A DNA stretch of 64,000 bases. Origin: Pseudomonadota bacterium. GTDB taxonomy: Bacteria; Pseudomonadota; Gammaproteobacteria; Pseudomonadales; UBA6940. Shown here piece by piece: positions 1-64,000 of the stretch. A program made the translations under genes and the position numbers. Position 1 is the stretch's first letter, and every line of letters begins with the position of its first letter. Location of the stretch: the NCBI GenBank assembly GCA_040386355.1, contig JAZKFP010000056.1, forward strand, positions 50,960 to 114,959, in the 5' to 3' direction. The notes under the pieces were generated by a model, which saw only the letters and a list, made by a program, of their open reading frames with translations, made no database searches and had not been told where the DNA came from.

Positions 1-1571
1 ATTTTAAAATCCTGCTGTTGATCCTTTAGGGTTTCTACAATTCGAATTTTTACGGCATCTGACAAAATATTGGCGCATTCTTCTGGTATTTTTACCAGCC
101 AACCCTGAGGTTGTTTTATAGCATCCGAATCCATCATTACAGCACGAGCAACACCTTTTAAAGCACTATTTAAAATGCATTCTGCCCACTCAACATATTC
201 CGCCGAATCGGTCGCGATTGATGATTGAGTAATGATTTCTTCTTTTGAAAATTCAACTGCATTAGATGATTTTGTAAGAATTTCTACAGGAATATTATTT
301 GAAGCTACATACCCTGAATCATTTAAAAAAGCTTGGTTCTCAGAAGATGTAATTTCAGGCAATTCAACCGATAACTCTACAAAATCTTTAATTTTTTTTT
401 TGTCGTCTTGTACAGATTCAGACTGAGTATTTTCAGCTATTGATTTTTCAGATAAGTGATTTGGCACACACGCAATCATACGTAGTAAAGCCATTTCAAA
501 ACCTTGTACAGGCGATGCAGCTAAAGCTAAGTCTCGTCGGCCTTGTAATAAGGCTTGATACATAAGTTGGACTTCAGCGACTGAAAAACTCTGAGCAAAT
601 TTTAACCATTTTTTATATTCAAGCGAAGTATATTGCTTGAAAATATTCTGCTCACCCAGAATTTGTATCATAGCAATATTATGAAACCACTGAAGTAGCG
701 TTGCCATTGCGCGATCAATGTCAGCACCACTGTGCGTAATTTCATGCATTGATGAAATAACACGTGAAATATCAGTTGTTGCTAGCCCTTCTACAATATT
801 CGAAATTAAAACGGAGTCAACTAAACCCAGCATACTTCGAACCACGGCTACGCTAACTTGATTCTTTCCTTGAGCAATCGCTTGATCGAGCAACGTTAAA
901 GCATCACGTACACTACCACTCGCCAATAATGCAATATCTTCTAACGCCTCTTGCTCAGCAAAAACCTGTTCAGCGTGCGTTACCTTAATAAGCTGTTGAG
1001 TAATTAACTCGGCGGATAACGGGCGCAAATGAAAATGTACGCACCGCGACACTACAGTGACTGGTAATTTCTGCGGATCGGTGGTTGCAAATAAAAATTG
1101 TACATGCGCAGGCGGTTCTTCCAAGGTTTTTAACAAGGCGTTAAAACTATGGTTAGAAAGCATATGAACTTCGTCAATTAAAAAAACTTTATATCGACCT
1201 ACAGAAGGAACGTATTGGGTTTGTTCGAGTAATTCACGAATATCATCTACGCCGGTACGTGACGCCGCATCAATTTCCAAAACATCAATAAATCGACCTT
1301 GTTGAATTGCATTACAAGCCGAACATTTTCCACAAGGTTGAGCACTGATTCCTATTTCACAATTTAAAGCACGCGCAACCAGGCGGGCTAAGGTTGTTTT
1401 ACCAACTCCGCGAGTACCAGAAAATAAATAAGCATGATGAAAATGGTTTGTCTGAAAACTGTGTTGTAGCGCTTGAATAATTGGGTCTTGACCAATGACA
1501 TCTTCAAAATGATGAGGACGCCACGTTCGTGCCAGAGCTAAGGTAGTACGACTCGACTCTGTTGCATTCAA
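1..1571 (-). CDS. dnaX: DNA polymerase III subunit gamma/tau, C-terminus cut by window edge
   Basis: Minus-strand frame reads ..TTLALARTWRPHHFEDVIGQ..HAYLFSGTRGVGKTTLARLVARALNC..GKCSACNAIQQGRFIDVLEIDAASRTGVDDIREL..VFLIDEVHMLS.. These are the clamp-loader AAA+ Walker A/B and the Cys cluster typical of DnaX. It is not in the ORF track because it runs off position 1. The start is uncertain: there is no ATG, and in-frame TTG codons lie at 1571/1574 (also 1616, 1631). Confidence 0.9.
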   Translation of the reverse strand, partial: MNATESSRTTLALARTWRPHHFEDVIGQDPIIQALQHSFQTNHFHHAYLFSGTRGVGKTTLARLVARALNCEIGISAQPCGKCSACNAIQQGRFIDVLEIDAASRTGVDDIRELLEQTQYVPSVGRYKVFLIDEVHMLSNHSFNALLKTLEEPPAHVQFLFATTDPQKLPVTVVSRCVHFHLRPLSAELITQQLIKVTHAEQVFAEQEALEDIALLASGSVRDALTLLDQAIAQGKNQVSVAVVRSMLGLVDSVLISNIVEGLATTDISRVISSMHEITHSGADIDRAMATLLQWFHNIAMIQILGEQNIFKQYTSLEYKKWLKFAQSFSVAEVQLMYQALLQGRRDLALAASPVQGFEMALLRMIACVPNHLSEKSIAENTQSESVQDDKKKIKDFVELSVELPEITSSENQAFLNDSGYVASNNIPVEILTKSSNAVEFSKEEIITQSSIATDSAEYVEWAECILNSALKGVARAVMMDSDAIKQPQGWLVKIPEECANILSDAVKIRIVETLKDQQQDFK

Positions 1572-1667
1572 CAAAGAAGATGGGGCCGTAGAATGCTCAT
1601 TCGGTAAAGTGGCCAATACTTGAATGCTCAATTTGAGTTTTAGAAATAGGTTGTATTGAATTTAGAT

Positions 1668-1779
1668 GGAGGCAACGCCACCAGCCACACTTCGGCACAA
1701 AATCACTTATTACCGTTGCTCCCTTCCGGGCCTGGCGGGGTTCACAAGTAGACCTTTGCGAAGGAACCGATGGGCTGCC
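1668..1779 (-). ncRNA. ffs: Signal recognition particle RNA (small bacterial 4.5S type)
   Basis: Minus strand reads GGCAGCCCAUCGG...GAACCCCGCCAGGCCCGGAAGGGAGCAACGGUAA...GGCUGGUGGCGUUGCC. It carries the conserved domain IV core (CCAGG.C.GGAAGG.AGCA). The 5' and 3' ends pair into a long helix (GGCAGCC/GGCGUUGCC, CAUCGG/CUGGUG). Length is about 112 nt. It lies just upstream of dnaX, as in many Gammaproteobacteria. Confidence 0.85.
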
Positions 1780-1974
1780 ATAAAACATGACGAATACTGA
1801 GTGCTCGTCAGGAAGCGTATTCTCTTCTAAGTTCATCAAAAATGCAAAAAAATATTCGGATTTTTTAGTTTTAAGGTGTATAAAAGGCTGCGTACAAAAA
1901 AGAATTGAAGTTCAAAAGGGTCTTCGGTATAAATGCAGGATATTTATTAAGACTGTCGCCGGGGCTACCTAATA

Positions 1975-3024
1975 ATGTCTGTTTCATCTGTTATTGAGCA
2001 AGCACGAACGATCATAAATGAATTGCCACAACAATTTGCTAAACAATCGATTATTTCTCACGTTTCGCGTTTAACAAATCCTATAAACAACCTAAGATCG
2101 CCACCTTCCACATTAAACAAAAGAATTGATTCCATAAAAGAAACACCTTTTTCTAAGCGTGTACGTACCACAGCGAAAGATGCAGTTCGAAATGGTAATA
2201 TTGCTCATATTAATGGGGATACAGGTCTTACGGATAAAGGCAAAGCTATTCATAGTCGATGTTGGATGAAAACTCCCGATGCAGGTCTAATCCTGAAAAC
2301 ATGCGCGGATAATCCAAAAGCCAAGCAGTATCTTGAAAATTCAGTACGTAAGTTAATTGAGACTCATTACCACCCTTCTCAACAGAAAGAGGTTTTCGAA
2401 ACCATATTAAAAGGTATTGACTTGGCGTGCGCTAACCCTTCAAACCTTACTTTAAACAAGCAAGGTTATCTAGCACCTGAGGTTGAACAAAGTTCGGAGA
2501 TGATCACGCGTCTTTTTCATATGAATGACCTTAAAGCCTCCAATATTATGGACAAAAATGATGGAGGAACTGACGATATGATGAGATGCAAAGTCAGTTT
2601 CCTCTTGGGGGAATATGCCCCACCATTCGTATTAATTACTAATATGAAGGGTAAATGGCAATTTTTTGATGAACATCGAAATTTAAAAGACGAAATGAAT
2701 ATTAATCCTACTGTTCCAATCATTATTCATACTGAAAAGATAAATAAAAAGGGTGAAAAAGAAGGCCATTTTGAGCTGTTAATACCTAAAGGATGTAATT
2801 TAAAACCAACTGATGTGATTTATAGCCACCAGCTTGAGTTGCCATCTAATACTTTGCCATGCCCACTATCTATGCTTAACTTTCCAAATCTTAATGATTT
2901 AAATAATAAAGATAAATCTGATGATCAAAAATCTACCTCGTCTGTTTTAAATCAGCAGTTAGAACATTTCTTACAACACCAACGTGAAAAGCTGATAGAA
3001 GAGCAATCTTCTAGCCGTTTATAG
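1975..3024 (+). CDS. Hypothetical protein (349 aa), no assignable domain; effector-like composition
   Basis: Long ATG ORF with only a short antisense competitor. The tail is Asn/Ser/Lys-rich and ends ..REKLIEEQSSSRL. I could not read a catalytic motif with confidence. Confidence 0.65.
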   Translation: MSVSSVIEQARTIINELPQQFAKQSIISHVSRLTNPINNLRSPPSTLNKRIDSIKETPFSKRVRTTAKDAVRNGNIAHINGDTGLTDKGKAIHSRCWMKTPDAGLILKTCADNPKAKQYLENSVRKLIETHYHPSQQKEVFETILKGIDLACANPSNLTLNKQGYLAPEVEQSSEMITRLFHMNDLKASNIMDKNDGGTDDMMRCKVSFLLGEYAPPFVLITNMKGKWQFFDEHRNLKDEMNINPTVPIIIHTEKINKKGEKEGHFELLIPKGCNLKPTDVIYSHQLELPSNTLPCPLSMLNFPNLNDLNNKDKSDDQKSTSSVLNQQLEHFLQHQREKLIEEQSSSRL

Positions 3025-3152
3025 AAATAAGCTCTGGGTATTTACACAGATTAACATTTCTTCAAAAACCGTTACCGATTTTCCCCTGCAGCTTCTTGAG
3101 GTTCGCATAAGCTTTATTAATTCAATGCAGCGAAATTCTGCTGTTTATTGTT

Positions 3153-4298
3153 ATGGCTAATAATGCTTGTGGGTACATTGAAATGGAGCAACATCAGCCT
3201 CAAAAGACTCATCAAAATCCTCCAACCCCTACAAAAGAAGTAATTTTTTCCGATACTAACGGACTCAGTGACACACATACTTTTTTAAAATCCAATGCTT
3301 TAACTCCTTTACCTCAAGAAGCTCTCACTAAAACCTGGTCGAGGTCATTAAAATGGTTGTACAACATTAATAATTGTTGGTTACAAGCTAAAAGAGCTCT
3401 CATTAAAAATCAGAATTATGATTTTTCCGTCAGCGCTGAACTTAGCATTGAACTTATTGCGTTGGTCGAAGCAAATCCCAATGGGATTTTATTATTGAGT
3501 CGAACTGATCAACTTTCTAGCACATTACTAAGCAATGGTATTCGTAGCATGGTTCGAGCTACGTTACTAAGCCTAGGGTTACAACGTCCACGTCTTGCAA
3601 TCCAACACAGCGTTCAAGGAATTTTTCTATTAAGTCTGTGTTATGACAGCATTCCTAAACCTATGATTTCTGCTGCTTTAGGACATCACCAATGGGCATT
3701 GGATCGAACTGCTCAAGAATTAATGCGTTATCGGCCTTTATTGGCAGTAGAAAAAACTCTAGCCATACCGGTTTTACAAATACAACGAGAACATGCTCAA
3801 TTTTGGATAAGACGCTCGCACCACACGCCGGAAGATTTTAGAAGTATTCCAGTTGATCATCAAATCATTACTATTTCAATGCTTTCTCAATTTCAAGAAT
3901 CTTTTTCTTCACCTTTGGAAGCACGACGTTTTCTTCATAAATCGCGTGATCGATATTTTGTGTCGCATTTAATTTATATGACAGAAGAAGTGACACCGCT
4001 TTTCCCAACCGGAAGCTTGGTGCAATTGGAAAATGGGCGACGTGGATTAGTAATAGAGCAAAACCCATCTAATGGATATAGGCCTTTAGTTTCGATTTTG
4101 GATCAAGAAGGTTTGCCCGAAGCCGGGTTAAGTGTACAAACCTCAGTTTCTGTATTAGATTTATGCGCTTCTGAACTGTGTCAGCATTGGATAGAAGTTA
4201 ATAGTCGTCATGGTATGCAGTGGAAATCATTGATGCAAAGTTGCATTGCGCATATGTCCTTTAAAAATAGGCCCTCCAAAAAACGGAACTTACATTAA
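3153..4298 (+). CDS. Hypothetical protein (381 aa)
   Basis: Long ORF. The start is ambiguous (Met1 or Met11, MEQHQPQK). No recognisable motif. Confidence 0.65.
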   Translation: MANNACGYIEMEQHQPQKTHQNPPTPTKEVIFSDTNGLSDTHTFLKSNALTPLPQEALTKTWSRSLKWLYNINNCWLQAKRALIKNQNYDFSVSAELSIELIALVEANPNGILLLSRTDQLSSTLLSNGIRSMVRATLLSLGLQRPRLAIQHSVQGIFLLSLCYDSIPKPMISAALGHHQWALDRTAQELMRYRPLLAVEKTLAIPVLQIQREHAQFWIRRSHHTPEDFRSIPVDHQIITISMLSQFQESFSSPLEARRFLHKSRDRYFVSHLIYMTEEVTPLFPTGSLVQLENGRRGLVIEQNPSNGYRPLVSILDQEGLPEAGLSVQTSVSVLDLCASELCQHWIEVNSRHGMQWKSLMQSCIAHMSFKNRPSKKRNLH

Positions 4299-4448
4299 TT
4301 AGTTCAGTCTTTGCTTCTCAATAGAATTTTGCATTTATTAAATGACTAATTCTTCATCACTCTAAAATATGCTTTTAGACTGCGGTTCCTCGCTCGTGAT
4401 AATTTATCGATTAAAATATGAGATTCTTTCCTAACATGGAGATTTCGA

Positions 4449-5855
4449 ATGATTCAAGTTGTGTTTAAAAGCTTGAGTGTTATCTTAATTGTATTAAGTA
4501 ATATTCTTTTCATTTCTCAAGCTCAGGCATTACCTTTTTTTAATTCAGAAGCCAATTCAAATAATAAAGTCCCATCGTTAGCGCCAATGCTTTCTAAAGT
4601 GACACCCGCAGTAGTGAATATCTCTACATCTACTCAACGAAATGCGGCAAATCCATTGCTCAACGATCCATTTTTTCGATATTTTTTTAATATTCCAGAT
4701 GGATATTCAGATCAACCTCAACCACCAAAAGCACAAAGCGCAGGTTCTGGTGTAATTATCGACGCTAATAAAGGTATTGTAGTTACTAACTATCATGTGA
4801 TTGCGAGCGCAGATGAAATTGAGGTGGGCCTGCAAAATGGCGCCATGATCAAAGCAGAATTAATTGGTAGTGATCCAGAAGTTGATATTGCAGTTCTTAA
4901 AGTTAAATCCAAAGATTTATCAGAATTACCATTAGCCGATATCACGAATTTACAAGTTGGTGATTTTGTCGTCGCAATTGGCAATCCGTTTGGGTTAGGT
5001 CAAACCGCGACAACTGGAATCGTAAGTGCATTAGGTCGAACTGGTTTAGGAATAGAAGGTTATGAAAATTTTATTCAAACTGACGCATCAATTAATCCAG
5101 GAAATTCTGGGGGCGCTTTAGTAAATCTTAAAGGGGAATTGATCGGAATTAATACGGCCATCCTTGCTCCTTCGGGTGGAAACGTTGGAATTGGTTTCGC
5201 CATTCCAATTGATATGGCGCACAACAGTATTAAACAAATTCTTGAATATGGTGAAGTGAGACGTGGACAATTAGGAATTGTTATTCAAGATTTAACAGCA
5301 GAATTAATTCAAGCTTTTGGTTTACCTGCGCAACAACAAGGCGTGATCGTAGCGGAAGTTATTACGGATTCTCCTGCAGATAAAGCAGGCGTAAAAGATC
5401 GAGACATTGTAACTGCACTTGATGGAAAGCCTATGAAAACTTCCGCACAGTTACGTAATGAAATTGGATTAAGACCGGCAGGAGAAACAATTTCTATTGA
5501 ATTATTACGAGATGGAAAAAAATTAAAAATAAAAGCTAAAACTACGCCATCCCAGCCACCCAAATCACCTTTGTCTCAAAAATCTGACTCGATTAATAAT
5601 AATTTTTTACACGAAAAATTGGCGGGTGCAGTATTAACTGATGATACCCAAGGTGAAGCTGTTATTGTTACTCAAATTCAACCCGGAAGTCCTGCAAATT
5701 ATTCAGGCTTAGAACCAGATGATCAAATTGTTATGGCGAATAATGAACCCGTAAGAAATTTAGATGATCTTAAAAAAAGTATTCAATCTAAGTCAGACCC
5801 ATTATTACTTCGAATAATTCGTGGCGAACGTGCTTTATTTATGGTTTTACAGTAA
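4449..5855 (+). CDS. htrA: Periplasmic HtrA-family serine endoprotease (DegQ/DegP-like) with two PDZ-like C-terminal regions
   Basis: Signal-peptide-like N-terminus (..ISQAQALP). The trypsin-fold triad contexts are present: VVTNYHVI (His), DIAVLKV (Asp), NPGNSGGALVNLKGELIGINTAI (Ser). Two repeated PDZ-type segments follow (..GVIVAEVITDSPADKAGVKDRDIV.. and ..VIVTQIQPGSPANYSGLEPDDQIV..). Confidence 0.92.
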   Translation: MIQVVFKSLSVILIVLSNILFISQAQALPFFNSEANSNNKVPSLAPMLSKVTPAVVNISTSTQRNAANPLLNDPFFRYFFNIPDGYSDQPQPPKAQSAGSGVIIDANKGIVVTNYHVIASADEIEVGLQNGAMIKAELIGSDPEVDIAVLKVKSKDLSELPLADITNLQVGDFVVAIGNPFGLGQTATTGIVSALGRTGLGIEGYENFIQTDASINPGNSGGALVNLKGELIGINTAILAPSGGNVGIGFAIPIDMAHNSIKQILEYGEVRRGQLGIVIQDLTAELIQAFGLPAQQQGVIVAEVITDSPADKAGVKDRDIVTALDGKPMKTSAQLRNEIGLRPAGETISIELLRDGKKLKIKAKTTPSQPPKSPLSQKSDSINNNFLHEKLAGAVLTDDTQGEAVIVTQIQPGSPANYSGLEPDDQIVMANNEPVRNLDDLKKSIQSKSDPLLLRIIRGERALFMVLQ

Positions 5856-5940
5856 ATTTTTTTATGAAGTTGGTGAAAAGAATTGATCATTTCAATCTTC
5901 AATTCGGATTATAGATTTTTTACATATTAAGAAAGAATAA

Positions 5941-5968
5941 GGCCAGATTTCTGGCCTTATTTATTTTC
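5941..5968 (+). terminator. Rho-independent terminator after htrA
   Basis: GGCCAG-ATTT-CTGGCC perfect 6-bp stem followed by TTATTTATTTT. Confidence 0.7.
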
Positions 5969-6018
5969 GTCTATCCTAAGATCTCGACCAATGAGGAAGA
6001 AAAACGGATTATCTCGGC

Positions 6019-6408
6019 ATGAATCCAATTAATCCAATATCATCGTCAGGGGTTGCCCCAATACAGCAGGTCGATACTCATGAAGTATCCGTACCAACTA
6101 CGCTTGAACCAATTTGTTCATCTTCGTCTACACTACCAATGACTTCGGCGGCTACCACCAGCTATCTTGTTTCTGCACAACAAACTTCAGGTTTTTCTCC
6201 CTTGATGCTGGCCTACGATGCAGCGTATGAGGAGTGGAACGGTCAGTTAGCATCTCAATATGTTTCAAGACAATTTACTGCTAACAACGACAAAACTATT
6301 TGGAATAGAATTACCGAGCCAGATGAAGTAGAAAAAATTCAAGATCAAGATAATTCAAATCAGCAAGACAACTCTTCTGAACAAGAAGATAAAGAGAACC
6401 TGGAATAA
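6019..6408 (+). CDS. Hypothetical acidic, Ser/Thr/Gln-rich protein (129 aa)
   Basis: Track ORF. Low-complexity acidic C-terminus (..QDQDNSNQQDNSSEQEDKENLE). No motif. Confidence 0.5.
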   Translation: MNPINPISSSGVAPIQQVDTHEVSVPTTLEPICSSSSTLPMTSAATTSYLVSAQQTSGFSPLMLAYDAAYEEWNGQLASQYVSRQFTANNDKTIWNRITEPDEVEKIQDQDNSNQQDNSSEQEDKENLE

Positions 6409-6676
6409 TCTTGAAATCCATACCCATGACGAATGAGTTTTAGGTTAAATGCAATGGTGAAGCATGAAGATTTTTTTTAATTGCAAGGCACTTTGACGCT
6501 GCATAGCTAAAGCTTTACGCAAGGAAAATCAACACAGCAAGCGGAAAAAAAGATCACGCTGAACACTTAAAACTCTATCGTTATGGCTATATTAATGCGC
6601 TACAGCGAACAGAATAACAAAAACCACCTACGAGAAACTCCATTTTTATTATTTAAAATACTGTGGAGCTTTAACA

Positions 6677-8911
6677 ATGTCGGATACAAAAAAGAATGAA
6701 AACAAAGCTACAAAAAATTCAAATAAAAACTCAAAATCTTTTTTAAATATTTCCTCCACTGTTCCTAGACAAGATCCTCCTGTACAGCTTGGTGATGTTC
6801 TAACAAGTAATCAAGGCGTTAAATTATCCGACAATCATAATAGTTTAAAAGCAGGTCCGCGCGGACCTACGCTTTTAGAAGATTTTATTTTACGAGAAAA
6901 AATTACAAGCTTTGATCATGAAAGAATTCCAGAACGTGCAGTTCATGCTCGCGGTGCAGGTGCATTTGGTTATTTTGAATGTACTGAAGACATGTCTAAA
7001 TTTACTTCAGCTGATTTTCTAAATGAAGTCGGTAAAAAAACTCCAGTTTTAGTTCGATTTTCAACTGTCGCTGGTAATCGTGGCTCGATGGATACCGCGC
7101 GTGATGTACGTGGATTTTCAGTAAAGTTTTATACCGATGAGGGTAATTACGATTTAGTGGGAAATAATATTCCTGTGTTTTTTATTCAAGATGCGATCAA
7201 ATTTCCTGATTTAGTACATGCTGTAAAACCTGAACAAAATAATGAAATTCCTCAAGCTTCATCTGCACATGATACGTTTTGGGATTTTATTTCGTTAATG
7301 CCCGAAAGTTTGCACATGATTATGTGGACTATGAGTGATCGTGCGATTCCACGCAGTTATCGTATGATGGAAGGATTTGGCGTTCATACCTTTCGATTTG
7401 TAAATACAAAGGGTGAAGCAACCTTTGTAAAGTTTCACTGGAAACCAGCTCTAGGTGTGCACGGTTTAGTGTGGGAAGAATCACAAATGCTGGGCGGATT
7501 AGATCCTGATTATCATCGTCGTGATTTATGGGAAAGCATTGAAAAAGGATATTTTCCTGAATGGGAATTAGGTGTGCAATTAATACCTGAAAAAGATGAA
7601 TTTAAATTTCCATTTGATTTATTAGATTCCACCAAACTTGTTCCTGAAGAATTAGTACCCGTGAGAAAAATTGGAAAATTAGTTTTAGATTGCAATCCCG
7701 ATAATTATTTTTCTGAAATTGAACAAGCGGCTTTTCATCCAGGTCATGTTGTGAGCGGAATCGATTTTACAAACGATCCATTATTACAAGGCCGATTGTT
7801 TTCATATACCGATACGCAATTAACACGGTTAGGTGGGCCTAATTTTCACGAACTACCGGTAAATCGCCCCCTTGCTAATGTACACAATCATCAACGCGAT
7901 GGATTTGGTCGACAATCTATTCCAAAAGGTCGTATTGCCTATGAACCTAATTCATTAGCAGGGGGCTGCCCTTTTCACGCAGGTGCTGACCCACAGGCAT
8001 TTGTACATTACACCGAAAGAATGTCTGGCCATAAAGTACGCGCACGCAGCGAGAGTTTTAGTGATCATTTTTCACAAGCAAGATTATTCTTTAATAGTCA
8101 AACCGATGTAGAAAAAAACCATATAAAAGACGCACTTGTTTTCGAATTATCTAAGGTTGAAACCTCTGCAATTCGAGAACGTATGATTCAAAATCTTTTT
8201 TTAGTTAATGAAAATTTGGCTGCTGAAGTTGCAGGAAAATTAGGTATTAAATTACCTAAAAAGCCTGTAATTCCACCTAATCCCGCAGATGCAAGCAATA
8301 ATATAGTCCCAAATAATCGTTCCATGCCCTATGCAAAAGAAGATCAGAAAAATATTCCGTCACAAAATACCGTTACATTACCTATTCAATCTAAAGCCTT
8401 AAGTATGATTTTAAGTTCTCCGAAAAAAGTAATGTCTCGAAAAGTGGCTTTGCTTATTAGTCCAAGTACAGCATCAGATGACATTGAGATGGTTACGAAG
8501 ATGTTGGAAACGGAAAATATCATGGTGGAGTTTATTGTGCCGAAACCTAATATCATTGATCTTCCCATGAAAACACCGGACCAAGAAAAAACACTAGCCT
8601 CTACACCGTCCCACAGTTATGACGCTGTATTCAGCCTCACAGCATTGTCAGGTTATGAAACTCCCAAGGATAAAGGCTTGGCCCTTCGATTTATAGGGCA
8701 GGCGTTTAAACACTGCAAGACCCTTGCTTCAAACAGTGCAGGACAAGAGCTTATTCACATGGCTGCATCTAATCTTGTTGATCACACTGACGGACTATTT
8801 ATAGCAACTGAAAAAAAATCTCTGAAAAAGATAACGAATTATTTTATTGATGGAATGCGAGAGCATCGGCATTGGTCGCGCGAAGATCCAGCGAAAATTT
8901 TACCTTACTAA
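6677..8911 (+). CDS. katE: Large-subunit monofunctional catalase (HPII type)
   Basis: Catalase signatures [32 protein letters not shown] and [18 protein letters not shown]. At 744 aa it has the extra C-terminal domain typical of HPII-class enzymes. Confidence 0.93.
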
Positions 8912-8916
8912 CCGGA

Positions 8917-8945
8917 TTGACATATTCGAGGAAACTTGTAAGAAT
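8917..8945 (+). promoter_or_regulatory. Sigma70-like promoter for the tRNA gene
   Basis: TTGACA (8917-8922), a 16-17 nt spacer, then TAAGAAT, followed by a GC-rich discriminator (TCGCGCCC) about 40 nt upstream of the tRNA 5' end. Confidence 0.55.
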
Positions 8946-8983
8946 TCGCGCCCTTCGACAAGCAATTTGTCATAGGGCGATTT

Positions 8984-9060
8984 GGCAATGTAGCTCAGCT
9001 GGTTAGAGCGCGGCATTCATAATGCTGAGGTCGGTGGTTCAAGTCCACTCATTGCTACCA
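8984..9060 (+). tRNA. tRNA with CAU anticodon (elongator Met; an Ile2-lysidine identity cannot be excluded)
   Basis: Cloverleaf read by hand:
- acceptor GGCAATG/CATTGCT (G1-U72 wobble);
- D arm GCTC-AGCTGGTTA-GAGC;
- anticodon arm CGGCA-TTCATAA-TGCTG;
- variable AGGTC;
- T arm GGTGG-TTCAAGT-CCACT;
- encoded ACCA. Confidence 0.9.
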
Positions 9061-9378
9061 TAAAAATCAAGCACTTACGTTCAAAATCCTTCAGCAAGAC
9101 ATATCATATTTATCTTTCTATCAGACTTTTAAGCCTTTGATTTAACTCACCTCGGCATACTTTTATGATATGCGTTTTTGGCATTTTTATGCTTATTTTT
9201 TAGGTGTAAAAATGGCTCCAGAAACGGGATTGTACCAAACCTTGAATGGTCGACTGCCCCGCTAGTGATCGCGTCTGCTGACGAGCAAAACGCGCGTAAC
9301 AATCAAGCAGCGTTGGTGACAGCTGGAGAGACAGCACCTAATAAAATTGGCCGGTTATTTAAATTTTGAGAGGGGAAT

Positions 9379-9780
9379 ATGAACTCATTACAAGCATTGG
9401 TTAATGGTTGGCAAGCTGAATGGAAATCAGAGCGAGCAGAAACACAAATGACGCTTGGAAAATTAATTGATCGATTATCTCAGCTCGATCCATCACTTGA
9501 AATTGACGGAATTGAACAGCCGCACAGCTATCGAGGTTATTACAGCGATTTAGCATTTGAGCAATCCGAGAATAAGCGCACAGCTTCAGAAGTGCTCGCG
9601 CTTGCTAAATCATGCATAGACGTTAAGTTTGTGGGATATAAAGGAGCCTGGTTTTTAATGGAGCAAAATACGCCTGTTTGGATTGCGAGTTATTCATCAT
9701 GCGGTAATCGTCTTATATCAATCAATGATGATGGAAGTATTGAAACGGCTGCTGAGGAAGAAGAAGATGGTGAATTGTGA
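9379..9780 (+). CDS. Hypothetical phage cargo protein (133 aa)
   Basis: Strong RBS (GAGAGGGGAATATG). First gene of a co-oriented plus-strand block. Acidic C-terminus. Confidence 0.7.
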   Translation: MNSLQALVNGWQAEWKSERAETQMTLGKLIDRLSQLDPSLEIDGIEQPHSYRGYYSDLAFEQSENKRTASEVLALAKSCIDVKFVGYKGAWFLMEQNTPVWIASYSSCGNRLISINDDGSIETAAEEEEDGEL

Positions 9781-10087
9781 TTGCTGGAAATGCTTCGAGG
9801 CTAGAAGAGGAAAACAGTTTCCTTTAGGTCCAAATCATATGATCGTATGCTCGCAATGTGGCTACAAGAGATGCCCAAAAGCGCATGACCATAATTTTAA
9901 ATGCACAAGTAGTAACGACCCTGCACAAACCGGAAATTTTGATAGCAATACAATCATGGGAACAGCTAGACAGATTAGCGGCAGACAAGCTAATGATACT
10001 CAAGAGATTGCGGCAAGAATGAATATTAATAAAGAAGAATACAAAAGCGGCGACCAGGAACCCCTAATCCAAACCACGAAAGAGTAA
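9767..10087 (+). CDS. Cys/His-rich small protein (106 aa), putative zinc-binding
   Basis: Track ORF 9683-10087 trimmed to the in-frame ATG at 9767, which overlaps the upstream stop. The N-terminus is MVNCDCWKCFEARRG..CSQCGYKRCPKAHDHNFKC, with multiple CxxC-type pairs. Confidence 0.6.
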   Translation: MVNCDCWKCFEARRGKQFPLGPNHMIVCSQCGYKRCPKAHDHNFKCTSSNDPAQTGNFDSNTIMGTARQISGRQANDTQEIAARMNINKEEYKSGDQEPLIQTTKE

Positions 10088-10158
10088 CCCACGCGGTGCG
10101 CATTATGAAGAGGCGGCGCGGGTATTGTTGGAGTTAGATTATCACTGAGGAATTGATT

Positions 10159-17998: not shown

Positions 17999-18837
17999 TA
18001 TTTACCGCCTTGAAGCTGACTTATTTTTTTATCGAGTTCTTGAATTGCGCCCGTTAAATTGCCCATCCATGACTGAACGTCTACCGCTTTGCCGCCTTTA
18101 CGCTTGATAGAAGCAGGTGCATCTTCCGCAATTGTTCCAATGGTTTTTTCTTTCGTGCCTTTGTACGAATAACTTTTTAAATTCGTTTCTTTAATATCGC
18201 TCAAGGCTTTTTTAGTGGAATGCGGTTTGATTTTTTCTTTGGCATCTTTTGTCGATAAAAACATTAATGCGCCTAAACCTGCCGCGCCTGAAATTAAGGT
18301 ATTTGTAGATTGAGCTTTCGCTGCGTCATTACGTTGATTACGGCCAGACTCTAACGAAGCCGCACCGGATAATTGATCGTTGGCTTTGTTTTGCGTGTCT
18401 TGCGCGTAATTTAATAAATTGGATTTAATACCTTGCTGACGATTGTAGGTGTCGGAGATCGCGTTTGATTTATTGGTGATCGTATTGAGTTGACCACTCA
18501 TTTGTGAGCGCTCTTGCAACGATTTTAATTGATCGCCTTGCAAATACGTTTTATAGCGGCCCATGTTCCGATCGAGCGTACCCCACGCCGCTTGATTGGC
18601 TTGCTCACTCATTTTTCCAGCTTGATCGCGCGCTTTACCAATTTGCGAATCGTCCATCGCGTAATTAATTAATTGGTTTTCATAAGGTACATAATTCGTT
18701 AAATAATCTTGATACTGTTCCTGCGACAAAGACGCTTGCGCATTTTGCAATTTATCTTTTCCAGTTTTTGCGGATAAAACGCTGGGCATCGTTTTGGCGG
18801 TTATTGAAGGAGGCATTGCGCCGGTAAACATACTCAT
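17998..18837 (-). CDS. Gln/Asn-rich virion-module protein (279 aa) with one hydrophobic segment
   Basis: Translationally coupled. Carries ..LISGAAGLGALMFLS.. No enzymatic motif. Confidence 0.6.
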   Translation of the reverse strand: MSMFTGAMPPSITAKTMPSVLSAKTGKDKLQNAQASLSQEQYQDYLTNYVPYENQLINYAMDDSQIGKARDQAGKMSEQANQAAWGTLDRNMGRYKTYLQGDQLKSLQERSQMSGQLNTITNKSNAISDTYNRQQGIKSNLLNYAQDTQNKANDQLSGAASLESGRNQRNDAAKAQSTNTLISGAAGLGALMFLSTKDAKEKIKPHSTKKALSDIKETNLKSYSYKGTKEKTIGTIAEDAPASIKRKGGKAVDVQSWMGNLTGAIQELDKKISQLQGGK

Positions 18838-19451
18838 GAGTACATCTCCCCAGGCATGAGCGTGCTTTGACGCGCTTGCATTTGGTTAGGCGTAGTAAAC
18901 GTGTTTGGAGTGCCAGGCGCTTTTGCATTGAATTTGGAATAGCCGTAAGCACCAGCAAGAGCGCCAGCGCCTTCCATCATCGAATTATTAAAGGAGTTTT
19001 TTCGCGCAACGTCTGCGGCTTGATTACCGGCTTCATTGCTTGCGGCTTGTGATAAACCTTGAAGTGCATTGCCTTCAATCCCACGGCCTACGCGCACGAT
19101 ACTGTCGACAGCAGACGCATATCGATCATCCATCGTCGCCAAGCCTTTCTGCATCGCACCGGCTTGTGTTGCGCCCATTAATCCGTGTTGCGCAACCATA
19201 TTTCCAAGGGCGCCGGTGTTTTTCATCGGCACAGGCTGGTAGCGCTGAACATTTTCACGCGCAACGTTAGCGGTTTTATTCACGCCAGTTTGAATTGTAT
19301 TAGGGTTTCGTAAGTTCGAAGCTTCTTGCATTAAATCTTCACGCACTGGAGCGAAAGCAGTTTTGGTTCGCTTCCATTTATCCATCGCTTGATTTTGCAT
19401 TTCTACTTCGTATTTGCCTGGCTTTTCTTTTTCGGGGCTAGCACATCCCAC
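18834..19451 (-). CDS. Virion-module protein (205 aa)
   Basis: GTG start preceded by AGGTGA. Overlaps the downstream gene by 4 nt. Confidence 0.6.
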   Translation of the reverse strand: MGCASPEKEKPGKYEVEMQNQAMDKWKRTKTAFAPVREDLMQEASNLRNPNTIQTGVNKTANVARENVQRYQPVPMKNTGALGNMVAQHGLMGATQAGAMQKGLATMDDRYASAVDSIVRVGRGIEGNALQGLSQAASNEAGNQAADVARKNSFNNSMMEGAGALAGAYGYSKFNAKAPGTPNTFTTPNQMQARQSTLMPGEMYS

Positions 19452-19459
19452 ACGTCACC

Positions 19460-19906
19460 TCAAGCAACCGATTTAACGTACTCTTCAAAAGTCTCGTCAA
19501 AAATTAACGGGTAGATTTCTCTCGCCGCAATTCGTCGGTCACTTGTGCCGCGCAGCATTTCAATCGACGCCATAATTATTGGCGTGACGGCTGATCGGTA
19601 TACAAAAGATACCTGTAGAATATGTTTTTGGTATTGTTCAATATAATTGCTTTCAAGCCATGTCGTTATTTGTAAACACATGACCGTGTAGATAGCAGGA
19701 AACCGCTGAACAAACGGATGACTTGCTAATTTAATTGCGTCCAAAAACGCGGTATTTATATCCTCGTCCTGAATTAATTTATCTTTATCAATTAAATCAT
19801 CCCAAGTCTGGGAAATATTCGATACTTTTTCAATAAAATCCAAACCGTCAGCATCAAGCCAGCGCTCTAAAACGCTCCATAATTCATCATTCGCGCTTAA
19901 ACCCAT
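19460..19906 (-). CDS. Hypothetical structural-module protein (148 aa)
   Basis: Track ORF, tightly packed and co-oriented. Confidence 0.65.
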   Translation of the reverse strand: MGLSANDELWSVLERWLDADGLDFIEKVSNISQTWDDLIDKDKLIQDEDINTAFLDAIKLASHPFVQRFPAIYTVMCLQITTWLESNYIEQYQKHILQVSFVYRSAVTPIIMASIEMLRGTSDRRIAAREIYPLIFDETFEEYVKSVA

Positions 19907-20262
19907 GCTGCTAAATCCGCTTTTTTAACTGCTGAAACGTCGGATAAATACGTCGATAATGTAACGCTGGTTAAATACGCTTTTTCATCAAATTCGGTTT
20001 GAATATCATCTATAAGCGATTCAAAATCAGCCACGTCAAGCGTAATCACGTCAAAATCTTCGTTAAATACATCAACAGTTGTTAATGCGCTTCCTGCGAC
20101 CGTTAATAAATACGCTTCAATGCCTTTTAAAATATTCCAGTACGTTCGATCAATTACATAATTTTCAAGATCAAACGTTAAAGTAACGTAATCATTCACC
20201 GCGTTAAATCGATCAATGATTTGTTGTGTTGTAACGCTACCCAATATGAGATTCAGATCCAA
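19897..20262 (-). CDS. Hypothetical structural-module protein (121 aa)
   Basis: Track ORF overlapping both neighbours. Confidence 0.65.
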   Translation of the reverse strand: MDLNLILGSVTTQQIIDRFNAVNDYVTLTFDLENYVIDRTYWNILKGIEAYLLTVAGSALTTVDVFNEDFDVITLDVADFESLIDDIQTEFDEKAYLTSVTLSTYLSDVSAVKKADLAAWV

Positions 20263-20698
20263 TCAACAGCTCCGTATCTTTAAATAAATCATGTTCAATC
20301 AATACGATAAATTCACCAGGTTTTTCACTTGTTAATTCAAGCGATTCATCCTCAATTTTTATTTCTTGGCCATCAATGGTTGCTCGACTGCCAGGTTTAA
20401 TATTTTGGATAATGATCGAATCTAAACCATCCGCTAAAATCATTTTTTTATCATCTTTAAAGGTTAATAGTTGCGGTTTGAAATGCGCCTTTTTTAACCC
20501 TAAAACCTTGCCATACAGCGATATCTTGTACTGTTTTAAAAGCTTTTGGCATTCACTCGTTTTTTTAAAATATTCAGTATCTTCTTCATACGTTTGCATA
20601 AATTCTTGTTTTGTGCAAACGCGATTTAATGCGTCTGTTTGCGCATCAAAAATAGCGTATTCAAATAACGAATAATCGATCTGATACTTTGAGCTCAC
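20237..20698 (-). CDS. Hypothetical structural-module protein (153 aa)
   Basis: Track ORF, co-oriented. Confidence 0.65.
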   Translation of the reverse strand: MSSKYQIDYSLFEYAIFDAQTDALNRVCTKQEFMQTYEEDTEYFKKTSECQKLLKQYKISLYGKVLGLKKAHFKPQLLTFKDDKKMILADGLDSIIIQNIKPGSRATIDGQEIKIEDESLELTSEKPGEFIVLIEHDLFKDTELLIGSESHIG

Positions 20699-21651
20699 TC
20701 GGCTACCAATGATTTTCCGTAAATAATTTTTGTTTGAATATTTCGAGCAACGGCATCCACTGTTCCTAAATGAATACCTGCTCGAAGTACAGTTGTTGAG
20801 CCTGGCAAATTACTTGTTGTTGATCCTGATGCTGTTGTGCTGTCCGTAATATTATCGATTTGCCAATAAATCGTGCTGGATGCTGGAGGACAGAAGATAT
20901 AACAGTGATATGTTTTATTAATGGTAAATGCGAGTGCAGTATTAACAAGATTTTGCGTCGTGTTATCTTTGGTCATAAACTGCCAATTTGTGTGTTGGTT
21001 ACCACCATTGACATGATGCCTAATAAATGCGCAATGATGGCTTGCAGGATCGTCAGAACTTACCGTTCCTGATGAAAATGTCGAATTACATAATCCAACA
21101 TAAATTCGACTTCCAGTTGATGCGCCTGTTTCGTTGTAAGACGCATCAGGAAAAACTACTTGAGCAGTGAAGAAAAAACCTGCGTGTTTACCCGCACCAC
21201 TTCCTCGAATATAACTGGGCGCGTTCATAGAAGTGCCGGCAGTTGCGGCGGCAGTTGCAGCTGAAACAAAGTTTAAAACCCTTCCATGCGTCTCCGTCAT
21301 GGTTGGATTACTAACAGTCCCAACACTAACAACAGTACAGCCAACCGTGCTAACGCCGGTTGTATTGCTCGGTAATATAATGCTGTGTTGTCCAGACCAT
21401 AATGCATCTTGCATAGCTGATACAGAATTAATTGTTTTTCTAAATAAAATCTCATTTGCTCCAACTGTCTTGGAAAATAGCTTTAAACTTCCCGTAGCGG
21501 TAGTTGTTGGTGTTGCGCCCGCTTTTAATTGCATTAAATCTTCGTGCGAAATTTTTTTGTCTTCCGTCTCAGAAGTGTCACCAATAAAAATTAAATCATC
21601 TCGTGCTGGGTCTGTTAGTGCTGTTAAAGCTGTTATTACTGAATCTGTCAT
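20695..21651 (-). CDS. Fibre/receptor-binding-like protein (318 aa)
   Basis: Ser/Thr/Gly/Ala-rich, beta-rich composition. N-terminus (MTDSVITALTALTDPARDDLIFIGDTSE..) resembles phage fibre anchors. The call is by composition and position. Confidence 0.5.
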   Translation of the reverse strand: MTDSVITALTALTDPARDDLIFIGDTSETEDKKISHEDLMQLKAGATPTTTATGSLKLFSKTVGANEILFRKTINSVSAMQDALWSGQHSIILPSNTTGVSTVGCTVVSVGTVSNPTMTETHGRVLNFVSAATAAATAGTSMNAPSYIRGSGAGKHAGFFFTAQVVFPDASYNETGASTGSRIYVGLCNSTFSSGTVSSDDPASHHCAFIRHHVNGGNQHTNWQFMTKDNTTQNLVNTALAFTINKTYHCYIFCPPASSTIYWQIDNITDSTTASGSTTSNLPGSTTVLRAGIHLGTVDAVARNIQTKIIYGKSLVAE

Positions 21652-21652
21652 T

Positions 21653-22165
21653 TTACGCTAGCTCCAAAATTAACTTGCCAGTTTGTTGCAGTAATAAATA
21701 ATCACCTTGCTGTAAAAGCAAAAAGCTTTCCGGAGATAATCCAGGAATTACTGCTTCAAAATTAAAACTGGTTGTTAAAAATAAATCATTTAAAAAACTA
21801 ATAGAGTATTCGCCTATAACGTCGGTTGTTACAACAAATGTTGTGTCCGTGACATTCCCTTCAGAAACTAATACTTCATCTAAAAACAATTGATATTTCG
21901 TACTTACAGCAATTGATCCAAACGTCACAGCATCCAGCTCATCCGCGTCTATTTCTGTTACATCCTGCGTTATTGGCTGTAGTACTTTGGCAATTGGCAA
22001 ACCGTTAGAGGTGATAATTAAAGTGTCAGCTTGAGTTCCAAAGCCGGTACCAATTGCAATGTTGGAATGGTTGACTGGTGTATTTAAATCAGCACCATCA
22101 TCATCGCCTTCATATAGTGACTCAACAAAACCATCAACATTTCGATAAATGGCGTAAATACTCAT
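21653..22165 (-). CDS. Hypothetical tail-module protein (170 aa)
   Basis: Track ORF, translationally coupled. Confidence 0.6.
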   Translation of the reverse strand: MSIYAIYRNVDGFVESLYEGDDDGADLNTPVNHSNIAIGTGFGTQADTLIITSNGLPIAKVLQPITQDVTEIDADELDAVTFGSIAVSTKYQLFLDEVLVSEGNVTDTTFVVTTDVIGEYSISFLNDLFLTTSFNFEAVIPGLSPESFLLLQQGDYLLLQQTGKLILELA

Positions 22166-23598
22166 CGCTTTAATTCCAGCGTTAAAATCAAACCATTGCG
22201 CACAAATGCAATAGCTTCTCTTACCTGCGCGCCTTTTCTTATAGATACAGGACGAAAAAAAATACGCACAGTGTAAGTTCCAGATGGAATTTGCATTAAA
22301 AACATTGTGGATAAATTCGACGCAGATACCCGATTCATTTCAGGGCCATCAACTTGATAAAAAGGATCAGAATAACCGGCAGGCAAAGGGGAAATTTCAG
22401 CTTTATAATCAACAGCACAATCAAAACTATCGTCTATTTTTGCGTAACCCGTTGCACTTAAAAAAATAATTACGGGTGAGCTAGTTTTAGTAAACGTTAA
22501 CGTTCGCAACTGAATCCAAGGCGCATCGCTTCGACTATCTTCTGTTCTAACTTCAATTAGATTTTGACTGAATGATGCTTGCGGAAACGTAACGGCTTGG
22601 CCTTGCAGCATTAACGTATTAATAATGTTTGCGGTTCCAACCTTAATACTGGTCGCTTCAATATTTCCGCGCGCATAAATATCCTGAAATTCGGTGTATC
22701 CCGATTTTTGAATAATCCAGCCCGACTCGCCAGGAATCCAGTTATTAGATTGAATAACGTTTGCAATTTTTGCAGAGCTAATTGCAGCGTCGGCGATTTT
22801 CGCAGAACCGACGGCTAAATTTGCAATCTTGGCGCTATCAATTGCAGCGGTTCCAATTTTAGCATTGGTAATGGTTAAATCTGCAATAAACGTTGCGGCA
22901 TTTAAAACAATGGAATCAACGCCATCTACTTCACCAATTAAAAATAAATATTTTCCGCCTTCACCTGAATCTTGAATGCCAAAAAAATCGGTAAATTTAA
23001 CCACCGTTGCTGTAGTTGAATTATTTATTTTTTCGGTAAGAACTGAAGCAACATAGTCGGGGCTAAGTGCTGTTTTCCCAGAGCTTCCACTAACCGCTTG
23101 ATAGGGTCCAACGTTATTTTGTTCAGTAACAAATCGCACCCAATAATAATATTTCGCCGACGCAACACCAGGAGCATCAATATAGGTTGAACTATCTGAA
23201 GTTCCTATTTTTGTAGCAGTACCTAAATTATTAGTTTCCGATCGAACTACTTCTGTGTAAGCGTAATTGCTAAAGGTTGGCGTATCCCATTCCAAAAAAA
23301 TAAAGGAATAACCTGACGTCACTAGAAAATTACTAGGAGCAGGGGGGATCGTTACAGCGCCACCGGATGGAGTTCCACCGCCTGGTCCACCAATAGAAAT
23401 ACCAATTAAATTACCATTTCCATCAAATTGAAAACCGGCATCAGTCAGTTGTCGCCAGGTAGGATTTCGATCTAAAAATTGGCCGCGAGAACCTACGCTG
23501 GTTTCAATTACTTCTTTAAAATTTTGAAGAGCTTTTTTAATGTTAGGGTCTTTAATCCCTGCTAATCCACCAATCTGAGGCTTTTTAGTAACCGTCAT
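22162..23598 (-). CDS. Tail fibre protein with FN3-like domain (478 aa)
   Basis: The segment PSNFLVTSGYSFIFLEWDTPTFSNYAYTEVVRSETNNLGTATKIGTSDSSTYIDAPGVASAKYYYWVRFV is FN3-like, as in host-specificity/fibre proteins. It is followed by short repeats ..AKIGTAAIDSAKIANLAVGSAKIADAAISSAKIAN.. common in phage fibres. Confidence 0.7.
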   Translation of the reverse strand: MTVTKKPQIGGLAGIKDPNIKKALQNFKEVIETSVGSRGQFLDRNPTWRQLTDAGFQFDGNGNLIGISIGGPGGGTPSGGAVTIPPAPSNFLVTSGYSFIFLEWDTPTFSNYAYTEVVRSETNNLGTATKIGTSDSSTYIDAPGVASAKYYYWVRFVTEQNNVGPYQAVSGSSGKTALSPDYVASVLTEKINNSTTATVVKFTDFFGIQDSGEGGKYLFLIGEVDGVDSIVLNAATFIADLTITNAKIGTAAIDSAKIANLAVGSAKIADAAISSAKIANVIQSNNWIPGESGWIIQKSGYTEFQDIYARGNIEATSIKVGTANIINTLMLQGQAVTFPQASFSQNLIEVRTEDSRSDAPWIQLRTLTFTKTSSPVIIFLSATGYAKIDDSFDCAVDYKAEISPLPAGYSDPFYQVDGPEMNRVSASNLSTMFLMQIPSGTYTVRIFFRPVSIRKGAQVREAIAFVRNGLILTLELKR

Positions 23599-25205
23599 CA
23601 GATCAACTCCGACGGCGTTTGAGCAATCATGATTTCATCAACAACGCTTGAGCTTTCAATGAGAAATTGAAAATCTCGTGTTTTTTTGCAAGGAATTCGA
23701 AAGGATTTTCGATCTAAAACAAGCTTTGTATAAAATGGATCTCCATCAATATAAAACTTCATTTTTACGCCGGTATAATCTTGCGCGTACACTTTTACAG
23801 CGGTTAGCTTTACATCACGCGAGAAAGAAAAGCGTTTACTGGTCCAAAGATATAAAAGCGGTTCACCCTCATCCCAAATTAGTAAATTTTGGCCTTGGGT
23901 AATATATAAACGATCGGTTAATGGGTCTTTGAATGCTGTATCTGCATTAACCGCGACTTTTACAATTCCACGGTCTAAATACTGCGGATCAATTACTAAA
24001 CAGCCGCCCGAATAAAAACAGTAATAGCGATCTTCATGCATCACACCGTGCATGGTTTCGGGATTTAATGCTCGCCACTGTTCGGAAGTATAAAAATCTT
24101 TCGTGATATTTTCGGCGCCGTTTCCATTGATCGAAATAAGACCATCTGGAGATGCGTAAATAACGCCGTATTTGGATGAAACAATGCTCCGCGCTGAAAC
24201 ACAGGCTTGACCGATGTTTAACTCTTCTGACGTCATCGAATTAGGGTCGTAACCTGTTACTAAATACGGATTTTTACGAGTTAAAGCGACAATCGTATTG
24301 CTGAAATGTCCGCCGCCAACGAGGGCATAATCGGTATTTACTCGGGTTAATGGGTCCCATGCGTGCATTTGATAGGGTTGCGACACACAGACTTGGTTTT
24401 TAGAGAATCCATACCCAATACCGTTCGATAAAACGCCAATCCCAAACATATCGGCCGGCGGTTTTTCCCATCCAATAGACGGGATAATTTCACCTAGACC
24501 TGAATCAGGCAAATTATCGACATAAGTTGTTTGTGAAACAGGAATTTGAGCAGCTAAATAAAGATCAGTCCTGCCACCTGTCGCGGTTCGATAAATGCGT
24601 TTCGTTGAGATGTTGTAATTACCGACTGGATTACCTGGAATGTTTGATAATGTTGCGGTTTGACCTTCCCAAAACGATTTTGCAGAAGTCAATAATGAAG
24701 GCGGCCCTTCTTCCCCAGACGCTGAAACATAAGTTATTGCATATCGTCGTTCAGTTTCATTTTCAGCATCGCCAGTTGCGCCCGTTACAACAAAAGTTGT
24801 GGTTGCGGCGGGTTGCACAATTCCGAGCAAATAGGAATTGGTCGGGTACGATGTTCCACCGCTCGTTGCAATCGCAGAATTTGTGTATTTCGGCGGACCG
24901 TCACCAGTGAAGTAGGTCGTCTCTTGCGTATCACCTGGTATTGGTCCTTTTGCAACATGAACGTGTGAAATCCAATGAAACCAAAATCCCGAATCGGGCT
25001 GGCCTGGAGTTGCGCCGAATAAATAAATAGCGCGATATGGTCCACCAATTTTTGGTAGCGTTTTTTTCAGTAACGGTTCTTTATAAGATTCCCATCGACC
25101 GCGAAACATTTTTAGATTTTGCGCAATCGTCGCCCACTCATCGCCAAGCTGATAATCACTTTGTTTTGGTAAAATACCGTTTGGGCGGCGAACGTGTATT
25201 TTCAT
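23598..25205 (-). CDS. Large tail protein (535 aa), function unassigned
   Basis: Start/stop coupled. Large beta-rich protein in the tail module. Confidence 0.6.
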   Translation of the reverse strand: MKIHVRRPNGILPKQSDYQLGDEWATIAQNLKMFRGRWESYKEPLLKKTLPKIGGPYRAIYLFGATPGQPDSGFWFHWISHVHVAKGPIPGDTQETTYFTGDGPPKYTNSAIATSGGTSYPTNSYLLGIVQPAATTTFVVTGATGDAENETERRYAITYVSASGEEGPPSLLTSAKSFWEGQTATLSNIPGNPVGNYNISTKRIYRTATGGRTDLYLAAQIPVSQTTYVDNLPDSGLGEIIPSIGWEKPPADMFGIGVLSNGIGYGFSKNQVCVSQPYQMHAWDPLTRVNTDYALVGGGHFSNTIVALTRKNPYLVTGYDPNSMTSEELNIGQACVSARSIVSSKYGVIYASPDGLISINGNGAENITKDFYTSEQWRALNPETMHGVMHEDRYYCFYSGGCLVIDPQYLDRGIVKVAVNADTAFKDPLTDRLYITQGQNLLIWDEGEPLLYLWTSKRFSFSRDVKLTAVKVYAQDYTGVKMKFYIDGDPFYTKLVLDRKSFRIPCKKTRDFQFLIESSSVVDEIMIAQTPSELI

Positions 25206-26782
25206 TAAGTCACCGTTACTGCAACGGTTTCGATGTCGGTTAATTCAGGACCTGTTTGTGGGTTACGGGTTGCTGTCAAAATAACCGATCGGCTAGCCGT
25301 GAATATCCAGGTAAATGGTTCACGATAATTAATTGGGTTCACTGCAAATTGAATTTCAGCGCCTTCACTTGCGGTTCCATTTGTTAAAGTAAACCCAGCT
25401 CTAACCTGTCCTCTAAAATTAATAGCTGGCGTAACTTCTACGTTTGCACCAACAACTGCTGCCGCTGCACAATTGGCAATAGGAGATAAATTGGAAACGG
25501 TGATCGTGCCGGTTAAGGTGCTTGTAGCAGTAAGTTCTGAAACCGGAAAAATCAATTTTTGATTAACGTTAACGTTTGAGCCGGTGTAATTCACTAATCC
25601 AAGACTAACTAAACGAGTCGTAAATGCGGACCATGTGTTGTCAGCAGGATCGTGCGTGCGGAAAACAACTTGATTAGTGGTTGCGGTAAATGTTGCCCCA
25701 CCCTGCTCGTTTAGCGTTACGTTGGCGGCATCTTGAGCCTCATTCTGCATCCCAGTAACTGGAACATTTCCAGTTGAGTTATGAAGTAAACTTGCAGAGT
25801 TATTCCGTGGCAACGGATTTACTAAGGTGATCCAGCTATGCGTTGCTGGAGGCAATAGCGTGACATTTATGTTTAAAACAAAACTGCCATCAGTTAGCGA
25901 TAAAACTGTCGGGCCGTATCGTAAGCCCCCTTGAGTTGCTATTGGTAAATTAAAAGTAATATTGGTACCGCTTCCGCCACCGTTAATGGTAAGCGTTCGA
26001 GTTAAACCAAAGGAACTTAATGTAGCGCCAGTAACAGTATTTAAACTGGTTCCAACAATTGGAATATTGGTGGCTTGCGAACGAATAACATTACCGGTTC
26101 CAACTGAAGTTACTGTGTATGGGTTTGGGAATCCACGATATACAACACCAGCTACCGCTTTTAATTCGGTGCCGACGATGGCGTGCGCTGCATTAAAGGA
26201 GGTTTGATTCGTGATTATTCGATGCGTTAATGCAAAAGATGGCTTACCACTTCCATAATCATCAAATCGTTCATCAGCAGTTACAAAGTCACCTGCAGGA
26301 TCTTGAGGCGCTGTACTGTTTCGACAACCTCCAAGAATAACTACATCTTCGTTTGTTAATCCGGTGAACGTGTAACCTAATGGACTGGTTGCCGCGTTCG
26401 CTGTTACAGCTTCAAAATCAATAGGAGCGCCCGAAGCCATACTTTGAGCGCACATTATTGCAACTGAGCAAAAAGAAACTGACCCTGAGAACGTAAAACT
26501 ATACGAACCTGCAGCTGGTAAATCTGCCTCATCAATATAATAATCCGAAACTTCAACACGATTTGTTGCGCCATCGGTTGCCAGTGCTTGCCCTGCAAGT
26601 GTTGGAGTTATTCCATTAAAAAGTTTCGTGGTTAAACTGCCGGAAGCTGCAGAACGGGAAACAACTTTGAAAAGTAATTTCCGACGATTACCAGCCGCAA
26701 CGGTTAAGTTATAGGTTCCTGATACGGTTCCAAAATCGGTGCGCTGAAAGAGTTCCCAAGTTCCAAGAATTGGAATAGACAT
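25205..26782 (-). CDS. Fibre-like protein (525 aa)
   Basis: Thr/Ser/Gly/Asn/Val-rich beta-rich sequence. Coupled to neighbours. Confidence 0.55.
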   Translation of the reverse strand: MSIPILGTWELFQRTDFGTVSGTYNLTVAAGNRRKLLFKVVSRSAASGSLTTKLFNGITPTLAGQALATDGATNRVEVSDYYIDEADLPAAGSYSFTFSGSVSFCSVAIMCAQSMASGAPIDFEAVTANAATSPLGYTFTGLTNEDVVILGGCRNSTAPQDPAGDFVTADERFDDYGSGKPSFALTHRIITNQTSFNAAHAIVGTELKAVAGVVYRGFPNPYTVTSVGTGNVIRSQATNIPIVGTSLNTVTGATLSSFGLTRTLTINGGGSGTNITFNLPIATQGGLRYGPTVLSLTDGSFVLNINVTLLPPATHSWITLVNPLPRNNSASLLHNSTGNVPVTGMQNEAQDAANVTLNEQGGATFTATTNQVVFRTHDPADNTWSAFTTRLVSLGLVNYTGSNVNVNQKLIFPVSELTATSTLTGTITVSNLSPIANCAAAAVVGANVEVTPAINFRGQVRAGFTLTNGTASEGAEIQFAVNPINYREPFTWIFTASRSVILTATRNPQTGPELTDIETVAVTVT

Positions 26783-29151
26783 TAGATAACCACCGTTTTT
26801 GCTACAGAAAGACCAGACTCGCCGGTGACTGAGTCATCAGCAGATAATTGAATTTTGTGAGTTCCAGCGGGGAGCTTATTGAGCAATAAACCATGCTCAT
26901 TTGGGTAAATATCATCAGCATGAGCGTCGTTGATATAGACCTTGAATTTAACGAGGTTCGTCATATTGTTTTCAGCGTAACGACGAACACGCAGATAGAT
27001 TCTGTTGCTGAAAGTGTGTACTGAAAATGCCCACGGATAGATGGTTTTACCTGATTGCTTAATTATCCATTCAAACCAATGCTCACCAGGTACAGCGTGA
27101 TTACGCTCCCAGTTTAAGGTGCCTGTTCCACCTGATTTCTTAGGGCCGGTATAAGTTCGCCCTACCAGCTGCTGCCTGAATGGTTCGTAATCGATAGTTT
27201 CAGCCCATGACTCTGAAGCAATAACTTCGGTAAACCCTGTGTCACCGAAAAAAGTGCCTTGTTTACCAACAGAGTGCATGACATTGCCAAAGCTCAATCC
27301 GTCTAAATCTAAGCGGCTTCCTGCGTCAATTTTGTGTGGATAAGTCCAGCCGTTTGTCAGAGGATCGTAGGAAGTAGCTGGGTACTTAACGTTTGTTTCA
27401 ACCGGTTGACGGTCATTAATTAAATAGGTTTTAGTTCCGTTAAAATTCCAAACTAAACCATCGGTTACATTAATGGGTTCATTCACAGGGAAATTTACAA
27501 AAAATAAACCTCCTGAATCCGCTGCGGATTTAAGTTCTCCAGTTGTCGGGCTTAAAGATATGTTTGATAGGATTAATTTTGAGATATCAAGCGTACCCCT
27601 TAACGTCCCAATAAATGCGGTCTTAGCGTTTTGGCTAAAACTGGCAGCGTTTAACAAGGTTCGTACTTTGTTAGAGGCAATCCGACTCAAATATCCAGGG
27701 CCGGAAATCATTGGGTACGATGTTCCACAGGTTTGAGTATCCCAACCCACTAAACCATCTACTTTTATACCGTCATAGGGTCGGTATCGCTGTCTGAACT
27801 CAAACGAATCGTTACGAAACATGGATTCATCAGTGCCGACAGCCATACAATTTGAGAAGGTAACGTCGGTTTGCCAAGTTTTAGCGGTAGGGCCAAAACC
27901 ATTAACGTTCGTGTCAGGCATTGCAAAAGAAGCAGTATCATCGCCGCCGTGCGTCCAATAATCACCAGATCCTTTTGACCCAATTTCAATACAGTTTTGT
28001 GCGGTCCATCGACGTGCGCCGTAGCAATTTAAACCACCATTCGGCCAGCCTGAAGGCACTTGCTGTTTGGTAAACAAGAAACGTCGATGCGTGATTTCTT
28101 TCGGACCTTTGTACGAACTTGCAACACTGCGAGCACCCCCTGAATACAAGCAGTTTTCAATTAAGCACTGTCGAGCAAGCGAATGATTATAAAACCCAAA
28201 TTGTCCACCTAAGCCTATAGCGCCGCAGTACTGAAAATACGTACCAACGGAGCGTCTAATTTGAAAAATAGCGGCAGAACTATTGGAGACAATCAACAAA
28301 CCTTTGACTGCAATAAAATTTTGATTTCCCCATGGAGCAAATTGAAAGGGAGTAAAGAATGCAGCGCCGCCGGTTTCCGTATCGTTGTAAAACGTTTCTT
28401 CTGCATCAAAATTTTCATCGCCATAAATTTCGCATGCAGCGACATTAGTTCGATCTTCTCCTGCGGTATTTAAATCGTGTCGATAAACAATACCGAAAGG
28501 CGTCTCAGCCATAATTGTTGTGCGTTTAGAGCAGTAGTATTTTTTACCGCCGCCGATGCCTGTATTGTCTTCGGTATAAACACCTTTTGCTGGCAATCGA
28601 TTCCCAGCGCCCGATCCATTCGGTCCAATACGCCAGTCATCGGTGGAATACGTTCCGTCTTTCATGACAACCGTGCCGCCACTAACAAGCACTTGATTTG
28701 CTGCTCTAAAGTGGGCGTATTGAAACCCTACTCCGGCTTTTAAAACTTGGGTTTTTCCAACATGAACGCGGTTGTATTTATAGATCGGAACGTCTGAAAA
28801 TTCGTTCATGACGCCGACGCCGAAATAAATAGAATCAGCGGCCATGCCAACTGGTGAAGTCCATGAAAGCGTAAGTGTTTCGCCACTTTCAGAAACTGTT
28901 AAAACCGCATCGTCTGGACCTGCAGATTTAAATGCATATCCAACACCTGCCGCTTGCACTTGAAACACAACAGAAAAAGCAGCTCCAACCGCAACTAAAG
29001 GATCTTCAGCGCTTACTAAAGTAATGACCGGCGCTTGGGTGGCCTTAAGGCTAATTCCATTAAAATACGATCCAAGCGGATCATACGTGCGTGCAAATCC
29101 ATCGCCGCCTAGGGAAAGTGTGATCGTTGCTGTGGATGGAGTTATAGCCAT
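26782..29151 (-). CDS. Large spike/fibre-like protein (789 aa)
   Basis: Largest tail-module ORF. Its composition is compatible with a beta-helix (repetitive G/N/S-rich turns). No catalytic motif identified. Confidence 0.55.
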   Translation of the reverse strand: MAITPSTATITLSLGGDGFARTYDPLGSYFNGISLKATQAPVITLVSAEDPLVAVGAAFSVVFQVQAAGVGYAFKSAGPDDAVLTVSESGETLTLSWTSPVGMAADSIYFGVGVMNEFSDVPIYKYNRVHVGKTQVLKAGVGFQYAHFRAANQVLVSGGTVVMKDGTYSTDDWRIGPNGSGAGNRLPAKGVYTEDNTGIGGGKKYYCSKRTTIMAETPFGIVYRHDLNTAGEDRTNVAACEIYGDENFDAEETFYNDTETGGAAFFTPFQFAPWGNQNFIAVKGLLIVSNSSAAIFQIRRSVGTYFQYCGAIGLGGQFGFYNHSLARQCLIENCLYSGGARSVASSYKGPKEITHRRFLFTKQQVPSGWPNGGLNCYGARRWTAQNCIEIGSKGSGDYWTHGGDDTASFAMPDTNVNGFGPTAKTWQTDVTFSNCMAVGTDESMFRNDSFEFRQRYRPYDGIKVDGLVGWDTQTCGTSYPMISGPGYLSRIASNKVRTLLNAASFSQNAKTAFIGTLRGTLDISKLILSNISLSPTTGELKSAADSGGLFFVNFPVNEPINVTDGLVWNFNGTKTYLINDRQPVETNVKYPATSYDPLTNGWTYPHKIDAGSRLDLDGLSFGNVMHSVGKQGTFFGDTGFTEVIASESWAETIDYEPFRQQLVGRTYTGPKKSGGTGTLNWERNHAVPGEHWFEWIIKQSGKTIYPWAFSVHTFSNRIYLRVRRYAENNMTNLVKFKVYINDAHADDIYPNEHGLLLNKLPAGTHKIQLSADDSVTGESGLSVAKTVVI

Positions 29152-29164
29152 TGCGCCGTCCGTT

Positions 29165-30271
29165 CTACGTTAAATTGATGGTGTAAGTGAGCGAACTCAA
29201 CGCGCTGTTTAATCGCGCAAGCAATGTTGTTTTTTCAAATCCGGTTGGTAATGCGTTGACGGCTGCGAGTGCGGCTGCATAGCCCTGAATGGTGGTTCCA
29301 CTGCCGTTTACGGTTGCTGATAAAGGATTGCTTCCGGTGTTTGGCGTGATGGTTAGAACAGCAAGAGGCGCCGCGCTTTCAACCGCAACAACGAGCGCTT
29401 CTGCGTCTAATGTCGGGCTTGCGCTGACCGTTACGTTTTGAGTACTGGTATCTGTATTTCCTTGCGAATCGGTAACTCGCTGCGTGATCGTAAAAGTGCC
29501 GGCCGTATTGAATTGGTAAGAAGTCCCCGTGGCGTAACCTGTGCCGTAGTTATATTCAGTTGTCGTAATGGGATAAGTACCGGCAACCGCTTGAGACGCA
29601 ACGCCTACGATTAAAGGTCGAGTTCCGCTGGTCGGGTTTACGGTGAAAGCAGAATCAGGGTTAACAACAGTTAGTGAGCCGACCGTAATGTTTTGGCTTG
29701 TCGTTCGAATAGCTCCGACGTCATCTTCAACATCAAGCGAAACCGAATAGGTTCCAGGATTGGTAAAGGTGTAATTAAGGCTTTGGGTAGTGCCGATCGA
29801 TAAACCATCAACGCGATAGGTGTACGCTGCGATCGTGCCGTCTGGGTCGTAACTTCCAGCACCGTTAAGAGCAACCATTAATGGAGCTGTGCCAGAGGAT
29901 GGCGTCATCGTAAAAGCTGCTACGGGACGTGCGTTAATAATCCCGCTGATGAGTCCGCTTAAATCACTTTCACCCGATGGAATTTTAATTTTGAAATTAT
30001 CAATTAATTTTTTGCCGCCACTCGTTGTTCCAGCGCCGTAAATATTTAATAAATAAAACGTGTCTTTTGTACCTTGGTCATTCGGGAAAATATTAAACGT
30101 TACTTCACCATTTGAGCCGGTTACAAATTCACGCCGCGTAGGGGTAATAAATTGCGCACCATTGTTTGTAATATCGAAATCGCTTAACTCAAGCGATACA
30201 CGCGCACCATCTTGTGGATTATTATCCTGGTCAAATACGGTTGCTGTAATAATTGCGGGCGTGAAAGCCAT
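29165..30271 (-). CDS. Protein with tandem PKD/Ig-like domains (368 aa)
   Basis: Two repeats of the type F(T/M)xxPxSGTxPLxVxxxxxxxxDPDGTI..Y.Y..G...T....YTF..PGTYxVxLxVxD, matching the PKD-domain pattern. Confidence 0.65.
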   Translation of the reverse strand: MAFTPAIITATVFDQDNNPQDGARVSLELSDFDITNNGAQFITPTRREFVTGSNGEVTFNIFPNDQGTKDTFYLLNIYGAGTTSGGKKLIDNFKIKIPSGESDLSGLISGIINARPVAAFTMTPSSGTAPLMVALNGAGSYDPDGTIAAYTYRVDGLSIGTTQSLNYTFTNPGTYSVSLDVEDDVGAIRTTSQNITVGSLTVVNPDSAFTVNPTSGTRPLIVGVASQAVAGTYPITTTEYNYGTGYATGTSYQFNTAGTFTITQRVTDSQGNTDTSTQNVTVSASPTLDAEALVVAVESAAPLAVLTITPNTGSNPLSATVNGSGTTIQGYAAALAAVNALPTGFEKTTLLARLNSALSSLTYTINLT

Positions 30272-30913
30272 TTATCGAAGTCCTCTTAATTTGACACGCA
30301 ACCCACCGCCAGCGCCTTGACGAATTGCGTCAATTTTTGCCGTGGTTAAATCGCTAAAATATTTGCGCTTATTTTCTTGCCATGCGTCGGACGACCATTC
30401 TTTTCCAGGTATTTTTTGTAATTCGCCAATCGTGCCTTTTTCAATCGTTGGTAAATGCTGAATTAATAAAAATTCAGGCACTTCACGCGCTTTTAAATCA
30501 GGTTTTAAAATTAACGTTGCGGTGAGTGATTGAACTTCGTTCGTCGTAGGAATTGGATAAAGCGCAATTAAATTGTCTTCATCCATGTAGAAGTGCGTCG
30601 GCTCTTTTGCGGTTTTTGTACGCCAATCGCTGTACTGCGCATCAAATTCTGATTGATTTAATTTGCTTAATGTTTTGCCTTTGTATTTCACGTTTTCAGG
30701 AAAACAAAGACGCGCTCGATAAGGCACTTCAACCGGATATAATTTGACAGTTGCGTAGGTTGTGAGCGGGATCATTTGCTCTTGCCAAATATTCGTTTTT
30801 TCGCACAGATCAATCATGACTTTCATGAGCTGCAAATAAATTAATTCCAACGGACAGCCAGGCACGTGCGATAAAACAGAAGATTCAAAATCATCCAAGG
30901 TGGTGTATTTCAT
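30272..30913 (-). CDS. Structural-module protein (213 aa)
   Basis: Track ORF, coupled to neighbours. It shares a loose (L/V)YP(I/P)P-type core with ORF 35454-36092. Confidence 0.6.
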   Translation of the reverse strand: MKYTTLDDFESSVLSHVPGCPLELIYLQLMKVMIDLCEKTNIWQEQMIPLTTYATVKLYPVEVPYRARLCFPENVKYKGKTLSKLNQSEFDAQYSDWRTKTAKEPTHFYMDEDNLIALYPIPTTNEVQSLTATLILKPDLKAREVPEFLLIQHLPTIEKGTIGELQKIPGKEWSSDAWQENKRKYFSDLTTAKIDAIRQGAGGGLRVKLRGLR

Positions 30914-31485
30914 TCGTCACCTCGAATTTTTGTGCGTTCATCAATTCGAGCAACGGTTTTTGCCATTTCTTGAACGCTTTCACTCACTTTATAAATAGCG
31001 TTCATTGTTTCTTTATTGCCTTCTTTCAAAATCGATTCAATTCCATTTACCCGAATATCCAAACGTAATAATTCTTTATTACTGTTTTCAGCCACTAAAT
31101 TATGAAAGCTTGAAATTCCCGTAAATTGAGCCGTTAAAGAATTCACATTAATGCTTAAATCATCTATTGATTTGGCTTTAATTCGGCATTCTTCTGAGTA
31201 CGTCGCAACTTTCACAGCGTCACGCAATTGTTTTTGACGTAAATCTTCAATTTCGCGTGTTTTAAGATCGCCCACGTCCTGAATTTTTTCAGTCAATTCA
31301 TTTTTTAATAAATCAATTGCTTTAATGAAATTCTTTTGTGTATCTTCCATTTCTTTTTTGCGATTCAACAAAAACATACGCCCCAAAAAAAACGCCAGGA
31401 TCAAACTCAAAACAAAAAGGAATTTAGTAAAGCCCTCAGGGTCAAAAAGGATTAAGAATAAATGTCGTAAATCATCAAATCCCAC
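30910..31485 (-). CDS. N-terminally membrane-anchored coiled-coil protein (191 aa)
   Basis: One TM helix (FLFVLSLILAFFLGRMFLL) followed by a long coiled coil. An unusual type of gene inside a tail module. Confidence 0.6.
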   Translation of the reverse strand: MGFDDLRHLFLILFDPEGFTKFLFVLSLILAFFLGRMFLLNRKKEMEDTQKNFIKAIDLLKNELTEKIQDVGDLKTREIEDLRQKQLRDAVKVATYSEECRIKAKSIDDLSINVNSLTAQFTGISSFHNLVAENSNKELLRLDIRVNGIESILKEGNKETMNAIYKVSESVQEMAKTVARIDERTKIRGDE

Positions 31486-31508
31486 AGCTTTAACCCTTTA
31501 ACTTTTAA

Positions 31509-31793
31509 TTATTTAGCAACTAAAACAGTGATGGTTCCTTCAGCAATATCTACAGCGCCGCCAGTGGTGTTCTGCGCAATTACTGAAGCAATACCAGTTG
31601 CGGTAATTACAGGCGTTAAAAACGTACAACCGCCCATAGAAACGTTCATAGAAACTCCAACAACAACGTCGCCAACTTTTGCTCCAATAACCGGAACTTC
31701 AGCTGCGGCTGAAACTGCGCCCGCTGCAATGGATGCGAAATTGTGTAATTTGGTACCGCGAACTGCGTGTAAAGTGTCTTCGTAACGTGCCAT
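31509..31793 (-). CDS. Small Gly/Ala/Val-rich protein (94 aa)
   Basis: Strong RBS (AAGAGGAAATAAAAAATG). Preferred over the antisense track ORF 31528-31785. Confidence 0.65.
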   Translation of the reverse strand: MARYEDTLHAVRGTKLHNFASIAAGAVSAAAEVPVIGAKVGDVVVGVSMNVSMGGCTFLTPVITATGIASVIAQNTTGGAVDIAEGTITVLVAK

Positions 31794-31819
31794 TTTTTAT
31801 TTCCTCTTAATTAAAAAAA

Positions 31820-33898
31820 TTATGAATAAACCCAGACGTACAAAGTCGCCTCGGCAAGATCAATGGGTGATGCTGTTTTATTTTCTGCGTAAATAGTTGC
31901 TGTACTGGTTGATGTAATTTCGACGTAGAATTGAATTCCACCTGTTACAATGGACATGCGCGCTTCGCCTCGATCGCCAATAGCAGCACCCGAAACAGCA
32001 AGCGTTGTGGTTGCAATTGCGCCTGACTCAATTGACCCCCAATTAAAAGTTTTTGAATTAAAAAGAGGAGTTAATGAGACCCAACCAGTAAGCGTGCCTT
32101 TTGCGGATTCTTTGAGGTAAGCAGCCGAACCTTTAACAGCATTTTTTCGATGTGCAATGGTCCCAGGCTCGCCATCAACTGCGCCTTCAGGATTTCCACC
32201 GATTGCTAAAAATCGAATGCCGTTTGAATGATAAGAAGGGGAACCTGATGATTTAGTTGGAATGATTATTCCAATGGCAGAATCGGTTAATGTGGTACTT
32301 TCAAAGCCGTTGACATAAATATTTGTAGCGCTTCGTTTTTGTAAATTAATGAGCGTCGATTTCATTTCACCGGCGACATTAATTAAATTCGTAATGCCGT
32401 TACTTCCCGTAAATGGGCCAGAAATGTTTTTAGCACTAATTAATGCGTTATTACCCGCAATTAATAATCCATCGACAGAACCTTCCATGTGAAGGCCGTC
32501 AATATCTAATTGCGTTGATTCAACTTTTACACACGCTTCTGCCCAAGCTGTTGTAAATCCAATAACGGTTGCATTGCGAAGAATATTTTTACCGCCCGTT
32601 GTGGAAATAAAAATACCTTGCGTCGCGGTTGAACCTAATTTTTTATAAACCTCAACTGTGTCGATAATTAAATTCGAATTTCCACCGCCATCAAAAACAA
32701 TTCCCTTATTTGAGCAGTTCGCAATTAATGAATCAAATACGCCGCAGCCTTCTTGCACGTATTTACCGCGAACGGCAATCATATCGAAGCCGTCCATATC
32801 GACTTTTACATTTCGAATGTAATTATCGAAACCGTAACCCGCTGCGCTATTGCCGCCTAATTGAATAAAATGATCACCAGAAAAACCCGCGAAAGGGGCT
32901 AAAATTGAACTTCGCGCGCCTGCGCCAACTAATGCAAAACGTTTATTAAATTCAATCCAGGTTGTACCGCCAAATAAATATTTACCTTGATCTAATAATA
33001 ATTGACCGCCTTTTCCGTCTTGATCAATTCCCGATAATTCACCGATCGCGTCTTCCATTTGATTGCGAAGATTTTGGGTCGTGTTTGGAATAATTCCGAA
33101 AACTTTGGCAACGTCAATTTTTGGAGCGCCACCATTTGTAGCGTTGACGTGTTCGTATATTTTAGTGATTGTTGTGCGTAATTTTCCGCTACGACTAATC
33201 GGTACAATATCGGTACCTAATAAATCAGTAGCTTCTGAATGTGTGGCGTAATTCAAAGCACCATTGACGTAAGTTGCGACACCGGCAAGCGTTGATCTTT
33301 TTTTACCAGTTTGATCAAGTGGAATTACTTCGGTACCCGTTAATGCGCCAGCAACACCAAACGTTGTGAAATTTAATGCGTTATTTACGTAATTAGAAAT
33401 AGTGCCTAACGTTGATTTTTTCTTTCCAGCTTGATCCAGCGGAACTACTTCACTACCTGTTAATGTTGCAGCAGTAGATAACGCTGAAAAATTAAATGCA
33501 TTATTAACAAAGGCGGCGATTGTATTTAATGGAGACCGTTTCGATCCGGTTTGATCCAACGGCATTGATTCCGCGCCGGTTAATGTTGCAGCGGCTGCAA
33601 AATTAGAAAAATTAAGATTGTTTTCAACATCCGTTGCAATAGCGGTTAAATCTAAATTTGATTGAACCTGCGTTGTTAATGCGGGAATATCGAGTTCTGC
33701 TTGTATGTCAGCAGTAAGAGCGGGAATATCTAAAGAACTTGTAACTTGTGCAGAAATTACAGGAATATTGAGATTTGCTTGAACGGTTTGAGTCAGTTCA
33801 TCAAGATCAATTGTTTCGCCGCCGACAGGTTCGCCGGCTCGATTAACAATCGAATCTACGGTTAATATTCCGACGTGTAGTTTTTCAAATAACGCCAC
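31820..33898 (-). CDS. Tailspike-like protein with N-terminal tandem repeats and C-terminal beta-helix-like region (692 aa)
   Basis: Four 13-aa and four 40-aa tandem repeats at the N-terminus. The C-terminal half is rich in short G/N/I/V repeats typical of right-handed beta-helix spikes. Confidence 0.65.
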   Translation of the reverse strand: MALFEKLHVGILTVDSIVNRAGEPVGGETIDLDELTQTVQANLNIPVISAQVTSSLDIPALTADIQAELDIPALTTQVQSNLDLTAIATDVENNLNFSNFAAAATLTGAESMPLDQTGSKRSPLNTIAAFVNNAFNFSALSTAATLTGSEVVPLDQAGKKKSTLGTISNYVNNALNFTTFGVAGALTGTEVIPLDQTGKKRSTLAGVATYVNGALNYATHSEATDLLGTDIVPISRSGKLRTTITKIYEHVNATNGGAPKIDVAKVFGIIPNTTQNLRNQMEDAIGELSGIDQDGKGGQLLLDQGKYLFGGTTWIEFNKRFALVGAGARSSILAPFAGFSGDHFIQLGGNSAAGYGFDNYIRNVKVDMDGFDMIAVRGKYVQEGCGVFDSLIANCSNKGIVFDGGGNSNLIIDTVEVYKKLGSTATQGIFISTTGGKNILRNATVIGFTTAWAEACVKVESTQLDIDGLHMEGSVDGLLIAGNNALISAKNISGPFTGSNGITNLINVAGEMKSTLINLQKRSATNIYVNGFESTTLTDSAIGIIIPTKSSGSPSYHSNGIRFLAIGGNPEGAVDGEPGTIAHRKNAVKGSAAYLKESAKGTLTGWVSLTPLFNSKTFNWGSIESGAIATTTLAVSGAAIGDRGEARMSIVTGGIQFYVEITSTSTATIYAENKTASPIDLAEATLYVWVYS
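33134..33613 (-). repeat. 4 x 120-bp (40-aa) tandem repeats inside the tailspike-like gene
   Basis: The four units are:
- NFSNFAAAATLTGAESMPLDQTGSKRSPLNTIAAFVNNAF
- NFSALSTAATLTGSEVVPLDQAGKKKSTLGTISNYVNNAL
- NFTTFGVAGALTGTEVIPLDQTGKKRSTLAGVATYVNGAL
- NYATHSEATDLLGTDIVPISRSGKLRTTITKIYEHVNATN. Confidence 0.85.
33614..33769 (-). repeat. 4 x 39-bp (13-aa) tandem repeats inside the tailspike-like gene
   Basis: NIPVISAQVTSSL / DIPALTADIQAEL / DIPALTTQVQSNL / DLTAIATDVENNL. Confidence 0.8.
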
Positions 33899-34033
33899 AA
33901 ATTCCCCAGAAATTTCCAGACAATTTAAGGCGGTTTAAATGCGCTTAAATCATCGTTAACTTTTCTGGGAAAGCAGCGAGCAAAGTCGTGTTGCTAAAGT
34001 GTCCAGGCGTTGTTAAATCAATTTAATTCATTA

Positions 34034-34062
34034 ATAGTGCTGTGCAAAAAATTACTTGTCAA
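34034..34062 (-). promoter_or_regulatory. Possible internal promoter in the 185-nt gap upstream of the tailspike-like gene
   Basis: Minus strand: TTGACA (34062-34057), a 17-nt spacer, then CACTAT (34039-34034). This is the only sizeable non-coding gap in the tail module. Confidence 0.4.
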
Positions 34063-34083
34063 ACCGGATTTCAATTATTAATT

Positions 34084-35181
34084 TTATGGTGTTGGAGCTG
34101 CTGTTTTATACGGATGCGCAACATCTAACAGTGAAGTTAATCCGCTTCGATGCGCTAAATATCCCTCAATTTTTTCTATTACAGAATCGGCAATATCAGA
34201 GCTTGCGGTAAAAAATAAAAAATCACCAATATCACCTAAAAATGGATCAGCCGCTTGACGCCCGCCAATACTTACCGCAAGCGATGCTAAATTTTCAGAA
34301 TTTCCCGTTGTTAAAAATGCGCCGTCTGCAATTTCAGAAACGCCATTAATACGCGCAAAAGAATTTGCAGAGGCCCATTCAATCCCAGCTACACAGATAA
34401 AACTGGTGCCGTTTTTATTATTCGTCCCTGTCCTACTCGTTAAAGTATCAGCGTCTAAACGCCGTCCTGTTAATTGCAATATTCCGCCAGTTGTTAATCG
34501 TAAAACAAAACGACTAGAACCTGCGCCGCCATTTGTCGATAAATGAATAATACTGCGTACTGCCGCAGTTGAATCGGGTTTAACTACGGTTGCAACATAT
34601 AATCGTGGTTTGTTTTGCGCTAATGAAGAATTGGTTCGTTGTACATGATCTGTCGAATAAGTAACGGCGTTAGTGTTTCCAACTATTGCACCGGTCGTAG
34701 GTTTTGAACCTTCTGTTGCTTGCGTAAAATGTCGAGAATTTCCTGATTTATCACTGATCTGACTTACCGCGTTTGCAACATGCGTAATATTGGATGTGTC
34801 AACGGTATCAATCCACGCTTGCAAATCCGTGCTTAAATCGGTGGGCATCCAATAATGCAATGTATTACTTGTTGCAGCGCTGGAGGTTCCAGCAATATTT
34901 ACAGCTCTTACATCACAGGTTTTCGGCAAACCTTCTGTAGCGGCTGTTCCAATAAAAGTCGAATTTGTAGCGCCAGAAATATCAACGCCGCTTGCTTTCC
35001 ATTGATACGTATAGCTTGAGGGTGATTCAGTCCAAGAGCCTGTAGTGCAAGTTAAGATTTGATTTAAATAATCAATTCCAGAAATTACAGGCGCGCCCGT
35101 ATTCGCGGAAATACCTGGATAGCCGTTTAATTGCGCTAACGAGCTTAGATTCGAATAACCGTATCGGTAGCTGTAAGACAT
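34084..35181 (-). CDS. Ig-like + LamG/concanavalin-like lectin-fold protein (365 aa)
   Basis: The segment ILTCTTGSWTESPSSYTYQWKASGVDISGATNSTF...CDVRAVNIAGTSSA is a widespread Ig-like repeat type. The C-terminal part (..SIIHLSTNGGAGSSRFVLRLTTGG..FLGDIGDFLFF..) fits the LamG-type jelly roll. Confidence 0.6.
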   Translation of the reverse strand: MSYSYRYGYSNLSSLAQLNGYPGISANTGAPVISGIDYLNQILTCTTGSWTESPSSYTYQWKASGVDISGATNSTFIGTAATEGLPKTCDVRAVNIAGTSSAATSNTLHYWMPTDLSTDLQAWIDTVDTSNITHVANAVSQISDKSGNSRHFTQATEGSKPTTGAIVGNTNAVTYSTDHVQRTNSSLAQNKPRLYVATVVKPDSTAAVRSIIHLSTNGGAGSSRFVLRLTTGGILQLTGRRLDADTLTSRTGTNNKNGTSFICVAGIEWASANSFARINGVSEIADGAFLTTGNSENLASLAVSIGGRQAADPFLGDIGDFLFFTASSDIADSVIEKIEGYLAHRSGLTSLLDVAHPYKTAAPTP

Positions 35182-35447
35182 TAATAAAACGCCTTGATGC
35201 CGGTAACATCGGTTGATGTTGCTCGAATGCGCTTAAAGTGATGCGAAATTTTCTCGCCTTCTAACAGCACGATGGTTTTCGCTGTACCGTTGTTATCGTC
35301 ATAAACCAGAGTTCCAGCTGTCGTAACTCGAATCCATGACGGAACATGCGGCAAATCGACCGTATCGCTTGGCACTACATCGTAACTGTTCATTGTAGAG
35401 TTAGATCGATGACTAGCATTTGCTTCAATTTGATTTTGATAACTCAT
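35181..35447 (-). CDS. Hypothetical head/neck-module protein (88 aa)
   Basis: Track ORF, start/stop coupled. Confidence 0.65.
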   Translation of the reverse strand: MSYQNQIEANASHRSNSTMNSYDVVPSDTVDLPHVPSWIRVTTAGTLVYDDNNGTAKTIVLLEGEKISHHFKRIRATSTDVTGIKAFY

Positions 35448-35453
35448 TATTAA

Positions 35454-36092
35454 TTACCTTTGATCTGTTTTGTTTTTAATGGAGATGCCCTGATCGGATT
35501 GTATTTTTAATCCCATTAAGTTTTGAAAATTTGCCAGATGATTCATGGCGCGTTGTGGATTTGGCGTGTTATCGCCATCTCGTGAAAATAATCGATACAA
35601 CGCATACTCAATGACGTGCGGTTTGTAAATGTCATTAATTATTAAATTAGGATTTGTATTAAAATCATAAATCGGTTGATTTTTTGAAGCATGCACTTCA
35701 ATTTCAACACCCGCTTTTGCAGGCGGATAAACAAAAAATTCAAGTGGCGCACGATCATCAAACATTACTTCTTTAATCACGGCGCTTGCTGCGATCGTTA
35801 CCCAATTAGGGTTGGCAGCGTCTAATGATTCGCGTTGAACTAAACGAATGGCGCGGCCATTTTTATTGCGTGGAATGCCTAAAATTCGATTATAGGTTGA
35901 TGCGATTTTTTGCGCGACGCCGGAAACACAAATATAATTTTGAACTTCTAAAGATGCGTCAGGACGTAGCGCAACAATTGCCACTTCAGCTTCAGTAATT
36001 GCATTCTGTAAATTATCTGTTGAATAGACAAGATGATCATCTAAATCGTCAAGAACAGTCGCAACTAATGTTTCTAGCAATGAAAATCGCAT
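35454..36092 (-). CDS. Head-tail connector-region protein (212 aa), function inferred from position
   Basis: Lies between the capsid gene and the tail genes. No motif. Confidence 0.55.
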   Translation of the reverse strand: MRFSLLETLVATVLDDLDDHLVYSTDNLQNAITEAEVAIVALRPDASLEVQNYICVSGVAQKIASTYNRILGIPRNKNGRAIRLVQRESLDAANPNWVTIAASAVIKEVMFDDRAPLEFFVYPPAKAGVEIEVHASKNQPIYDFNTNPNLIINDIYKPHVIEYALYRLFSRDGDNTPNPQRAMNHLANFQNLMGLKIQSDQGISIKNKTDQR

Positions 36093-36096
36093 TTAA

Positions 36097-36477
36097 TTAT
36101 TCAGCCTCTTCTTCATCATTTAAAGCGTCGACACGATTAGGATCGTAAATGCCTTTTAATTTGTTTAAATGATCCTGTAGAGCCACTCGAAGCGCTCCAA
36201 CCTTGTCTTTTTGGCTGTACTGAAAGCCTTCTAATCCATCAGCAATAGACTTAAGGTCTAATAAATTAAGTTTTGAAATATCAATGAATGGGTCAAAACC
36301 CTCTGGAATTAAGAAATTTTCCTCAACTTTTACCGCTTTTTTGCTAGTTTTTTCAAAAGTTGCTAAATAATCTTTCTCTTCTGCTTTTGTTACACTGCGT
36401 AAATTTCTTTTTTTAGATAAAATCTTGGTCCACTCAAAAATAAGACCTGTTTTTTCGTTAATTAAATAGCCTGACAT
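36097..36477 (-). CDS. Hypothetical protein (126 aa) downstream of the capsid gene
   Basis: Track ORF. Follows the capsid terminator. Confidence 0.6.
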   Translation of the reverse strand: MSGYLINEKTGLIFEWTKILSKKRNLRSVTKAEEKDYLATFEKTSKKAVKVEENFLIPEGFDPFIDISKLNLLDLKSIADGLEGFQYSQKDKVGALRVALQDHLNKLKGIYDPNRVDALNDEEEAE

Positions 36478-36490
36478 GTAAAACCCCTAT

Positions 36491-36522
36491 AAAAAAACGC
36501 CCCACCCGAAATGAGTGAGGCG
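36491..36522 (-). terminator. Strong intrinsic terminator immediately after the major capsid gene
   Basis: Minus strand: CGCCUCAC-UCAUUUCGG-GUGGGGCG (8 bp including one G-U) followed by U7. Confidence 0.75.
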
Positions 36523-36528
36523 AATTTA

Positions 36529-37461
36529 TTAGCCTTTGACGATAACGCCACTACCAATTGCAGTGTCATTAACCACTTGGAAGCCGAACACGTTCAAACC
36601 GCGAACATATTCACCAAACGAATTTTGGATTCGTAAGGTTTCCATTTTTTTCATTTGAGCAGCGAAAGTTAATGCTGATTTATGCCCAAAAACTGGGTAA
36701 AACTTACCAGCATCACCACCAGTGCCTTTGTGCATTAGATTGGTTTGATAAATCTTAAATCGATCAATCATTCCAACCATTCCATTGCGAATCGGTGATT
36801 TATCGTCACCGGTTAAATCGGCATTTTTTAAATCCGATTTCTTCAACATTCCAGAAGCCCAAACAGGCAACGTAAACCATCGGCCGTCATCAGGAATGTT
36901 TTGTTCGTCTAACACTGCGCCGCAATCAATAATCCAATCTAAAATATTATATTTAGTTAGGGTTACAGGTGCTGCGGTAGTACCTAAAATATAACCGCCT
37001 GATTCTGCACCAGCGGTTAAGCCAGTGTTTGCAGCCGCTACATCCGCATAAATAGAACTTAAAACTTCCTTATCAACTTCAATCGCCATTCCTTTTGACG
37101 TATCAGTTGACCAGCTATCAAGTTCTTTAATATCCGACTGGTATTTATCAATATCATCAATTTGAAACGCAAAAGTTTTAGCGTGTTCAATTTGCAAATC
37201 AATTAACGTTGAGTTTAATTTCTCATACGTAATTGTTCCGCCGATTTCATAATCGTTAATTGCAACATTTGGTCTAACACGAATTTTAACCGTGTCGCCC
37301 TGACCCTTAATTTCACCTTCATAATCCGTGTTTGAAATATCAGCAATCACACACGTTTTATAAAACTTAGGGGCTAACTTACTTGACCAAATTTGAGGAA
37401 TAAAACCAGACGTACCAGTTGAGTAGTTAACATAACCACTCGCACGCGTAATAACAGCCAT
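36529..37461 (-). CDS. Major capsid protein (310 aa)
   Basis: Position after the scaffold gene. N-terminus ..FIPQIWSSKLAPKFYKTCVIADISNTDYEGEIKGQGDTVKIRV.. and C-terminus ..FGEYVRGLNVFGFQVV.. match patterns I recall for HK97-fold coat proteins. A terminator follows it. Confidence 0.8.
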   Translation of the reverse strand: MAVITRASGYVNYSTGTSGFIPQIWSSKLAPKFYKTCVIADISNTDYEGEIKGQGDTVKIRVRPNVAINDYEIGGTITYEKLNSTLIDLQIEHAKTFAFQIDDIDKYQSDIKELDSWSTDTSKGMAIEVDKEVLSSIYADVAAANTGLTAGAESGGYILGTTAAPVTLTKYNILDWIIDCGAVLDEQNIPDDGRWFTLPVWASGMLKKSDLKNADLTGDDKSPIRNGMVGMIDRFKIYQTNLMHKGTGGDAGKFYPVFGHKSALTFAAQMKKMETLRIQNSFGEYVRGLNVFGFQVVNDTAIGSGVIVKG

Positions 37462-37509
37462 TCGACCTGCTCCAAAGCAAATCGAGCCTTAACGAACTGC
37501 GTTTTTTAT

Positions 37510-38562
37510 TTAAGGTTTAACGCGTCCGTCAGCAATAGCTCGATCAAATCTTGCTTTAGTTCTCTCGATCAGGTCAGGGTCAGTAATTCGGCCAGCAATG
37601 CAGTCGTCCGAAAACTTTTCCATTTCTTTACCGGTAACAAATTCAACTTTTTGTTCTACAGACGGACTCGAATCACCTTTCGATTTTGGAGATGTCATAG
37701 AACCTAATTGTCGTTTTTTTGCCACCGCATCAAGAGAACTCTCTTTTTGCAGGAGGCGATCAAACTCTAAATAATATTCAGCGGCGGTATCGAATTTTTC
37801 ATTCTGAAACGCTCGAACCATTGTCGTTTGACGAGGCTCACCGGTGAATCTGTCGACTTCTTTAAGCCAAGAAATAAATTGAGGATTTTTATCAATCGAA
37901 TTCCACTTTTCTTTGCCACCGGTTAAATCGTAAATGGCATTCATCGCTTCATCTTCAGTGATGACAGATGCTTGTTGTAGATCAGGCTTTTTCGCTTGGG
38001 CTTTAACTTTCGCTTTTTCTAAACCAAATTCTTTTGCAACATCATTTCTAATGGCTTGGAATAATTCAGGCTCATAACCGGCTGTATCGTCGTTAGACGC
38101 TTTCACCTTTAAAAGCTCAGCTTCAGCATAGTCCGCTCGCTCTCTTTCTTCTCGTAACGCTGCTTGAACTTCCTGCAAATTAACGGTTAATCGCTCATTT
38201 TTAGTTCGTTCAATTTTTGTTAGCGTTCTTTCACGCGGGAGTTCGGCGTCATATTTACCTTGCAAAATTTTAAATTTGTTTTCCCAATACGCATCATTTT
38301 TAGCGGGATCTTTTTCGCTATTTTCTGCAATATCTTCAGAAACAATTTCTTTTTGCTCTACAACTTCGGTCTGTTTTTCTTCCTCAATTTCTTGCAGAGC
38401 TGAGGGTTTATTTTCAGTGTTCTGCACTTCTTGTAATGCGCTGGTTTGTTCTTGAGTGTTGCCATCGTCTGGCAGCTCTTGATTCGCGGCGCCTTGGCTT
38501 AGATACTGAATTAAGCGTTCTGCTTCTGCTTCTTCAGCTTCTAATCGACTTTTAATATTCAT
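37510..38562 (-). CDS. Scaffolding protein (350 aa)
   Basis: Acidic, coiled-coil-rich protein between the portal and capsid genes. Confidence 0.6.
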   Translation of the reverse strand: MNIKSRLEAEEAEAERLIQYLSQGAANQELPDDGNTQEQTSALQEVQNTENKPSALQEIEEEKQTEVVEQKEIVSEDIAENSEKDPAKNDAYWENKFKILQGKYDAELPRERTLTKIERTKNERLTVNLQEVQAALREERERADYAEAELLKVKASNDDTAGYEPELFQAIRNDVAKEFGLEKAKVKAQAKKPDLQQASVITEDEAMNAIYDLTGGKEKWNSIDKNPQFISWLKEVDRFTGEPRQTTMVRAFQNEKFDTAAEYYLEFDRLLQKESSLDAVAKKRQLGSMTSPKSKGDSSPSVEQKVEFVTGKEMEKFSDDCIAGRITDPDLIERTKARFDRAIADGRVKP

Positions 38563-38667
38563 TTGATCGCGTCCTATTCAAGAGCTGCCAATTAAATTAA
38601 TGGCGGTGTTCTTGTATGAATTAAAAAATGTTCGAGCTATCGTTTTATTCGAGTAGTGTTCGAAGCA

Positions 38668-38898
38668 TTAATTTTTTTGTAGTTCGTCTTGTGCGGTTTC
38701 AATTTTTTTAATTAAAACTTCTACAAAACGGGCCTTGCCTTGTAAGAGCTGTACCTGCTCTTGCTTGGCGTTTCTTAATTGAATATCAGTTAGTTTTTGC
38801 TCTGTCAAAAGGAGTTTAAGCCACAGGTTTTTTTCACTTAATTTCATCGCCGCTAAATAGCGTAAAAACATTTCTTCATCTTCTGTACGCTTCGCCAT
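38668..38898 (-). CDS. Small coiled-coil protein (76 aa)
   Basis: Track ORF. Its start abuts the portal stop. Confidence 0.6.
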   Translation of the reverse strand: MAKRTEDEEMFLRYLAAMKLSEKNLWLKLLLTEQKLTDIQLRNAKQEQVQLLQGKARFVEVLIKKIETAQDELQKN

Positions 38899-41052
38899 TT
38901 AAACCACCTGAGCCTGATTTTGTGGTAATTGCTGCATATTAGGATCGTTCATCGGCTGACCTTGTGGAGGCATTAAACCGCCTTGTTTTGCTTGTACTAA
39001 CGCAAGCTGTTGGTCTTGTTCCATTTGTATTTTTTGCTGAATTGCTAAATCAATTGCATCGGGCGACTGCACAATTTTGTCAGGGTCTAATTCAAGCGTT
39101 TTTGCAGTTTCTTTTAATAAATAAGAACGCCCTGGAATACCCATTATTTGCGAGTCCATAGGGTTTAATGATCTATCCATAAATTCAGCACGGCGCATTC
39201 TCATCGTCTCTTTTTGCATTAATGAGGAAGAGCCACGAACTTTTACTTCTAAATCTGCACTTAAATGCAAATCAGGTTCAAACATTCGGTTGTGGTGATA
39301 TAAACGCCAAATCATTTTTTCAAATAAATTAACGTCAATATTTAACGCGACTTGTTTTAATCCTTTTGCGGCAGAATCCATAAGCATAGATAAACCAGAA
39401 GCCGTTCCTGCCGCGCCAGATTTTGAATCACCGCCATACTGGTATTTAGGAATCCCAGTTACTTCATCAGCAAGCAATGAAAAATGATTCATTACTTCTA
39501 ATAATTGGCTGGAATATAATTGCGGTTGAAAAAATTGCAGAGGCAAACTTGAATATTGCTGCGCCATAGATTCAGACGTATTAAACGCCCAGATTTTGAA
39601 TGGGTGGATGTTCGTAATATCTTCTTTAGGATCGATTTGTGCGACGTCAATACCAACCTGAGGACCTGCTGCAAACGCGACGTTATCCGCACATGAGCGC
39701 GCCGTAACGTTGACCATATCTTGGCAATCGCGCATCAGATAAGGCAAAGAAATTCCGTTACCCCAAAAGGTGCTTGAGTCAAACGGATTAACTTTATAAA
39801 TTGCTTTACGGTTTAGCGGGTCTTGATTTAATACGCATTTAAATACATCGCCACCGACAAACCACACTTCGGCGTCATAATATTCATCAGGAATAATTGA
39901 ATCGTTTGCAGCTTGTTCAAAATCGCCTTGATTTGCTGCCTGGCTTATTTGATCGGTGCGTTGCGTAATTCCGTACTCAATTAACATTTCACCGCTTAAT
40001 TTTCCTAAAAAGCGAAGCGCTGTAACTTGACCGCGTGACGTCCAAAAACTTGTGTCTTGTCCTTCTAATTGTTCGCGCTCTGAATCATTCGTATTTAACC
40101 AATCTGATCCACCGCCATTTTTATATTGTTCAATTATTTTTCGAACGGCTTCTTCTTTAACGCCTTCCAATCCAATCATCGAGCGCAAGTCACTTAATGA
40201 AACACGCTTAACAACAAACAAATCAACATCGTTAACATCGGCAATTCGCGGATCACAAGGATAAACATCAAAAGGACTAATACGCTCAAAGTCCACAAGC
40301 TGTGCATCTTCAACTTGAGGCTTGCTACCCTTACCGAATTTAAGCCTTTTTTGATTGCGGATAATCGGCGCTTCAAAAAACGCGGCGCAGTACGTTGATA
40401 GATCGTCGATAAAGAGCATGAATTCATTTTTAAAATTACTCTCCGCTATTTGATCCTCAATTTTCTGCGTCATTGCGTCAGCGCCTTTTCGCGCTTCTTC
40501 AAATATCTCTTTTTTTAATCGTTCTTTTGAGGCTTCAAGAACAGCTTGACCGGCGCTTTGCATATCCCAACCGTTTTGCATGAAAATATTTTGCAATTCC
40601 ATTGTCATTTGGTATGTCGTAATAGGATTTAATTCAGGTTGTGGCGTCGGATCGATCGTGAAAGGCATTTCACCGGAATTCATGAAAATATCTTTTAACC
40701 AAGCGGCCATTGATCGGCATTTAACGTCGGTTAACATCACAAAAATATTTGTTGATCCATCTTTAATAATTTGCGATTCCATCGACGAGGAATATTTGCC
40801 TTTCTTTTGACGCATACAGACTAATAATTCGTCTTTAATGTTGTTCTCTTTGCGCTGATGCGCATCACTCCAAAGCCCGTTTAAATGTGCCACAAGGCTT
40901 GAATATTTATCTTGCAGATCTTGCGCTTCCATTTCTTTTTGCATTTGCTGGTCGTAAATATTTTTTTGTTCTTCAGCACGCACAACATCCATAGCCGTTG
41001 CTTTTTGTAGCAAGCCATCAGCGGGCGGTAAAAATTGGAATAAATCGCTCAT
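38899..41052 (-). CDS. Portal protein (717 aa)
   Basis: Large ORF immediately downstream of TerL. Its size and its Gln/Pro-rich C-terminal tail are typical of P22-like portals. Called by synteny. Confidence 0.75.
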   Translation of the reverse strand: MSDLFQFLPPADGLLQKATAMDVVRAEEQKNIYDQQMQKEMEAQDLQDKYSSLVAHLNGLWSDAHQRKENNIKDELLVCMRQKKGKYSSSMESQIIKDGSTNIFVMLTDVKCRSMAAWLKDIFMNSGEMPFTIDPTPQPELNPITTYQMTMELQNIFMQNGWDMQSAGQAVLEASKERLKKEIFEEARKGADAMTQKIEDQIAESNFKNEFMLFIDDLSTYCAAFFEAPIIRNQKRLKFGKGSKPQVEDAQLVDFERISPFDVYPCDPRIADVNDVDLFVVKRVSLSDLRSMIGLEGVKEEAVRKIIEQYKNGGGSDWLNTNDSEREQLEGQDTSFWTSRGQVTALRFLGKLSGEMLIEYGITQRTDQISQAANQGDFEQAANDSIIPDEYYDAEVWFVGGDVFKCVLNQDPLNRKAIYKVNPFDSSTFWGNGISLPYLMRDCQDMVNVTARSCADNVAFAAGPQVGIDVAQIDPKEDITNIHPFKIWAFNTSESMAQQYSSLPLQFFQPQLYSSQLLEVMNHFSLLADEVTGIPKYQYGGDSKSGAAGTASGLSMLMDSAAKGLKQVALNIDVNLFEKMIWRLYHHNRMFEPDLHLSADLEVKVRGSSSLMQKETMRMRRAEFMDRSLNPMDSQIMGIPGRSYLLKETAKTLELDPDKIVQSPDAIDLAIQQKIQMEQDQQLALVQAKQGGLMPPQGQPMNDPNMQQLPQNQAQVV

Positions 41053-41057
41053 AATAA

Positions 41058-42713
41058 TTAGGCTCGTTTAGGTGTTGTCATTTGGCGGGATTTTTGGCTT
41101 GGCGGATTAATTCCCAGCGCTTTATTGCGATGCGGGTTCATAATTGGATGATTGCAAGCCATTTGCATAAATGCGTCAGCACCATGAGAAGCCCAATTGT
41201 GTAGGGGTGTTTCTTTCCAGGTCTGAGTTTTTGTGTTCCATTCTTTTTTATAATTTTCGAGCGCAATAATTCCGTCGTGACATTTATTTTCGTCGAATCG
41301 ACAAAAGCCAATAATCATGTGGCCAAGCGTAATTTGCGCTTCTTTTTCGATGACTTTCGTTGCGGTGAATTTGAGGTTGTAATTTGTTTTAGCGATCTGC
41401 ATTTTTGAACCATTTGCAGACCAATTGCGGTGTTTAATATCGTGCGGACCGAAATGCTGGTTATAGCGATAACCTAGGTCTCGTGTTTTATCTTTAATAA
41501 CTTGCGAGTAATGATCTAAATACAATTCGTTGTTGTGGTAATAATCGATGACGTGAATCATTGAGCCAACGGTTTGAGTAAACCAGATAGCAGTCGTATC
41601 GAGTCCTACGTCCCACCATGTATCGACGTTGTAAGCCGCGTTAAACGGTACAATTCCAATGCGACCATCAACATAAGCCCTTTCCATGGCGACTTTGAAA
41701 TAAGCGCCTTCTACAAATACTTCGAAAGCTTCTTTAGCAATTGTAGGAAATTCGCGCTTAATATTCGGGCCTAGCGTTTCTTCCTCTTTGATGTACCATT
41801 TTTGTTGCGCTTCGGTTAATACAATCTCATTCTCTTTTTCTAATTTAATAAAATACGCTTTAAATCGGTCATTAATTTCAACCGCTTTGCATTCTTCAGT
41901 ATTTAATTGATATTCGGGCGTCTCATACCATGGCGAGAATTGGAATTTAAAATCTTTTCGAGTCAGTGGAATATTATTTAAAGCACGTTGCTCAGCCTTA
42001 AGCGTCATTTCTGCGAAATAGCCTTCACGCCCTTCAGCAGTTGATTCAATAAATCCAACGCCGTTAATTGGTAGCGCTGGCAATGTTCCGGTAATTATCT
42101 CTTCAGCACGAATCGGGTATTTCTTACAGATCTTTCCGAACTCTGAAATTAATAACCACTGAGGCGTACCAGAACGAAATGACGTGCCTACTTGAATGCT
42201 TGAACCATTAGCGAATTTAACACCGGTTTGGGATTTAGATTTAATCGCTGAATAGTGCTTGAGCCAGTCCGGTAGATTCTCTAAAGCAAATAAAACTTTG
42301 TTTCTAAATAGTTCGCTAGCTTCTCTCGTACCGTGCGCAATAACGCCGCATGAGACGTTTGAATTAAAAAGACAGGTGTCAGAGAAGAGCAAGAGAATAA
42401 ACGTCGTAAAGCCTTGTTGGCGGGCTTTTAATACGAGGTTTCTTTTAGATACGTTCTTCAATAATTTACGTTGCGCCGCGTTCATTTTGAACTGAACAAG
42501 CTCACCGTCTTTGTTAATAATCTTGTATAAATTATCGAGACGCCACGCGCGACTTTTTAAACAGCGTTCAATCTTCTCTTCATTAGATAAAGTTGATAAA
42601 TCCAGCGGGATAACGTTATTTTTGCTTTTTTCAGGTGCGACATTTTTATGGACATTTTCTGCGACAATTGGCGAGTAATCGTGACGAATCTTAAACGCTG
42701 TCATCGAGTTCAT
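41058..42713 (-). CDS. Terminase large subunit (551 aa)
   Basis: Walker A variant ..RNLVLKARQQGFTTF.., Walker B-like ..WLLISEFG.., and a C-terminal nuclease-like half. It sits between the small-subunit candidate and the portal. Confidence 0.85.
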   Translation of the reverse strand: MNSMTAFKIRHDYSPIVAENVHKNVAPEKSKNNVIPLDLSTLSNEEKIERCLKSRAWRLDNLYKIINKDGELVQFKMNAAQRKLLKNVSKRNLVLKARQQGFTTFILLLFSDTCLFNSNVSCGVIAHGTREASELFRNKVLFALENLPDWLKHYSAIKSKSQTGVKFANGSSIQVGTSFRSGTPQWLLISEFGKICKKYPIRAEEIITGTLPALPINGVGFIESTAEGREGYFAEMTLKAEQRALNNIPLTRKDFKFQFSPWYETPEYQLNTEECKAVEINDRFKAYFIKLEKENEIVLTEAQQKWYIKEEETLGPNIKREFPTIAKEAFEVFVEGAYFKVAMERAYVDGRIGIVPFNAAYNVDTWWDVGLDTTAIWFTQTVGSMIHVIDYYHNNELYLDHYSQVIKDKTRDLGYRYNQHFGPHDIKHRNWSANGSKMQIAKTNYNLKFTATKVIEKEAQITLGHMIIGFCRFDENKCHDGIIALENYKKEWNTKTQTWKETPLHNWASHGADAFMQMACNHPIMNPHRNKALGINPPSQKSRQMTTPKRA

Positions 42714-43230
42714 CCCGATCTGCGTCTAGCGTTTTAGTTGAGCCATCGATTGCGCTTAGAATGGATGAAATAAAGTCAGGAATATTGCTGGCAGCTTCAT
42801 TCTCTTTCGTGTCGATCTTATCAAGCATGCCGATTGATTTAATGACGGCTTCTTTATCCGTGCCGATAAATACTTCTTTAGTATTTCCCTCTTCGTCTAC
42901 GATCGTTTCAATACCGCTCAAAGCCATATTCGCAACGGCTGTTAATGCGTGACGTTTGAAGAAATCACTTGATAATGTGCGCGACAACATTAATTCACGA
43001 TGCTTTGCTAACGTATCTCTCAAGCCGCCTTCTTTCATCATGGCTTTTGCTAATTTAACAATTGCCGAATAACTCGCGCCTTTTTCATCTTGTGACGCGG
43101 CGTTGTACGCTTTATAAATCGATCCCGTTTCAGCAAACGTTATAAAAAACGCTTGATGCTCATCGCTCATTGCGTCGAATAATTCTGAGAGTTCGGGATT
43201 AGCGAATGAGTCGCTCATGACTAACGACAT
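42691..43230 (-). CDS. Putative terminase small subunit (179 aa)
   Basis: Acidic protein directly upstream of, and overlapping, TerL. Called by position only. Confidence 0.5.
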   Translation of the reverse strand: MSLVMSDSFANPELSELFDAMSDEHQAFFITFAETGSIYKAYNAASQDEKGASYSAIVKLAKAMMKEGGLRDTLAKHRELMLSRTLSSDFFKRHALTAVANMALSGIETIVDEEGNTKEVFIGTDKEAVIKSIGMLDKIDTKENEAASNIPDFISSILSAIDGSTKTLDADRDELDDSV

Positions 43231-43706
43231 TAGCTAAGCCCCATGCATTGCTTGAATTCTTTTTGACGCCTAATTATTAATCCTGGAATTTGTTTTCCCT
43301 TTGATTTAGTCCAGCGAAGCATCTCAAGACAAGCGCCCTCGTAATCTTGAGTATTTAATTTTTTAACAAGTGTTGAATTGCAAAATGCTGTTGAACCTAC
43401 GTTATACGTAAATGAAACAAGCGAATCGTATTCATGCTGTGCTAGCGGTACTTTCACACAGCTTTTAATTGAACCTTCAAAAGTACTAACGTCGTTAAGT
43501 GCGCGTGATACAGCGTTAACCGGATCAATTCGTTGCCCCATCTGTACGCCGTGAGTCGTTCCAAATCCAAGCGTTGGAACATCTCCAGGGATTGGAATGT
43601 AGGCTTTATCTGAATAGCCTTCATGAATTATTAATCCAAGAAATGCGCTAGCTGAGATAGCGAGAGAAGCGATTGAGATTCGTAATTTAGAGCGCGGCTC
43701 AATCAT
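43230..43706 (-). CDS. Endolysin, T4/lambda-type lysozyme fold (GH24-like) with N-terminal signal-anchor (SAR-like)
   Basis: ..IHEGYSDKAYIPIPGDVPTLGFGTTHG.. gives Glu, Asp and Thr spacing. EYDSLVSFTYNVGSTAF.. is also present. The N-terminal weakly hydrophobic helix is ISIASLAISASAFLGLII. Confidence 0.85.
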   Translation of the reverse strand: MIEPRSKLRISIASLAISASAFLGLIIHEGYSDKAYIPIPGDVPTLGFGTTHGVQMGQRIDPVNAVSRALNDVSTFEGSIKSCVKVPLAQHEYDSLVSFTYNVGSTAFCNSTLVKKLNTQDYEGACLEMLRWTKSKGKQIPGLIIRRQKEFKQCMGLS

Positions 43707-44173
43707 TGTGATGACCTACTGCCGAACCACCAAGTGACAGCGGTTGTGGTTAGAAACACAGTTGAATTAATTGCCTCAGCGAACAGCTCAGGTGGAATTT
43801 CTGCGCCTGCTGTAAATAATTTGTATGAGATAGAAGTTTGCTGAATTAATAAATAACAAGTAATAAGAGGACGCATTAAGCCGCGTATAGCGTCGATGTA
43901 TTGATTGCCGTATGTAGCTTTGTCTGATTCAAAACTTGCTTGTAATGAGGCTTCTCTTGCGTTAATTAAAGCAATTTCTTTTCCTGTCTCACCTTCAACG
44001 CGAGCTTTTTCTATTTGCTTATCGAAATGCCTTAAATCAATTTCACGCATTTTTAATTGATGCGCGTTTTCTTCTTTCTTACCGACGAACTCAAGACCGG
44101 CTTTGCTTAATGCGCCAATCGTTCCGAGAATCCCACCGCCTGCCGCTGAAGCTAATAAATCAAGCATTAGCAA
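43703..44173 (-). CDS. Putative holin / lysis membrane protein (156 aa)
   Basis: Hydrophobic N-terminal (LLASAAGGGILGTIGAL) and C-terminal segments. It overlaps the endolysin start. Confidence 0.5.
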   Translation of the reverse strand: MLMLDLLASAAGGGILGTIGALSKAGLEFVGKKEENAHQLKMREIDLRHFDKQIEKARVEGETGKEIALINAREASLQASFESDKATYGNQYIDAIRGLMRPLITCYLLIQQTSISYKLFTAGAEIPPELFAEAINSTVFLTTTAVTWWFGSRSSQ

Positions 44174-44630
44174 CCACCTTAAGACTTAACTCTTCAAGTC
44201 TCATCAGAGCAGTTAAAGCAGCCAGCGCTGATTGATTCGTTGCAAGCTTTGCGCTGAAAGATTGATCCGCGATGATCTTTGCGTTTTTACGATTAAGACA
44301 AGCGAAGTGATCTAATACATCCGATTCATTTTTAAGTTTTGCAGTCGTGTTGTGATATGCGTAGATGTTTGCAGTAGCAGCGCCGACAAGCATTGAAGTT
44401 GTAAACGTATCTAATTGCGTCATCTTTTCATTAATTAAATAACTAATGACGAAATGATCTGTTATTGAAGCTGCGATAACTTGCCCTAGCGTTTTAATTG
44501 CGGCCGGCAATTTATCTATATCAATTACTGACTCGTGAACTAATTCCCCGCTCTGATTAACAGACACAATAGAAACCGCGTCTTTATCGCAAAACACGGC
44601 AGTTAGATGCGGATCATCAAGATTCTTCAT
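44160..44630 (-). CDS. Hypothetical protein (156 aa), first gene of the late operon
   Basis: Track ORF. No motif. Confidence 0.65.
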   Translation of the reverse strand: MKNLDDPHLTAVFCDKDAVSIVSVNQSGELVHESVIDIDKLPAAIKTLGQVIAASITDHFVISYLINEKMTQLDTFTTSMLVGAATANIYAYHNTTAKLKNESDVLDHFACLNRKNAKIIADQSFSAKLATNQSALAALTALMRLEELSLKVVANA

Positions 44631-44847
44631 GCGTTCAACTCACATTTTTATAGATGTTAATTGACGCTATCAGTTAAAAAATCGAAATTCAAAAGGAGTT
44701 ATATATTGATAAAATCGATAATTGATTGGCTTATATATCGGAAAAACAAATATACAAGACTAACAAATGGGGGAAATATATCGATAGGACTTAATTGTGA
44801 AATCGTGGCGATATTAGATTAAAGGAATGTATTTCCAAATTCCCCAA

Positions 44848-44913
44848 ATAGAAGTAGGTAATCTCAGATAGAAGTAGGTTATGGAAGTAGGCTCACATTA
44901 AATAGAAGTAGGT
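44848..44913. repeat. Four direct copies of a 12-mer ATAGAAGTAGGT (third copy ATGGAAGTAGGC)
   Basis: Copies lie at 44848-44859, 44868-44879, 44881-44892 and 44902-44913, in the intergenic region between the late operon and the moron island. Confidence 0.85.
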
Positions 44914-44946
44914 AAACTCTCGCTTTATGCTTCCTTGTGAGCAAAT

Positions 44947-45030
44947 CTTATTTCATTGCAAATCGATTTGAGCATCCCGCAATACATCAAACCATTGTTA
45001 TCTATAGATTTTCTTATTTCATCGCAAACC
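44947..45030. repeat. Two direct 18-bp repeats CTTATTTCAT(T/C)GCAAA(T/C)C
   Basis: 44947-44964 and 45013-45030, 16 of 18 identical, 66 bp apart. Confidence 0.7.
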
Positions 45031-45072
45031 ATGGTAAAGATAAATTATTTAATAAATATTCAAAATAAACCA

Positions 45073-45101
45073 TTGACACACCGGACGAAACGCCCTATAT
45101 T
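45073..45101 (+). promoter_or_regulatory. Near-consensus sigma70 promoter of the plus-strand moron island
   Basis: TTGACA (45073-45078), a 17-nt spacer, then TATATT (45096-45101). Confidence 0.65.
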
Positions 45102-45147
45102 TAAATCATGAAAATAACGCGAGATCACAAGCAAAGGAGATGAAATT

Positions 45148-45381
45148 ATGAAAAAACTTAACAAAAATTTTGTTGAAATTATTGAGCACATAAAAGCAGC
45201 TACAAGTATCGATATTAGCCAAATATCATTGGTATCTAATAAGCCAAAGACCTTTTTTCAAGTTGATCAATCTAAATTAAGTGATTTTGAAAAAAGAATG
45301 ATTCTAGATGCTGAGTGGCGCTATAAAAAATTCAGAATTGAAAATAACGGCTTTTTGGGCTGGGCTTTGTTAGCCGCTTAA
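45148..45381 (+). CDS. Hypothetical protein (77 aa)
   Basis: RBS AAGGAG. First gene after the promoter. Followed by the hairpin AGGGAC-N10-GTCCCT. Confidence 0.65.
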   Translation: MKKLNKNFVEIIEHIKAATSIDISQISLVSNKPKTFFQVDQSKLSDFEKRMILDAEWRYKKFRIENNGFLGWALLAA

Positions 45382-45450
45382 TTTTTAACCCAGGGACATC
45401 AAACGAGGTCCCTTTCAACCACCCACTAAAACATCATATGAGGTTTTACA

Positions 45451-45609
45451 ATGAACAAACTACTGCTCACGCTCATTCTAATTATTGCAAACCTAATTGT
45501 TTTTAAAGTCAGCTTCTTACTCGGCTGTTTAATGCTTATATCTGAGGCTTTTATTATCGGTGACGCTCTCGTGTTCCATGTTCGCAACTCAAGAGGTGTA
45601 GCACGATGA
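45451..45609 (+). CDS. Hydrophobic microprotein (52 aa); not in ORF track
   Basis: GAGG lies 7 nt upstream. Sequence MNKLLLTLILIIANLIVFKVSFLLGCLMLISEAFIIGDALVFHVRNSRGVAR*. Stop/start overlap (ATGA) with the next ORF. Confidence 0.55.
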   Translation: MNKLLLTLILIIANLIVFKVSFLLGCLMLISEAFIIGDALVFHVRNSRGVAR

Positions 45610-45749
45610 ACTCACTATTCCCAAACGCTCGTGGTTCTTTCGCAATTCTATCAATCGCATGTTGCTGCTTAGTGGCTTTACAAGAACCTAAAATATTTTC
45701 AGCTATGGCGCTTATGGCTCTTGCTGTAGCCATGCTTAGATCAAACTGA
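45606..45749 (+). CDS. Hydrophobic microprotein (47 aa); not in ORF track
   Basis: Sequence MNSLFPNARGSFAILSIACCCLVALQEPKIFSAMALMALAVAMLRSN*. Translationally coupled to the previous ORF. Confidence 0.5.
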   Translation: MNSLFPNARGSFAILSIACCCLVALQEPKIFSAMALMALAVAMLRSN

Positions 45750-45756
45750 GGATTCA

Positions 45757-45963
45757 ATGACAAAAATAGAACAACCTACACCACTACAAATCAAATCCCT
45801 TCGTGAGAGCGTGGGGCTAACTCAGAAACAAGCGGCTGAATTATTAGACGCAACGGAGCGAACTTGGCGAAGATGGGAATCTGATTCTGATTCAATTAAT
45901 ATTCCGAAATCTAAGTGGGAATTGTTTCTAATGAAAACGGTTACGATGCCTAAGAAAAAATAA
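45757..45963 (+). CDS. XRE-family helix-turn-helix protein (68 aa)
   Basis: ..IKSLRESVGLTQKQAAELLDATERTWRRWES.. is a classic HTH_XRE pattern. RBS GAGG. Confidence 0.75.
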   Translation: MTKIEQPTPLQIKSLRESVGLTQKQAAELLDATERTWRRWESDSDSINIPKSKWELFLMKTVTMPKKK

Positions 45964-45975
45964 TTAAAAAACTTA

Positions 45976-46473
45976 ATGAAATATACTTACTTGCAGGGCG
46001 TTGCGTCCTGTACTTTAGTTATTAATATAAGCCAGCACTTAATGTATAAAATAGAACCCTACAAGCTCAAAATCATTAACGATCATCAGATGATTAAATC
46101 AACAAACTATTGGGAATCGTTTCAAGCTCTCAATGGCTGGGTTTATTTAAGCTGGGGTGGCGGTTGTGCTCGTCTATTAATTCCGAAAGTAAGCTACAAA
46201 TATCTTATTAAAATGCGCACAGTGAAAAACATTGTTATTACTAAAGGCAGTTTTAAAGATAAATTAAATTGCTTTGAGATTATGTTCGAAGATGGTTCAG
46301 AGTCACCCTTTTCAATTATCATTCAACCTGAGCAAACCGATAAACTTTCATGGGATGACAAAGGCAAATTTCCTTTTACGGTTTGGACTGAACAAGGCAT
46401 GTTTAAAAAATTCTGGGGCTGGTATCGAACGGCTGTAAAACTTCCTTACTTAATGCCTCTTAAAAATATATGA
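45976..46473 (+). CDS. Hypothetical Trp-rich protein (165 aa)
   Basis: Track ORF. The start could be the internal Met at 46042. No motif. Confidence 0.6.
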   Translation: MKYTYLQGVASCTLVINISQHLMYKIEPYKLKIINDHQMIKSTNYWESFQALNGWVYLSWGGGCARLLIPKVSYKYLIKMRTVKNIVITKGSFKDKLNCFEIMFEDGSESPFSIIIQPEQTDKLSWDDKGKFPFTVWTEQGMFKKFWGWYRTAVKLPYLMPLKNI

Positions 46474-46682
46474 ACCTTCTCTACAAAAAAGCGCGCTACA
46501 TAAATAAACTTTTGAACGGGCCGGATGATAAAGAAGTATTTCGGCTTGGCGGCTTAGAGGTAAATAGCTCAAGCTTACAAGCTTGGCGTGCTGGCGTTGA
46601 AAAGTCTAACTACAGAGACATTACAAACGAACAGCTCGCGGCTTATATGGATGGTTTAATTAAGATTCTTACTAAAGATTAA
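46470..46682 (+). CDS. Hypothetical protein (70 aa)
   Basis: ATGA-coupled to the previous gene. Confidence 0.6.
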   Translation: MNLLYKKARYINKLLNGPDDKEVFRLGGLEVNSSSLQAWRAGVEKSNYRDITNEQLAAYMDGLIKILTKD

Positions 46683-46827
46683 TTAAATATTTTTCTACAA
46701 CGAGATACCAACTATAAAATGGAATAAATACAGCTATAACTTTCAAAAATCCCTGAGCAATTACAACTCCAGCAATCCAAGCTATCAACAACGCAAGAGC
46801 TAATAAATTATCTAAAAACCTAAACAT
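46672..46827 (-). CDS. Small membrane protein (51 aa), last gene of the early operon; not in ORF track
   Basis: RBS AGGAAG. Sequence MFRFLDNLLALALLIAWIAGVVIAQGFLKVIAVFIPFYSWYLVVEKYLINL*. Confidence 0.5.
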   Translation of the reverse strand: MFRFLDNLLALALLIAWIAGVVIAQGFLKVIAVFIPFYSWYLVVEKYLINL

Positions 46828-46838
46828 TTTAAAACTTC

Positions 46839-47150
46839 CTACCTAGTGATTTTACTATCCAACTCTCTTAACAACTTATGCGTCACTGACCCGATCAATA
46901 TCTTTTCGCGCTGATCGTCAAACACAAAATAATCTACTAAAAGCTCAATCGTCTGGCTGATCGTTTTAAGCCCCATTTCACGCCGTATATCATCTATTTT
47001 CTGTCGCGTGTACTTGGGAACTACTATTCGCCTTAGATATGCGGAGTGATCGTCGTCTGTGCAGCGAGAGTGAGAATAATCACGCTTCGCGCCTCTTACG
47101 TATGTTTCTTTAAGCTTAATTACATTTGGAACATTGCCAGCGCTTAACAT
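46839..47150 (-). CDS. Hypothetical protein (103 aa)
   Basis: Track ORF, co-oriented. Basic. Confidence 0.65.
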   Translation of the reverse strand: MLSAGNVPNVIKLKETYVRGAKRDYSHSRCTDDDHSAYLRRIVVPKYTRQKIDDIRREMGLKTISQTIELLVDYFVFDDQREKILIGSVTHKLLRELDSKITR

Positions 47151-47152
47151 TT

Positions 47153-47599
47153 TTACTCACCGAAAAATTCGATCATTGCCTCTTTCTCAATCGCTTCTGA
47201 AAAGAACAAACGCACCCATTTAATATATTTTTTAACTAATTCCGTTTCTACATCAGGATATAAATCATAGAGCGCATACATTGAGCTACAGTGAAAAATC
47301 TGCATTAAGTTTTTAGCGCCACGAATTGTTTTAGCGACGCTTTGCGCAATTTCAAAATCAACGTCTTTCACTGGATCAATTAAAAGCCCTGGCCTACGTC
47401 CGCGCCGTCTTACCTGCCTCCTCACTTCTAATACCTGCTCAACTGTAATGCTATATTTAGTTGCGATGTTTAAATCGTCGTTTGCTATTTTTGCAAAATA
47501 TTCATTAAAAACATCTTCAAAAATTGCTTTTTTTATTCTTTTTTCGATAGCAACCGAGCACTGCGGTTTTGCATACGACATACATTTCAAAGCCCCCAT
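47153..47599 (-). CDS. Hypothetical basic protein (148 aa), possible regulator
   Basis: Track ORF 47153-47638 trimmed to Met14 so that it abuts the dut stop. Contains an Arg-rich stretch RRQVRRRGRRPG. Confidence 0.55.
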   Translation of the reverse strand: MGALKCMSYAKPQCSVAIEKRIKKAIFEDVFNEYFAKIANDDLNIATKYSITVEQVLEVRRQVRRRGRRPGLLIDPVKDVDFEIAQSVAKTIRGAKNLMQIFHCSSMYALYDLYPDVETELVKKYIKWVRLFFSEAIEKEAMIEFFGE

Positions 47600-47600
47600 T

Positions 47601-48041
47601 TTAAACCCCAGTAGAGCCGAACCCACCAACTCGCACATTCTTGACGCTATCCCCGTTAATTAAAAATGGCGTGACGATCATTTGGCAAATTCGGTCGCCT
47701 TTTTTTAAAATAACTGTGTCTCTTGTGCGGTTTCTTATTTTTATAATAATTTCATTTGGATATTCATAATCCATGTCAATATCGCCAGCTAACAGCTCAA
47801 GTCTTGTCGACATTGATGAACGAATCGTTAAATCCCCATAGAAATTAAACATTCCAAACTCTTGAGCTTCTTTTGTTGTTTTCCAACAAACGCCTGAACT
47901 TATTTTAGCAGTTGCGTGCCGATTTATTTGAATATATTCAGGTAAATAAAAATCATACCCAGCAGCGCCTACAGTTCCCCGCTCTGGTAATTTAAAAGTT
48001 TTATCATTTGCAACGCGCGGTGCTTTTAAAAATTCAAACAT
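47601..48041 (-). CDS. dut: dUTP diphosphatase
   Basis: ..GAAGYDFYLPE.., ..IRSSMS.., ..GDIDMDY.., ..GDRICQMIV.., and the C-terminal ..GGFGSTGV motif 5. Confidence 0.85.
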   Translation of the reverse strand: MFEFLKAPRVANDKTFKLPERGTVGAAGYDFYLPEYIQINRHATAKISSGVCWKTTKEAQEFGMFNFYGDLTIRSSMSTRLELLAGDIDMDYEYPNEIIIKIRNRTRDTVILKKGDRICQMIVTPFLINGDSVKNVRVGGFGSTGV

Positions 48042-48426
48042 CTACATCCCCTCGTGTTTTAATATAATCCGTAATATCTGCAATTGCTTTATATTTTTTA
48101 ACTTCGCATGTTGAATATCTTAATAATGTCCACCCTAATTTTTCAGCCTCCCTATACTTCTCCATATCTTTTAAATATCCAGAGCCTCGCGTGTGCCTGC
48201 CGTTACTCCAAATACCTCCCTCAACTTCTACAGCTACCTTTTTTTCAACGTGGGCAAAATCAAAAGCCCATTTTCTAGTCGGATGAAATCTGTGCTGTCT
48301 TTCCCACCCGCTTAAGCTTTGCAACTGAAACCACAATTGATCTTCGGCGCTAATCTCTTTCTTTTTAATAATCTTCGGCGTTTTTATTTTTAATTTTTTT
48401 GCCCATTCTTTACTTAGCTTGATCAT
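48034..48426 (-). CDS. DUF559/Vsr-like (PD-(D/E)XK-type) endonuclease-fold protein (130 aa)
   Basis: ..WAFDFAHVEKKVAVEVEGGIWSNGRHTRGSGYLKDMEKYREAEKLGWTLLRYS follows the DF...(hydrophobic)EVxG...H....D..K...L...GW.vLR pattern. Confidence 0.6.
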   Translation of the reverse strand: MIKLSKEWAKKLKIKTPKIIKKKEISAEDQLWFQLQSLSGWERQHRFHPTRKWAFDFAHVEKKVAVEVEGGIWSNGRHTRGSGYLKDMEKYREAEKLGWTLLRYSTCEVKKYKAIADITDYIKTRGDVDV

Positions 48427-49123
48427 TCGCCCACCGTTTAAACTCTTGGAAGTGGTTGTAAAATCTTTGAGCTGCTTCGGGGTCGCTGTCGTACTCTGAA
48501 CGGCTACCTACATATGTCATAAAACGCATTACTTTTTCGGTTGAATCCAACAAGGATTTGGTGCGATCCATAAAATCCCAATCATCTAAATTTAATAGAT
48601 ATTTTTCATATTTCTTATAATTTTCCGATTGACAAACCTGTGCCGCGAACTGGGATAATGATTTGCAACCTAATTTTTTTCGTATTTCTTCAATTTTTAA
48701 AAGCTCTGAAATCGGCTGAGTATTGAAAACTTCTTGCAGCTCGCAAAAGTCCGACTCATCTTGTTCGCTGTGAACTTTTAAGTGGCCAAGACCAGGACGA
48801 TGCACAAATTTTCCTTTTCCGTTTTCATCGCCTACCATTGCGCGATAACCAACCTCGTTTATATGCTCTATAAAAGTTTTAGGCTTATGCGCTTCTACCT
48901 GATACAAAACCTCGCCCACTTCTTTAAGCGCCTGCTGTGGATCAACTGAGAGCGTCTCATCATCATTCACGCGAAACATAAAACATTTATAGCGAGCGCC
49001 TTCGCTGTCCATAAACGCCAAACCGTGCTCACGATCTAAAATATCAAACGTTACTTTTACGCCGCCCTTAGTCGTAATGATTGAACGGTTGACTTTCATT
49101 TCTTCAATGAATTTATCGAGCAT
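48410..49123 (-). CDS. Hypothetical protein (237 aa)
   Basis: Track ORF, overlapping neighbours. Confidence 0.7.
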   Translation of the reverse strand: MLDKFIEEMKVNRSIITTKGGVKVTFDILDREHGLAFMDSEGARYKCFMFRVNDDETLSVDPQQALKEVGEVLYQVEAHKPKTFIEHINEVGYRAMVGDENGKGKFVHRPGLGHLKVHSEQDESDFCELQEVFNTQPISELLKIEEIRKKLGCKSLSQFAAQVCQSENYKKYEKYLLNLDDWDFMDRTKSLLDSTEKVMRFMTYVGSRSEYDSDPEAAQRFYNHFQEFKRWANDQAK

Positions 49124-49568
49124 TTTTCACCCACTCATCAAAATCGATTGACTTAGCTTCTCCAGCACAATGAGCATTTAATTTAACTGCGATTTCTACG
49201 GCGTCGATTGCGTTTTTTCCAGAATGCATAACGCCCAAAGCCATATCTGCGCCTGCACCTAATGCAATATGCTTTGAAAAAATTGGATATGGAACGTGAG
49301 AATTTTCAATAAAATAAGTTGATCGATCTTTTTTAATCAGTAAAACATTACAAAGCATTTCTTCTTTTTGTTTAGAAGGGAAATCAGCTTTATTCATTCC
49401 TTTTTCAAATATCCATTCTACTAATTCAAGGCCTACTGCCGCTTCTCCCGATATACCAACCAAATATTCATCGTTACTAAATATTTTTTGACTGGAGTAA
49501 ACAGCATTACCCAAACAAACCAAGGAATCAGACGCTAATGTTTTCCCATCCCATGCTATGACTGTCAT
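49113..49568 (-). CDS. HslV/proteasome-beta-like Ntn-hydrolase (151 aa)
   Basis: Thr2 follows the initiator Met (MTVIAWDGKTLASDS..). ..YLVGISGEAAVGLELVEWI.. and ..IALGAGADMALGV.. align by eye with HslV TTIV..GDGQ.., ..AGFAGGTADAF.. and ..IAIGSGG.. Confidence 0.6.
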   Translation of the reverse strand: MTVIAWDGKTLASDSLVCLGNAVYSSQKIFSNDEYLVGISGEAAVGLELVEWIFEKGMNKADFPSKQKEEMLCNVLLIKKDRSTYFIENSHVPYPIFSKHIALGAGADMALGVMHSGKNAIDAVEIAVKLNAHCAGEAKSIDFDEWVKNAR

Positions 49569-49571
49569 TTT

Positions 49572-49898
49572 TTACCGCCTTGTGACACAGTTGCCTGCTT
49601 TAACATTTCCAATTACGTCGCCACAATTAACGGAATTACCTGCTTCAACATTGCCACGAACATTTCCACACCTCACTGAATTTCCAGCACGAGCAAAATT
49701 AATTGATCCGCTGCAAGAAAGTTCTAATGCACTGGCGCAATCAATGCTTTCAACATTTCCTTCTACAGTAATATTCACTGAGCGAATCTCACGTTTGTCT
49801 TTATCATCAGCATTTACGCCATCGATATAAACACCCCTAGCGGTAACTGAAATATTATTCCCATGATAAGTTTTACCATCAATTGTTATACTTCCCAC
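49572..49898 (-). CDS. Cys-rich beta-helix repeat protein (bactofilin-like repeats), 108 aa
   Basis: Track ORF trimmed to a GTG preceded by AAGGAG (6-nt spacing), 2 nt after the upstream stop. Repeats ..AGNSVRCGNVRGNVEAGNSVNCGDVIGNVKAGNCV.. Confidence 0.5.
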   Translation of the reverse strand: MGSITIDGKTYHGNNISVTARGVYIDGVNADDKDKREIRSVNITVEGNVESIDCASALELSCSGSINFARAGNSVRCGNVRGNVEAGNSVNCGDVIGNVKAGNCVTRR

Positions 49899-49900
49899 CT

Positions 49901-50089
49901 TTAACTCCTTTTTTTTTCTAAAATAGTTAAACATACTTTTACAATCCCTAAAATTCCGAAAATTACAGCGACTAAAACAAACCCACCCCAAAGCGGCGCA
50001 GTTACCCACCACCATGACCAGGCAATAACATCACAAAGTTTTAGCGTTAAGAAAATTAAAAACAACACACCCAAAAATCCAATTTTCAT
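49901..50089 (-). CDS. Small two-TM membrane protein (62 aa)
   Basis: Track ORF. Hydrophobic, Trp-rich (..AWSWWWVTAPLWGG..). Confidence 0.6.
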   Translation of the reverse strand: MKIGFLGVLFLIFLTLKLCDVIAWSWWWVTAPLWGGFVLVAVIFGILGIVKVCLTILEKKRS

Positions 50090-50097
50090 AAATTCCC

Positions 50098-50349
50098 TTA
50101 ACGTGTCAGCTCAAAAAAATCCTGATTAAAATTTTTTGTAATTTCGTGATTCCTTAGATCTTCTATGGCCACTCTTACTTCTGAGTAAGTGTCATACCAA
50201 GCAATAATTGCAATAGAAATTTTTGTTTCCTTGCCTTCAAAATTATGAAAATGAAAATAGTAAAAGTCTCCAAATTCATAAAATTTTATAGATTCTTGAA
50301 TTTCATAAAACGATTCAATCTCTCTAAATTTATACTTAATCTCGCTCAT
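50098..50349 (-). CDS. Hypothetical protein (83 aa)
   Basis: Track ORF, co-oriented early gene. Confidence 0.6.
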   Translation of the reverse strand: MSEIKYKFREIESFYEIQESIKFYEFGDFYYFHFHNFEGKETKISIAIIAWYDTYSEVRVAIEDLRNHEITKNFNQDFFELTR

Positions 50350-50587
50350 TCCTTGCTCCTTTGTTTACATATTCCCAATAAAATCTCACATGCTCTCTCA
50401 AAACTGCCTTATCGCCCTTGTAATTATTTATCGCTTCCTTGCGTTCTTCTTTACTTGATAACGAAATAATTTGCTTTGCTTTACCAACACATCCAGCCCA
50501 TTCCATTTTGTCGCGCAATGTTCCATCAAATGGATAAGGCACGGTTAAGCCTGGCGGTATTGGTGGGCGTGACGTGTATTTATTCAT
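50336..50587 (-). CDS. Hypothetical protein (83 aa)
   Basis: Track ORF, co-oriented early gene. Confidence 0.6.
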   Translation of the reverse strand: MNKYTSRPPIPPGLTVPYPFDGTLRDKMEWAGCVGKAKQIISLSSKEERKEAINNYKGDKAVLREHVRFYWEYVNKGARNERD

Positions 50588-50777
50588 TTAATTCATTCTT
50601 TAAATCGTATTTCTTCTTAATTTCTTCTTCGAATTTTTCTATTGAACGGTTAACAATGTAATCAATAATATCGTTAATAGTCCTTTTTGGGCGCGATCTG
50701 CTTATATGTACGTCTGGATGGTTTGCGTACGTATTTCCATCCAAATCTTGAATATCGCTTTTAAATTCCATTTTCAC
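50580..50777 (-). CDS. Hypothetical protein (65 aa)
   Basis: Track ORF, co-oriented early gene. Confidence 0.55.
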   Translation of the reverse strand: MKMEFKSDIQDLDGNTYANHPDVHISRSRPKRTINDIIDYIVNRSIEKFEEEIKKKYDLKNELNE

Positions 50778-51006
50778 TCCTCTTAAATGAGCCCCTAACT
50801 ATCGTATCAACTGAAAAAAACAGCTCACCATCTTCAACTACTGGATGACAACCAAACATTCCGCGCCCAATACACACTGTAAAAAATATTTCATCTTTTA
50901 CGCTGTCATGTATCTTTCCAACATTATCTTTGCCATGAAGCGTTATTAATTGATTCTCAAAATCATCAACCAGAGATTCATTTTTAAAATATTCAACAGA
51001 ATTCAT
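50761..51006 (-). CDS. Hypothetical protein (81 aa)
   Basis: Track ORF 50761-51060 trimmed to Met19, 4 nt after the upstream stop. Confidence 0.55.
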   Translation of the reverse strand: MNSVEYFKNESLVDDFENQLITLHGKDNVGKIHDSVKDEIFFTVCIGRGMFGCHPVVEDGELFFSVDTIVRGSFKRSENGI

Positions 51007-51010
51007 ACTG

Positions 51011-51379
51011 TTAAACCTTCTCAAACCCAACCTCAACCGAAAAATCCCAAGCCGCTTCACGATGCCACCGAATAACTAATTCACCGCTTTCACTTTTTAC
51101 TTTGTAGAACTTCCACCAACGTCTGAGCGTGTCTTCTTCTTTTTCTCCTTGCATAAATCCAATCTCGTCAAAATTCATTTCATACGCTTGAGTAATTGGC
51201 AGATTATTTAAATCGCTTAGCTCTCCGATTAATTTGAATGCATATCGACTATCCAAATGCTTATCTAAATACGCTAAACGGTACGCCTCGCCGTTTAATG
51301 TACAAAAATCGATCGCGCTGTTATCTGCTGACGGTTTTATATCTACTAATGTTTTTCCAACTAATAATTCAATACTCAT
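51011..51379 (-). CDS. Hypothetical protein (122 aa)
   Basis: Track ORF with RBS AAGGG. Confidence 0.65.
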   Translation of the reverse strand: MSIELLVGKTLVDIKPSADNSAIDFCTLNGEAYRLAYLDKHLDSRYAFKLIGELSDLNNLPITQAYEMNFDEIGFMQGEKEEDTLRRWWKFYKVKSESGELVIRWHREAAWDFSVEVGFEKV

Positions 51380-51400
51380 TTCATAAACCCTTATAGTAAG

Positions 51401-51550
51401 TTAACCTTTGTAAATTGATTTTCTTAAATCCACCCACTGTACAACCCTTGCCTTAATTCCCTCTTTCACAAAATTAAAATGTCGCGCTCTTTGGTGAAAG
51501 TTTTCTTCGAGCGGTTTAAAATACACTGGTAAGTTAGTTTGGATGTTCAT
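51401..51550 (-). CDS. Small hypothetical protein (49 aa); not in ORF track
   Basis: TGATG overlap with the upstream stop. Sequence MNIQTNLPVYFKPLEENFHQRARHFNFVKEGIKARVVQWVDLRKSIYKG*. Confidence 0.5.
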   Translation of the reverse strand: MNIQTNLPVYFKPLEENFHQRARHFNFVKEGIKARVVQWVDLRKSIYKG

Positions 51551-51855
51551 CATTCCACCTCGACTTGGATATCAACGCCAAATTTATTTCCATTAACAGA
51601 AATTACTTCTTGATTAGGATGAAACAGATACGAGCAATTAGCGGTAGCTGGTTTACGCCATCTAATAGAAATATTTTCTTGATCAATTTCTGATATATTC
51701 ATTTTAAATGGAGCCTTTCCGAAAATTGGATAGATTAGAATTTTGTCACTCTTTTCAATCAAAATATTTAACAAACCCGCAAAATAAATTGGCGCATCAC
51801 ATACTGATAAATATTTCTCAGGAACCTTCTTCCCTTTGAAGTAAATTCGAATCAT
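51550..51855 (-). CDS. Hypothetical protein (101 aa)
   Basis: Track ORF, coupled. Confidence 0.65.
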   Translation of the reverse strand: MIRIYFKGKKVPEKYLSVCDAPIYFAGLLNILIEKSDKILIYPIFGKAPFKMNISEIDQENISIRWRKPATANCSYLFHPNQEVISVNGNKFGVDIQVEVE

Positions 51856-52067
51856 TTCCTCTCCCCACTTTTTAAAATATACATCCCATAACGACTTTCA
51901 TTTCCACGCACCCAGTGCATTACAATCGGATGGCCTTTTTGCTTTAAATCGTAAATCCTCGCAGCTAACCGGCTTATGCGAAATTTATTAAAAGCTTGGG
52001 CGTGCGTGATGCCGTTGCCTTTTTGTAAGTGCGATAAAATTTGTAAGCATTGCGAGGAGTGGTTCAT
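51852..52067 (-). CDS. Small winged-helix/HTH-like DNA-binding protein (71 aa)
   Basis: ..LSHLQKGNGITHAQAFNKFRISRLAARIYDLKQKGHPI.. is a pattern seen in small phage wHTH proteins. Confidence 0.55.
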   Translation of the reverse strand: MNHSSQCLQILSHLQKGNGITHAQAFNKFRISRLAARIYDLKQKGHPIVMHWVRGNESRYGMYILKSGERK

Positions 52068-52072
52068 TTCTT

Positions 52073-52255
52073 TTAGTCTCTGCTAAATTTAAATGGAACT
52101 TGAAAGATACAAATAAAAATAAAAAAACAAATCACTTTAAAAAAAATAGTTTCAAATATAAAAATTCCTTGAAATGCGCTTGACCAAAAAATAAACCAAA
52201 GCAACATTCCTGAAAATTCATCTGTAAAATCTGAAAGATCAAATCCTATTTTCAC
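52073..52255 (-). CDS. Small hydrophobic protein (60 aa)
   Basis: Track ORF. Phe/Ile-rich TM segments. Confidence 0.5.
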   Translation of the reverse strand: MKIGFDLSDFTDEFSGMLLWFIFWSSAFQGIFIFETIFFKVICFFIFICIFQVPFKFSRD

Positions 52256-52530
52256 GCCTCATTCTCCCGATCTGATCCCCACATAATTTCTCGCATTCTT
52301 TGTCGTGCGCCTGCGAATCTTTTTGATTCTATTTTCACGATATCAAGCGGCGTTTCGGTGCCCATCATCAAGTTTCCTTCAAGCAACCAAAATAACGATT
52401 GATGCTCATTTAAATCAAAAGATAACCAAGCTCTATTGGTATTTGTTCTATTCTCTGGCAAAACAAAACTCCCACCACACCGTAAATAAACGGTATTGCC
52501 TGCGCGCCATTTAGCGGTGAAGTCGGTCAT
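52252..52530 (-). CDS. Hypothetical protein (92 aa)
   Basis: Track ORF, coupled. Confidence 0.65.
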   Translation of the reverse strand: MTDFTAKWRAGNTVYLRCGGSFVLPENRTNTNRAWLSFDLNEHQSLFWLLEGNLMMGTETPLDIVKIESKRFAGARQRMREIMWGSDRENEA

Positions 52531-52757
52531 GACAATTCCTTTATTTTTTTATTAATTTGGCTTCTTATTAGAGAGATCAATTCTTTTTTTAGAATTTCTA
52601 AAGTCTCTTTTTTATGTTCTTTGTGCATGTAGCTCGCCCCTTGAATTGCTGAAACTTCCAAAACAACTCTCTGGTTAAAACTTAATTCCATTGGCTCCAA
52701 ATCAGTAAATTTTGTGTAAATTGTTGGGCGATGAGTTTCGATAAATTTTATTTTCAT
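52527..52757 (-). CDS. Hypothetical protein (76 aa)
   Basis: Track ORF, coupled. Confidence 0.65.
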   Translation of the reverse strand: MKIKFIETHRPTIYTKFTDLEPMELSFNQRVVLEVSAIQGASYMHKEHKKETLEILKKELISLIRSQINKKIKELS

Positions 52758-53545
52758 AATTGCGGCCCTAAATCCATATCCCTATAACGGTCTTGCTGTT
52801 CCTGAGCCTTTCGAATTTCTTCGGTTCGGTCTCTTGGCAATGGGTTGCGCAAATTTGCAATAATGCTTGCGTAACGCGATCTATTTTTCTTAGCTAAACC
52901 TTCATCAATCGGAGGCGGTAAATACTTAAGGCCGTCAGGAAATTGTTTAAGATCGTTTAGGAAATACGTTTCATCGCCGTTATTTTTAGTCCCTGCTAAA
53001 CGTAAATTTTTATTTACTAAATCGGTACCGATTAACCCTTCGCGTCGAGCCTCGATCGTTTTATCGCGTATTACGCTTGCAGATTCTTCTCGGTTTAATC
53101 CAGTTGGTTGAGATAAAAACCAACGCGGTCTTTTTCCGGTAATTCGGGCAACTTTTAATTCTTGCTTGTAGGCTTCGATAAAAATCATATGCCCTTGAAT
53201 TAAATCACCACGGTCTAGCGCATCTTTGGCAATACCCCACGCCCTACTCATTTCGTCGGTTAAATATTCGCAATCCATTTCCTGTTTTGGAATTTTTGCC
53301 CAGGCCGTTTGTGGTTCTGGATGGCCGTCAGAAATACCCATGCACTCGATAACGTGCGAAGGATTTAACGTTCCCCATGTAACTTTTTTCAAAGCCTGAA
53401 TAAGCGCTGCACAAACTAATTCGAAGGGATATTCTTCAAGCATTTCCCACCAAGTCAGCAAAGCATCAGGCGAATAATCAACCTTGTACGTTTTGAATTT
53501 TGGCTGAACAAATTTAAAAAAATCTTGTTGCTGGTCTTGTCTCAC
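52754..53545 (-). CDS. Hypothetical protein (263 aa) downstream of the replication initiator; possible replication accessory/helicase-loading factor
   Basis: Position is analogous to lambda P. There is no Walker motif. Function is inferred from synteny only. Confidence 0.5.
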   Translation of the reverse strand: MRQDQQQDFFKFVQPKFKTYKVDYSPDALLTWWEMLEEYPFELVCAALIQALKKVTWGTLNPSHVIECMGISDGHPEPQTAWAKIPKQEMDCEYLTDEMSRAWGIAKDALDRGDLIQGHMIFIEAYKQELKVARITGKRPRWFLSQPTGLNREESASVIRDKTIEARREGLIGTDLVNKNLRLAGTKNNGDETYFLNDLKQFPDGLKYLPPPIDEGLAKKNRSRYASIIANLRNPLPRDRTEEIRKAQEQQDRYRDMDLGPQL

Positions 53546-54498
53546 GCCACACCCCCAATCCGATCCGAGTAAATAACCTGGCCTTCAAAGCAATCGTTTT
53601 GGGCACCAAACACGGATGGATCAACGTAATTTTTAATATCGAAATTCGGGTCGGACATCATCGCCGCGAATTTTTCGTCGTCAGTCATCGGTTTTGCAGA
53701 ACCTAATTCGCCGACGTAGTTATTAAAATTTTCAGCACTGAAAATCGTCTTGGGTCGCAAGTACTCGTACATTTTCGGATTGGTTAGCCAGGCTTTGCAT
53801 TTCAAATCGATCACGGCCATCAGCGTGGTTTCTGTGTGTTTCTCACGTAATCGCCCTATGATTAAATTCAAATTCGCTTTGACGTGCTCGAATCGCTTAC
53901 CCGATTTTAAATTCAGGTAATCCAAGATGCGTTTTGCAGGAATTAAAAAATTATTTTGATTTTTTTGAGGGGGGTCGTCGGGTTCGCCCGACATATCAGT
54001 TTCTTTTTTTAAACCTTTTTCTAATTCTTCTCCTAAACCTTTACCTATACCTAATCCTTTACCTATACCTTTATGGTTGAACGTCTGTTGCAACGGATGT
54101 TGAACGCCCGTTGAACGTCCGTTGAACGCCTGTTGAGTTTGAGTTGAATTATCATCAGAATTATCAATTTTTCTTTTATTAGCAGAAGCACGACCAGCAG
54201 TAATAGCTTTCTCTAATTTGTCTTTTGCCTTTTCTAATTCAGCTTCGATGCGTTTATGTTGCCACTTACCGTCAACGACGTTGAAGAACTGTTGCAACGT
54301 CTGTTCAACGGATGCCCAACGTTCGTTGGAAAATCTGCAAATTCTTGCAAGTCTTTCAGGTTCAGCAGGCAATGCTTTTCCGATTTGCCAATACGCCATA
54401 ATTAAACGCATATAAGCTAAATCTTCATCATCGGTTAAATAGATTGTGTCTGATAAATAATCATTCACATAAAAAGGCATGTATGGAATTCTGCTCAT
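53542..54498 (-). CDS. Replication initiator-like protein (DUF1376/YdaU-like N-domain + conserved phage replication C-terminal domain), 318 aa
   Basis: - N-terminus MSRIPYMPFYVNDYLSDTIYLTDDEDLAYMRLIMAYWQ.
- C-terminus ..ILDYLNLKSGKRFEHVKANLNLIIGRLREKHTETTLMAVIDLKCKAWL..
- A GIGKGLGIGKGLG linker.
- The gene contains 11-bp-periodic iterons. Confidence 0.7.
   Translation of the reverse strand: MSRIPYMPFYVNDYLSDTIYLTDDEDLAYMRLIMAYWQIGKALPAEPERLARICRFSNERWASVEQTLQQFFNVVDGKWQHKRIEAELEKAKDKLEKAITAGRASANKRKIDNSDDNSTQTQQAFNGRSTGVQHPLQQTFNHKGIGKGLGIGKGLGEELEKGLKKETDMSGEPDDPPQKNQNNFLIPAKRILDYLNLKSGKRFEHVKANLNLIIGRLREKHTETTLMAVIDLKCKAWLTNPKMYEYLRPKTIFSAENFNNYVGELGSAKPMTDDEKFAAMMSDPNFDIKNYVDPSVFGAQNDCFEGQVIYSDRIGGVA
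54038..54073. repeat. 18-bp tandem duplication (CCTTTACCTATACCTAAT x2, encodes GIGKGL GIGKGL)
   Basis: 54038-54055 and 54056-54073, directly abutting the iteron array. Confidence 0.8.
54076..54148. repeat. Iteron array: 7 copies of GTTGAACG-like 8-mers at 11-12-bp spacing (candidate ori)
   Basis: Repeat starts at 54076, 54087 (GTTGCAACG), 54099, 54110, 54121, 54132 (GTTGAG) and 54143 (GTTGAA). The spacing is not a multiple of 3. An AT-rich stretch follows. Confidence 0.75.
54271..54321. repeat. Second, looser cluster of G(T)TNAACG-like motifs at about 10-12-bp spacing
   Basis: GTCAACG 54271, GTTGAAG 54280, GTTGCAACG 54291, GTTCAACG 54303, CCCAACG 54315. It shares AACGTCTGTT(G)CAACGGATG with the first array. 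Confidence 0.55.
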
Positions 54499-54860
54499 TT
54501 GCCACCTCTAAAATTAAATACATTTGAGGTGACTTCGATAGATTTTTTTACGCGCAAATCTGAGGTTTGCAAACGCTTTGAAACGCTTACGATTTCTTCT
54601 AACTTAATGTTGGCGCATGAGATAAAATTAGAAATATCATGGCTTTGGTATAATTTTGTTGCACTGCTAAAATTTGCGAATGGACTTATACGGTAGGTAT
54701 CTAAATCGCCATCGATTAAAAATATCAACGCCAATTTGTATCTCTCTTTTATTTTTAATAGAAATACAGCCCGTCTAAAAAACACAAGATCAATTAAATC
54801 TCTAGTTTCGTATTTAACTCTTATTCTTAAAGCCTTGAATTCTTCAGTGATGTCGTTCAT
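54495..54860 (-). CDS. Hypothetical protein (121 aa)
   Basis: Track ORF, overlapping the replication gene start by 4 nt. Confidence 0.65.
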   Translation of the reverse strand: MNDITEEFKALRIRVKYETRDLIDLVFFRRAVFLLKIKERYKLALIFLIDGDLDTYRISPFANFSSATKLYQSHDISNFISCANIKLEEIVSVSKRLQTSDLRVKKSIEVTSNVFNFRGGK

Positions 54861-54888
54861 ACTTTCTCCCGTGATCGTTTGTAGTGAA

Positions 54889-54925
54889 AACCCGCCATTG
54901 ACCTTTCCCGTCCGGCGGGTTTTTT
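54889..54925. terminator. GC-rich hairpin between the CsrA-like gene and downstream early genes (terminator/attenuator-like)
   Basis: AACCCGCC (54889-54896) pairs with GGCGGGTT (54914-54921) around a 17-nt loop. The plus strand has T5 after the stem. The minus (transcribed) strand has UUUUC. Confidence 0.45.
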
Positions 54926-54930
54926 ATCGG

Positions 54931-55101
54931 TTAAACTTTCTCTTTCGGTACTCGCACAACTGCATTACTTCGTAAAAATGGAACTTCTTTATCCGCAATA
55001 CATCCAACTCGTACTTTCTTATCTGTAACGCTTAAAACTTTAATTTCTATATCGTTTCCGATCGTTACTGATTGGCCTGGCTTGAGCAGTAAAATCAACA
55101 T
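54931..55101 (-). CDS. csrA: CsrA/RsmA-family RNA-binding protein paralogue (56 aa); not in ORF track
   Basis: RBS GGAGG. MLILLLKPGQSVTIGNDIEIKVLSVTDKKVRVGCIADKEVPFLRSNAVVRVPKEKV* aligns by eye with E. coli CsrA [47 protein letters not shown]. Matches include Leu4, the IG.D(I/V) core, VR(I/V)G, and Arg at position 44. Confidence 0.8.
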   Translation of the reverse strand: MLILLLKPGQSVTIGNDIEIKVLSVTDKKVRVGCIADKEVPFLRSNAVVRVPKEKV

Positions 55102-55178
55102 AAAACCTCCATGTTTTTGTTATTTAATTTAAATAGTCAGAGGCTCAGTGACCGCCACGATCTTTTATGAGCCCCCGT

Positions 55179-55421
55179 CTATTTAAAAAATATTTCGCGT
55201 TCTAGTAGTAATTTTTTGCGATATGCATTGCCACCGACGACAAAACTATTCATCAGTTTTTCTTTACCGATTAACCGAAAATCCAGGTCAAGATCGTGAT
55301 TAGTGCCATGGCAAAAATCAGAAAAATATTCAGAAATGAAATGAGAATCCCCATTAAATTGAGCATTGATTGCATCCATGTTTATCTTTTTTTCCATAAA
55401 AATAGCTTTCTCAGCTATCAT
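55179..55421 (-). CDS. Hypothetical protein (80 aa)
   Basis: Track ORF, second gene of the early operon. Confidence 0.6.
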   Translation of the reverse strand: MIAEKAIFMEKKINMDAINAQFNGDSHFISEYFSDFCHGTNHDLDLDFRLIGKEKLMNSFVVGGNAYRKKLLLEREIFFK

Positions 55422-55460
55422 TCCCGCAAATAAAAAAGCCCGAGCAAATTTATAGGTTGC

Positions 55461-55670
55461 TCAGGCGGTAGTTTTTTCTTTATATTTCTCTAAGACGTTA
55501 TTTAACGCCGTATATAAGTCGTAACGGCAAGACTTGAATAATCCCCTTTCAAGTCTGCTAATGGTTGCTTGAGTGCAACCTACATCTTCAGCGCATACAA
55601 GATTACTAATCTCGTTTTGACTGAGACCTAAGTTTCTAAGTTGTTGAACTATCTGCGTTGGTTTTATCAT
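55461..55670 (-). CDS. Cro-like HTH repressor (69 aa)
   Basis: Track ORF 55461-55772 trimmed to Met35 (the upstream part would be translated from the operator region). ..LRNLGLSQNEISNLVCAEDVGCTQATISRLERG.. is an HTH. It is divergent from the cI-like gene. Confidence 0.75.
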   Translation of the reverse strand: MIKPTQIVQQLRNLGLSQNEISNLVCAEDVGCTQATISRLERGLFKSCRYDLYTALNNVLEKYKEKTTA

Positions 55671-55676
55671 TCCTTG

Positions 55677-55705
55677 ATAGTAATACCCGCGCGTATATTC
55701 GTCAA
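55677..55705 (-). promoter_or_regulatory. PR-like early promoter (drives cro-like operon), apparently leaderless
   Basis: Minus strand: TTGACG (55705-55700), a 17-nt spacer, then TACTAT (55682-55677). The A of the cro ATG is the 7th nt after the -10. Operators O1 and O2 overlap the spacer and the -35. Confidence 0.6.
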
Positions 55706-55744
55706 TACTTGTATGTATTTTTATTAACCGATACTTTGACGTAT
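55683..55744. promoter_or_regulatory. Right operator triplet: three 14-bp ATAC-N6-GTAT sites
   Basis: O1 ATACCCGCGCGTAT 55683-55696. O2 ATACTTGTATGTAT 55705-55718. O3 ATACTTTGACGTAT 55731-55744. All lie between the divergent cro-like and cI-like genes. Confidence 0.8.
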
Positions 55745-55747
55745 ATT
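55719..55747 (+). promoter_or_regulatory. PRM-like maintenance promoter for the cI-like gene, apparently leaderless
   Basis: -10 TATATT (55742-55747) overlaps O3. The -35 is poor (TTTTAT 55719-55724) and abuts O2. The A of the cI ATG (55754) is the 7th nt after the -10. Confidence 0.45.
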
Positions 55748-55753
55748 TCGGCC

Positions 55754-56473
55754 ATGAAAAAACTACGATCATTTAGCCAAGCAATTTTAATTCTTGCGCG
55801 TCGCCTTCCGGCCGTCGTCAATCCTGATGGGTCTATCAATAAAACTGAGCTTGCTAAGCTGGCGGGTCTCAACCAACCCACTATGCAAAGAATATTGAAG
55901 GAAGGTGAACAGAAAACGATAAGCACTGCCTCAAGAGATAGGCTTGCAAAGTTGCTTAAATGCACGCCTGGCCAGATTGAAGGTATAGAACCGATACCTG
56001 AAATTGATGGTGACCTACCAACAAATAGTGCCGCAGATTATTTTACTGAATTTGTTACAAAAAATGCTTTGACAGCTACTAGCATTCCTATGTTATATCT
56101 GACCGAATTATCAGGAGTTGATAGTTCTCACGCAGCACAAGAACTGCGGAAGGATAAAACAAGGAAGATGTTACCTATGCCAATTACTTTGGGCTTATCT
56201 GAATCAGCTTTTTTGCTGGTCATTGATGAAAAAATTGAAACCGAAAAATTTATGACAGGCGAATCTGTTGTTATAGATCCTGAAGCAGTCCCTAAGACTG
56301 GAGGCTACGTATTAATAAAAGTCGAAGATGCCTTGATAGCCGTGTTTCGATCTGCAAAGACTGATAGCGGTTATAGATTTATTCCTGAAAGTAATCTCTT
56401 CCAAGAAATACATATGAATAGCCTTGAATGGCCATTTATAGGGGTTTGTCGTGCTGGATTAAGAGAGTTTTAA
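55754..56473 (+). CDS. cI-like repressor: N-terminal HTH + C-terminal S24/LexA-like domain (239 aa)
   Basis: Track ORF 55658-56473 trimmed to Met33. ..INKTELAKLAGLNQPTMQRILKEG.. is an HTH. The C-terminal beta-rich part ..FMTGESVVIDPEAVPKTGGYVLIKVEDALIAVFRS.. resembles the S24 autopeptidase fold, though the catalytic residues are not certain. Confidence 0.7.
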   Translation: MKKLRSFSQAILILARRLPAVVNPDGSINKTELAKLAGLNQPTMQRILKEGEQKTISTASRDRLAKLLKCTPGQIEGIEPIPEIDGDLPTNSAADYFTEFVTKNALTATSIPMLYLTELSGVDSSHAAQELRKDKTRKMLPMPITLGLSESAFLLVIDEKIETEKFMTGESVVIDPEAVPKTGGYVLIKVEDALIAVFRSAKTDSGYRFIPESNLFQEIHMNSLEWPFIGVCRAGLREF

Positions 56474-56489
56474 TTTATTAAGGAATGTC

Positions 56490-56768
56490 ATGGATGACGA
56501 TGACGATGACGATTTTTTTGGCCGCAACCCAGCAACTCTTGATGATTTAGATTCAGAATTAACCGATATAAAGAACAATATCCATTATTTACGAAGCGAC
56601 TTAAAAGAATTCTCGGAAAAAAGCCGAGAGCTTAACGGTTATTCATTAAGTTCAATTACAGATCTACTCCTGTCGATCAATAATAATATTGCAACCGCCG
56701 CGAATCTCTTACTTTTTATCTGTGTGATGATCTGTGTGATTTTCGGGTTTATTTTCATAAAGTTGTAA
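56490..56768 (+). CDS. Tail-anchored membrane protein with poly-Asp N-terminus (92 aa)
   Basis: MDDDDDDDFFG.., a coiled-coil middle, and a C-terminal TM LLLFICVMICVIFGFIFI. It starts 17 nt after the cI stop. Confidence 0.65.
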   Translation: MDDDDDDDFFGRNPATLDDLDSELTDIKNNIHYLRSDLKEFSEKSRELNGYSLSSITDLLLSINNNIATAANLLLFICVMICVIFGFIFIKL

Positions 56769-56795
56769 AATTAAAAGATTAACTAAGGATTTGGT

Positions 56796-57131
56796 ATGAG
56801 TGAGCAAGATCAGTTTGAAGTGCCTTTTGAGAAGTCGCCTACGTTAGAGCCAACTACTTTTAAAGATGTACTTTTTAGTCAGCTGCCGAATAAAGCTGGG
56901 TATCTTCTTTCTTTCTACATTGAAAGCTTAGATATTATTTCTACAGTCTTTGAAAAAGAGAGCGAAAGAAAATTTAAAACAAAAGAGTACAATATTAATC
57001 CACAGCGGCGGATAGTATCGCAATTACTAGCAAATGATGACGCAATGAAAAATCTTACGAGCATCTGTATTGATTGGGCAAAACGGACTCATCAAGAAGA
57101 GCTGTTATCTGAACTTCTTAACCATACCTAA
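56796..57131 (+). CDS. Hypothetical soluble protein (111 aa)
   Basis: RBS AAGGA. Middle gene of the cI-linked trio. Confidence 0.65.
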   Translation: MSEQDQFEVPFEKSPTLEPTTFKDVLFSQLPNKAGYLLSFYIESLDIISTVFEKESERKFKTKEYNINPQRRIVSQLLANDDAMKNLTSICIDWAKRTHQEELLSELLNHT

Positions 57132-57151
57132 ACTATTTTAAATAGCTTCAT

Positions 57152-57778
57152 ATGCAGCAATATACAATTGATACATCAAAACCATTAGACACTACACTTA
57201 TAAGTAGCTTTTCCAGTGACACTTATGCAATATCCTCTTCCGATGTAAGACATGAAGAATTAGATCGTCTTTACTTAATTGATAGTGCCCTTTTAGCGAA
57301 AGGAACCATCTATATGGGCAATCGATCAAGAAAGATGTATAAACCAGAATCAGAAATAGATAAAACAGGTGAGCTTCTATCACAAATAAGTGATGAGGAT
57401 ACAGCGATGACAGCACTGATAATTTCGAAAATTGATGAACTTAAATCTGATTTAAAGAATGAGCTACATGCTGTAGAAGGTAGGCTAAATACCGCCATTC
57501 ATACCTTAAAAATTGATTTAAACAAATCAATTGATGATTGTAAAACCGAGATTGGAAAATCAGAAGGAAGGCTTGAAGGCAATCTTAAAAACACGAAAGA
57601 TGATTTACAAAGATTCATTGGCATTCTAGTAGTGATCGCCATAGCTGCTTTTGGTGGATTGGCTGTATGGACTAAAGATTCAAATGGATCTTCGGTTGAG
57701 TCAGTTGAAGCTTCAAATGCTAATTTAGAAACAATAGCAAAATCATTGGTTGATATAAAAAGGTCTGTTGATAAATAA
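57152..57778 (+). CDS. Coiled-coil protein with C-terminal TM anchor (208 aa), XhlA/DUF1640-like architecture
   Basis: Heptad-rich ..ISKIDELKSDLKNELHAVEGRLNTAIHTLKIDLNKSIDDCKTEIGKSEGRLEGNLKNTKDDLQRF followed by the TM IGILVVIAIAAFGGLAVW. The likeness is in architecture only. Confidence 0.6.
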   Translation: MQQYTIDTSKPLDTTLISSFSSDTYAISSSDVRHEELDRLYLIDSALLAKGTIYMGNRSRKMYKPESEIDKTGELLSQISDEDTAMTALIISKIDELKSDLKNELHAVEGRLNTAIHTLKIDLNKSIDDCKTEIGKSEGRLEGNLKNTKDDLQRFIGILVVIAIAAFGGLAVWTKDSNGSSVESVEASNANLETIAKSLVDIKRSVDK

Positions 57779-57794
57779 TTAATGAAATCCAATC

Positions 57795-57819
57795 AAACCG
57801 CCCTCTTGGCGGTTTTTTT
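57795..57819 (+). terminator. Intrinsic terminator ending the cI operon
   Basis: AAACCGCC-CTCTT-GGCGGTTT followed by a T-run. Confidence 0.8.
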
Positions 57820-57833
57820 ATGCCTAAATTTTA

Positions 57834-57891
57834 GCGGCTAGAGCTGTTGGCCGCACAACTCAGAGCTAGCCCCCTAGCTGTCAACCTAGCC
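57834..57891. other. GC-rich block with two hairpins and a motif shared with the 188-nt element
   Basis: GCGGC(57834-38)/GCCGC(57850-54). AGCTAG-CCCC-CTAGCT (57864-57879). TTGGCCGCACAAC (57847-59) and CAACCTAGCC (57882-91) match CTGGCCTACACAACCTAGCC at 62029-62048. Confidence 0.6.
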
Positions 57892-57959
57892 TGTAAAAAC
57901 TACTTATAACCCTATCAGAACTTATTATATAGTTACGGTCATTTATTTAATTAAATAAA

Positions 57960-58030
57960 TACGTACGCGTATTGCTAATAATAATACTTGCACGTATAGT
58001 TAACTCATCGAAGCAATACACAAACGTATC
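57960..58030. promoter_or_regulatory. Left operator triplet: three more ATAC-N6-GTAT sites
   Basis: ATACGTACGCGTAT 57960-57973. ATACTTGCACGTAT 57985-57998. ATACACAAACGTAT 58017-58030. All lie upstream of the recombination operon. Confidence 0.8.
57973..58001 (+). promoter_or_regulatory. PL-like promoter of the recombination/early-left operon
   Basis: TTGCTA (57973-57978), a 17-nt spacer, then TATAGT (57996-58001). The middle operator overlaps the spacer and the -10. Confidence 0.55.
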
Positions 58031-58056
58031 AATCAATAACGGCAAGGACTACAGCC

Positions 58057-58275
58057 ATGAACATCTCAACTGAACGTAAATCAGGTTACACGATGGAAGA
58101 AATGGACGCAATTCTCGAAGCCAATAATGAATCGATTCCCGAAGAAAATATGGACGATTTAATGCGCGGTGCACAGCACTTAAATGAAAAGATTAATTGT
58201 TTCTTAGCAGGGTTAGCATTAGGCGCAGCTTCGATTGTTTTTGTTGCAACGTACATTTTCCCAATTCAAATGTGA
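58057..58275 (+). CDS. Small protein with C-terminal TM helix (72 aa)
   Basis: RBS AAGGA. ..FLAGLALGAASIVFVATYIF.. Confidence 0.65.
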   Translation: MNISTERKSGYTMEEMDAILEANNESIPEENMDDLMRGAQHLNEKINCFLAGLALGAASIVFVATYIFPIQM

Positions 58276-58284
58276 GTTAAGAAA

Positions 58285-58563
58285 ATGAGAATCGATTTAA
58301 CAGATGAAACAGAAATACCGATTCATCAAGCATTGTTTAATGCAATTGATCCTGAAGAAGAATTTGATTGTACGTTTTGCAGATTTTACAAAGAAAGCCC
58401 GAATTACGACGAATTTGGATATGAATTAGAACCCGATAGAACTTGTATAAATAGAAATTATTTATTGTGTGAATCAGTAAATAGAAAAATGAAAGAAGCA
58501 ATGAAAGAAATTAACGAAGCAAGAAAATCTAAAGGCATGAAAGTTAGCGAGTTATTTATATGA
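58285..58563 (+). CDS. Hypothetical protein (92 aa)
   Basis: Track ORF, co-oriented. Confidence 0.65.
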   Translation: MRIDLTDETEIPIHQALFNAIDPEEEFDCTFCRFYKESPNYDEFGYELEPDRTCINRNYLLCESVNRKMKEAMKEINEARKSKGMKVSELFI

Positions 58564-58754
58564 AACTATTAAACAGACCGCTGTATTGCTTGTACTTCAT
58601 CATGCTTTTTTGCGTAGAAGTTATTTTTCAAATACGTAATTTCGCTATTCAAAAATTAAAAACAAGAATTAGCACAAGAAAATTAATTTTAAGGCAGCTC
58701 AATAATATCGCACGTCAACAAGAACTTAAACGAAGAATGGAGAAATTAGGATGA
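58560..58754 (+). CDS. Hypothetical basic protein (64 aa)
   Basis: Track ORF, ATGA-coupled. Confidence 0.55.
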   Translation: MKLLNRPLYCLYFIMLFCVEVIFQIRNFAIQKLKTRISTRKLILRQLNNIARQQELKRRMEKLG

Positions 58755-59005
58755 TAAACGAACACAACGAACAGCCCTTAGAGGAAGTAGCAGAGCTAGA
58801 ACAACGGTTACATGCCGTTGAAATAAATATGGTTGATTTTTCTAACGTATTAAATGCAATAGGAAATTTAAACAATCACGCTAAATATTTTATTCAGCCA
58901 AATCTCAATCAGCTCAATAGGGATAGAGAGCAAATACAAAAACGTTTAGGGCAAATCAAACCAACGGAAGGAGAAGCAGACAATGGACAACGTACAGAGC
59001 ATTGA
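58751..59005 (+). CDS. Hypothetical protein (84 aa)
   Basis: Track ORF, coupled. Confidence 0.6.
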   Translation: MINEHNEQPLEEVAELEQRLHAVEINMVDFSNVLNAIGNLNNHAKYFIQPNLNQLNRDREQIQKRLGQIKPTEGEADNGQRTEH

Positions 59006-59234
59006 CGGAAGCGTAGTAATTAAAAACGAAATTGAGTTGAAGAATGAAATGATTCTAACGCTTGACTCATTAATATTGGCTCATTTTGAAATTAATAAAA
59101 TCATTACTGAATCGGTTGGTATTTTTAAACGGCTTCAGAGATTAACAAGAAATGAGCTTAATCTGCTGAATATTAAAGAAGCAAATCGGATTAAAAATCT
59201 AGATGAGTTCACAGGTCGGGAGATTAATTACTGA
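58983..59234 (+). CDS. Hypothetical protein (83 aa)
   Basis: RBS AAGGAG 9 nt upstream. Confidence 0.6.
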   Translation: MDNVQSIDGSVVIKNEIELKNEMILTLDSLILAHFEINKIITESVGIFKRLQRLTRNELNLLNIKEANRIKNLDEFTGREINY

Positions 59235-59968
59235 TGAAACTCACAAATGAGCAGTATCACGCAGATCGGGAGCACGTTTCTAAAACGTGGCTAGACAAGA
59301 TTAATAAGTCCCCTGCTCATTTGTATGAATATTTAAACGAAGAGCCAAAGGAAAAAACAGAAGCATTAATTTTTGGTGGTTTATTACACGAAATGGTTCT
59401 TGAACAGCATCACGAAAACTATGTTTTACCACCAAAAATTAATCGAAGGACAAAAGATGGAAAAGTTGAATGGACGGATTTTGTAGCATCCATAGGCAAT
59501 AAACAAATTATTACCCAAGAGATGTTAGATAAAGCTGAAAAAATGCGTCTTTCAATTTTCCAAAACAAATTTGCAAAAAGCTTATTAAGAAAAGGCGACC
59601 CTGAACAAACCGTATTTTACAAAGATGAGTCTGGCGTGTTGTGTAAAGCACGTGCGGATTGGGTTAGTGAGAATGGCACAGTTGATTTAAAAACAACGCT
59701 AGATGCAAGCCACGAAGGATTTAAAAGAGCACTTCGTAAATATCGCTACAACGTACAAGCGGCGCATTACGAGCAAGGTTTTAATGTAGGTGAATTCATA
59801 TTTATCGCAATTGAAAAAGAACCGCCCTACTGTTGCGCCGTATATAGGACAAGCGCTTCATCTTTTTACGAAGGCAAAGAAGAAAGAAAAAGAAATCTTG
59901 AAACGTATATCGAATGCAAAGAAAAAAACGAATGGCCAGGTTATCCCGAAATTATTCAAGAGGTTTAG
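59234..59968 (+). CDS. PD-(D/E)XK family exonuclease (RecB/Cas4-like fold; RecT partner)
   Basis: ..FGGLLHEMVLE.., ..CKARADWVSENGTVDLKTT.. (D...D/E-x-K), ..YRYNVQAAHYEQGF... It lies immediately upstream of recT. Confidence 0.8.
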   Translation: MKLTNEQYHADREHVSKTWLDKINKSPAHLYEYLNEEPKEKTEALIFGGLLHEMVLEQHHENYVLPPKINRRTKDGKVEWTDFVASIGNKQIITQEMLDKAEKMRLSIFQNKFAKSLLRKGDPEQTVFYKDESGVLCKARADWVSENGTVDLKTTLDASHEGFKRALRKYRYNVQAAHYEQGFNVGEFIFIAIEKEPPYCCAVYRTSASSFYEGKEERKRNLETYIECKEKNEWPGYPEIIQEV

Positions 59969-59971
59969 AAA

Positions 59972-60703
59972 ATGTCAGAAGCGCTAGCAGTAGTACAGCC
60001 CAAAAAAGGAATAATTGAACAGATGGCCGAGCGTTACGACCTTGACCCAAAATTCTTTCATAAGACTTTATCGTCAACGATTATGCCCAGCAATCAAAAC
60101 GTTAGTAATGAGCAATTATGCGCATTTTTATTAGTTGCCAAGCAATACGATTTAAACCCATTTGTTAAAGAGATTTACGCTTTCCCAAATAAAGGCGGAA
60201 TTCAACCCATCGTTTCTATTGATGGTTGGATGAAAATTATTAACGACCAACCAACCTTTGACGGCATGAATTTCAAAGATGAATTAGATGCCGAAGGTAA
60301 ATTAATAAGCGTCACATGCGTGATGTATCGCAAAGATCGAAAACATCCAATAGAAGTTACTGAATATATGAGCGAGTGCAAAAAGAATTCTGAACCTTGG
60401 AATAAATGGCCTGCTCGCATGCTTCGACACAAGGCAACGATTCAAGCAGCACGTTACGCCTTCGGATTATCAGGAATTATGGAGCCAGACGAAGCTGAAC
60501 GATTAAAAGAAATTAATTCAAGTTACAACCCTAAAACCGTCGAATCAGTTCAAGAGCTAGAAAGAAAAATACTTGGCGAAGATGAAGACGATATTGAAGC
60601 TGTACTTGAAGCCAAAGCAAAAGAATTAAAAGCCGAATTTAAAAAGCAAGTTCAACAAGACGAATGGATCGATGATGACACAGGAGAAATAGTCAATGGT
60701 TAA
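59972..60703 (+). CDS. recT: RecT-family single-strand annealing protein
   Basis: ..QYDLNPFVKEIYAFPNKGGIQPIVSIDGWMKIIN.., ..WNKWPARMLRHKATIQAARYAFG... It sits between the exonuclease and SSB genes. Confidence 0.85.
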   Translation: MSEALAVVQPKKGIIEQMAERYDLDPKFFHKTLSSTIMPSNQNVSNEQLCAFLLVAKQYDLNPFVKEIYAFPNKGGIQPIVSIDGWMKIINDQPTFDGMNFKDELDAEGKLISVTCVMYRKDRKHPIEVTEYMSECKKNSEPWNKWPARMLRHKATIQAARYAFGLSGIMEPDEAERLKEINSSYNPKTVESVQELERKILGEDEDDIEAVLEAKAKELKAEFKKQVQQDEWIDDDTGEIVNG

Positions 60704-61202
60704 TAAATGTCTATTCATAGGCCGGTTAGCAAAAGACCCTGAAACTAAATATACACCAGGCGGCGTTGCAATTTGTACTTTCTCCATCGCAGTTGGAAAA
60801 AAATACAAAGATAAAAAAACAGGTGAGCAGCAAGAAAAAACAACTTGGGTAAATATTAAATGCTTCAACCGACTAGCGGAAGTCATGACTGAGTATCTAC
60901 GCAAAGGCTCCAAGGTTTACGTTGAAGGCGAATTAGAAACGGAGTCATGGGACGATCGCGAGACTGGGAAGAAAGTTTATAAAACTGTTATTAATGCGAA
61001 TGAGATACAGATGCTCGATTCAAGAAATGAAGCTCAAGAAGCAATTGAAACGGTGCAAAGCATGAACCCAGAAACTAAAAAATTACTAATGCAACGTTTA
61101 AGAGAATCAGAACAAAGACCAGAAAGACAGCCGGTTAAATCTCACAAACAAATTGAAGCTGAATCAACCTGGGACGAAGATCGTGACGGCATACCATTTT
61201 AA
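60696..61202 (+). CDS. ssb: Single-stranded DNA-binding protein
   Basis: OB-fold N-terminus MVNKCLFIGRLAKDPETKYTPGGVAICTFSIAV..TTWVNIKCFNRLAEV..YLRKGSKVYVEGEL and an acidic tip ending DEDRDGIPF. Confidence 0.9.
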   Translation: MVNKCLFIGRLAKDPETKYTPGGVAICTFSIAVGKKYKDKKTGEQQEKTTWVNIKCFNRLAEVMTEYLRKGSKVYVEGELETESWDDRETGKKVYKTVINANEIQMLDSRNEAQEAIETVQSMNPETKKLLMQRLRESEQRPERQPVKSHKQIEAESTWDEDRDGIPF

Positions 61203-61216
61203 ATAAGGAAATTACC

Positions 61217-61597
61217 ATGCAAAGCCTAGCTGAGCAGAAAGACGCAATAGTTCAAATCAAGATTAATCAGATGTTTAACGAAATGATGCATAAAGATTAT
61301 TTTTCATTTTCTGCGATTGTTGAATGTGCAAAATTACTAGGCGCATACGGTACAGAATTCTATAAAGGCGGTATTGGTGAGTTGCTTAATGTTATGCATT
61401 GTGTAGATTTTATCAAAATACCCGATGAAACAAAAGAATCAATTCCGCAATTAATTCAGCAGCATTTATCAAATGGTGATTATTCTATTTTAATAGCAAC
61501 AAATTATATTAATAATAAAAAAGAGTTTGAAATAAAGATCAAAAGAAAAGAAGAAGAAGTTAAGAAAAACTGGTTTATGAGTCTTTTTAAAAATTGA
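61217..61597 (+). CDS. Hypothetical protein (126 aa)
   Basis: RBS AAGGA. Track ORF. Confidence 0.65.
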   Translation: MQSLAEQKDAIVQIKINQMFNEMMHKDYFSFSAIVECAKLLGAYGTEFYKGGIGELLNVMHCVDFIKIPDETKESIPQLIQQHLSNGDYSILIATNYINNKKEFEIKIKRKEEEVKKNWFMSLFKN

Positions 61598-61609
61598 ACC
61601 GTTGCGAAA

Positions 61610-61891
61610 ATGTGGGGCTTGGGATTAATGGAATCAATATATTGGACTGATGATTTTAATTTTGTTGATATGAGCACAATTATCAGCATTAAAAGAAGAG
61701 ACGGAAAGATTAAAAAAGTAAATTCATGCAAGAAAGGTATAACTAAACCAAATTATTTTGGCTTTCAAAGTGTTTGCTACCAAATAAATAGTAAGAAATA
61801 TTTTATTAATGATGACGGATTTCTTCAAGAAAACCAGTTTGGTGAAGAAGAATCTGGCGACATTATAGAGGTGTCGTTACCAGCAATTTAA
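61610..61891 (+). CDS. Hypothetical protein (93 aa)
   Basis: Track ORF, co-oriented. Confidence 0.55.
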   Translation: MWGLGLMESIYWTDDFNFVDMSTIISIKRRDGKIKKVNSCKKGITKPNYFGFQSVCYQINSKKYFINDDGFLQENQFGEEESGDIIEVSLPAI

Positions 61892-61895
61892 AAAG

Positions 61896-62083
61896 ATCAC
61901 TGAGAGATAGGGCGGCGCTGAGAATCGAAGAAGCGCGCGGAGTTCTGGCCATGGGCAAGAGAAGCTTAAGTAATTCTCTATACCGTCAGAAGAAAAAACC
62001 CTCTAGACGTAGATGTGGTTTTGAAACGCTGGCCTACACAACCTAGCCGGAAGTTAATCGACCGGCCCCTATCTCTGAGTGAT
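61896..62083. other. 188-nt GC-rich element bounded by 18-19-nt imperfect inverted repeats (candidate structured RNA or MITE-like insertion)
   Basis: The left arm ATCACTGAGAGATAGGGC (61896-61913) pairs with the right arm GCCCCTATCTCTGAGTGAT (62065-62083), with one mismatch and one bulged C. Internal hairpins are GCGCT/AGCGC, AGAGAA/TTCTCT and GCCGG/CCGGC. By hand count it is about half G+C, in a visibly AT-rich operon. Confidence 0.7.
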
Positions 62084-62101
62084 TTTATAAGGAAGTTTGA
62101 G

Positions 62102-62452
62102 ATGAAAACAAAAGTAACTAAAGGCTCTCTAGTAATAATTAATACTACAGATTCACCTTGTTTAAATTGCATCGCAAAAGTTACATCAATTAAAAAAGGA
62201 ACAGTTTACGCCAAATATATCTCTAAAAATATGTTGAAAAAATATGGCAATCGCTATTGCTGGACATCAACCGGCATGGCAACACATATTCATGATTTTG
62301 GCATTGAAGTCTTAAAAATTAATACAGAAGAAAAAACTATTACAGCAAAGAAAATAAATAACTCTGTAGCAACCTATGAAGATGGGAAGCCTAGAGATTG
62401 GCAAGATGAAAGAATAACTATGGAATATAACCCTCGTGTTTTTATGAATTGA
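62102..62452 (+). CDS. Hypothetical protein (116 aa)
   Basis: Track ORF 62015-62452 trimmed to Met30 (RBS AAGGAAG 7 nt upstream). The upstream part would be read from the inverted-repeat element. Confidence 0.65.
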   Translation: MKTKVTKGSLVIINTTDSPCLNCIAKVTSIKKGTVYAKYISKNMLKKYGNRYCWTSTGMATHIHDFGIEVLKINTEEKTITAKKINNSVATYEDGKPRDWQDERITMEYNPRVFMN

Positions 62453-62460
62453 GGCAAGGT

Positions 62461-62580
62461 ATGAACCTCTTAAAACGCTTAGCGCAATCTGAATTTGTGA
62501 AAGAAATAGCCGCCCTACTCTTCATCGCTGTGGCTATTGCAGGTGCGGCTTGTTTAGTTAGTAGCGAGTTTTGGAAATGA
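62461..62580 (+). CDS. Small membrane protein (39 aa); not in ORF track
   Basis: RBS GAGG. Sequence MNLLKRLAQSEFVKEIAALLFIAVAIAGAACLVSSEFWK*. Confidence 0.45.
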   Translation: MNLLKRLAQSEFVKEIAALLFIAVAIAGAACLVSSEFWK

Positions 62581-62765
62581 CTATGAGCTACAACAGAACG
62601 TTTAAACATATTAAAAATGGTGATTTATACGAACTAATTGGTAGCGCATTGAATGAAGCAAATCAGAAGCCATTAGCAATATATAAAAGCGTAACTACCG
62701 GATTAATTTGGGCAAGACCGTTCAATGAATTTTTAAGCAAATTCGAACTGGTTGAGGAAAAATAA
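62577..62765 (+). CDS. DUF1653-like small protein (62 aa)
   Basis: ..FKHIKNGDLYELIGSALNEANQKPLAIYKSVTTGLIWARPFNEFLSKF.. fits my recollection of the DUF1653 pattern (Y.H.KG..Y........E.......VvY.....g..W.RP...F). ATGA overlap with the upstream ORF. Confidence 0.6.
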   Translation: MTMSYNRTFKHIKNGDLYELIGSALNEANQKPLAIYKSVTTGLIWARPFNEFLSKFELVEEK

Positions 62766-62827
62766 TGGATCTATTCCACGCGCTAGGTCTAGGCAGCATT
62801 TTAATAATTTGTTTGGTGAGGTGGTGA

Positions 62828-63124
62828 GTGGAAAAGTTAACGAATGAACGAATAAATTTTATTTTGAACCATCTGTATTGCCCTCCTGGTGATGAAGTAT
62901 TTGTTATTAGGGAAATATTGGAATCAATGAAATCTAAAAATTACCGCATGAAAACTGTGGAAGAATTAATAGCTGAAGGTTTCACTCTAACAAGCGATGG
63001 TCTGTTTTTTCAGAAAAAAGACATCAAGGTTTATTTAAGCGTAATAGTAATAAACCAAATTGAAAAATTTACTTTTCCAGATGGATCATTATCTGAAGGT
63101 TTGTATTTAGAGGTAACGGAATGA
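62828..63124 (+). CDS. Hypothetical protein (98 aa)
   Basis: GTG start after AGGTGG. Confidence 0.6.
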   Translation: MEKLTNERINFILNHLYCPPGDEVFVIREILESMKSKNYRMKTVEELIAEGFTLTSDGLFFQKKDIKVYLSVIVINQIEKFTFPDGSLSEGLYLEVTE

Positions 63125-63348
63125 GCTGGATCAAAACGTCTGAGCGGTTGCCGCCTGAGAATGAAACCGTTATTGGAGTTTTTGATAATAGTTACGGAGG
63201 ATTGCCAATTCTCGTTTCTCTTCAAATCGAAGAATATACAAATGCAACTCGCAGATTTTTTGTTGAGGAATGCTTAATTGATAACGACGATATTATTCCA
63301 ATTGAAACTATTAAACTTTGGCGGAAAATAGAAGATTGGACTTTATGA
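63121..63348 (+). CDS. DUF551-like small phage protein (75 aa)
   Basis: N-terminus MSWIKTSERLPPENETVIGVF.. is the W(I)....LP.....V pattern common in DUF551 phage proteins. Confidence 0.55.
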   Translation: MSWIKTSERLPPENETVIGVFDNSYGGLPILVSLQIEEYTNATRRFFVEECLIDNDDIIPIETIKLWRKIEDWTL

Positions 63349-63587
63349 AAACCTTCACTAAAACAAAACTAATCCCCGAAACAGAAGAAGATGTTCTGAG
63401 TCTGCGTGCGGGGGATGTGGTGCATTTTTACACACCTAAAGCAGACCGTTTAAAAATGAAATTAAACGATAACCCAAAAATAAACGAGATAACACCGCAA
63501 AGATATACGGCCTGGTTTGAATTTAATGGAGATATTGAGTTTGATTTATCAGACATTGAAAAAGTAATTCGGTGGGAAGAGCGATGA
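63345..63587 (+). CDS. Hypothetical protein (80 aa)
   Basis: Track ORF 63318-63587 trimmed to the ATG that overlaps the upstream stop (ATGA). Confidence 0.6.
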   Translation: MKTFTKTKLIPETEEDVLSLRAGDVVHFYTPKADRLKMKLNDNPKINEITPQRYTAWFEFNGDIEFDLSDIEKVIRWEER

Positions 63588-63751
63588 AACAAATGACAAA
63601 CATAAAACTTGATTATGATAAATGGATTGAGCTTTTAGCTTTTACAAAAATTGCTTGTTTTAAAAGTAAAGACAACCTGCCTGATGAAGTGAAAAACCAA
63701 TTATATAAATTACTTTCTGAAATAGAAAGTCAAATGGTGGCAAGCATTTAA
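63584..63751 (+). CDS. Small hypothetical protein (55 aa); not in ORF track
   Basis: ATGA overlap. Sequence MKQMTNIKLDYDKWIELLAFTKIACFKSKDNLPDEVKNQLYKLLSEIESQMVASI*. Confidence 0.5.
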   Translation: MKQMTNIKLDYDKWIELLAFTKIACFKSKDNLPDEVKNQLYKLLSEIESQMVASI

Positions 63752-63768
63752 GACAAGGATTTTAAAAA

Positions 63769-64000
63769 ATGAAAACCACAGACATGAGCAAATTGCATTT
63801 AGCCAAGCGGGTTTATTTACGTAATGGAAATATAAGAGAAATAATTCATGTGAGCATGAATAGCGGTAATGAAGATTTCCCCATTTGTATGACTTACCAA
63901 AATGCTTTCAAAGCAGAGTATAAAAATAACGGGCAATGCGGAAGTAAATTAAGCGAGCTAGACATCATCGCTTTTGATATTGATGAACCGCTCTCAAATT
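63769..64000 (+). CDS. Hypothetical protein, 3' end beyond the window
   Basis: RBS AAGGA. Open frame MKTTDMSKLHLAKRVYLRNGNIREIIHVSMNSGNEDFPICMTYQNAFKAEYKNNGQCGSKLSELDIIAFDIDEPLSN.. runs off the window. Confidence 0.55.
   Translation, partial: MKTTDMSKLHLAKRVYLRNGNIREIIHVSMNSGNEDFPICMTYQNAFKAEYKNNGQCGSKLSELDIIAFDIDEPLSN

Follow-up and report, generated by a model that had tools for sequence, protein, structure and literature searches.

An oppositely oriented cassette of six small open reading frames with an Aca10-like helix-turn-helix protein at the early/late junction of a lambda-like prophage

Introduction

What is a group of six small genes, read against both of the operons that flank it, doing between the early and late regions of a lambda-like prophage? 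An earlier note on this DNA had described the group as an independently promoted accessory cassette and had offered two functional guesses: that its helix-turn-helix (HTH) protein and the gene downstream form a regulator/antitoxin-effector pair, and that two hydrophobic peptides are a small toxin or exclusion pair. We examined the locus by computational analysis of its signals, its proteins and their relatives. All coordinates are positions in the window, the whole 64-kb stretch of DNA that was analysed.

Results

Layout of the cassette and its prophage context

The six co-oriented plus-strand ORFs span 45148-46682 in a lambda-like (lambdoid) prophage and are flanked by two minus-strand operons, the early one and that for lysis/packaging (Table 1). 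Every element that the earlier note had listed for the island was recovered at its coordinates, down to an antisense 69-aa ORF, and its description of an independently promoted accessory cassette, oriented against both flanks at the early/late junction, holds. The GC content of the island (0.31-0.40) is slightly below that of the flanks (about 0.37-0.44). Consecutive ORFs are separated by 69 nt, an overlap, 7 nt, 78 nt (or 12 nt, depending on the start chosen for the fifth gene) and an overlap; Shine-Dalgarno (SD) sites precede the first four genes, two junctions are ATGA overlaps and one is the 7-nt junction. Codon scores are coding-like for the 77-, 68-, 143- and 70-aa genes, and all island proteins are basic (pI 8.7-10).

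Table 1. Features of the island and its flanks, with positions in the 64-kb window.
Feature	Position	Strand	Remarks
Large terminase	41058-42713	minus	late-side flank
Endolysin	43230-43706	minus	late-side flank
Repeats in divergent intergenic region upstream of promoter	44848-45028		repeat scan
Sigma-70 promoter TTGACA-17 nt-TATATT	45073-45101	plus	11/12 match
77-aa basic orphan protein, pI 9.6	45148-45381	plus	AGGAG 7 nt upstream
Hairpin AGGGAC-N10-GTCCCT after 77-aa gene	45392-45413	plus	-14 kcal/mol, z = -2.3
52-aa hydrophobic microprotein, GRAVY 1.40	45451-45609	plus	GAGG 7 nt upstream
Antisense 69-aa ORF, TTG start	45554-45763	minus
47-aa hydrophobic microprotein, GRAVY 1.07	45606-45749	plus	GAGGTG 7 nt upstream
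68-aa XRE-type HTH, Aca10-like	45757-45963	plus	starts 7 nt after 47-aa ORF
Terminator-like hairpin, 9-bp stem, 3-nt loop, then CUUUAGUUAUU	45992-46012	plus	region's top terminator-like call
Probable 143-aa Trp-rich protein (open frame 165 aa from 45976)	46042-46473	plus	start by homologue alignment
70-aa protein, borderline DUF1456 (YehS-like)	46470-46682	plus	ATGA-coupled to 143-aa gene
dUTPase	47601-48041	minus	early-side flank
Replication genes	52754-54498	minus	early-side flank
cro-like gene	55461-55772	minus	early-side flank

The promoter proposed for the cassette is present, and a scan of both strands of the window gave no second sequence that matches the consensus at 11/12 or better (block-shuffled mean 3.3). 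From the end of its -10 element to the first start codon there are 46 nt, and the 5' UTR is unstructured (fold -1.2 kcal/mol). No inverted repeat was found across the -35 and -10 elements or in the spacer that separates them, and an Aca-type operator is therefore not evident. Just two operator candidates remain, namely an AT palindrome (45046-45058) that precedes the -35 element and the palindrome CAAATCGATTTG (44959-44970). The latter belongs to the upstream intergenic repeats, which also comprise four copies of ATAGAAGTAGG(T/C) and two of TCTTATTTCAT(T/C)GCAAA; this repeat count was reached in none of 100 shuffles, and the exact copies are all confined to that region. The repeats are possible regulator sites, for the late or the island promoter, and their link to the island is putative.

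Two hairpins subdivide the cassette. The one after the 77-aa gene, pointed out in the earlier note, is equalled in folding by 7 of 200 shuffles and is absent from the terminator-scan calls; since its stem is followed by just UUU, it is a weak terminator or attenuator at best. The second hairpin, which follows the HTH gene and precedes the probable start codon of the 143-aa gene, is terminator-like and the stronger of the two. At its 3' end, the 70-aa gene shares 11 nt with the final gene of the early operon, which converges on it, and no terminator was found at the end of the island. We considered and rejected the idea that the island is part of lysis or late control: the lysis genes belong to the late operon, which is read from the opposite strand, and the sole recognisable regulator of the island is a generic XRE HTH.

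Relatives of the locus are scarce. Megablast of the island against INPHARED gave no match, and in large terminase (TerL) scans of IMG/VR and the JGI metagenomes all relatives were at most 50% identical and none had island or flank genes in common with this prophage; phages above 50% TerL identity, in which the occupancy of the slot could be compared, were not found in these collections. The sole other copy of the island that we found, Logan contig L001, is 100% identical and therefore yields no substitution pattern. A PADLOC v2 search, which the earlier note had named as a check on its proposed defence or toxin-antitoxin function, gave only insignificant matches for the island proteins (best E 0.003, about 15 bits), and none of them matched a toxin family in Pfam, NCBIfam or PADLOC. 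With the two microproteins also devoid of homologues, that proposal found no direct support.

The small orphan proteins

The codon score of the 77-aa gene (0.23) is coding-like, and the only match of its product among 5.8 billion proteins is the protein itself (NCBI V4629_03130); it has no family match and no PDB match. At the other end of the cassette, the 70-aa protein passes the Pfam cut-off for DUF1456 by a narrow score (PF07308, 27.9 bits against 27, residues 6-65 of 70) and has neither an NCBIfam nor a phage match. The 68-aa and 70-aa proteins, compared as potential paralogues, are not paralogous. The earlier statement that no island protein belongs to a recognised family thus stands for most of them, and fails for the generic XRE HTH and the borderline DUF1456 protein.

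Between the 77-aa and the HTH genes, the earlier note had read two coupled hydrophobic peptides that gene callers had missed, and sequence features suggest that the two ORFs are indeed genuine, coupled genes. Each starts with ATG and has a GAGG-type site 7 nt upstream, the ATG of the 47-aa ORF overlaps the stop of the 52-aa ORF (ATGA), and together they fill 299 of the 375 nt of 45382-45756; an arrangement of two ORFs with two SD sites and coverage of at least 290 nt arose in none of 5000 dinucleotide shuffles. The 52-aa product is probably a membrane peptide, while in the 47-aa product the residues QEPK split two hydrophobic stretches. That 45382-45756 is instead an untranslated spacer or RNA element, or that the gene here is in fact the antisense 69-aa ORF, we regard as quite unlikely. 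In favour of such a reading, two independent annotations make no call in this interval (in the Logan contig, gene calls are absent between the 77-aa and 68-aa genes), neither protein has a homologue in any collection searched, and the codon scores are ambiguous, at -0.04 (52 aa) and 0.03 (47 aa) in the non-coding range and no better than that of the antisense ORF. However, poor codon scores are expected for very hydrophobic peptides, and an equally low score was obtained for a neighbour that is probably a real gene (103 aa, 46839-47150). The antisense ORF, for its part, starts with TTG and has no clear SD site by eye, and Rfam gave no match across 44000-47500 that would suggest an RNA element.

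An XRE-type HTH closest to Aca10

The 68-aa protein reaches the XRE-clan threshold with Pfam HTH_31 (27.9 bits, cut-off 27), in agreement with its earlier classification. It remains just under the cut-off for HTH_3 (22.5 bits against 23) and well under that for the NCBIfam VC1465 N-terminal HTH (41 bits against 70), and it matches phrog_7950 (E = 1e-10). Its best match in the whole PDB is 7XI5 (E = 1.8e-9), the structure of Aca10 (PMC9410881). Residues 6-62 of the HTH align with 5-59 of the 65 residues of Aca10, so that the similarity is full-length, and it takes in the C-terminal WELFL(L/M)KT motif. Aca3 (E = 1.7e-5) and Aca1 are also among the best solved relatives, HigA-2 is matched weakly (E = 0.12), and relatives in IMG/VR match over the generic HTH core only. 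In Aca10, R44 is critical for DNA binding, G49 is a dimer residue, and Q22 and R34 also matter (PMC9410881). The island HTH keeps Q22 and R34 in the alignment but not R44 and G49, which lie in a loop where the two sequences differ by a 2-residue indel.

The gene is tightly joined to the genes upstream, with its SD site located inside the 47-aa ORF, and it is set apart from the gene downstream by the stronger hairpin and a 78-nt gap that lacks an SD site. The proposed pairing of the HTH with the downstream protein finds no support in this arrangement or in the family of that protein, which occurs without the HTH in 24 other genomic or viral loci and on plasmids. A role of the HTH as antitoxin to the downstream gene also fits poorly with its best solved relatives, Aca10, Aca3 and Aca1, which are anti-CRISPR-associated repressors.

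A widespread plasmid-borne family behind the Trp-rich protein

The Trp-rich 165-aa ORF of the earlier note (45976-46473) is correct in frame and has seven Trp residues, while its length is probably overstated: we take it, on sequence grounds, to be most likely a 143-aa protein, because homologues are about 140 aa long and align from the Met at 46042. The NCBI annotation gives 127 aa only. At E <= 1e-3 the family comprises 1123 cluster representatives (50% identity clusters), and members are encoded on 1155 sequenced plasmids. Among these is the classic IncI1 plasmid R64, whose ORF is a full-length homologue (40% identity, E = 2e-35). The motifs TNYW, RLL(V/I)P, E(I/L)(M/L)FED and YR..(L)P are common to the family, and the polar residues N13, T21, R44, E79, D84 and R129 hardly vary within it.

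No match to the family was found in four family libraries, and no name for it in any source that we consulted. The island protein itself has no sequence match in Pfam, NCBIfam, PADLOC or the PDB, and an insignificant one in PHROGs (E 0.027); weak Pfam matches across 114 family members converge on no common family, and the only fusion domain seen in the family is one DUF4262. An AlphaFold model built on the 114-member profile is confident (pLDDT 94.5), a depth that was needed for this result, as three sequences gave a pLDDT of 38.6. Foldseek with this model found no match in the PDB or BFVD. Literature, including supplements, searched by accession for the plasmid homologues yielded no mention of them. 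The family, which is carried by plasmids, integrative elements and prophages, is unannotated.

Its members do not keep fixed company. We found no conserved small partner downstream of them, one homologue stands alone beside a tRNA 3' end and is followed by a terminator, and in 24 genomic or viral loci, several fragments and the plasmids the family never co-occurs with the other five island proteins. Among 88 genes neighbouring the homologues are DNA methylases (3), PAPS-reductase/DUF3440 genes (3), integrases and transposases; IbrA/IbrB-like pairs lie directly upstream of the homologue in two loci (L021, L024), and plasmid neighbourhoods hold methylases, DUF4942, SSB and GIY-YIG genes. The homologue on IncI plasmids points the same way as the ArdA/PsiB/SSB leading-region genes but lies 23 kb from oriT, outside the leading region proper. 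The IncI hypothetical proteins (R64 NC_005014 44010-44423, WP_000465036; WP_001401590 in IncI-gamma/K1) share homology and motifs with the island protein and differ in setting: the IncI gene is followed after 1 nt by a tyrosine recombinase and has par/imp genes beside it, whereas the gene described here sits in a prophage, coupled to a DUF1456-like gene. The copy in the island is basic (pI 9.4), against a family median pI of 5.7.

Discussion

With moderate confidence, we read the locus as a mosaic accessory ('moron') operon that stands outside the phage's own early/late programme and carries an Aca-like autoregulator. Its mosaic nature shows in the 143-aa family, whose members elsewhere occur apart from the other five island proteins and in one case as a solitary gene beside a tRNA. 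The locus resembles phage morons in its own host-type promoter, its hairpin-bounded units, its orientation opposite both neighbouring operons, its site at the early/late junction and its slightly lower GC. It departs from them in having six genes in three stacked modules and not one gene, in running into the convergent early operon without a clear terminator, and in offering no assignable lysogenic-conversion or defence function.

From the gene layout, signals and homologies of the locus, together with the distribution and neighbourhoods of the 143-aa family, we infer how such an operon might be expressed, how it might regulate itself and what its products might do. The promoter is near-consensus for host sigma-70 and needs no phage factor; transcription would therefore be possible in the lysogen and immediately on infection. 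The first module would supply the orphan 77-aa protein, up to the weak hairpin. The second would supply the two coupled membrane microproteins and, after the 7-nt junction, the Aca10-like HTH, which may act as the autoregulator of the operon and damp its strong promoter, in the manner of Aca repressors and of restriction-modification controller proteins. The stronger terminator-like hairpin should cut read-through into the third module, that is, the member of the widespread plasmid/integrative-element family and the DUF1456-like protein coupled to it. The targets of the products would be the host or rival mobile elements, with the membrane peptides as exclusion-type factors and the 143-aa protein as cargo of an establishment or anti-defence type. 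The most likely purpose of the island would be exclusion or anti-defence. Known anti-CRISPR and DNA-mimic anti-restriction proteins are mostly acidic, and the basic pI of all island proteins counts against the anti-defence part of this proposal. Other points against the reading as a whole are the core promoter free of inverted repeats, the Aca10 residues R44 and G49 that the HTH does not keep, the codon statistics of the two microORFs and the place of the 143-aa family outside the leading region proper of IncI plasmids.

The closest known systems invite two narrower readings. In the first, the cassette is a strict acr-aca operon, in which one or more of the upstream orphans, above all the 77-aa protein, inhibit CRISPR-Cas or another defence and the HTH represses the operon after an initial burst. 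The full-length similarity of the HTH to Aca10, WELFL(L/M)KT motif included, speaks for it, as does the order of a strong constitutive-type promoter, small orphans and an HTH gene, which is the reported acr-aca layout (PMC9410881, PMC9410906). The acrIC7-acrIC6-aca10 operon of Pseudomonas citronellolis shares with the island the strong sigma-70-type promoter, the small orphan genes and the 65-68-aa HTH_31 protein. The island also has the geometry of the AcaFinder short-gene-operon rule, which demands genes on the same strand, gaps below 250 bp and all proteins below 200 aa (PMC9765179); its own gaps are below 250 bp and its proteins at most 165 aa, all on one strand. The co-transcribed 143-aa family, moreover, is elsewhere accompanied by anti-restriction-type genes. 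However, the inverted repeat that is reported to lie always within the core promoter of acr-aca operons (PMC9410906) is absent here, so that the island promoter lacks the palindromic operator, and the HTH lacks Aca10 residues R44 and G49, the former critical for DNA binding. The gene order differs as well: aca genes typically follow acr genes at the end of the operon (PMC9410906), and in the island two more genes come after the HTH, while genes for two membrane peptides and for a basic protein are among those that precede it. We therefore hold this strict form to be unlikely. Equally speculative is the proposal that the 143-aa family is a new establishment/anti-defence class with an unsolved fold, here co-expressed with an Aca-like regulator and novel membrane microproteins in a phage 'anti-defence island'.

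The second narrower reading, which we consider very unlikely, takes the hydrophobic peptides, or the 143-aa protein, as toxins of a toxin-antitoxin or abortive module, with the HTH as antitoxin or repressor. Membrane toxins are usually small hydrophobic peptides of about 50 aa, and the microproteins have that size and hydrophobicity. The HTHs of Aca6, Aca9 and Aca10 type are reported to be similar to HigA2-type antitoxins, which have their toxin gene upstream (PMC9410906), and the microORFs lie directly upstream of the island HTH, as the small gene does in the 'reverse order' HigBA2 operons; weak Pfam and NCBIfam matches to antitoxin HTH models (e.g., Xre-like-HTH, MqsA) point the same way. 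Against this, the island encodes no RelE/HigB-like toxin, no toxin match was obtained in PADLOC or NCBIfam, and the 68-aa HTH consists of its DNA-binding domain alone, which leaves no space for an extra toxin-neutralising segment. That the 143-aa family occurs alone, with no conserved partner, in many loci and on more than 1000 plasmids argues against the 143-aa protein as a toxin, and the lack of a minus-strand promoter-like site opposite the microORFs means that no type I-like antisense RNA is suggested.

The mosaic accessory operon with an Aca-like autoregulator remains our preferred reading. Accessory cassettes at the early/late junction are a phage's store of genes for conflicts with hosts and rival mobile elements, and in this one the three orphan genes, with an Aca10-like HTH behind them, are inexpensive candidates for anti-defence or exclusion screens. 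The most useful result of the analysis is the protein family behind what had been a 165-aa unknown: if its members turn out to serve anti-defence or establishment, the family would matter for the spread of common resistance plasmids.

A plus-strand cassette at the early/late junction of a lambdoid prophage

The window, which derives from a metagenome-assembled Pseudomonadota genome, carries a lambdoid prophage whose main features are collected in the table. The island, six co-oriented plus-strand ORFs (45148-46682) of 77, 52, 47, 68, 143 and 70 aa in that order, sits exactly at the junction of the last early and the first late gene and runs opposite to both; two of its proteins are named at NCBI (V4629_03130 and V4629_03140). 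The hydrophobic stretches of the late-operon phrog_6637 protein suggest that it is possibly a holin. We found no close relative of the whole prophage (14241-55772) in INPHARED, IMG/VR or the JGI metagenomes, where the best large-terminase (TerL) identity to any relative is about 50%, and the contigs with the best TerL relatives share none of its lysis, dUTPase and small-terminase genes. Opposite-strand blocks 5' of the terminase gene are sometimes seen in distant TerL relatives. One of these (L006, 39% TerL identity) has a block of small opposite-strand ORFs at 1960-3525, between early and lysis/terminase genes, with a gene content unrelated to the island. Such blocks fit a variable early/late junction, which close relatives would be needed to prove.

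Features of the prophage and of the island region
Feature	Position	Strand	Remarks
exo, bet, ssb genes	59234-61202	plus	lysogeny/recombination side
CI-like repressor	55658-56473	plus	lysogeny/recombination side
cro-like gene	55461-55772	minus	early operon
Replication genes	52754-54498	minus	early operon
HslV-family peptidase homologue	49113-49568	minus	early region; phrog_1040, E = 5e-31
dUTPase	47601-48041	minus	early operon
51-aa hydrophobic protein	46672-46827	minus	last early-operon gene; phrog_16613, E = 1e-9
Second, stronger terminator-like hairpin	45992-46012		9-bp stem, then CUUUAGUUAUU; top terminator call
First hairpin, AGGGAC-N10-GTCCCT	45392-45413
Island promoter, TTGACA-17-TATATT	45073-45101
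Two copies of TCTTATTTCAT(T/C)GCAAA	44946-45035		66 bp apart; CAAACCAT(T/G)GT-like sequence after each
Perfect 12-bp palindrome CAAATCGATTTG	44959-44970
Four direct repeats of ATAGAAGTAGG(T/C)	44848-44913		spacing 20, 13, 21 bp; in the divergent stretch from late operon to island promoter
Late operon	start 44630	minus	phrog_6637 protein, endolysin, large terminase, structural genes
Endolysin	43230-43706	minus	late operon
Large terminase	41058-42713	minus	late operon

Expression signals and coding potential of the island

The six ORFs, their two ATGA overlaps, a hairpin and an antisense 69-aa ORF were all recovered where an earlier note, made from the sequence alone, had placed them. The promoter it proposed is the best promoter-like site of the region and the only one with at least 11 of 12 matches in the whole window (64 kb, both strands), compared with about 3.3 in block-shuffled sequence. 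The 5' UTR is unstructured, and Shine-Dalgarno sites of the AGGAG/GAGG type lie 4-7 nt 5' of the first four genes. The first hairpin exists as described, but its stability is only modestly above that of shuffles (z = -2.3) and it is without a U tract, making it at most an attenuator. Upstream of the promoter, three of the four ATAGAAGTAGG(T/C) repeats are exact, and the rest of the window contains no exact copy; a late-gene activator might bind to these repeats, or they might be iteron- or packaging-like sites. The TCTTATTTCAT(T/C)GCAAA copies and the palindrome, also 5' of the promoter, are candidate regulator sites.

A log-odds score of codon usage, for which 43 long ORFs of the window served as training set, classes the 77-, 68-, 143- and 70-aa genes as coding-like (0.23-0.29 per codon vs a null 95th percentile of 0.16). 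The 52- and 47-aa microORFs, absent from NCBI and Logan gene calls, score -0.04 and 0.03, no better than the antisense ORF (0.00); a 103-aa neighbour, probably a real gene, scores equally low. Both microORFs have an ATG start with GAGG 7 nt upstream, and an ATGA overlap joins them. They cover 299 of the 375 nt that separate the 77-aa gene from the HTH gene, which starts 7 nt past the second stop. This coverage was attained by 1.3% of 5000 dinucleotide shuffles of the gap, and by none that also had two ORFs with Shine-Dalgarno sites. Both products are very hydrophobic (GRAVY 1.40 and 1.07; antisense ORF -0.28). Searches of 5.8 billion proteins and of translated phage genomes turned up no homologue of either, and the region matched no known RNA family. 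The layout speaks for the claim of two coupled hydrophobic microproteins missed by the ORF track, codon usage and the lack of homologues being neutral or against it, and they are quite probably translated membrane peptides.

At the other end, the 70-aa gene, whose product is a borderline DUF1456 match (27.9 bits vs a cut-off of 27), overlaps the 143-aa gene by ATGA and, by 11 nt at its 3' end, the convergent last early gene. No terminator was found between these convergent genes, whose transcription may collide or have antisense effects.

The HTH protein and its possible partners

The 68-aa protein is indeed an XRE-type HTH (HTH_31 at threshold; phrog_7950, E = 1e-10). Its best match among all solved structures is Aca10 (7XI5; E = 1.8e-9), near end-to-end and including the C-terminal WELFL(L/M)KT, followed by Aca3 (E = 1.7e-5) and three Aca1 entries. 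In NCBIfam the best match, the VC1465 (XafT) family's N-terminal HTH, reaches 41 bits and so falls short of its cut-off of 70. Aca10 represses the acrIC7-acrIC6-aca10 operon and binds a 19-21-bp palindrome overlapping a strong promoter (PMC9410881). In published acr-aca operons the core promoter always holds an inverted repeat (PMC9410906).

An anti-defence, acr-aca-like operon is an attractive reading: the island too has a strong promoter, small orphan genes and then a short HTH, and its geometry fits the AcaFinder rule for short-gene operons (PMC9765179). Against strict membership, however, its core promoter is without an inverted repeat, on which count the reading fails the operator test, and the critical R44 of Aca10 is not conserved in the island HTH. 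The Aca10 class is also similar to antitoxins of the HigA2 type, which are encoded downstream of their toxin gene (PMC9410906); HigA-2 itself matches the island HTH at E = 0.12 only, and a toxin-antitoxin module is a weak reading. A defence-system assignment found no support in a PADLOC search. The earlier note had paired the HTH with the unknown gene downstream, which is not supported: on the acr-aca and the HigA2-type model alike, the functional partners of the HTH would be the genes upstream. We favor a mosaic accessory operon in which three modules (77 aa; 52 and 47 aa with the HTH; 143 and 70 aa), set apart by hairpins, would all be driven by one strong host-type promoter, with the HTH as the likely operon autoregulator.

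The 143-aa family

A word-indexed search with the open frame 45976-46473, which had been read as a 165-aa protein, returned only the NCBI copy (annotated as 127 aa) and two homologues, each about 140 aa long, that align from the Met at 46042. An exhaustive profile search yielded 1123 cluster representatives at E <= 1e-3 (845 at E <= 1e-10), typically of about 140 aa. Since homologue N-termini match and the predicted fold begins with strands made up of the residues directly after this Met, a 143-aa product starting there is indicated; the frame stands, the length of 165 aa probably does not. With this start, the second hairpin sits in a 78-nt gap without a Shine-Dalgarno site. The NCBI copy, V4629_03140, begins at an internal Met, removing the first predicted beta-strands.

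Near-invariant residues of the family include N13, T21, R44, E79, D84 and R129. Pfam offers no match to the family, even when 114 members are compared at E = 1; NCBIfam, PADLOC and PDB sequences offer none either, and the PHROGs match is insignificant (E 0.027); every source consulted labels its members "hypothetical protein". We found 26 loci, in Gamma-, Alpha- and Deltaproteobacteria, Planctomycetota, Verrucomicrobiota, Spirochaetota and others. Members occur on 1155 PLSDB plasmids (992 conjugative), mostly of Escherichia and Salmonella, on one IMG/VR contig and in no INPHARED phage. The enteric plasmids examined are IncI-type, including R64, whose homologue is 40% identical to the island protein (E = 2e-35). 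On IncI plasmids the gene lies 23 kb from oriT, in the orientation of the leading-region genes and beyond the par and imp genes, with a tyrosine recombinase gene 1 nt downstream.

Recurrent neighbors are orphan DNA methylases, integrases and transposases; non-enteric plasmids have methylases, DUF4942, SSB and GIY-YIG genes nearby, in one case with a tandem paralogue. Two loci (L021 and L024) have IbrA-like (PAPS reductase + DUF3440) and IbrB-like (ParB_N) genes directly upstream. Tandem paralogues occur at L030 (3968-4976) and on Thioalkalivibrio plasmid pTK9001 (L045, 4579-5444), there adjoining a GIY-YIG nuclease, two DNA methyltransferases and a PrlF/YhaV toxin-antitoxin pair. At L002 (1-600) a homologue lies 50 nt past a tRNA gene's 3' end, with a clean terminator behind it; here the gene is solo cargo at the border of an integrated element.

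Elsewhere the family occurs without any of the other five island proteins, and its members are followed by no conserved small partner. This makes the 143-aa gene stand-alone cargo of mobile elements, not the effector in a pair under HTH control, and a toxin role for its product is unlikely.

In summary, the island is an ordinary type of locus, a prophage moron cassette, with unusual orphan content, and the concrete lead that it offers is the widespread, unannotated 143-aa family.

Follow-up and report, generated by a model that had tools for sequence, protein, structure and literature searches.

A three-gene candidate phage-exclusion module downstream of a cI-like repressor in a lambda-type prophage immunity region

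Lambdoid phages carry unrelated cargo genes in the slot between cI and OL, and not all occupants of this slot serve in defence. The cI-to-N interval of these phages is a mosaic hotspot, occupied by rexAB in lambda and by bstA in the Salmonella prophage BTP1; both systems act by abortive infection and are transcribed from the repressor locus (PMC8585504). BstA is encoded downstream of the cI locus, is presumably transcribed from the promoter of the repressor and has its own Rho-independent terminator (PMC8585504). In actinobacteriophages, prophage defence repeatedly takes the form of a cytoplasmic protein paired with a membrane protein (PMC7542560). [quoted passage not shown]

In this study, we describe three genes (g1, g2 and g3) that follow a cI-like repressor gene in a prophage of an uncultured, deep-branching gammaproteobacterium. 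The window, i.e. the whole stretch of DNA that was analysed, is 64 kb long, and the coordinates of the relevant features are given in Table 1. The prophage is integrated beside the host genes DegP/Q, catalase, SRP RNA and tRNA-Met, from which it follows that the DNA came from a lysogenic cell. The trio is located inside a lambda-type immunity region and probably represents a repressor-operon cassette of this integrated lambdoid prophage that is expressed in the lysogen. A function in phage exclusion or abortive infection is suggested by position and architecture, and we propose it tentatively. The trio is thus a reasonable candidate for a phage-exclusion module of a new kind, carried by a prophage.

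Table 1. Features of the immunity region and of the three-gene unit (positions within the window).
Feature	Coordinates	Strand	Remarks
cro-like HTH regulator	55461..55670	-	divergent from the repressor; phrog_6831 'transcriptional regulator' E 1.7e-14; weak HTH_3 match
PR-like promoter TTGACG-17-TACTAT	55677..55705	-	consensus match only, 9/12; would drive cro and replication genes; overlaps O1 and O2
OR, three ATAC-N6-GTAT palindromes	55683-55696, 55705-55718, 55731-55744		between the divergent cro-like and cI-like genes
PRM-like -10 hexamer TATATT	55742..55747	+	read from the sequence; ends 6 nt 5' of the cI ATG
cI-like repressor	55754..56473	+	239 aa; N-terminal HTH; sub-threshold S24-like C-terminal domain; ATG 55754 is the likeliest start
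g1	56490-56768	+	ORF, 92 aa
g2	56796-57131	+	ORF, 111 aa
g3	57152-57778	+	ORF, 208 aa
Intrinsic terminator closing cI-g1-g2-g3	57795-57822	+	hairpin 57795-57815, then T-run to 57822
OL, three ATAC-N6-GTAT palindromes	57959-57972, 57984-57997, 58016-58029		just past the terminator of the trio
PL-like promoter TTGCTA-17-TATAGT	57972..58000	+	consensus scan, 9/12; overlaps OL; heads the early-left operon

Lambda-type immunity is characterised by divergent cI and cro genes, several operators shared between them and further operators clustered at the early-left promoter, and the locus has all of these. The 64-kb window contains exactly six copies of the 14-bp palindrome ATAC-N6-GTAT as compared to 0.55 expected, and six copies were reached in none of 100 shuffles. 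All six copies are confined to two clusters (55683-55744 and 57959-58029), which were also recovered as repeat families. Since three palindromes lie on either side, cI and the trio are bracketed by OR and OL in the same way as lambda cI-rexA-rexB. A sequence-only reading had placed the trio in the rexAB slot, and this assignment is strengthened by the operators. Given the six operators, the repressor is evidently functional. It matches the profiles HTH_26 (E 6e-8) and phrog_4 'transcriptional repressor' (E 1.4e-5 over residues 28-225); comparison with PDB sequences and with an approximate lambda cI sequence gave no significant match. Repressors of lambda-type immunity regions combine the N-terminal HTH with a self-cleaving C-terminal S24 (LexA-like) domain, and for the latter the present repressor has the sub-threshold Peptidase_S24 match detailed below. 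The start codon of the cro-like gene, ATG 55670, agrees with the PHROG alignment. The early-left operon contains small ORFs and genes for exonuclease VIII (phrog_412, E 1.5e-68), a Bet-like protein (phrog_252, E 3.5e-71) and SSB.

Concerning the expression of the unit, the putative PRM has a weak -35 element, cI is devoid of a Shine-Dalgarno sequence and the centre of O2 is located approximately 42 bp upstream of the cI ATG. By analogy to lambda PRM, the cI promoter would be leaderless and activator-dependent. The gap between the cI stop and g1 comprises 16 nt, and those between g1 and g2 and between g2 and g3 comprise 27 and 20 nt, respectively; a folding check found neither hairpin nor terminator in any of the three. 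A consensus scan of positions 55000-58600 revealed no excess of promoter-like sites (5 vs 12.5 expected from shuffles). The unit ends with the GC-rich hairpin and U-run of an intrinsic (Rho-independent) terminator, whose 8-bp stem with 5 G-C pairs and 5-nt loop has a folding energy of -11.6 kcal/mol. The earlier description of three genes that start shortly behind the cI-like stop and end at an intrinsic terminator was thereby confirmed. The sole match to a non-coding RNA in the region, a sub-threshold isrK-like one, is essentially the terminator itself, and the GC-rich spacer 3' of the terminator does not fold into an unusually stable structure. Transcription from the cI promoter up to the terminator would mean that a lysogen produces the trio at a time when its lytic genes are off. 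In GC content, the trio is not an outlier relative to the remaining phage DNA (z = -1.3), and the base composition thus gives no hint of a moron, i.e. of an additional gene that a phage has taken up.

Gene structure and membrane architecture of the trio are directly apparent from the DNA and its translations. All three proteins are acidic. The g1 protein starts with MDDDDDDD, continues with an amphipathic helical region and carries a C-terminal hydrophobic segment (Kyte-Doolittle 19-residue mean of 2.97 at residues 72-90), beyond which only K-L follows. It is thus predicted to be a tail-anchored membrane protein with a membrane helix at about residues 70-90. Its ATG is preceded at 6 nt by the Shine-Dalgarno sequence AAGGA. 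We considered whether g1 is paralogous to g3 or to a downstream tail-anchored ORF and found no similarity in either comparison. The g2 protein has no hydrophobic segment (Kyte-Doolittle maximum 1.23), and its gene has a good, correctly spaced Shine-Dalgarno sequence as well. An AlphaFold2 single-sequence model of g2 is all-helical, but its confidence is low (pLDDT 53) and insufficient for fold comparison; g2 is predicted to be a small soluble, acidic, all-helical protein. The poly-Asp N-terminus and membrane anchor of g1 and the solubility of g2 had been recognised correctly before.

Two earlier statements about g3 had to be revised. The protein had been called heptad-rich; the periodicity of its stalk (residues 66-153) is that of a hendecad. 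Power at the heptad period of 3.5 is 0.02, a value equalled by 92% of shuffles, whereas power at period 11/3 is 2.65 and was reached in none of 1000 shuffles, corresponding to approximately eight 11-residue units. Furthermore, g3 had been assigned a C-terminal membrane anchor. Its single hydrophobic segment (Kyte-Doolittle 2.57) spans residues 155-173 and is internal. Since this membrane helix precedes a tail of 35 residues, which contains an amphipathic helix (182-207), g3 is bitopic rather than strictly tail-anchored. AlphaFold2, run without an alignment, models residues 66-173 of g3 as one continuous helix with block-mean pLDDT values of 79-96 over residues 81-160, and gives low confidence to the N-terminal region 1-65. 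According to the positive-inside rule, the bulk of both g1 and g3 would lie on the cytoplasmic side. The N-terminus of g3 is uncertain, since the annotated start (ATG 57152) is devoid of a Shine-Dalgarno sequence while an alternative in-frame ATG at 57407 (M86) has GAGGA 7 nt upstream.

DUF1640/CCDC90-like proteins (PF07798) and XhlA (PF10779) are built in a similar way, with a non-heptad coiled-coil stalk in the cytoplasm that leads to a membrane helix at the C-terminal end. As had been supposed, the likeness is one of architecture. PF07798 scores E 1.2 against g3 (9.4 bits vs a cutoff of 33.5 bits), and the CCDC90-like beta-layer motif [aliphatic]-A-T-K-[polar]-[DE] (PMC4786415) is absent from the start of the stalk. 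Pfam XhlA was not listed even at E <= 10 for g3, searched in two halves, or at E <= 1 for g1. Foldseek comparison of the g3 model to BFVD and PDB gave no match at E <= 0.001. Stalk and membrane helix of g3 weakly match the C-terminal ends of phrog_14825, 10785, 9415, 21734, 9105 and 6701 (E 1e-3 to 0.16), and g1 touches phrog_9105 in the same region as g3 does. These borderline or insignificant resemblances of g3 are driven by helical periodicity and carry no functional information. To our knowledge, none of the six is a family of known function.

The trio proteins are orphans in all databases searched. In a word-seeded search of 5.8 billion proteins, g3, g2 and cI each found themselves alone. 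An exhaustive HMMER search of g2 against 1.84 billion representatives returned g2 itself and two further matches, a 929-aa tandem-repeat ORF (11 stretches) and a 2771-aa Ig-repeat protein, which upon reading of the sequences proved to be repeat-inflated artefacts. Neither whole trio proteins nor split domains had significant matches in Pfam, PHROGs, PADLOC or NCBIfam, in agreement with the earlier statement that the trio belongs to no nameable defence family. The best PADLOC-DB v2 matches, the coiled-coil region of ZorA (E 0.0052), AbiEi (E 0.0078) and a CorA-like profile (E 0.035), reach 12-14 bits and are noise. A PDB sequence search with cI, g1, g2 and g3 yielded noise only. Searches of 50,697 phage records by tblastn (g1 at E <= 1, g2 and g3 at E <= 10) and of phage records by blastn with the whole immunity region gave no match or noise. 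No relatives of g1 were detected in IMG/VR, INPHARED or JGI metagenomes, and none of cI, g1 or g3 in IMG/VR, GTDB genomes or JGI metagenome contigs. Because the repressor is an orphan too and the host is deep-branching, the orphan status is less remarkable, and poor sampling explains much of it. Eighteen loci found via the Bet homologue and two found via cro each share just that one gene with the prophage; the early regions of these 20 loci are unrelated, mostly of high GC content and differently organised.

As compared to the known systems, the trio shares with lambda rexAB the position directly downstream of cI within OR-OL and the terminator before PL. With the Rex-type pairs it has in common the combination of membrane protein(s) with a cytoplasmic partner and the expected expression in the lysogen. 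There is no sequence similarity to lambda rexA-rexB or to the actinobacteriophage Rex-type pairs Sbash gp30/31, CarolAnn gp43/44 and Butters gp30/31. Moreover, the trio comprises three genes instead of two. Unlike RexA, g2 is devoid of a DUF4747/RexA-like domain (no Pfam family at E <= 1, no PADLOC RexA match). Unlike the RexB-type proteins with four transmembrane segments (family features: PMC7542560), g1 and g3 have one hydrophobic segment each, i.e. they are single-pass proteins with long cytoplasmic helices, and neither has a PADLOC RexB match. The location in the cI-to-N interval, downstream of the repressor and closed by a terminator, resembles that of bstA. BstA, in contrast, is a single soluble protein acting at phage replication sites, and similarity of the trio to it was found neither in PADLOC nor in Pfam.

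In the reading that we prefer, the trio would share a transcript with the cI-like gene, made from a promoter of PRM type that is probably leaderless and activated by the repressor, and transcription would halt at the terminator ahead of OL/PL. Both g1 and g3 would be single-pass inner-membrane proteins with nearly all of their mass in the cytoplasm, the 90-residue hendecad coiled-coil stalk of g3 being continuous with its membrane helix. The trio would act at the membrane to protect the lysogen from other phages. Through the stalks, g3 may form oligomers together with g1 and thereby a bundle within the membrane. An infection cue may be sensed by g2 and/or by the cytoplasmic portions, upon which the membrane helices would compromise the membrane barrier, as in Rex-like abortive infection with its infection-triggered membrane depolarisation. 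In a less likely variant, g3 would prevent the entry of DNA by means of its 35-aa tail in the periplasm; the cytoplasmic bulk of g1 and g3 suits cytoplasmic sensing better than a periplasmic block. The most specific version is doubtful, namely a new three-component Rex-analogous system expressed from the maintenance promoter, in which hendecad stalks bundle g3 and g1 into a gated pore with g2 as sensor or gatekeeper. Against a defence function in general stands that no trio protein is similar to any defence protein, and with zero homologues in the databases searched there is no signal of conservation, co-occurrence or selection. The single-pass design, unlike the four-transmembrane channels of every characterised Rex-type system, the codon scores at the low end for this phage, the inconspicuous GC content and the non-defence occupants of the slot likewise count against it.

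The expression logic of repressor-operon cargo is identical for a lysogenic-conversion or addiction cassette unrelated to defence, e.g. a membrane toxin with its antidote stabilising the prophage, or modifiers of envelope physiology that benefit the lysogen. Small single-pass hydrophobic proteins typify membrane toxins, g2, being small, acidic and soluble, could serve as the antidote, and nothing links the three acidic proteins to the sensing of phages. However, neither a toxin-antitoxin signature nor any other family signature was found in Pfam, NCBIfam or PADLOC, a hendecad stalk of 90 residues is unusual in a simple membrane toxin, and the characterised, tested occupants of the slot are mostly anti-phage (PMC8585504). 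We regard such a cassette as unlikely.

A role of the trio in the lysis-lysogeny switch or in induction is decidedly improbable. By analogy with RexA/RexB (bioRxiv 10.1101/2021.04.19.439022), the co-encoded repressor or Cro would be a binding partner of g2 or of the cytoplasmic portions of g1 and g3, or would be tethered by them to the membrane, and the transition to lytic growth would be tuned in this way. The Peptidase_S24 match of the repressor (E 7e-4, 19.7 bits) stays under the cutoff of 23.3 bits and a G-x-S-M motif is not visible in its sequence, so that induction may need accessory factors. Yet no DNA-binding or repressor-binding domain is detectable in the trio, two membrane anchors are unnecessary for such a role, and in lambda this activity coexists with exclusion and does not replace it.

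It is very unlikely that some or all of the trio ORFs are nonfunctional, i.e. decaying or spurious ORFs in a lineage-specific cI-OL spacer, even though none has a homologue, the annotated g3 start has no Shine-Dalgarno sequence, and residues 1-65 of g3 and most of g2 are modelled at low confidence. The summed open stretches of the trio amount to 421 codons, far more than expected by chance in DNA of 35% GC, as 2000 shuffles gave a mean of 158 and a maximum of 278. With a codon model trained on the remaining genes of the prophage, the annotated frame scores best for g1, g2 and g3 (+0.11, +0.085 and +0.17 bits per codon, respectively; five alternative frames, -0.05 to -1.4). These scores are at the low end of the range of the phage and below its mean (0.29 +/- 0.09 for the remaining phage genes), but on par with those of cI (+0.125) and cro (+0.06). 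Further arguments against decay are the good Shine-Dalgarno sequences of g1 and g2, the tightly packed, terminator-closed operon and coherent protein features, with strong membrane helices and significant hendecad periodicity; orphan status is common to the evidently functional repressor. A Logan contig of the same sequencing run matches the locus letter for letter and thus provides no polymorphisms usable for a selection test.

That the trio consists of lysis or morphogenesis membrane proteins (XhlA-like, holin or spanin accessory) adjoining the repressor by chance is hardly credible despite the coiled-coil and membrane-helix architecture, as phrog_1193 'hemolysin' matches g1 at E 0.026 and an Rz-like spanin PHROG matches the C-terminus of g3 at E 0.17, neither of which is significant, XhlA itself is unlisted and resides in lysis cassettes, the trio lies on the repressor transcript in the operator-bounded immunity region with a terminator separating it from lytic transcription, and the endolysin gene (43230-43706, phrog_7, E 3e-43) and the adjoining 156-aa ORF, whose sequence looks holin-like (43703-44173), are located 12 kb away beside the terminase. 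The clear homology to lysis or morphogenesis proteins named beforehand as an argument against defence was not found, and the genes for terminase large subunit, replication, recombination and structural proteins are all located away from the trio as well.

If the trio protects lysogens, it would add a defence architecture of single-pass coiled-coil proteins, a design different from the four-transmembrane channel and DUF4747 sensor of every known Rex-type system. The region immediately 3' of prophage repressors would then yield defence genes that are invisible to the homology-based tools PADLOC and DefenseFinder. Should a phenotype be lacking, the trio would be yet another lineage-specific orphan carried as cargo in an interval already known as a mosaic hotspot. 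Without detectable sequence similarity, the locus reproduces in a very distant lineage the regulatory geometry of lambda, including three plus three operators, a weak repressor-proximal -35 element and an apparently leaderless cI.

Behind the cI-like repressor gene of the integrated lambda-like prophage lie the three genes of the trio, here called g1, g2 and g3, and the four closely packed plus-strand ORFs fall within 55.4-58.3 kb. The intergenic gaps of this unit (16, 27 and 20 nt from repressor to g3) contain no hairpins, and an intrinsic terminator follows g3. A sequence-only reading had described three genes in this place and proposed an exclusion or abortive-infection module; with small corrections its description is confirmed, ORFs, gaps and terminator all being present. 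A 14-bp palindrome, ATAC-N6-GTAT, has exactly six copies in the 64-kb window against 0.55 expected, a count reached in 0 of 100 shuffles. The copies form two triplets named after the lambda operators; their centres lie 22 and 26 bp apart in the OR-like triplet and 25 and 32 bp apart in the OL-like one. Since these six operators bracket cI and the trio, the trio stands on the repressor's transcription unit and inside the OR-OL interval, and the positional argument of the sequence-only reading was right. The same slot is occupied by rexA-rexB in lambda and by bstA in BTP1. This interval has been described as a mosaic hotspot, expressed from a promoter that ranks among the most active of prophages during lysogeny (PMC8585504).

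Features of the prophage and adjoining host region (window positions)
Feature	Position	Strand	Sequence, match or content
SRP RNA (host region)	1676-1772	-	
DegP/Q-family protease (host)	4449-5855	+	
tRNA-Met(CAT)	8984-9060	+	
Ro60/TROVE and vWA RNA-binding protein	12324-13643	+	TROVE E 1.7e-18; phrog_850 E 9e-52
Endolysin	43230-43706	-	phrog_7 E 3e-43
156-aa ORF	43703-44173		phrog_6637 (unknown function) E 8.5e-17
Island	45148-46682	+	77-aa ORF; 68-aa Xre-type HTH protein; 165-aa orphan; 70-aa ORF
Replication genes, beyond cro	53542-54498	-	primosomal/replication-initiation PHROGs E 1e-35
cro-like HTH gene, divergent from repressor	55461-55670	-	phrog_6831 E 1.7e-14
OR-like triplet, between cro and cI	55683, 55705, 55731 (span 55683-55744)		ATAC-N6-GTAT
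PR-like promoter	overlaps OR-like triplet	-	TTGACG-17-TACTAT
cI-like repressor, 239 aa, HTH	55754-56473	+	HTH_26 E 6e-8; phrog_4 'transcriptional repressor' E 1.4e-5
g1, 92 aa	56490-56768	+	ORF
g2, 111 aa	56796-57131	+	ORF
g3, 208 aa	57152-57778	+	ORF
Intrinsic terminator	57795-57815, T-run to 57822	+	8-bp stem, 5 G-C pairs, -11.6 kcal/mol
OL-like triplet, beyond the trio's terminator	57959, 57984, 58016 (span 57959-58029)		ATAC-N6-GTAT
PL-like promoter	overlaps OL-like triplet	+	TTGCTA-17-TATAGT
72-aa ORF	58057-58275	+	acidic; C-terminal membrane helix
Exonuclease VIII	PL-like operon	+	phrog_412 E 1.5e-68
Bet-like annealing protein	PL-like operon	+	phrog_252 E 3.5e-71
SSB-like ORF	PL-like operon	+	acidic ...DGIPF C-terminal tip

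Upstream of cI, a TATATT hexamer overlapping the OR-like triplet ends 6 nt before the ATG, which has no Shine-Dalgarno sequence; the -35 of this promoter is poor. The centre of the middle OR-like operator falls some 42 bp ahead of the ATG, a spacing like that of lambda OR2 relative to PRM. Lambda PRM is leaderless and CI-activated, and by analogy the cI promoter would share its geometry. Co-transcription of the trio from this PRM-like promoter in the lysogen is highly likely. At cro (minus strand; 55668-55682) a TACTAT -10-like hexamer likewise ends 6 nt ahead of the ATG; usable Shine-Dalgarno spacing is found neither there nor at the cI ATG (55742-55756, plus strand), and both genes look leaderless.

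For Peptidase_S24 the repressor scores below threshold (E 7e-4; 19.7 bits, cutoff 23.3). A G-x-S-M nucleophile motif is not visible in its C-terminal half; self-cleavage may be absent, which would imply induction via an antirepressor or another route. At the distal end of the unit, Rfam gives a sub-threshold match to isrK, a prophage sRNA that binds Hfq (57731-57819, plus strand; E 0.039, 23 bits where the gathering score is 50); it runs from the last part of g3 through the terminator, whose hairpin alone probably accounts for it. The spacer beyond it (57823-57890) is locally GC-rich and carries four CTAG motifs inside short inverted repeats; its folding is no better than that of shuffles (z = -1.5).

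Two of the three products carry a membrane helix. Following an N-terminus of MDDDDDDDFF, g1 has an amphipathic helical region (residues 15-66; period 3.6, 0/1000 shuffles) and a very hydrophobic C-terminal helix (Kyte-Doolittle 2.97) with K-L alone beyond it, so that it is by sequence a tail-anchored protein. The acidic g2 lacks any hydrophobic segment; an all-helical fold is predicted for it, with low confidence (pLDDT 53). In the AlphaFold2 model of g3, residues 1-65 are of low confidence and residues 66-173 form a single continuous helix (block-mean pLDDT 79-96 over 81-160), consisting of the stalk and, at 155-173, the membrane segment. A C-terminal membrane anchor had been proposed for g3; the membrane helix stands, but it is followed first by a loop, then by an amphipathic helix at 182-207. 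Nor is the stalk heptad-rich, as had been read: period 11/3 has a power of 2.65 (0/1000 shuffles), period 3.5 nil. Its sequence falls into about eight 11-residue units, hydrophobic at positions 3, 7 and 10, the pattern of a hendecad (PMC4786415). The charges around the membrane helices, read by the positive-inside rule, put the long N-terminal portions of g1 and g3 on the cytoplasmic side, with just 2 (g1) and 35 (g3) residues predicted outside.

Against 5.8 billion proteins, g2, g3 and the repressor gave self-matches only, annotated as hypothetical in a MAG labelled 'Pseudomonadota bacterium'; when 1.84 billion representatives were searched exhaustively with HMMER, the two extra matches of g2 were repeat-protein artefacts. 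Relatives were found neither for g1 and g3 in JGI metagenome contigs nor for g1 in IMG/VR, and tblastn against 50,697 phage genomes gave no match for g1 (E <= 1) and noise only for g2 and g3 (E <= 10). Phages sharing the Bet or cro gene have nothing else in common with this region. The sequence-only reading could name no defence family that the trio matches, and this agrees with PADLOC, Pfam, PHROGs and NCBIfam, which like the PDB yielded nothing significant; a fold search with the g3 model found no match. Helical periodicity combined with a membrane helix accounts for the weak hits, which include Apolipoprotein (E 0.003), the tail of ZorA (E 0.005), CorA-like (E 0.035), phrog_1193 'hemolysin' (E 0.026) and several PHROGs of unknown function that have a coiled-coil and membrane helix at their end (E 1e-3 to 0.16). 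DUF1640/CCDC90-like reached E 1.2, and XhlA was unlisted at E <= 10 (g3 halves) and at E <= 1 (g1). The host DegP/Q-family protease shows at most 60% identity to any of 185,579 species representatives (GTDB r232), its best matches being scattered over Pseudomonadales, Cellvibrionales and other Gammaproteobacteria, which points to a deep-branching, poorly sampled gammaproteobacterium; host GC is 39%. Because the repressor is equally orphan and the protease this distant, the orphan status of the trio largely reflects lineage sampling and is weak evidence of novelty.

The trio is a credible candidate for cargo of a known kind, linked to the repressor and very probably expressed in the lysogen; an anti-phage role is put forward tentatively, as a hypothesis. 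Since almost all of the protein lies in the cytoplasm, a Rex-like logic is favoured in which the cytoplasmic parts would sense an intracellular cue; the stalk helix, continuous with the membrane helix, would oligomerise and could gate ion flow. A less likely variant is that the short periplasmic tail of g3 blocks DNA entry. The Rex family is defined by a DUF4747 protein and a 4-TM protein (PMC7542560); the trio has neither and is therefore not a member. Such cargo might instead be a non-defence conversion or addiction module, which we consider unlikely. Its genes could also modulate the lysis-lysogeny switch, as RexA/RexB do besides (bioRxiv 10.1101/2021.04.19.439022); the chance of this is small.

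That the trio ORFs are non-functional is very improbable. Their open stretches sum to 421 codons against a shuffle maximum of 278 (n=2000), and under a codon model fitted to the remaining prophage genes the annotated frame scores best for g1, g2 and g3 (+0.11, +0.085 and +0.17 bits/codon), values comparable to cI (+0.125) and cro (+0.06) and lower than those of structural and replication genes (0.29 +/- 0.09). The ORFs are not products of chance. AAGGA-type ribosome-binding sites precede g1 and g2. No Shine-Dalgarno sequence precedes the annotated ATG of g3, and GAGGA stands 7 nt upstream of a later ATG in the same frame, at 57407 (M86; 57395-57409), so that g3 may yield a 123-aa form of stalk and membrane helix, or two in-frame products. 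Directly upstream of the annotated start codon lies a 13-bp palindrome, CTATTTTAAATAG (57133-57145), single-copy in the window.

Lysis or morphogenesis accessories are barely credible: the endolysin, the terminase large subunit and the structural (head and tail) genes are situated away from the trio, beyond the replication genes. The hydrophobic N-terminal segment ISIASLAISASAFLGLII of the endolysin suggests a signal-anchor-release (SAR) type, and the 156-aa ORF upstream of and adjoining it, whose sole match is the tabulated PHROG, looks holin-like. In the PL-like operon, small ORFs precede exonuclease VIII, the Bet-like protein and the SSB-like ORF. The first of them, the 72-aa ORF, is tail-anchored like g1, with no sequence similarity; as its expression would be lytic only, it could be a host-takeover factor or, more speculatively, a self-immunity factor against the trio.

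The first 9 kb hold host genes (DegP/Q, catalase HPII, SRP RNA, tRNA-Met), which marks the element as an integrated prophage. Its integrase and other end lie beyond position 64000; tRNA-Met(CAT), at the host/prophage transition, is likely the attachment-site tRNA. Between this tRNA and the tail genes, the Ro60/TROVE protein gene has no Y-RNA or other Rfam family nearby at gathering thresholds. Amid minus-strand prophage genes, between lysis cassette and replication module, the plus-strand island encodes an Xre-type protein matching HTH_31 (E 3e-6) and, weakly, Aca2/YdiL and Xre-antitoxin families; it is a second candidate for a moron (a block of genes added to the phage), toxin-antitoxin or anti-defence locus.
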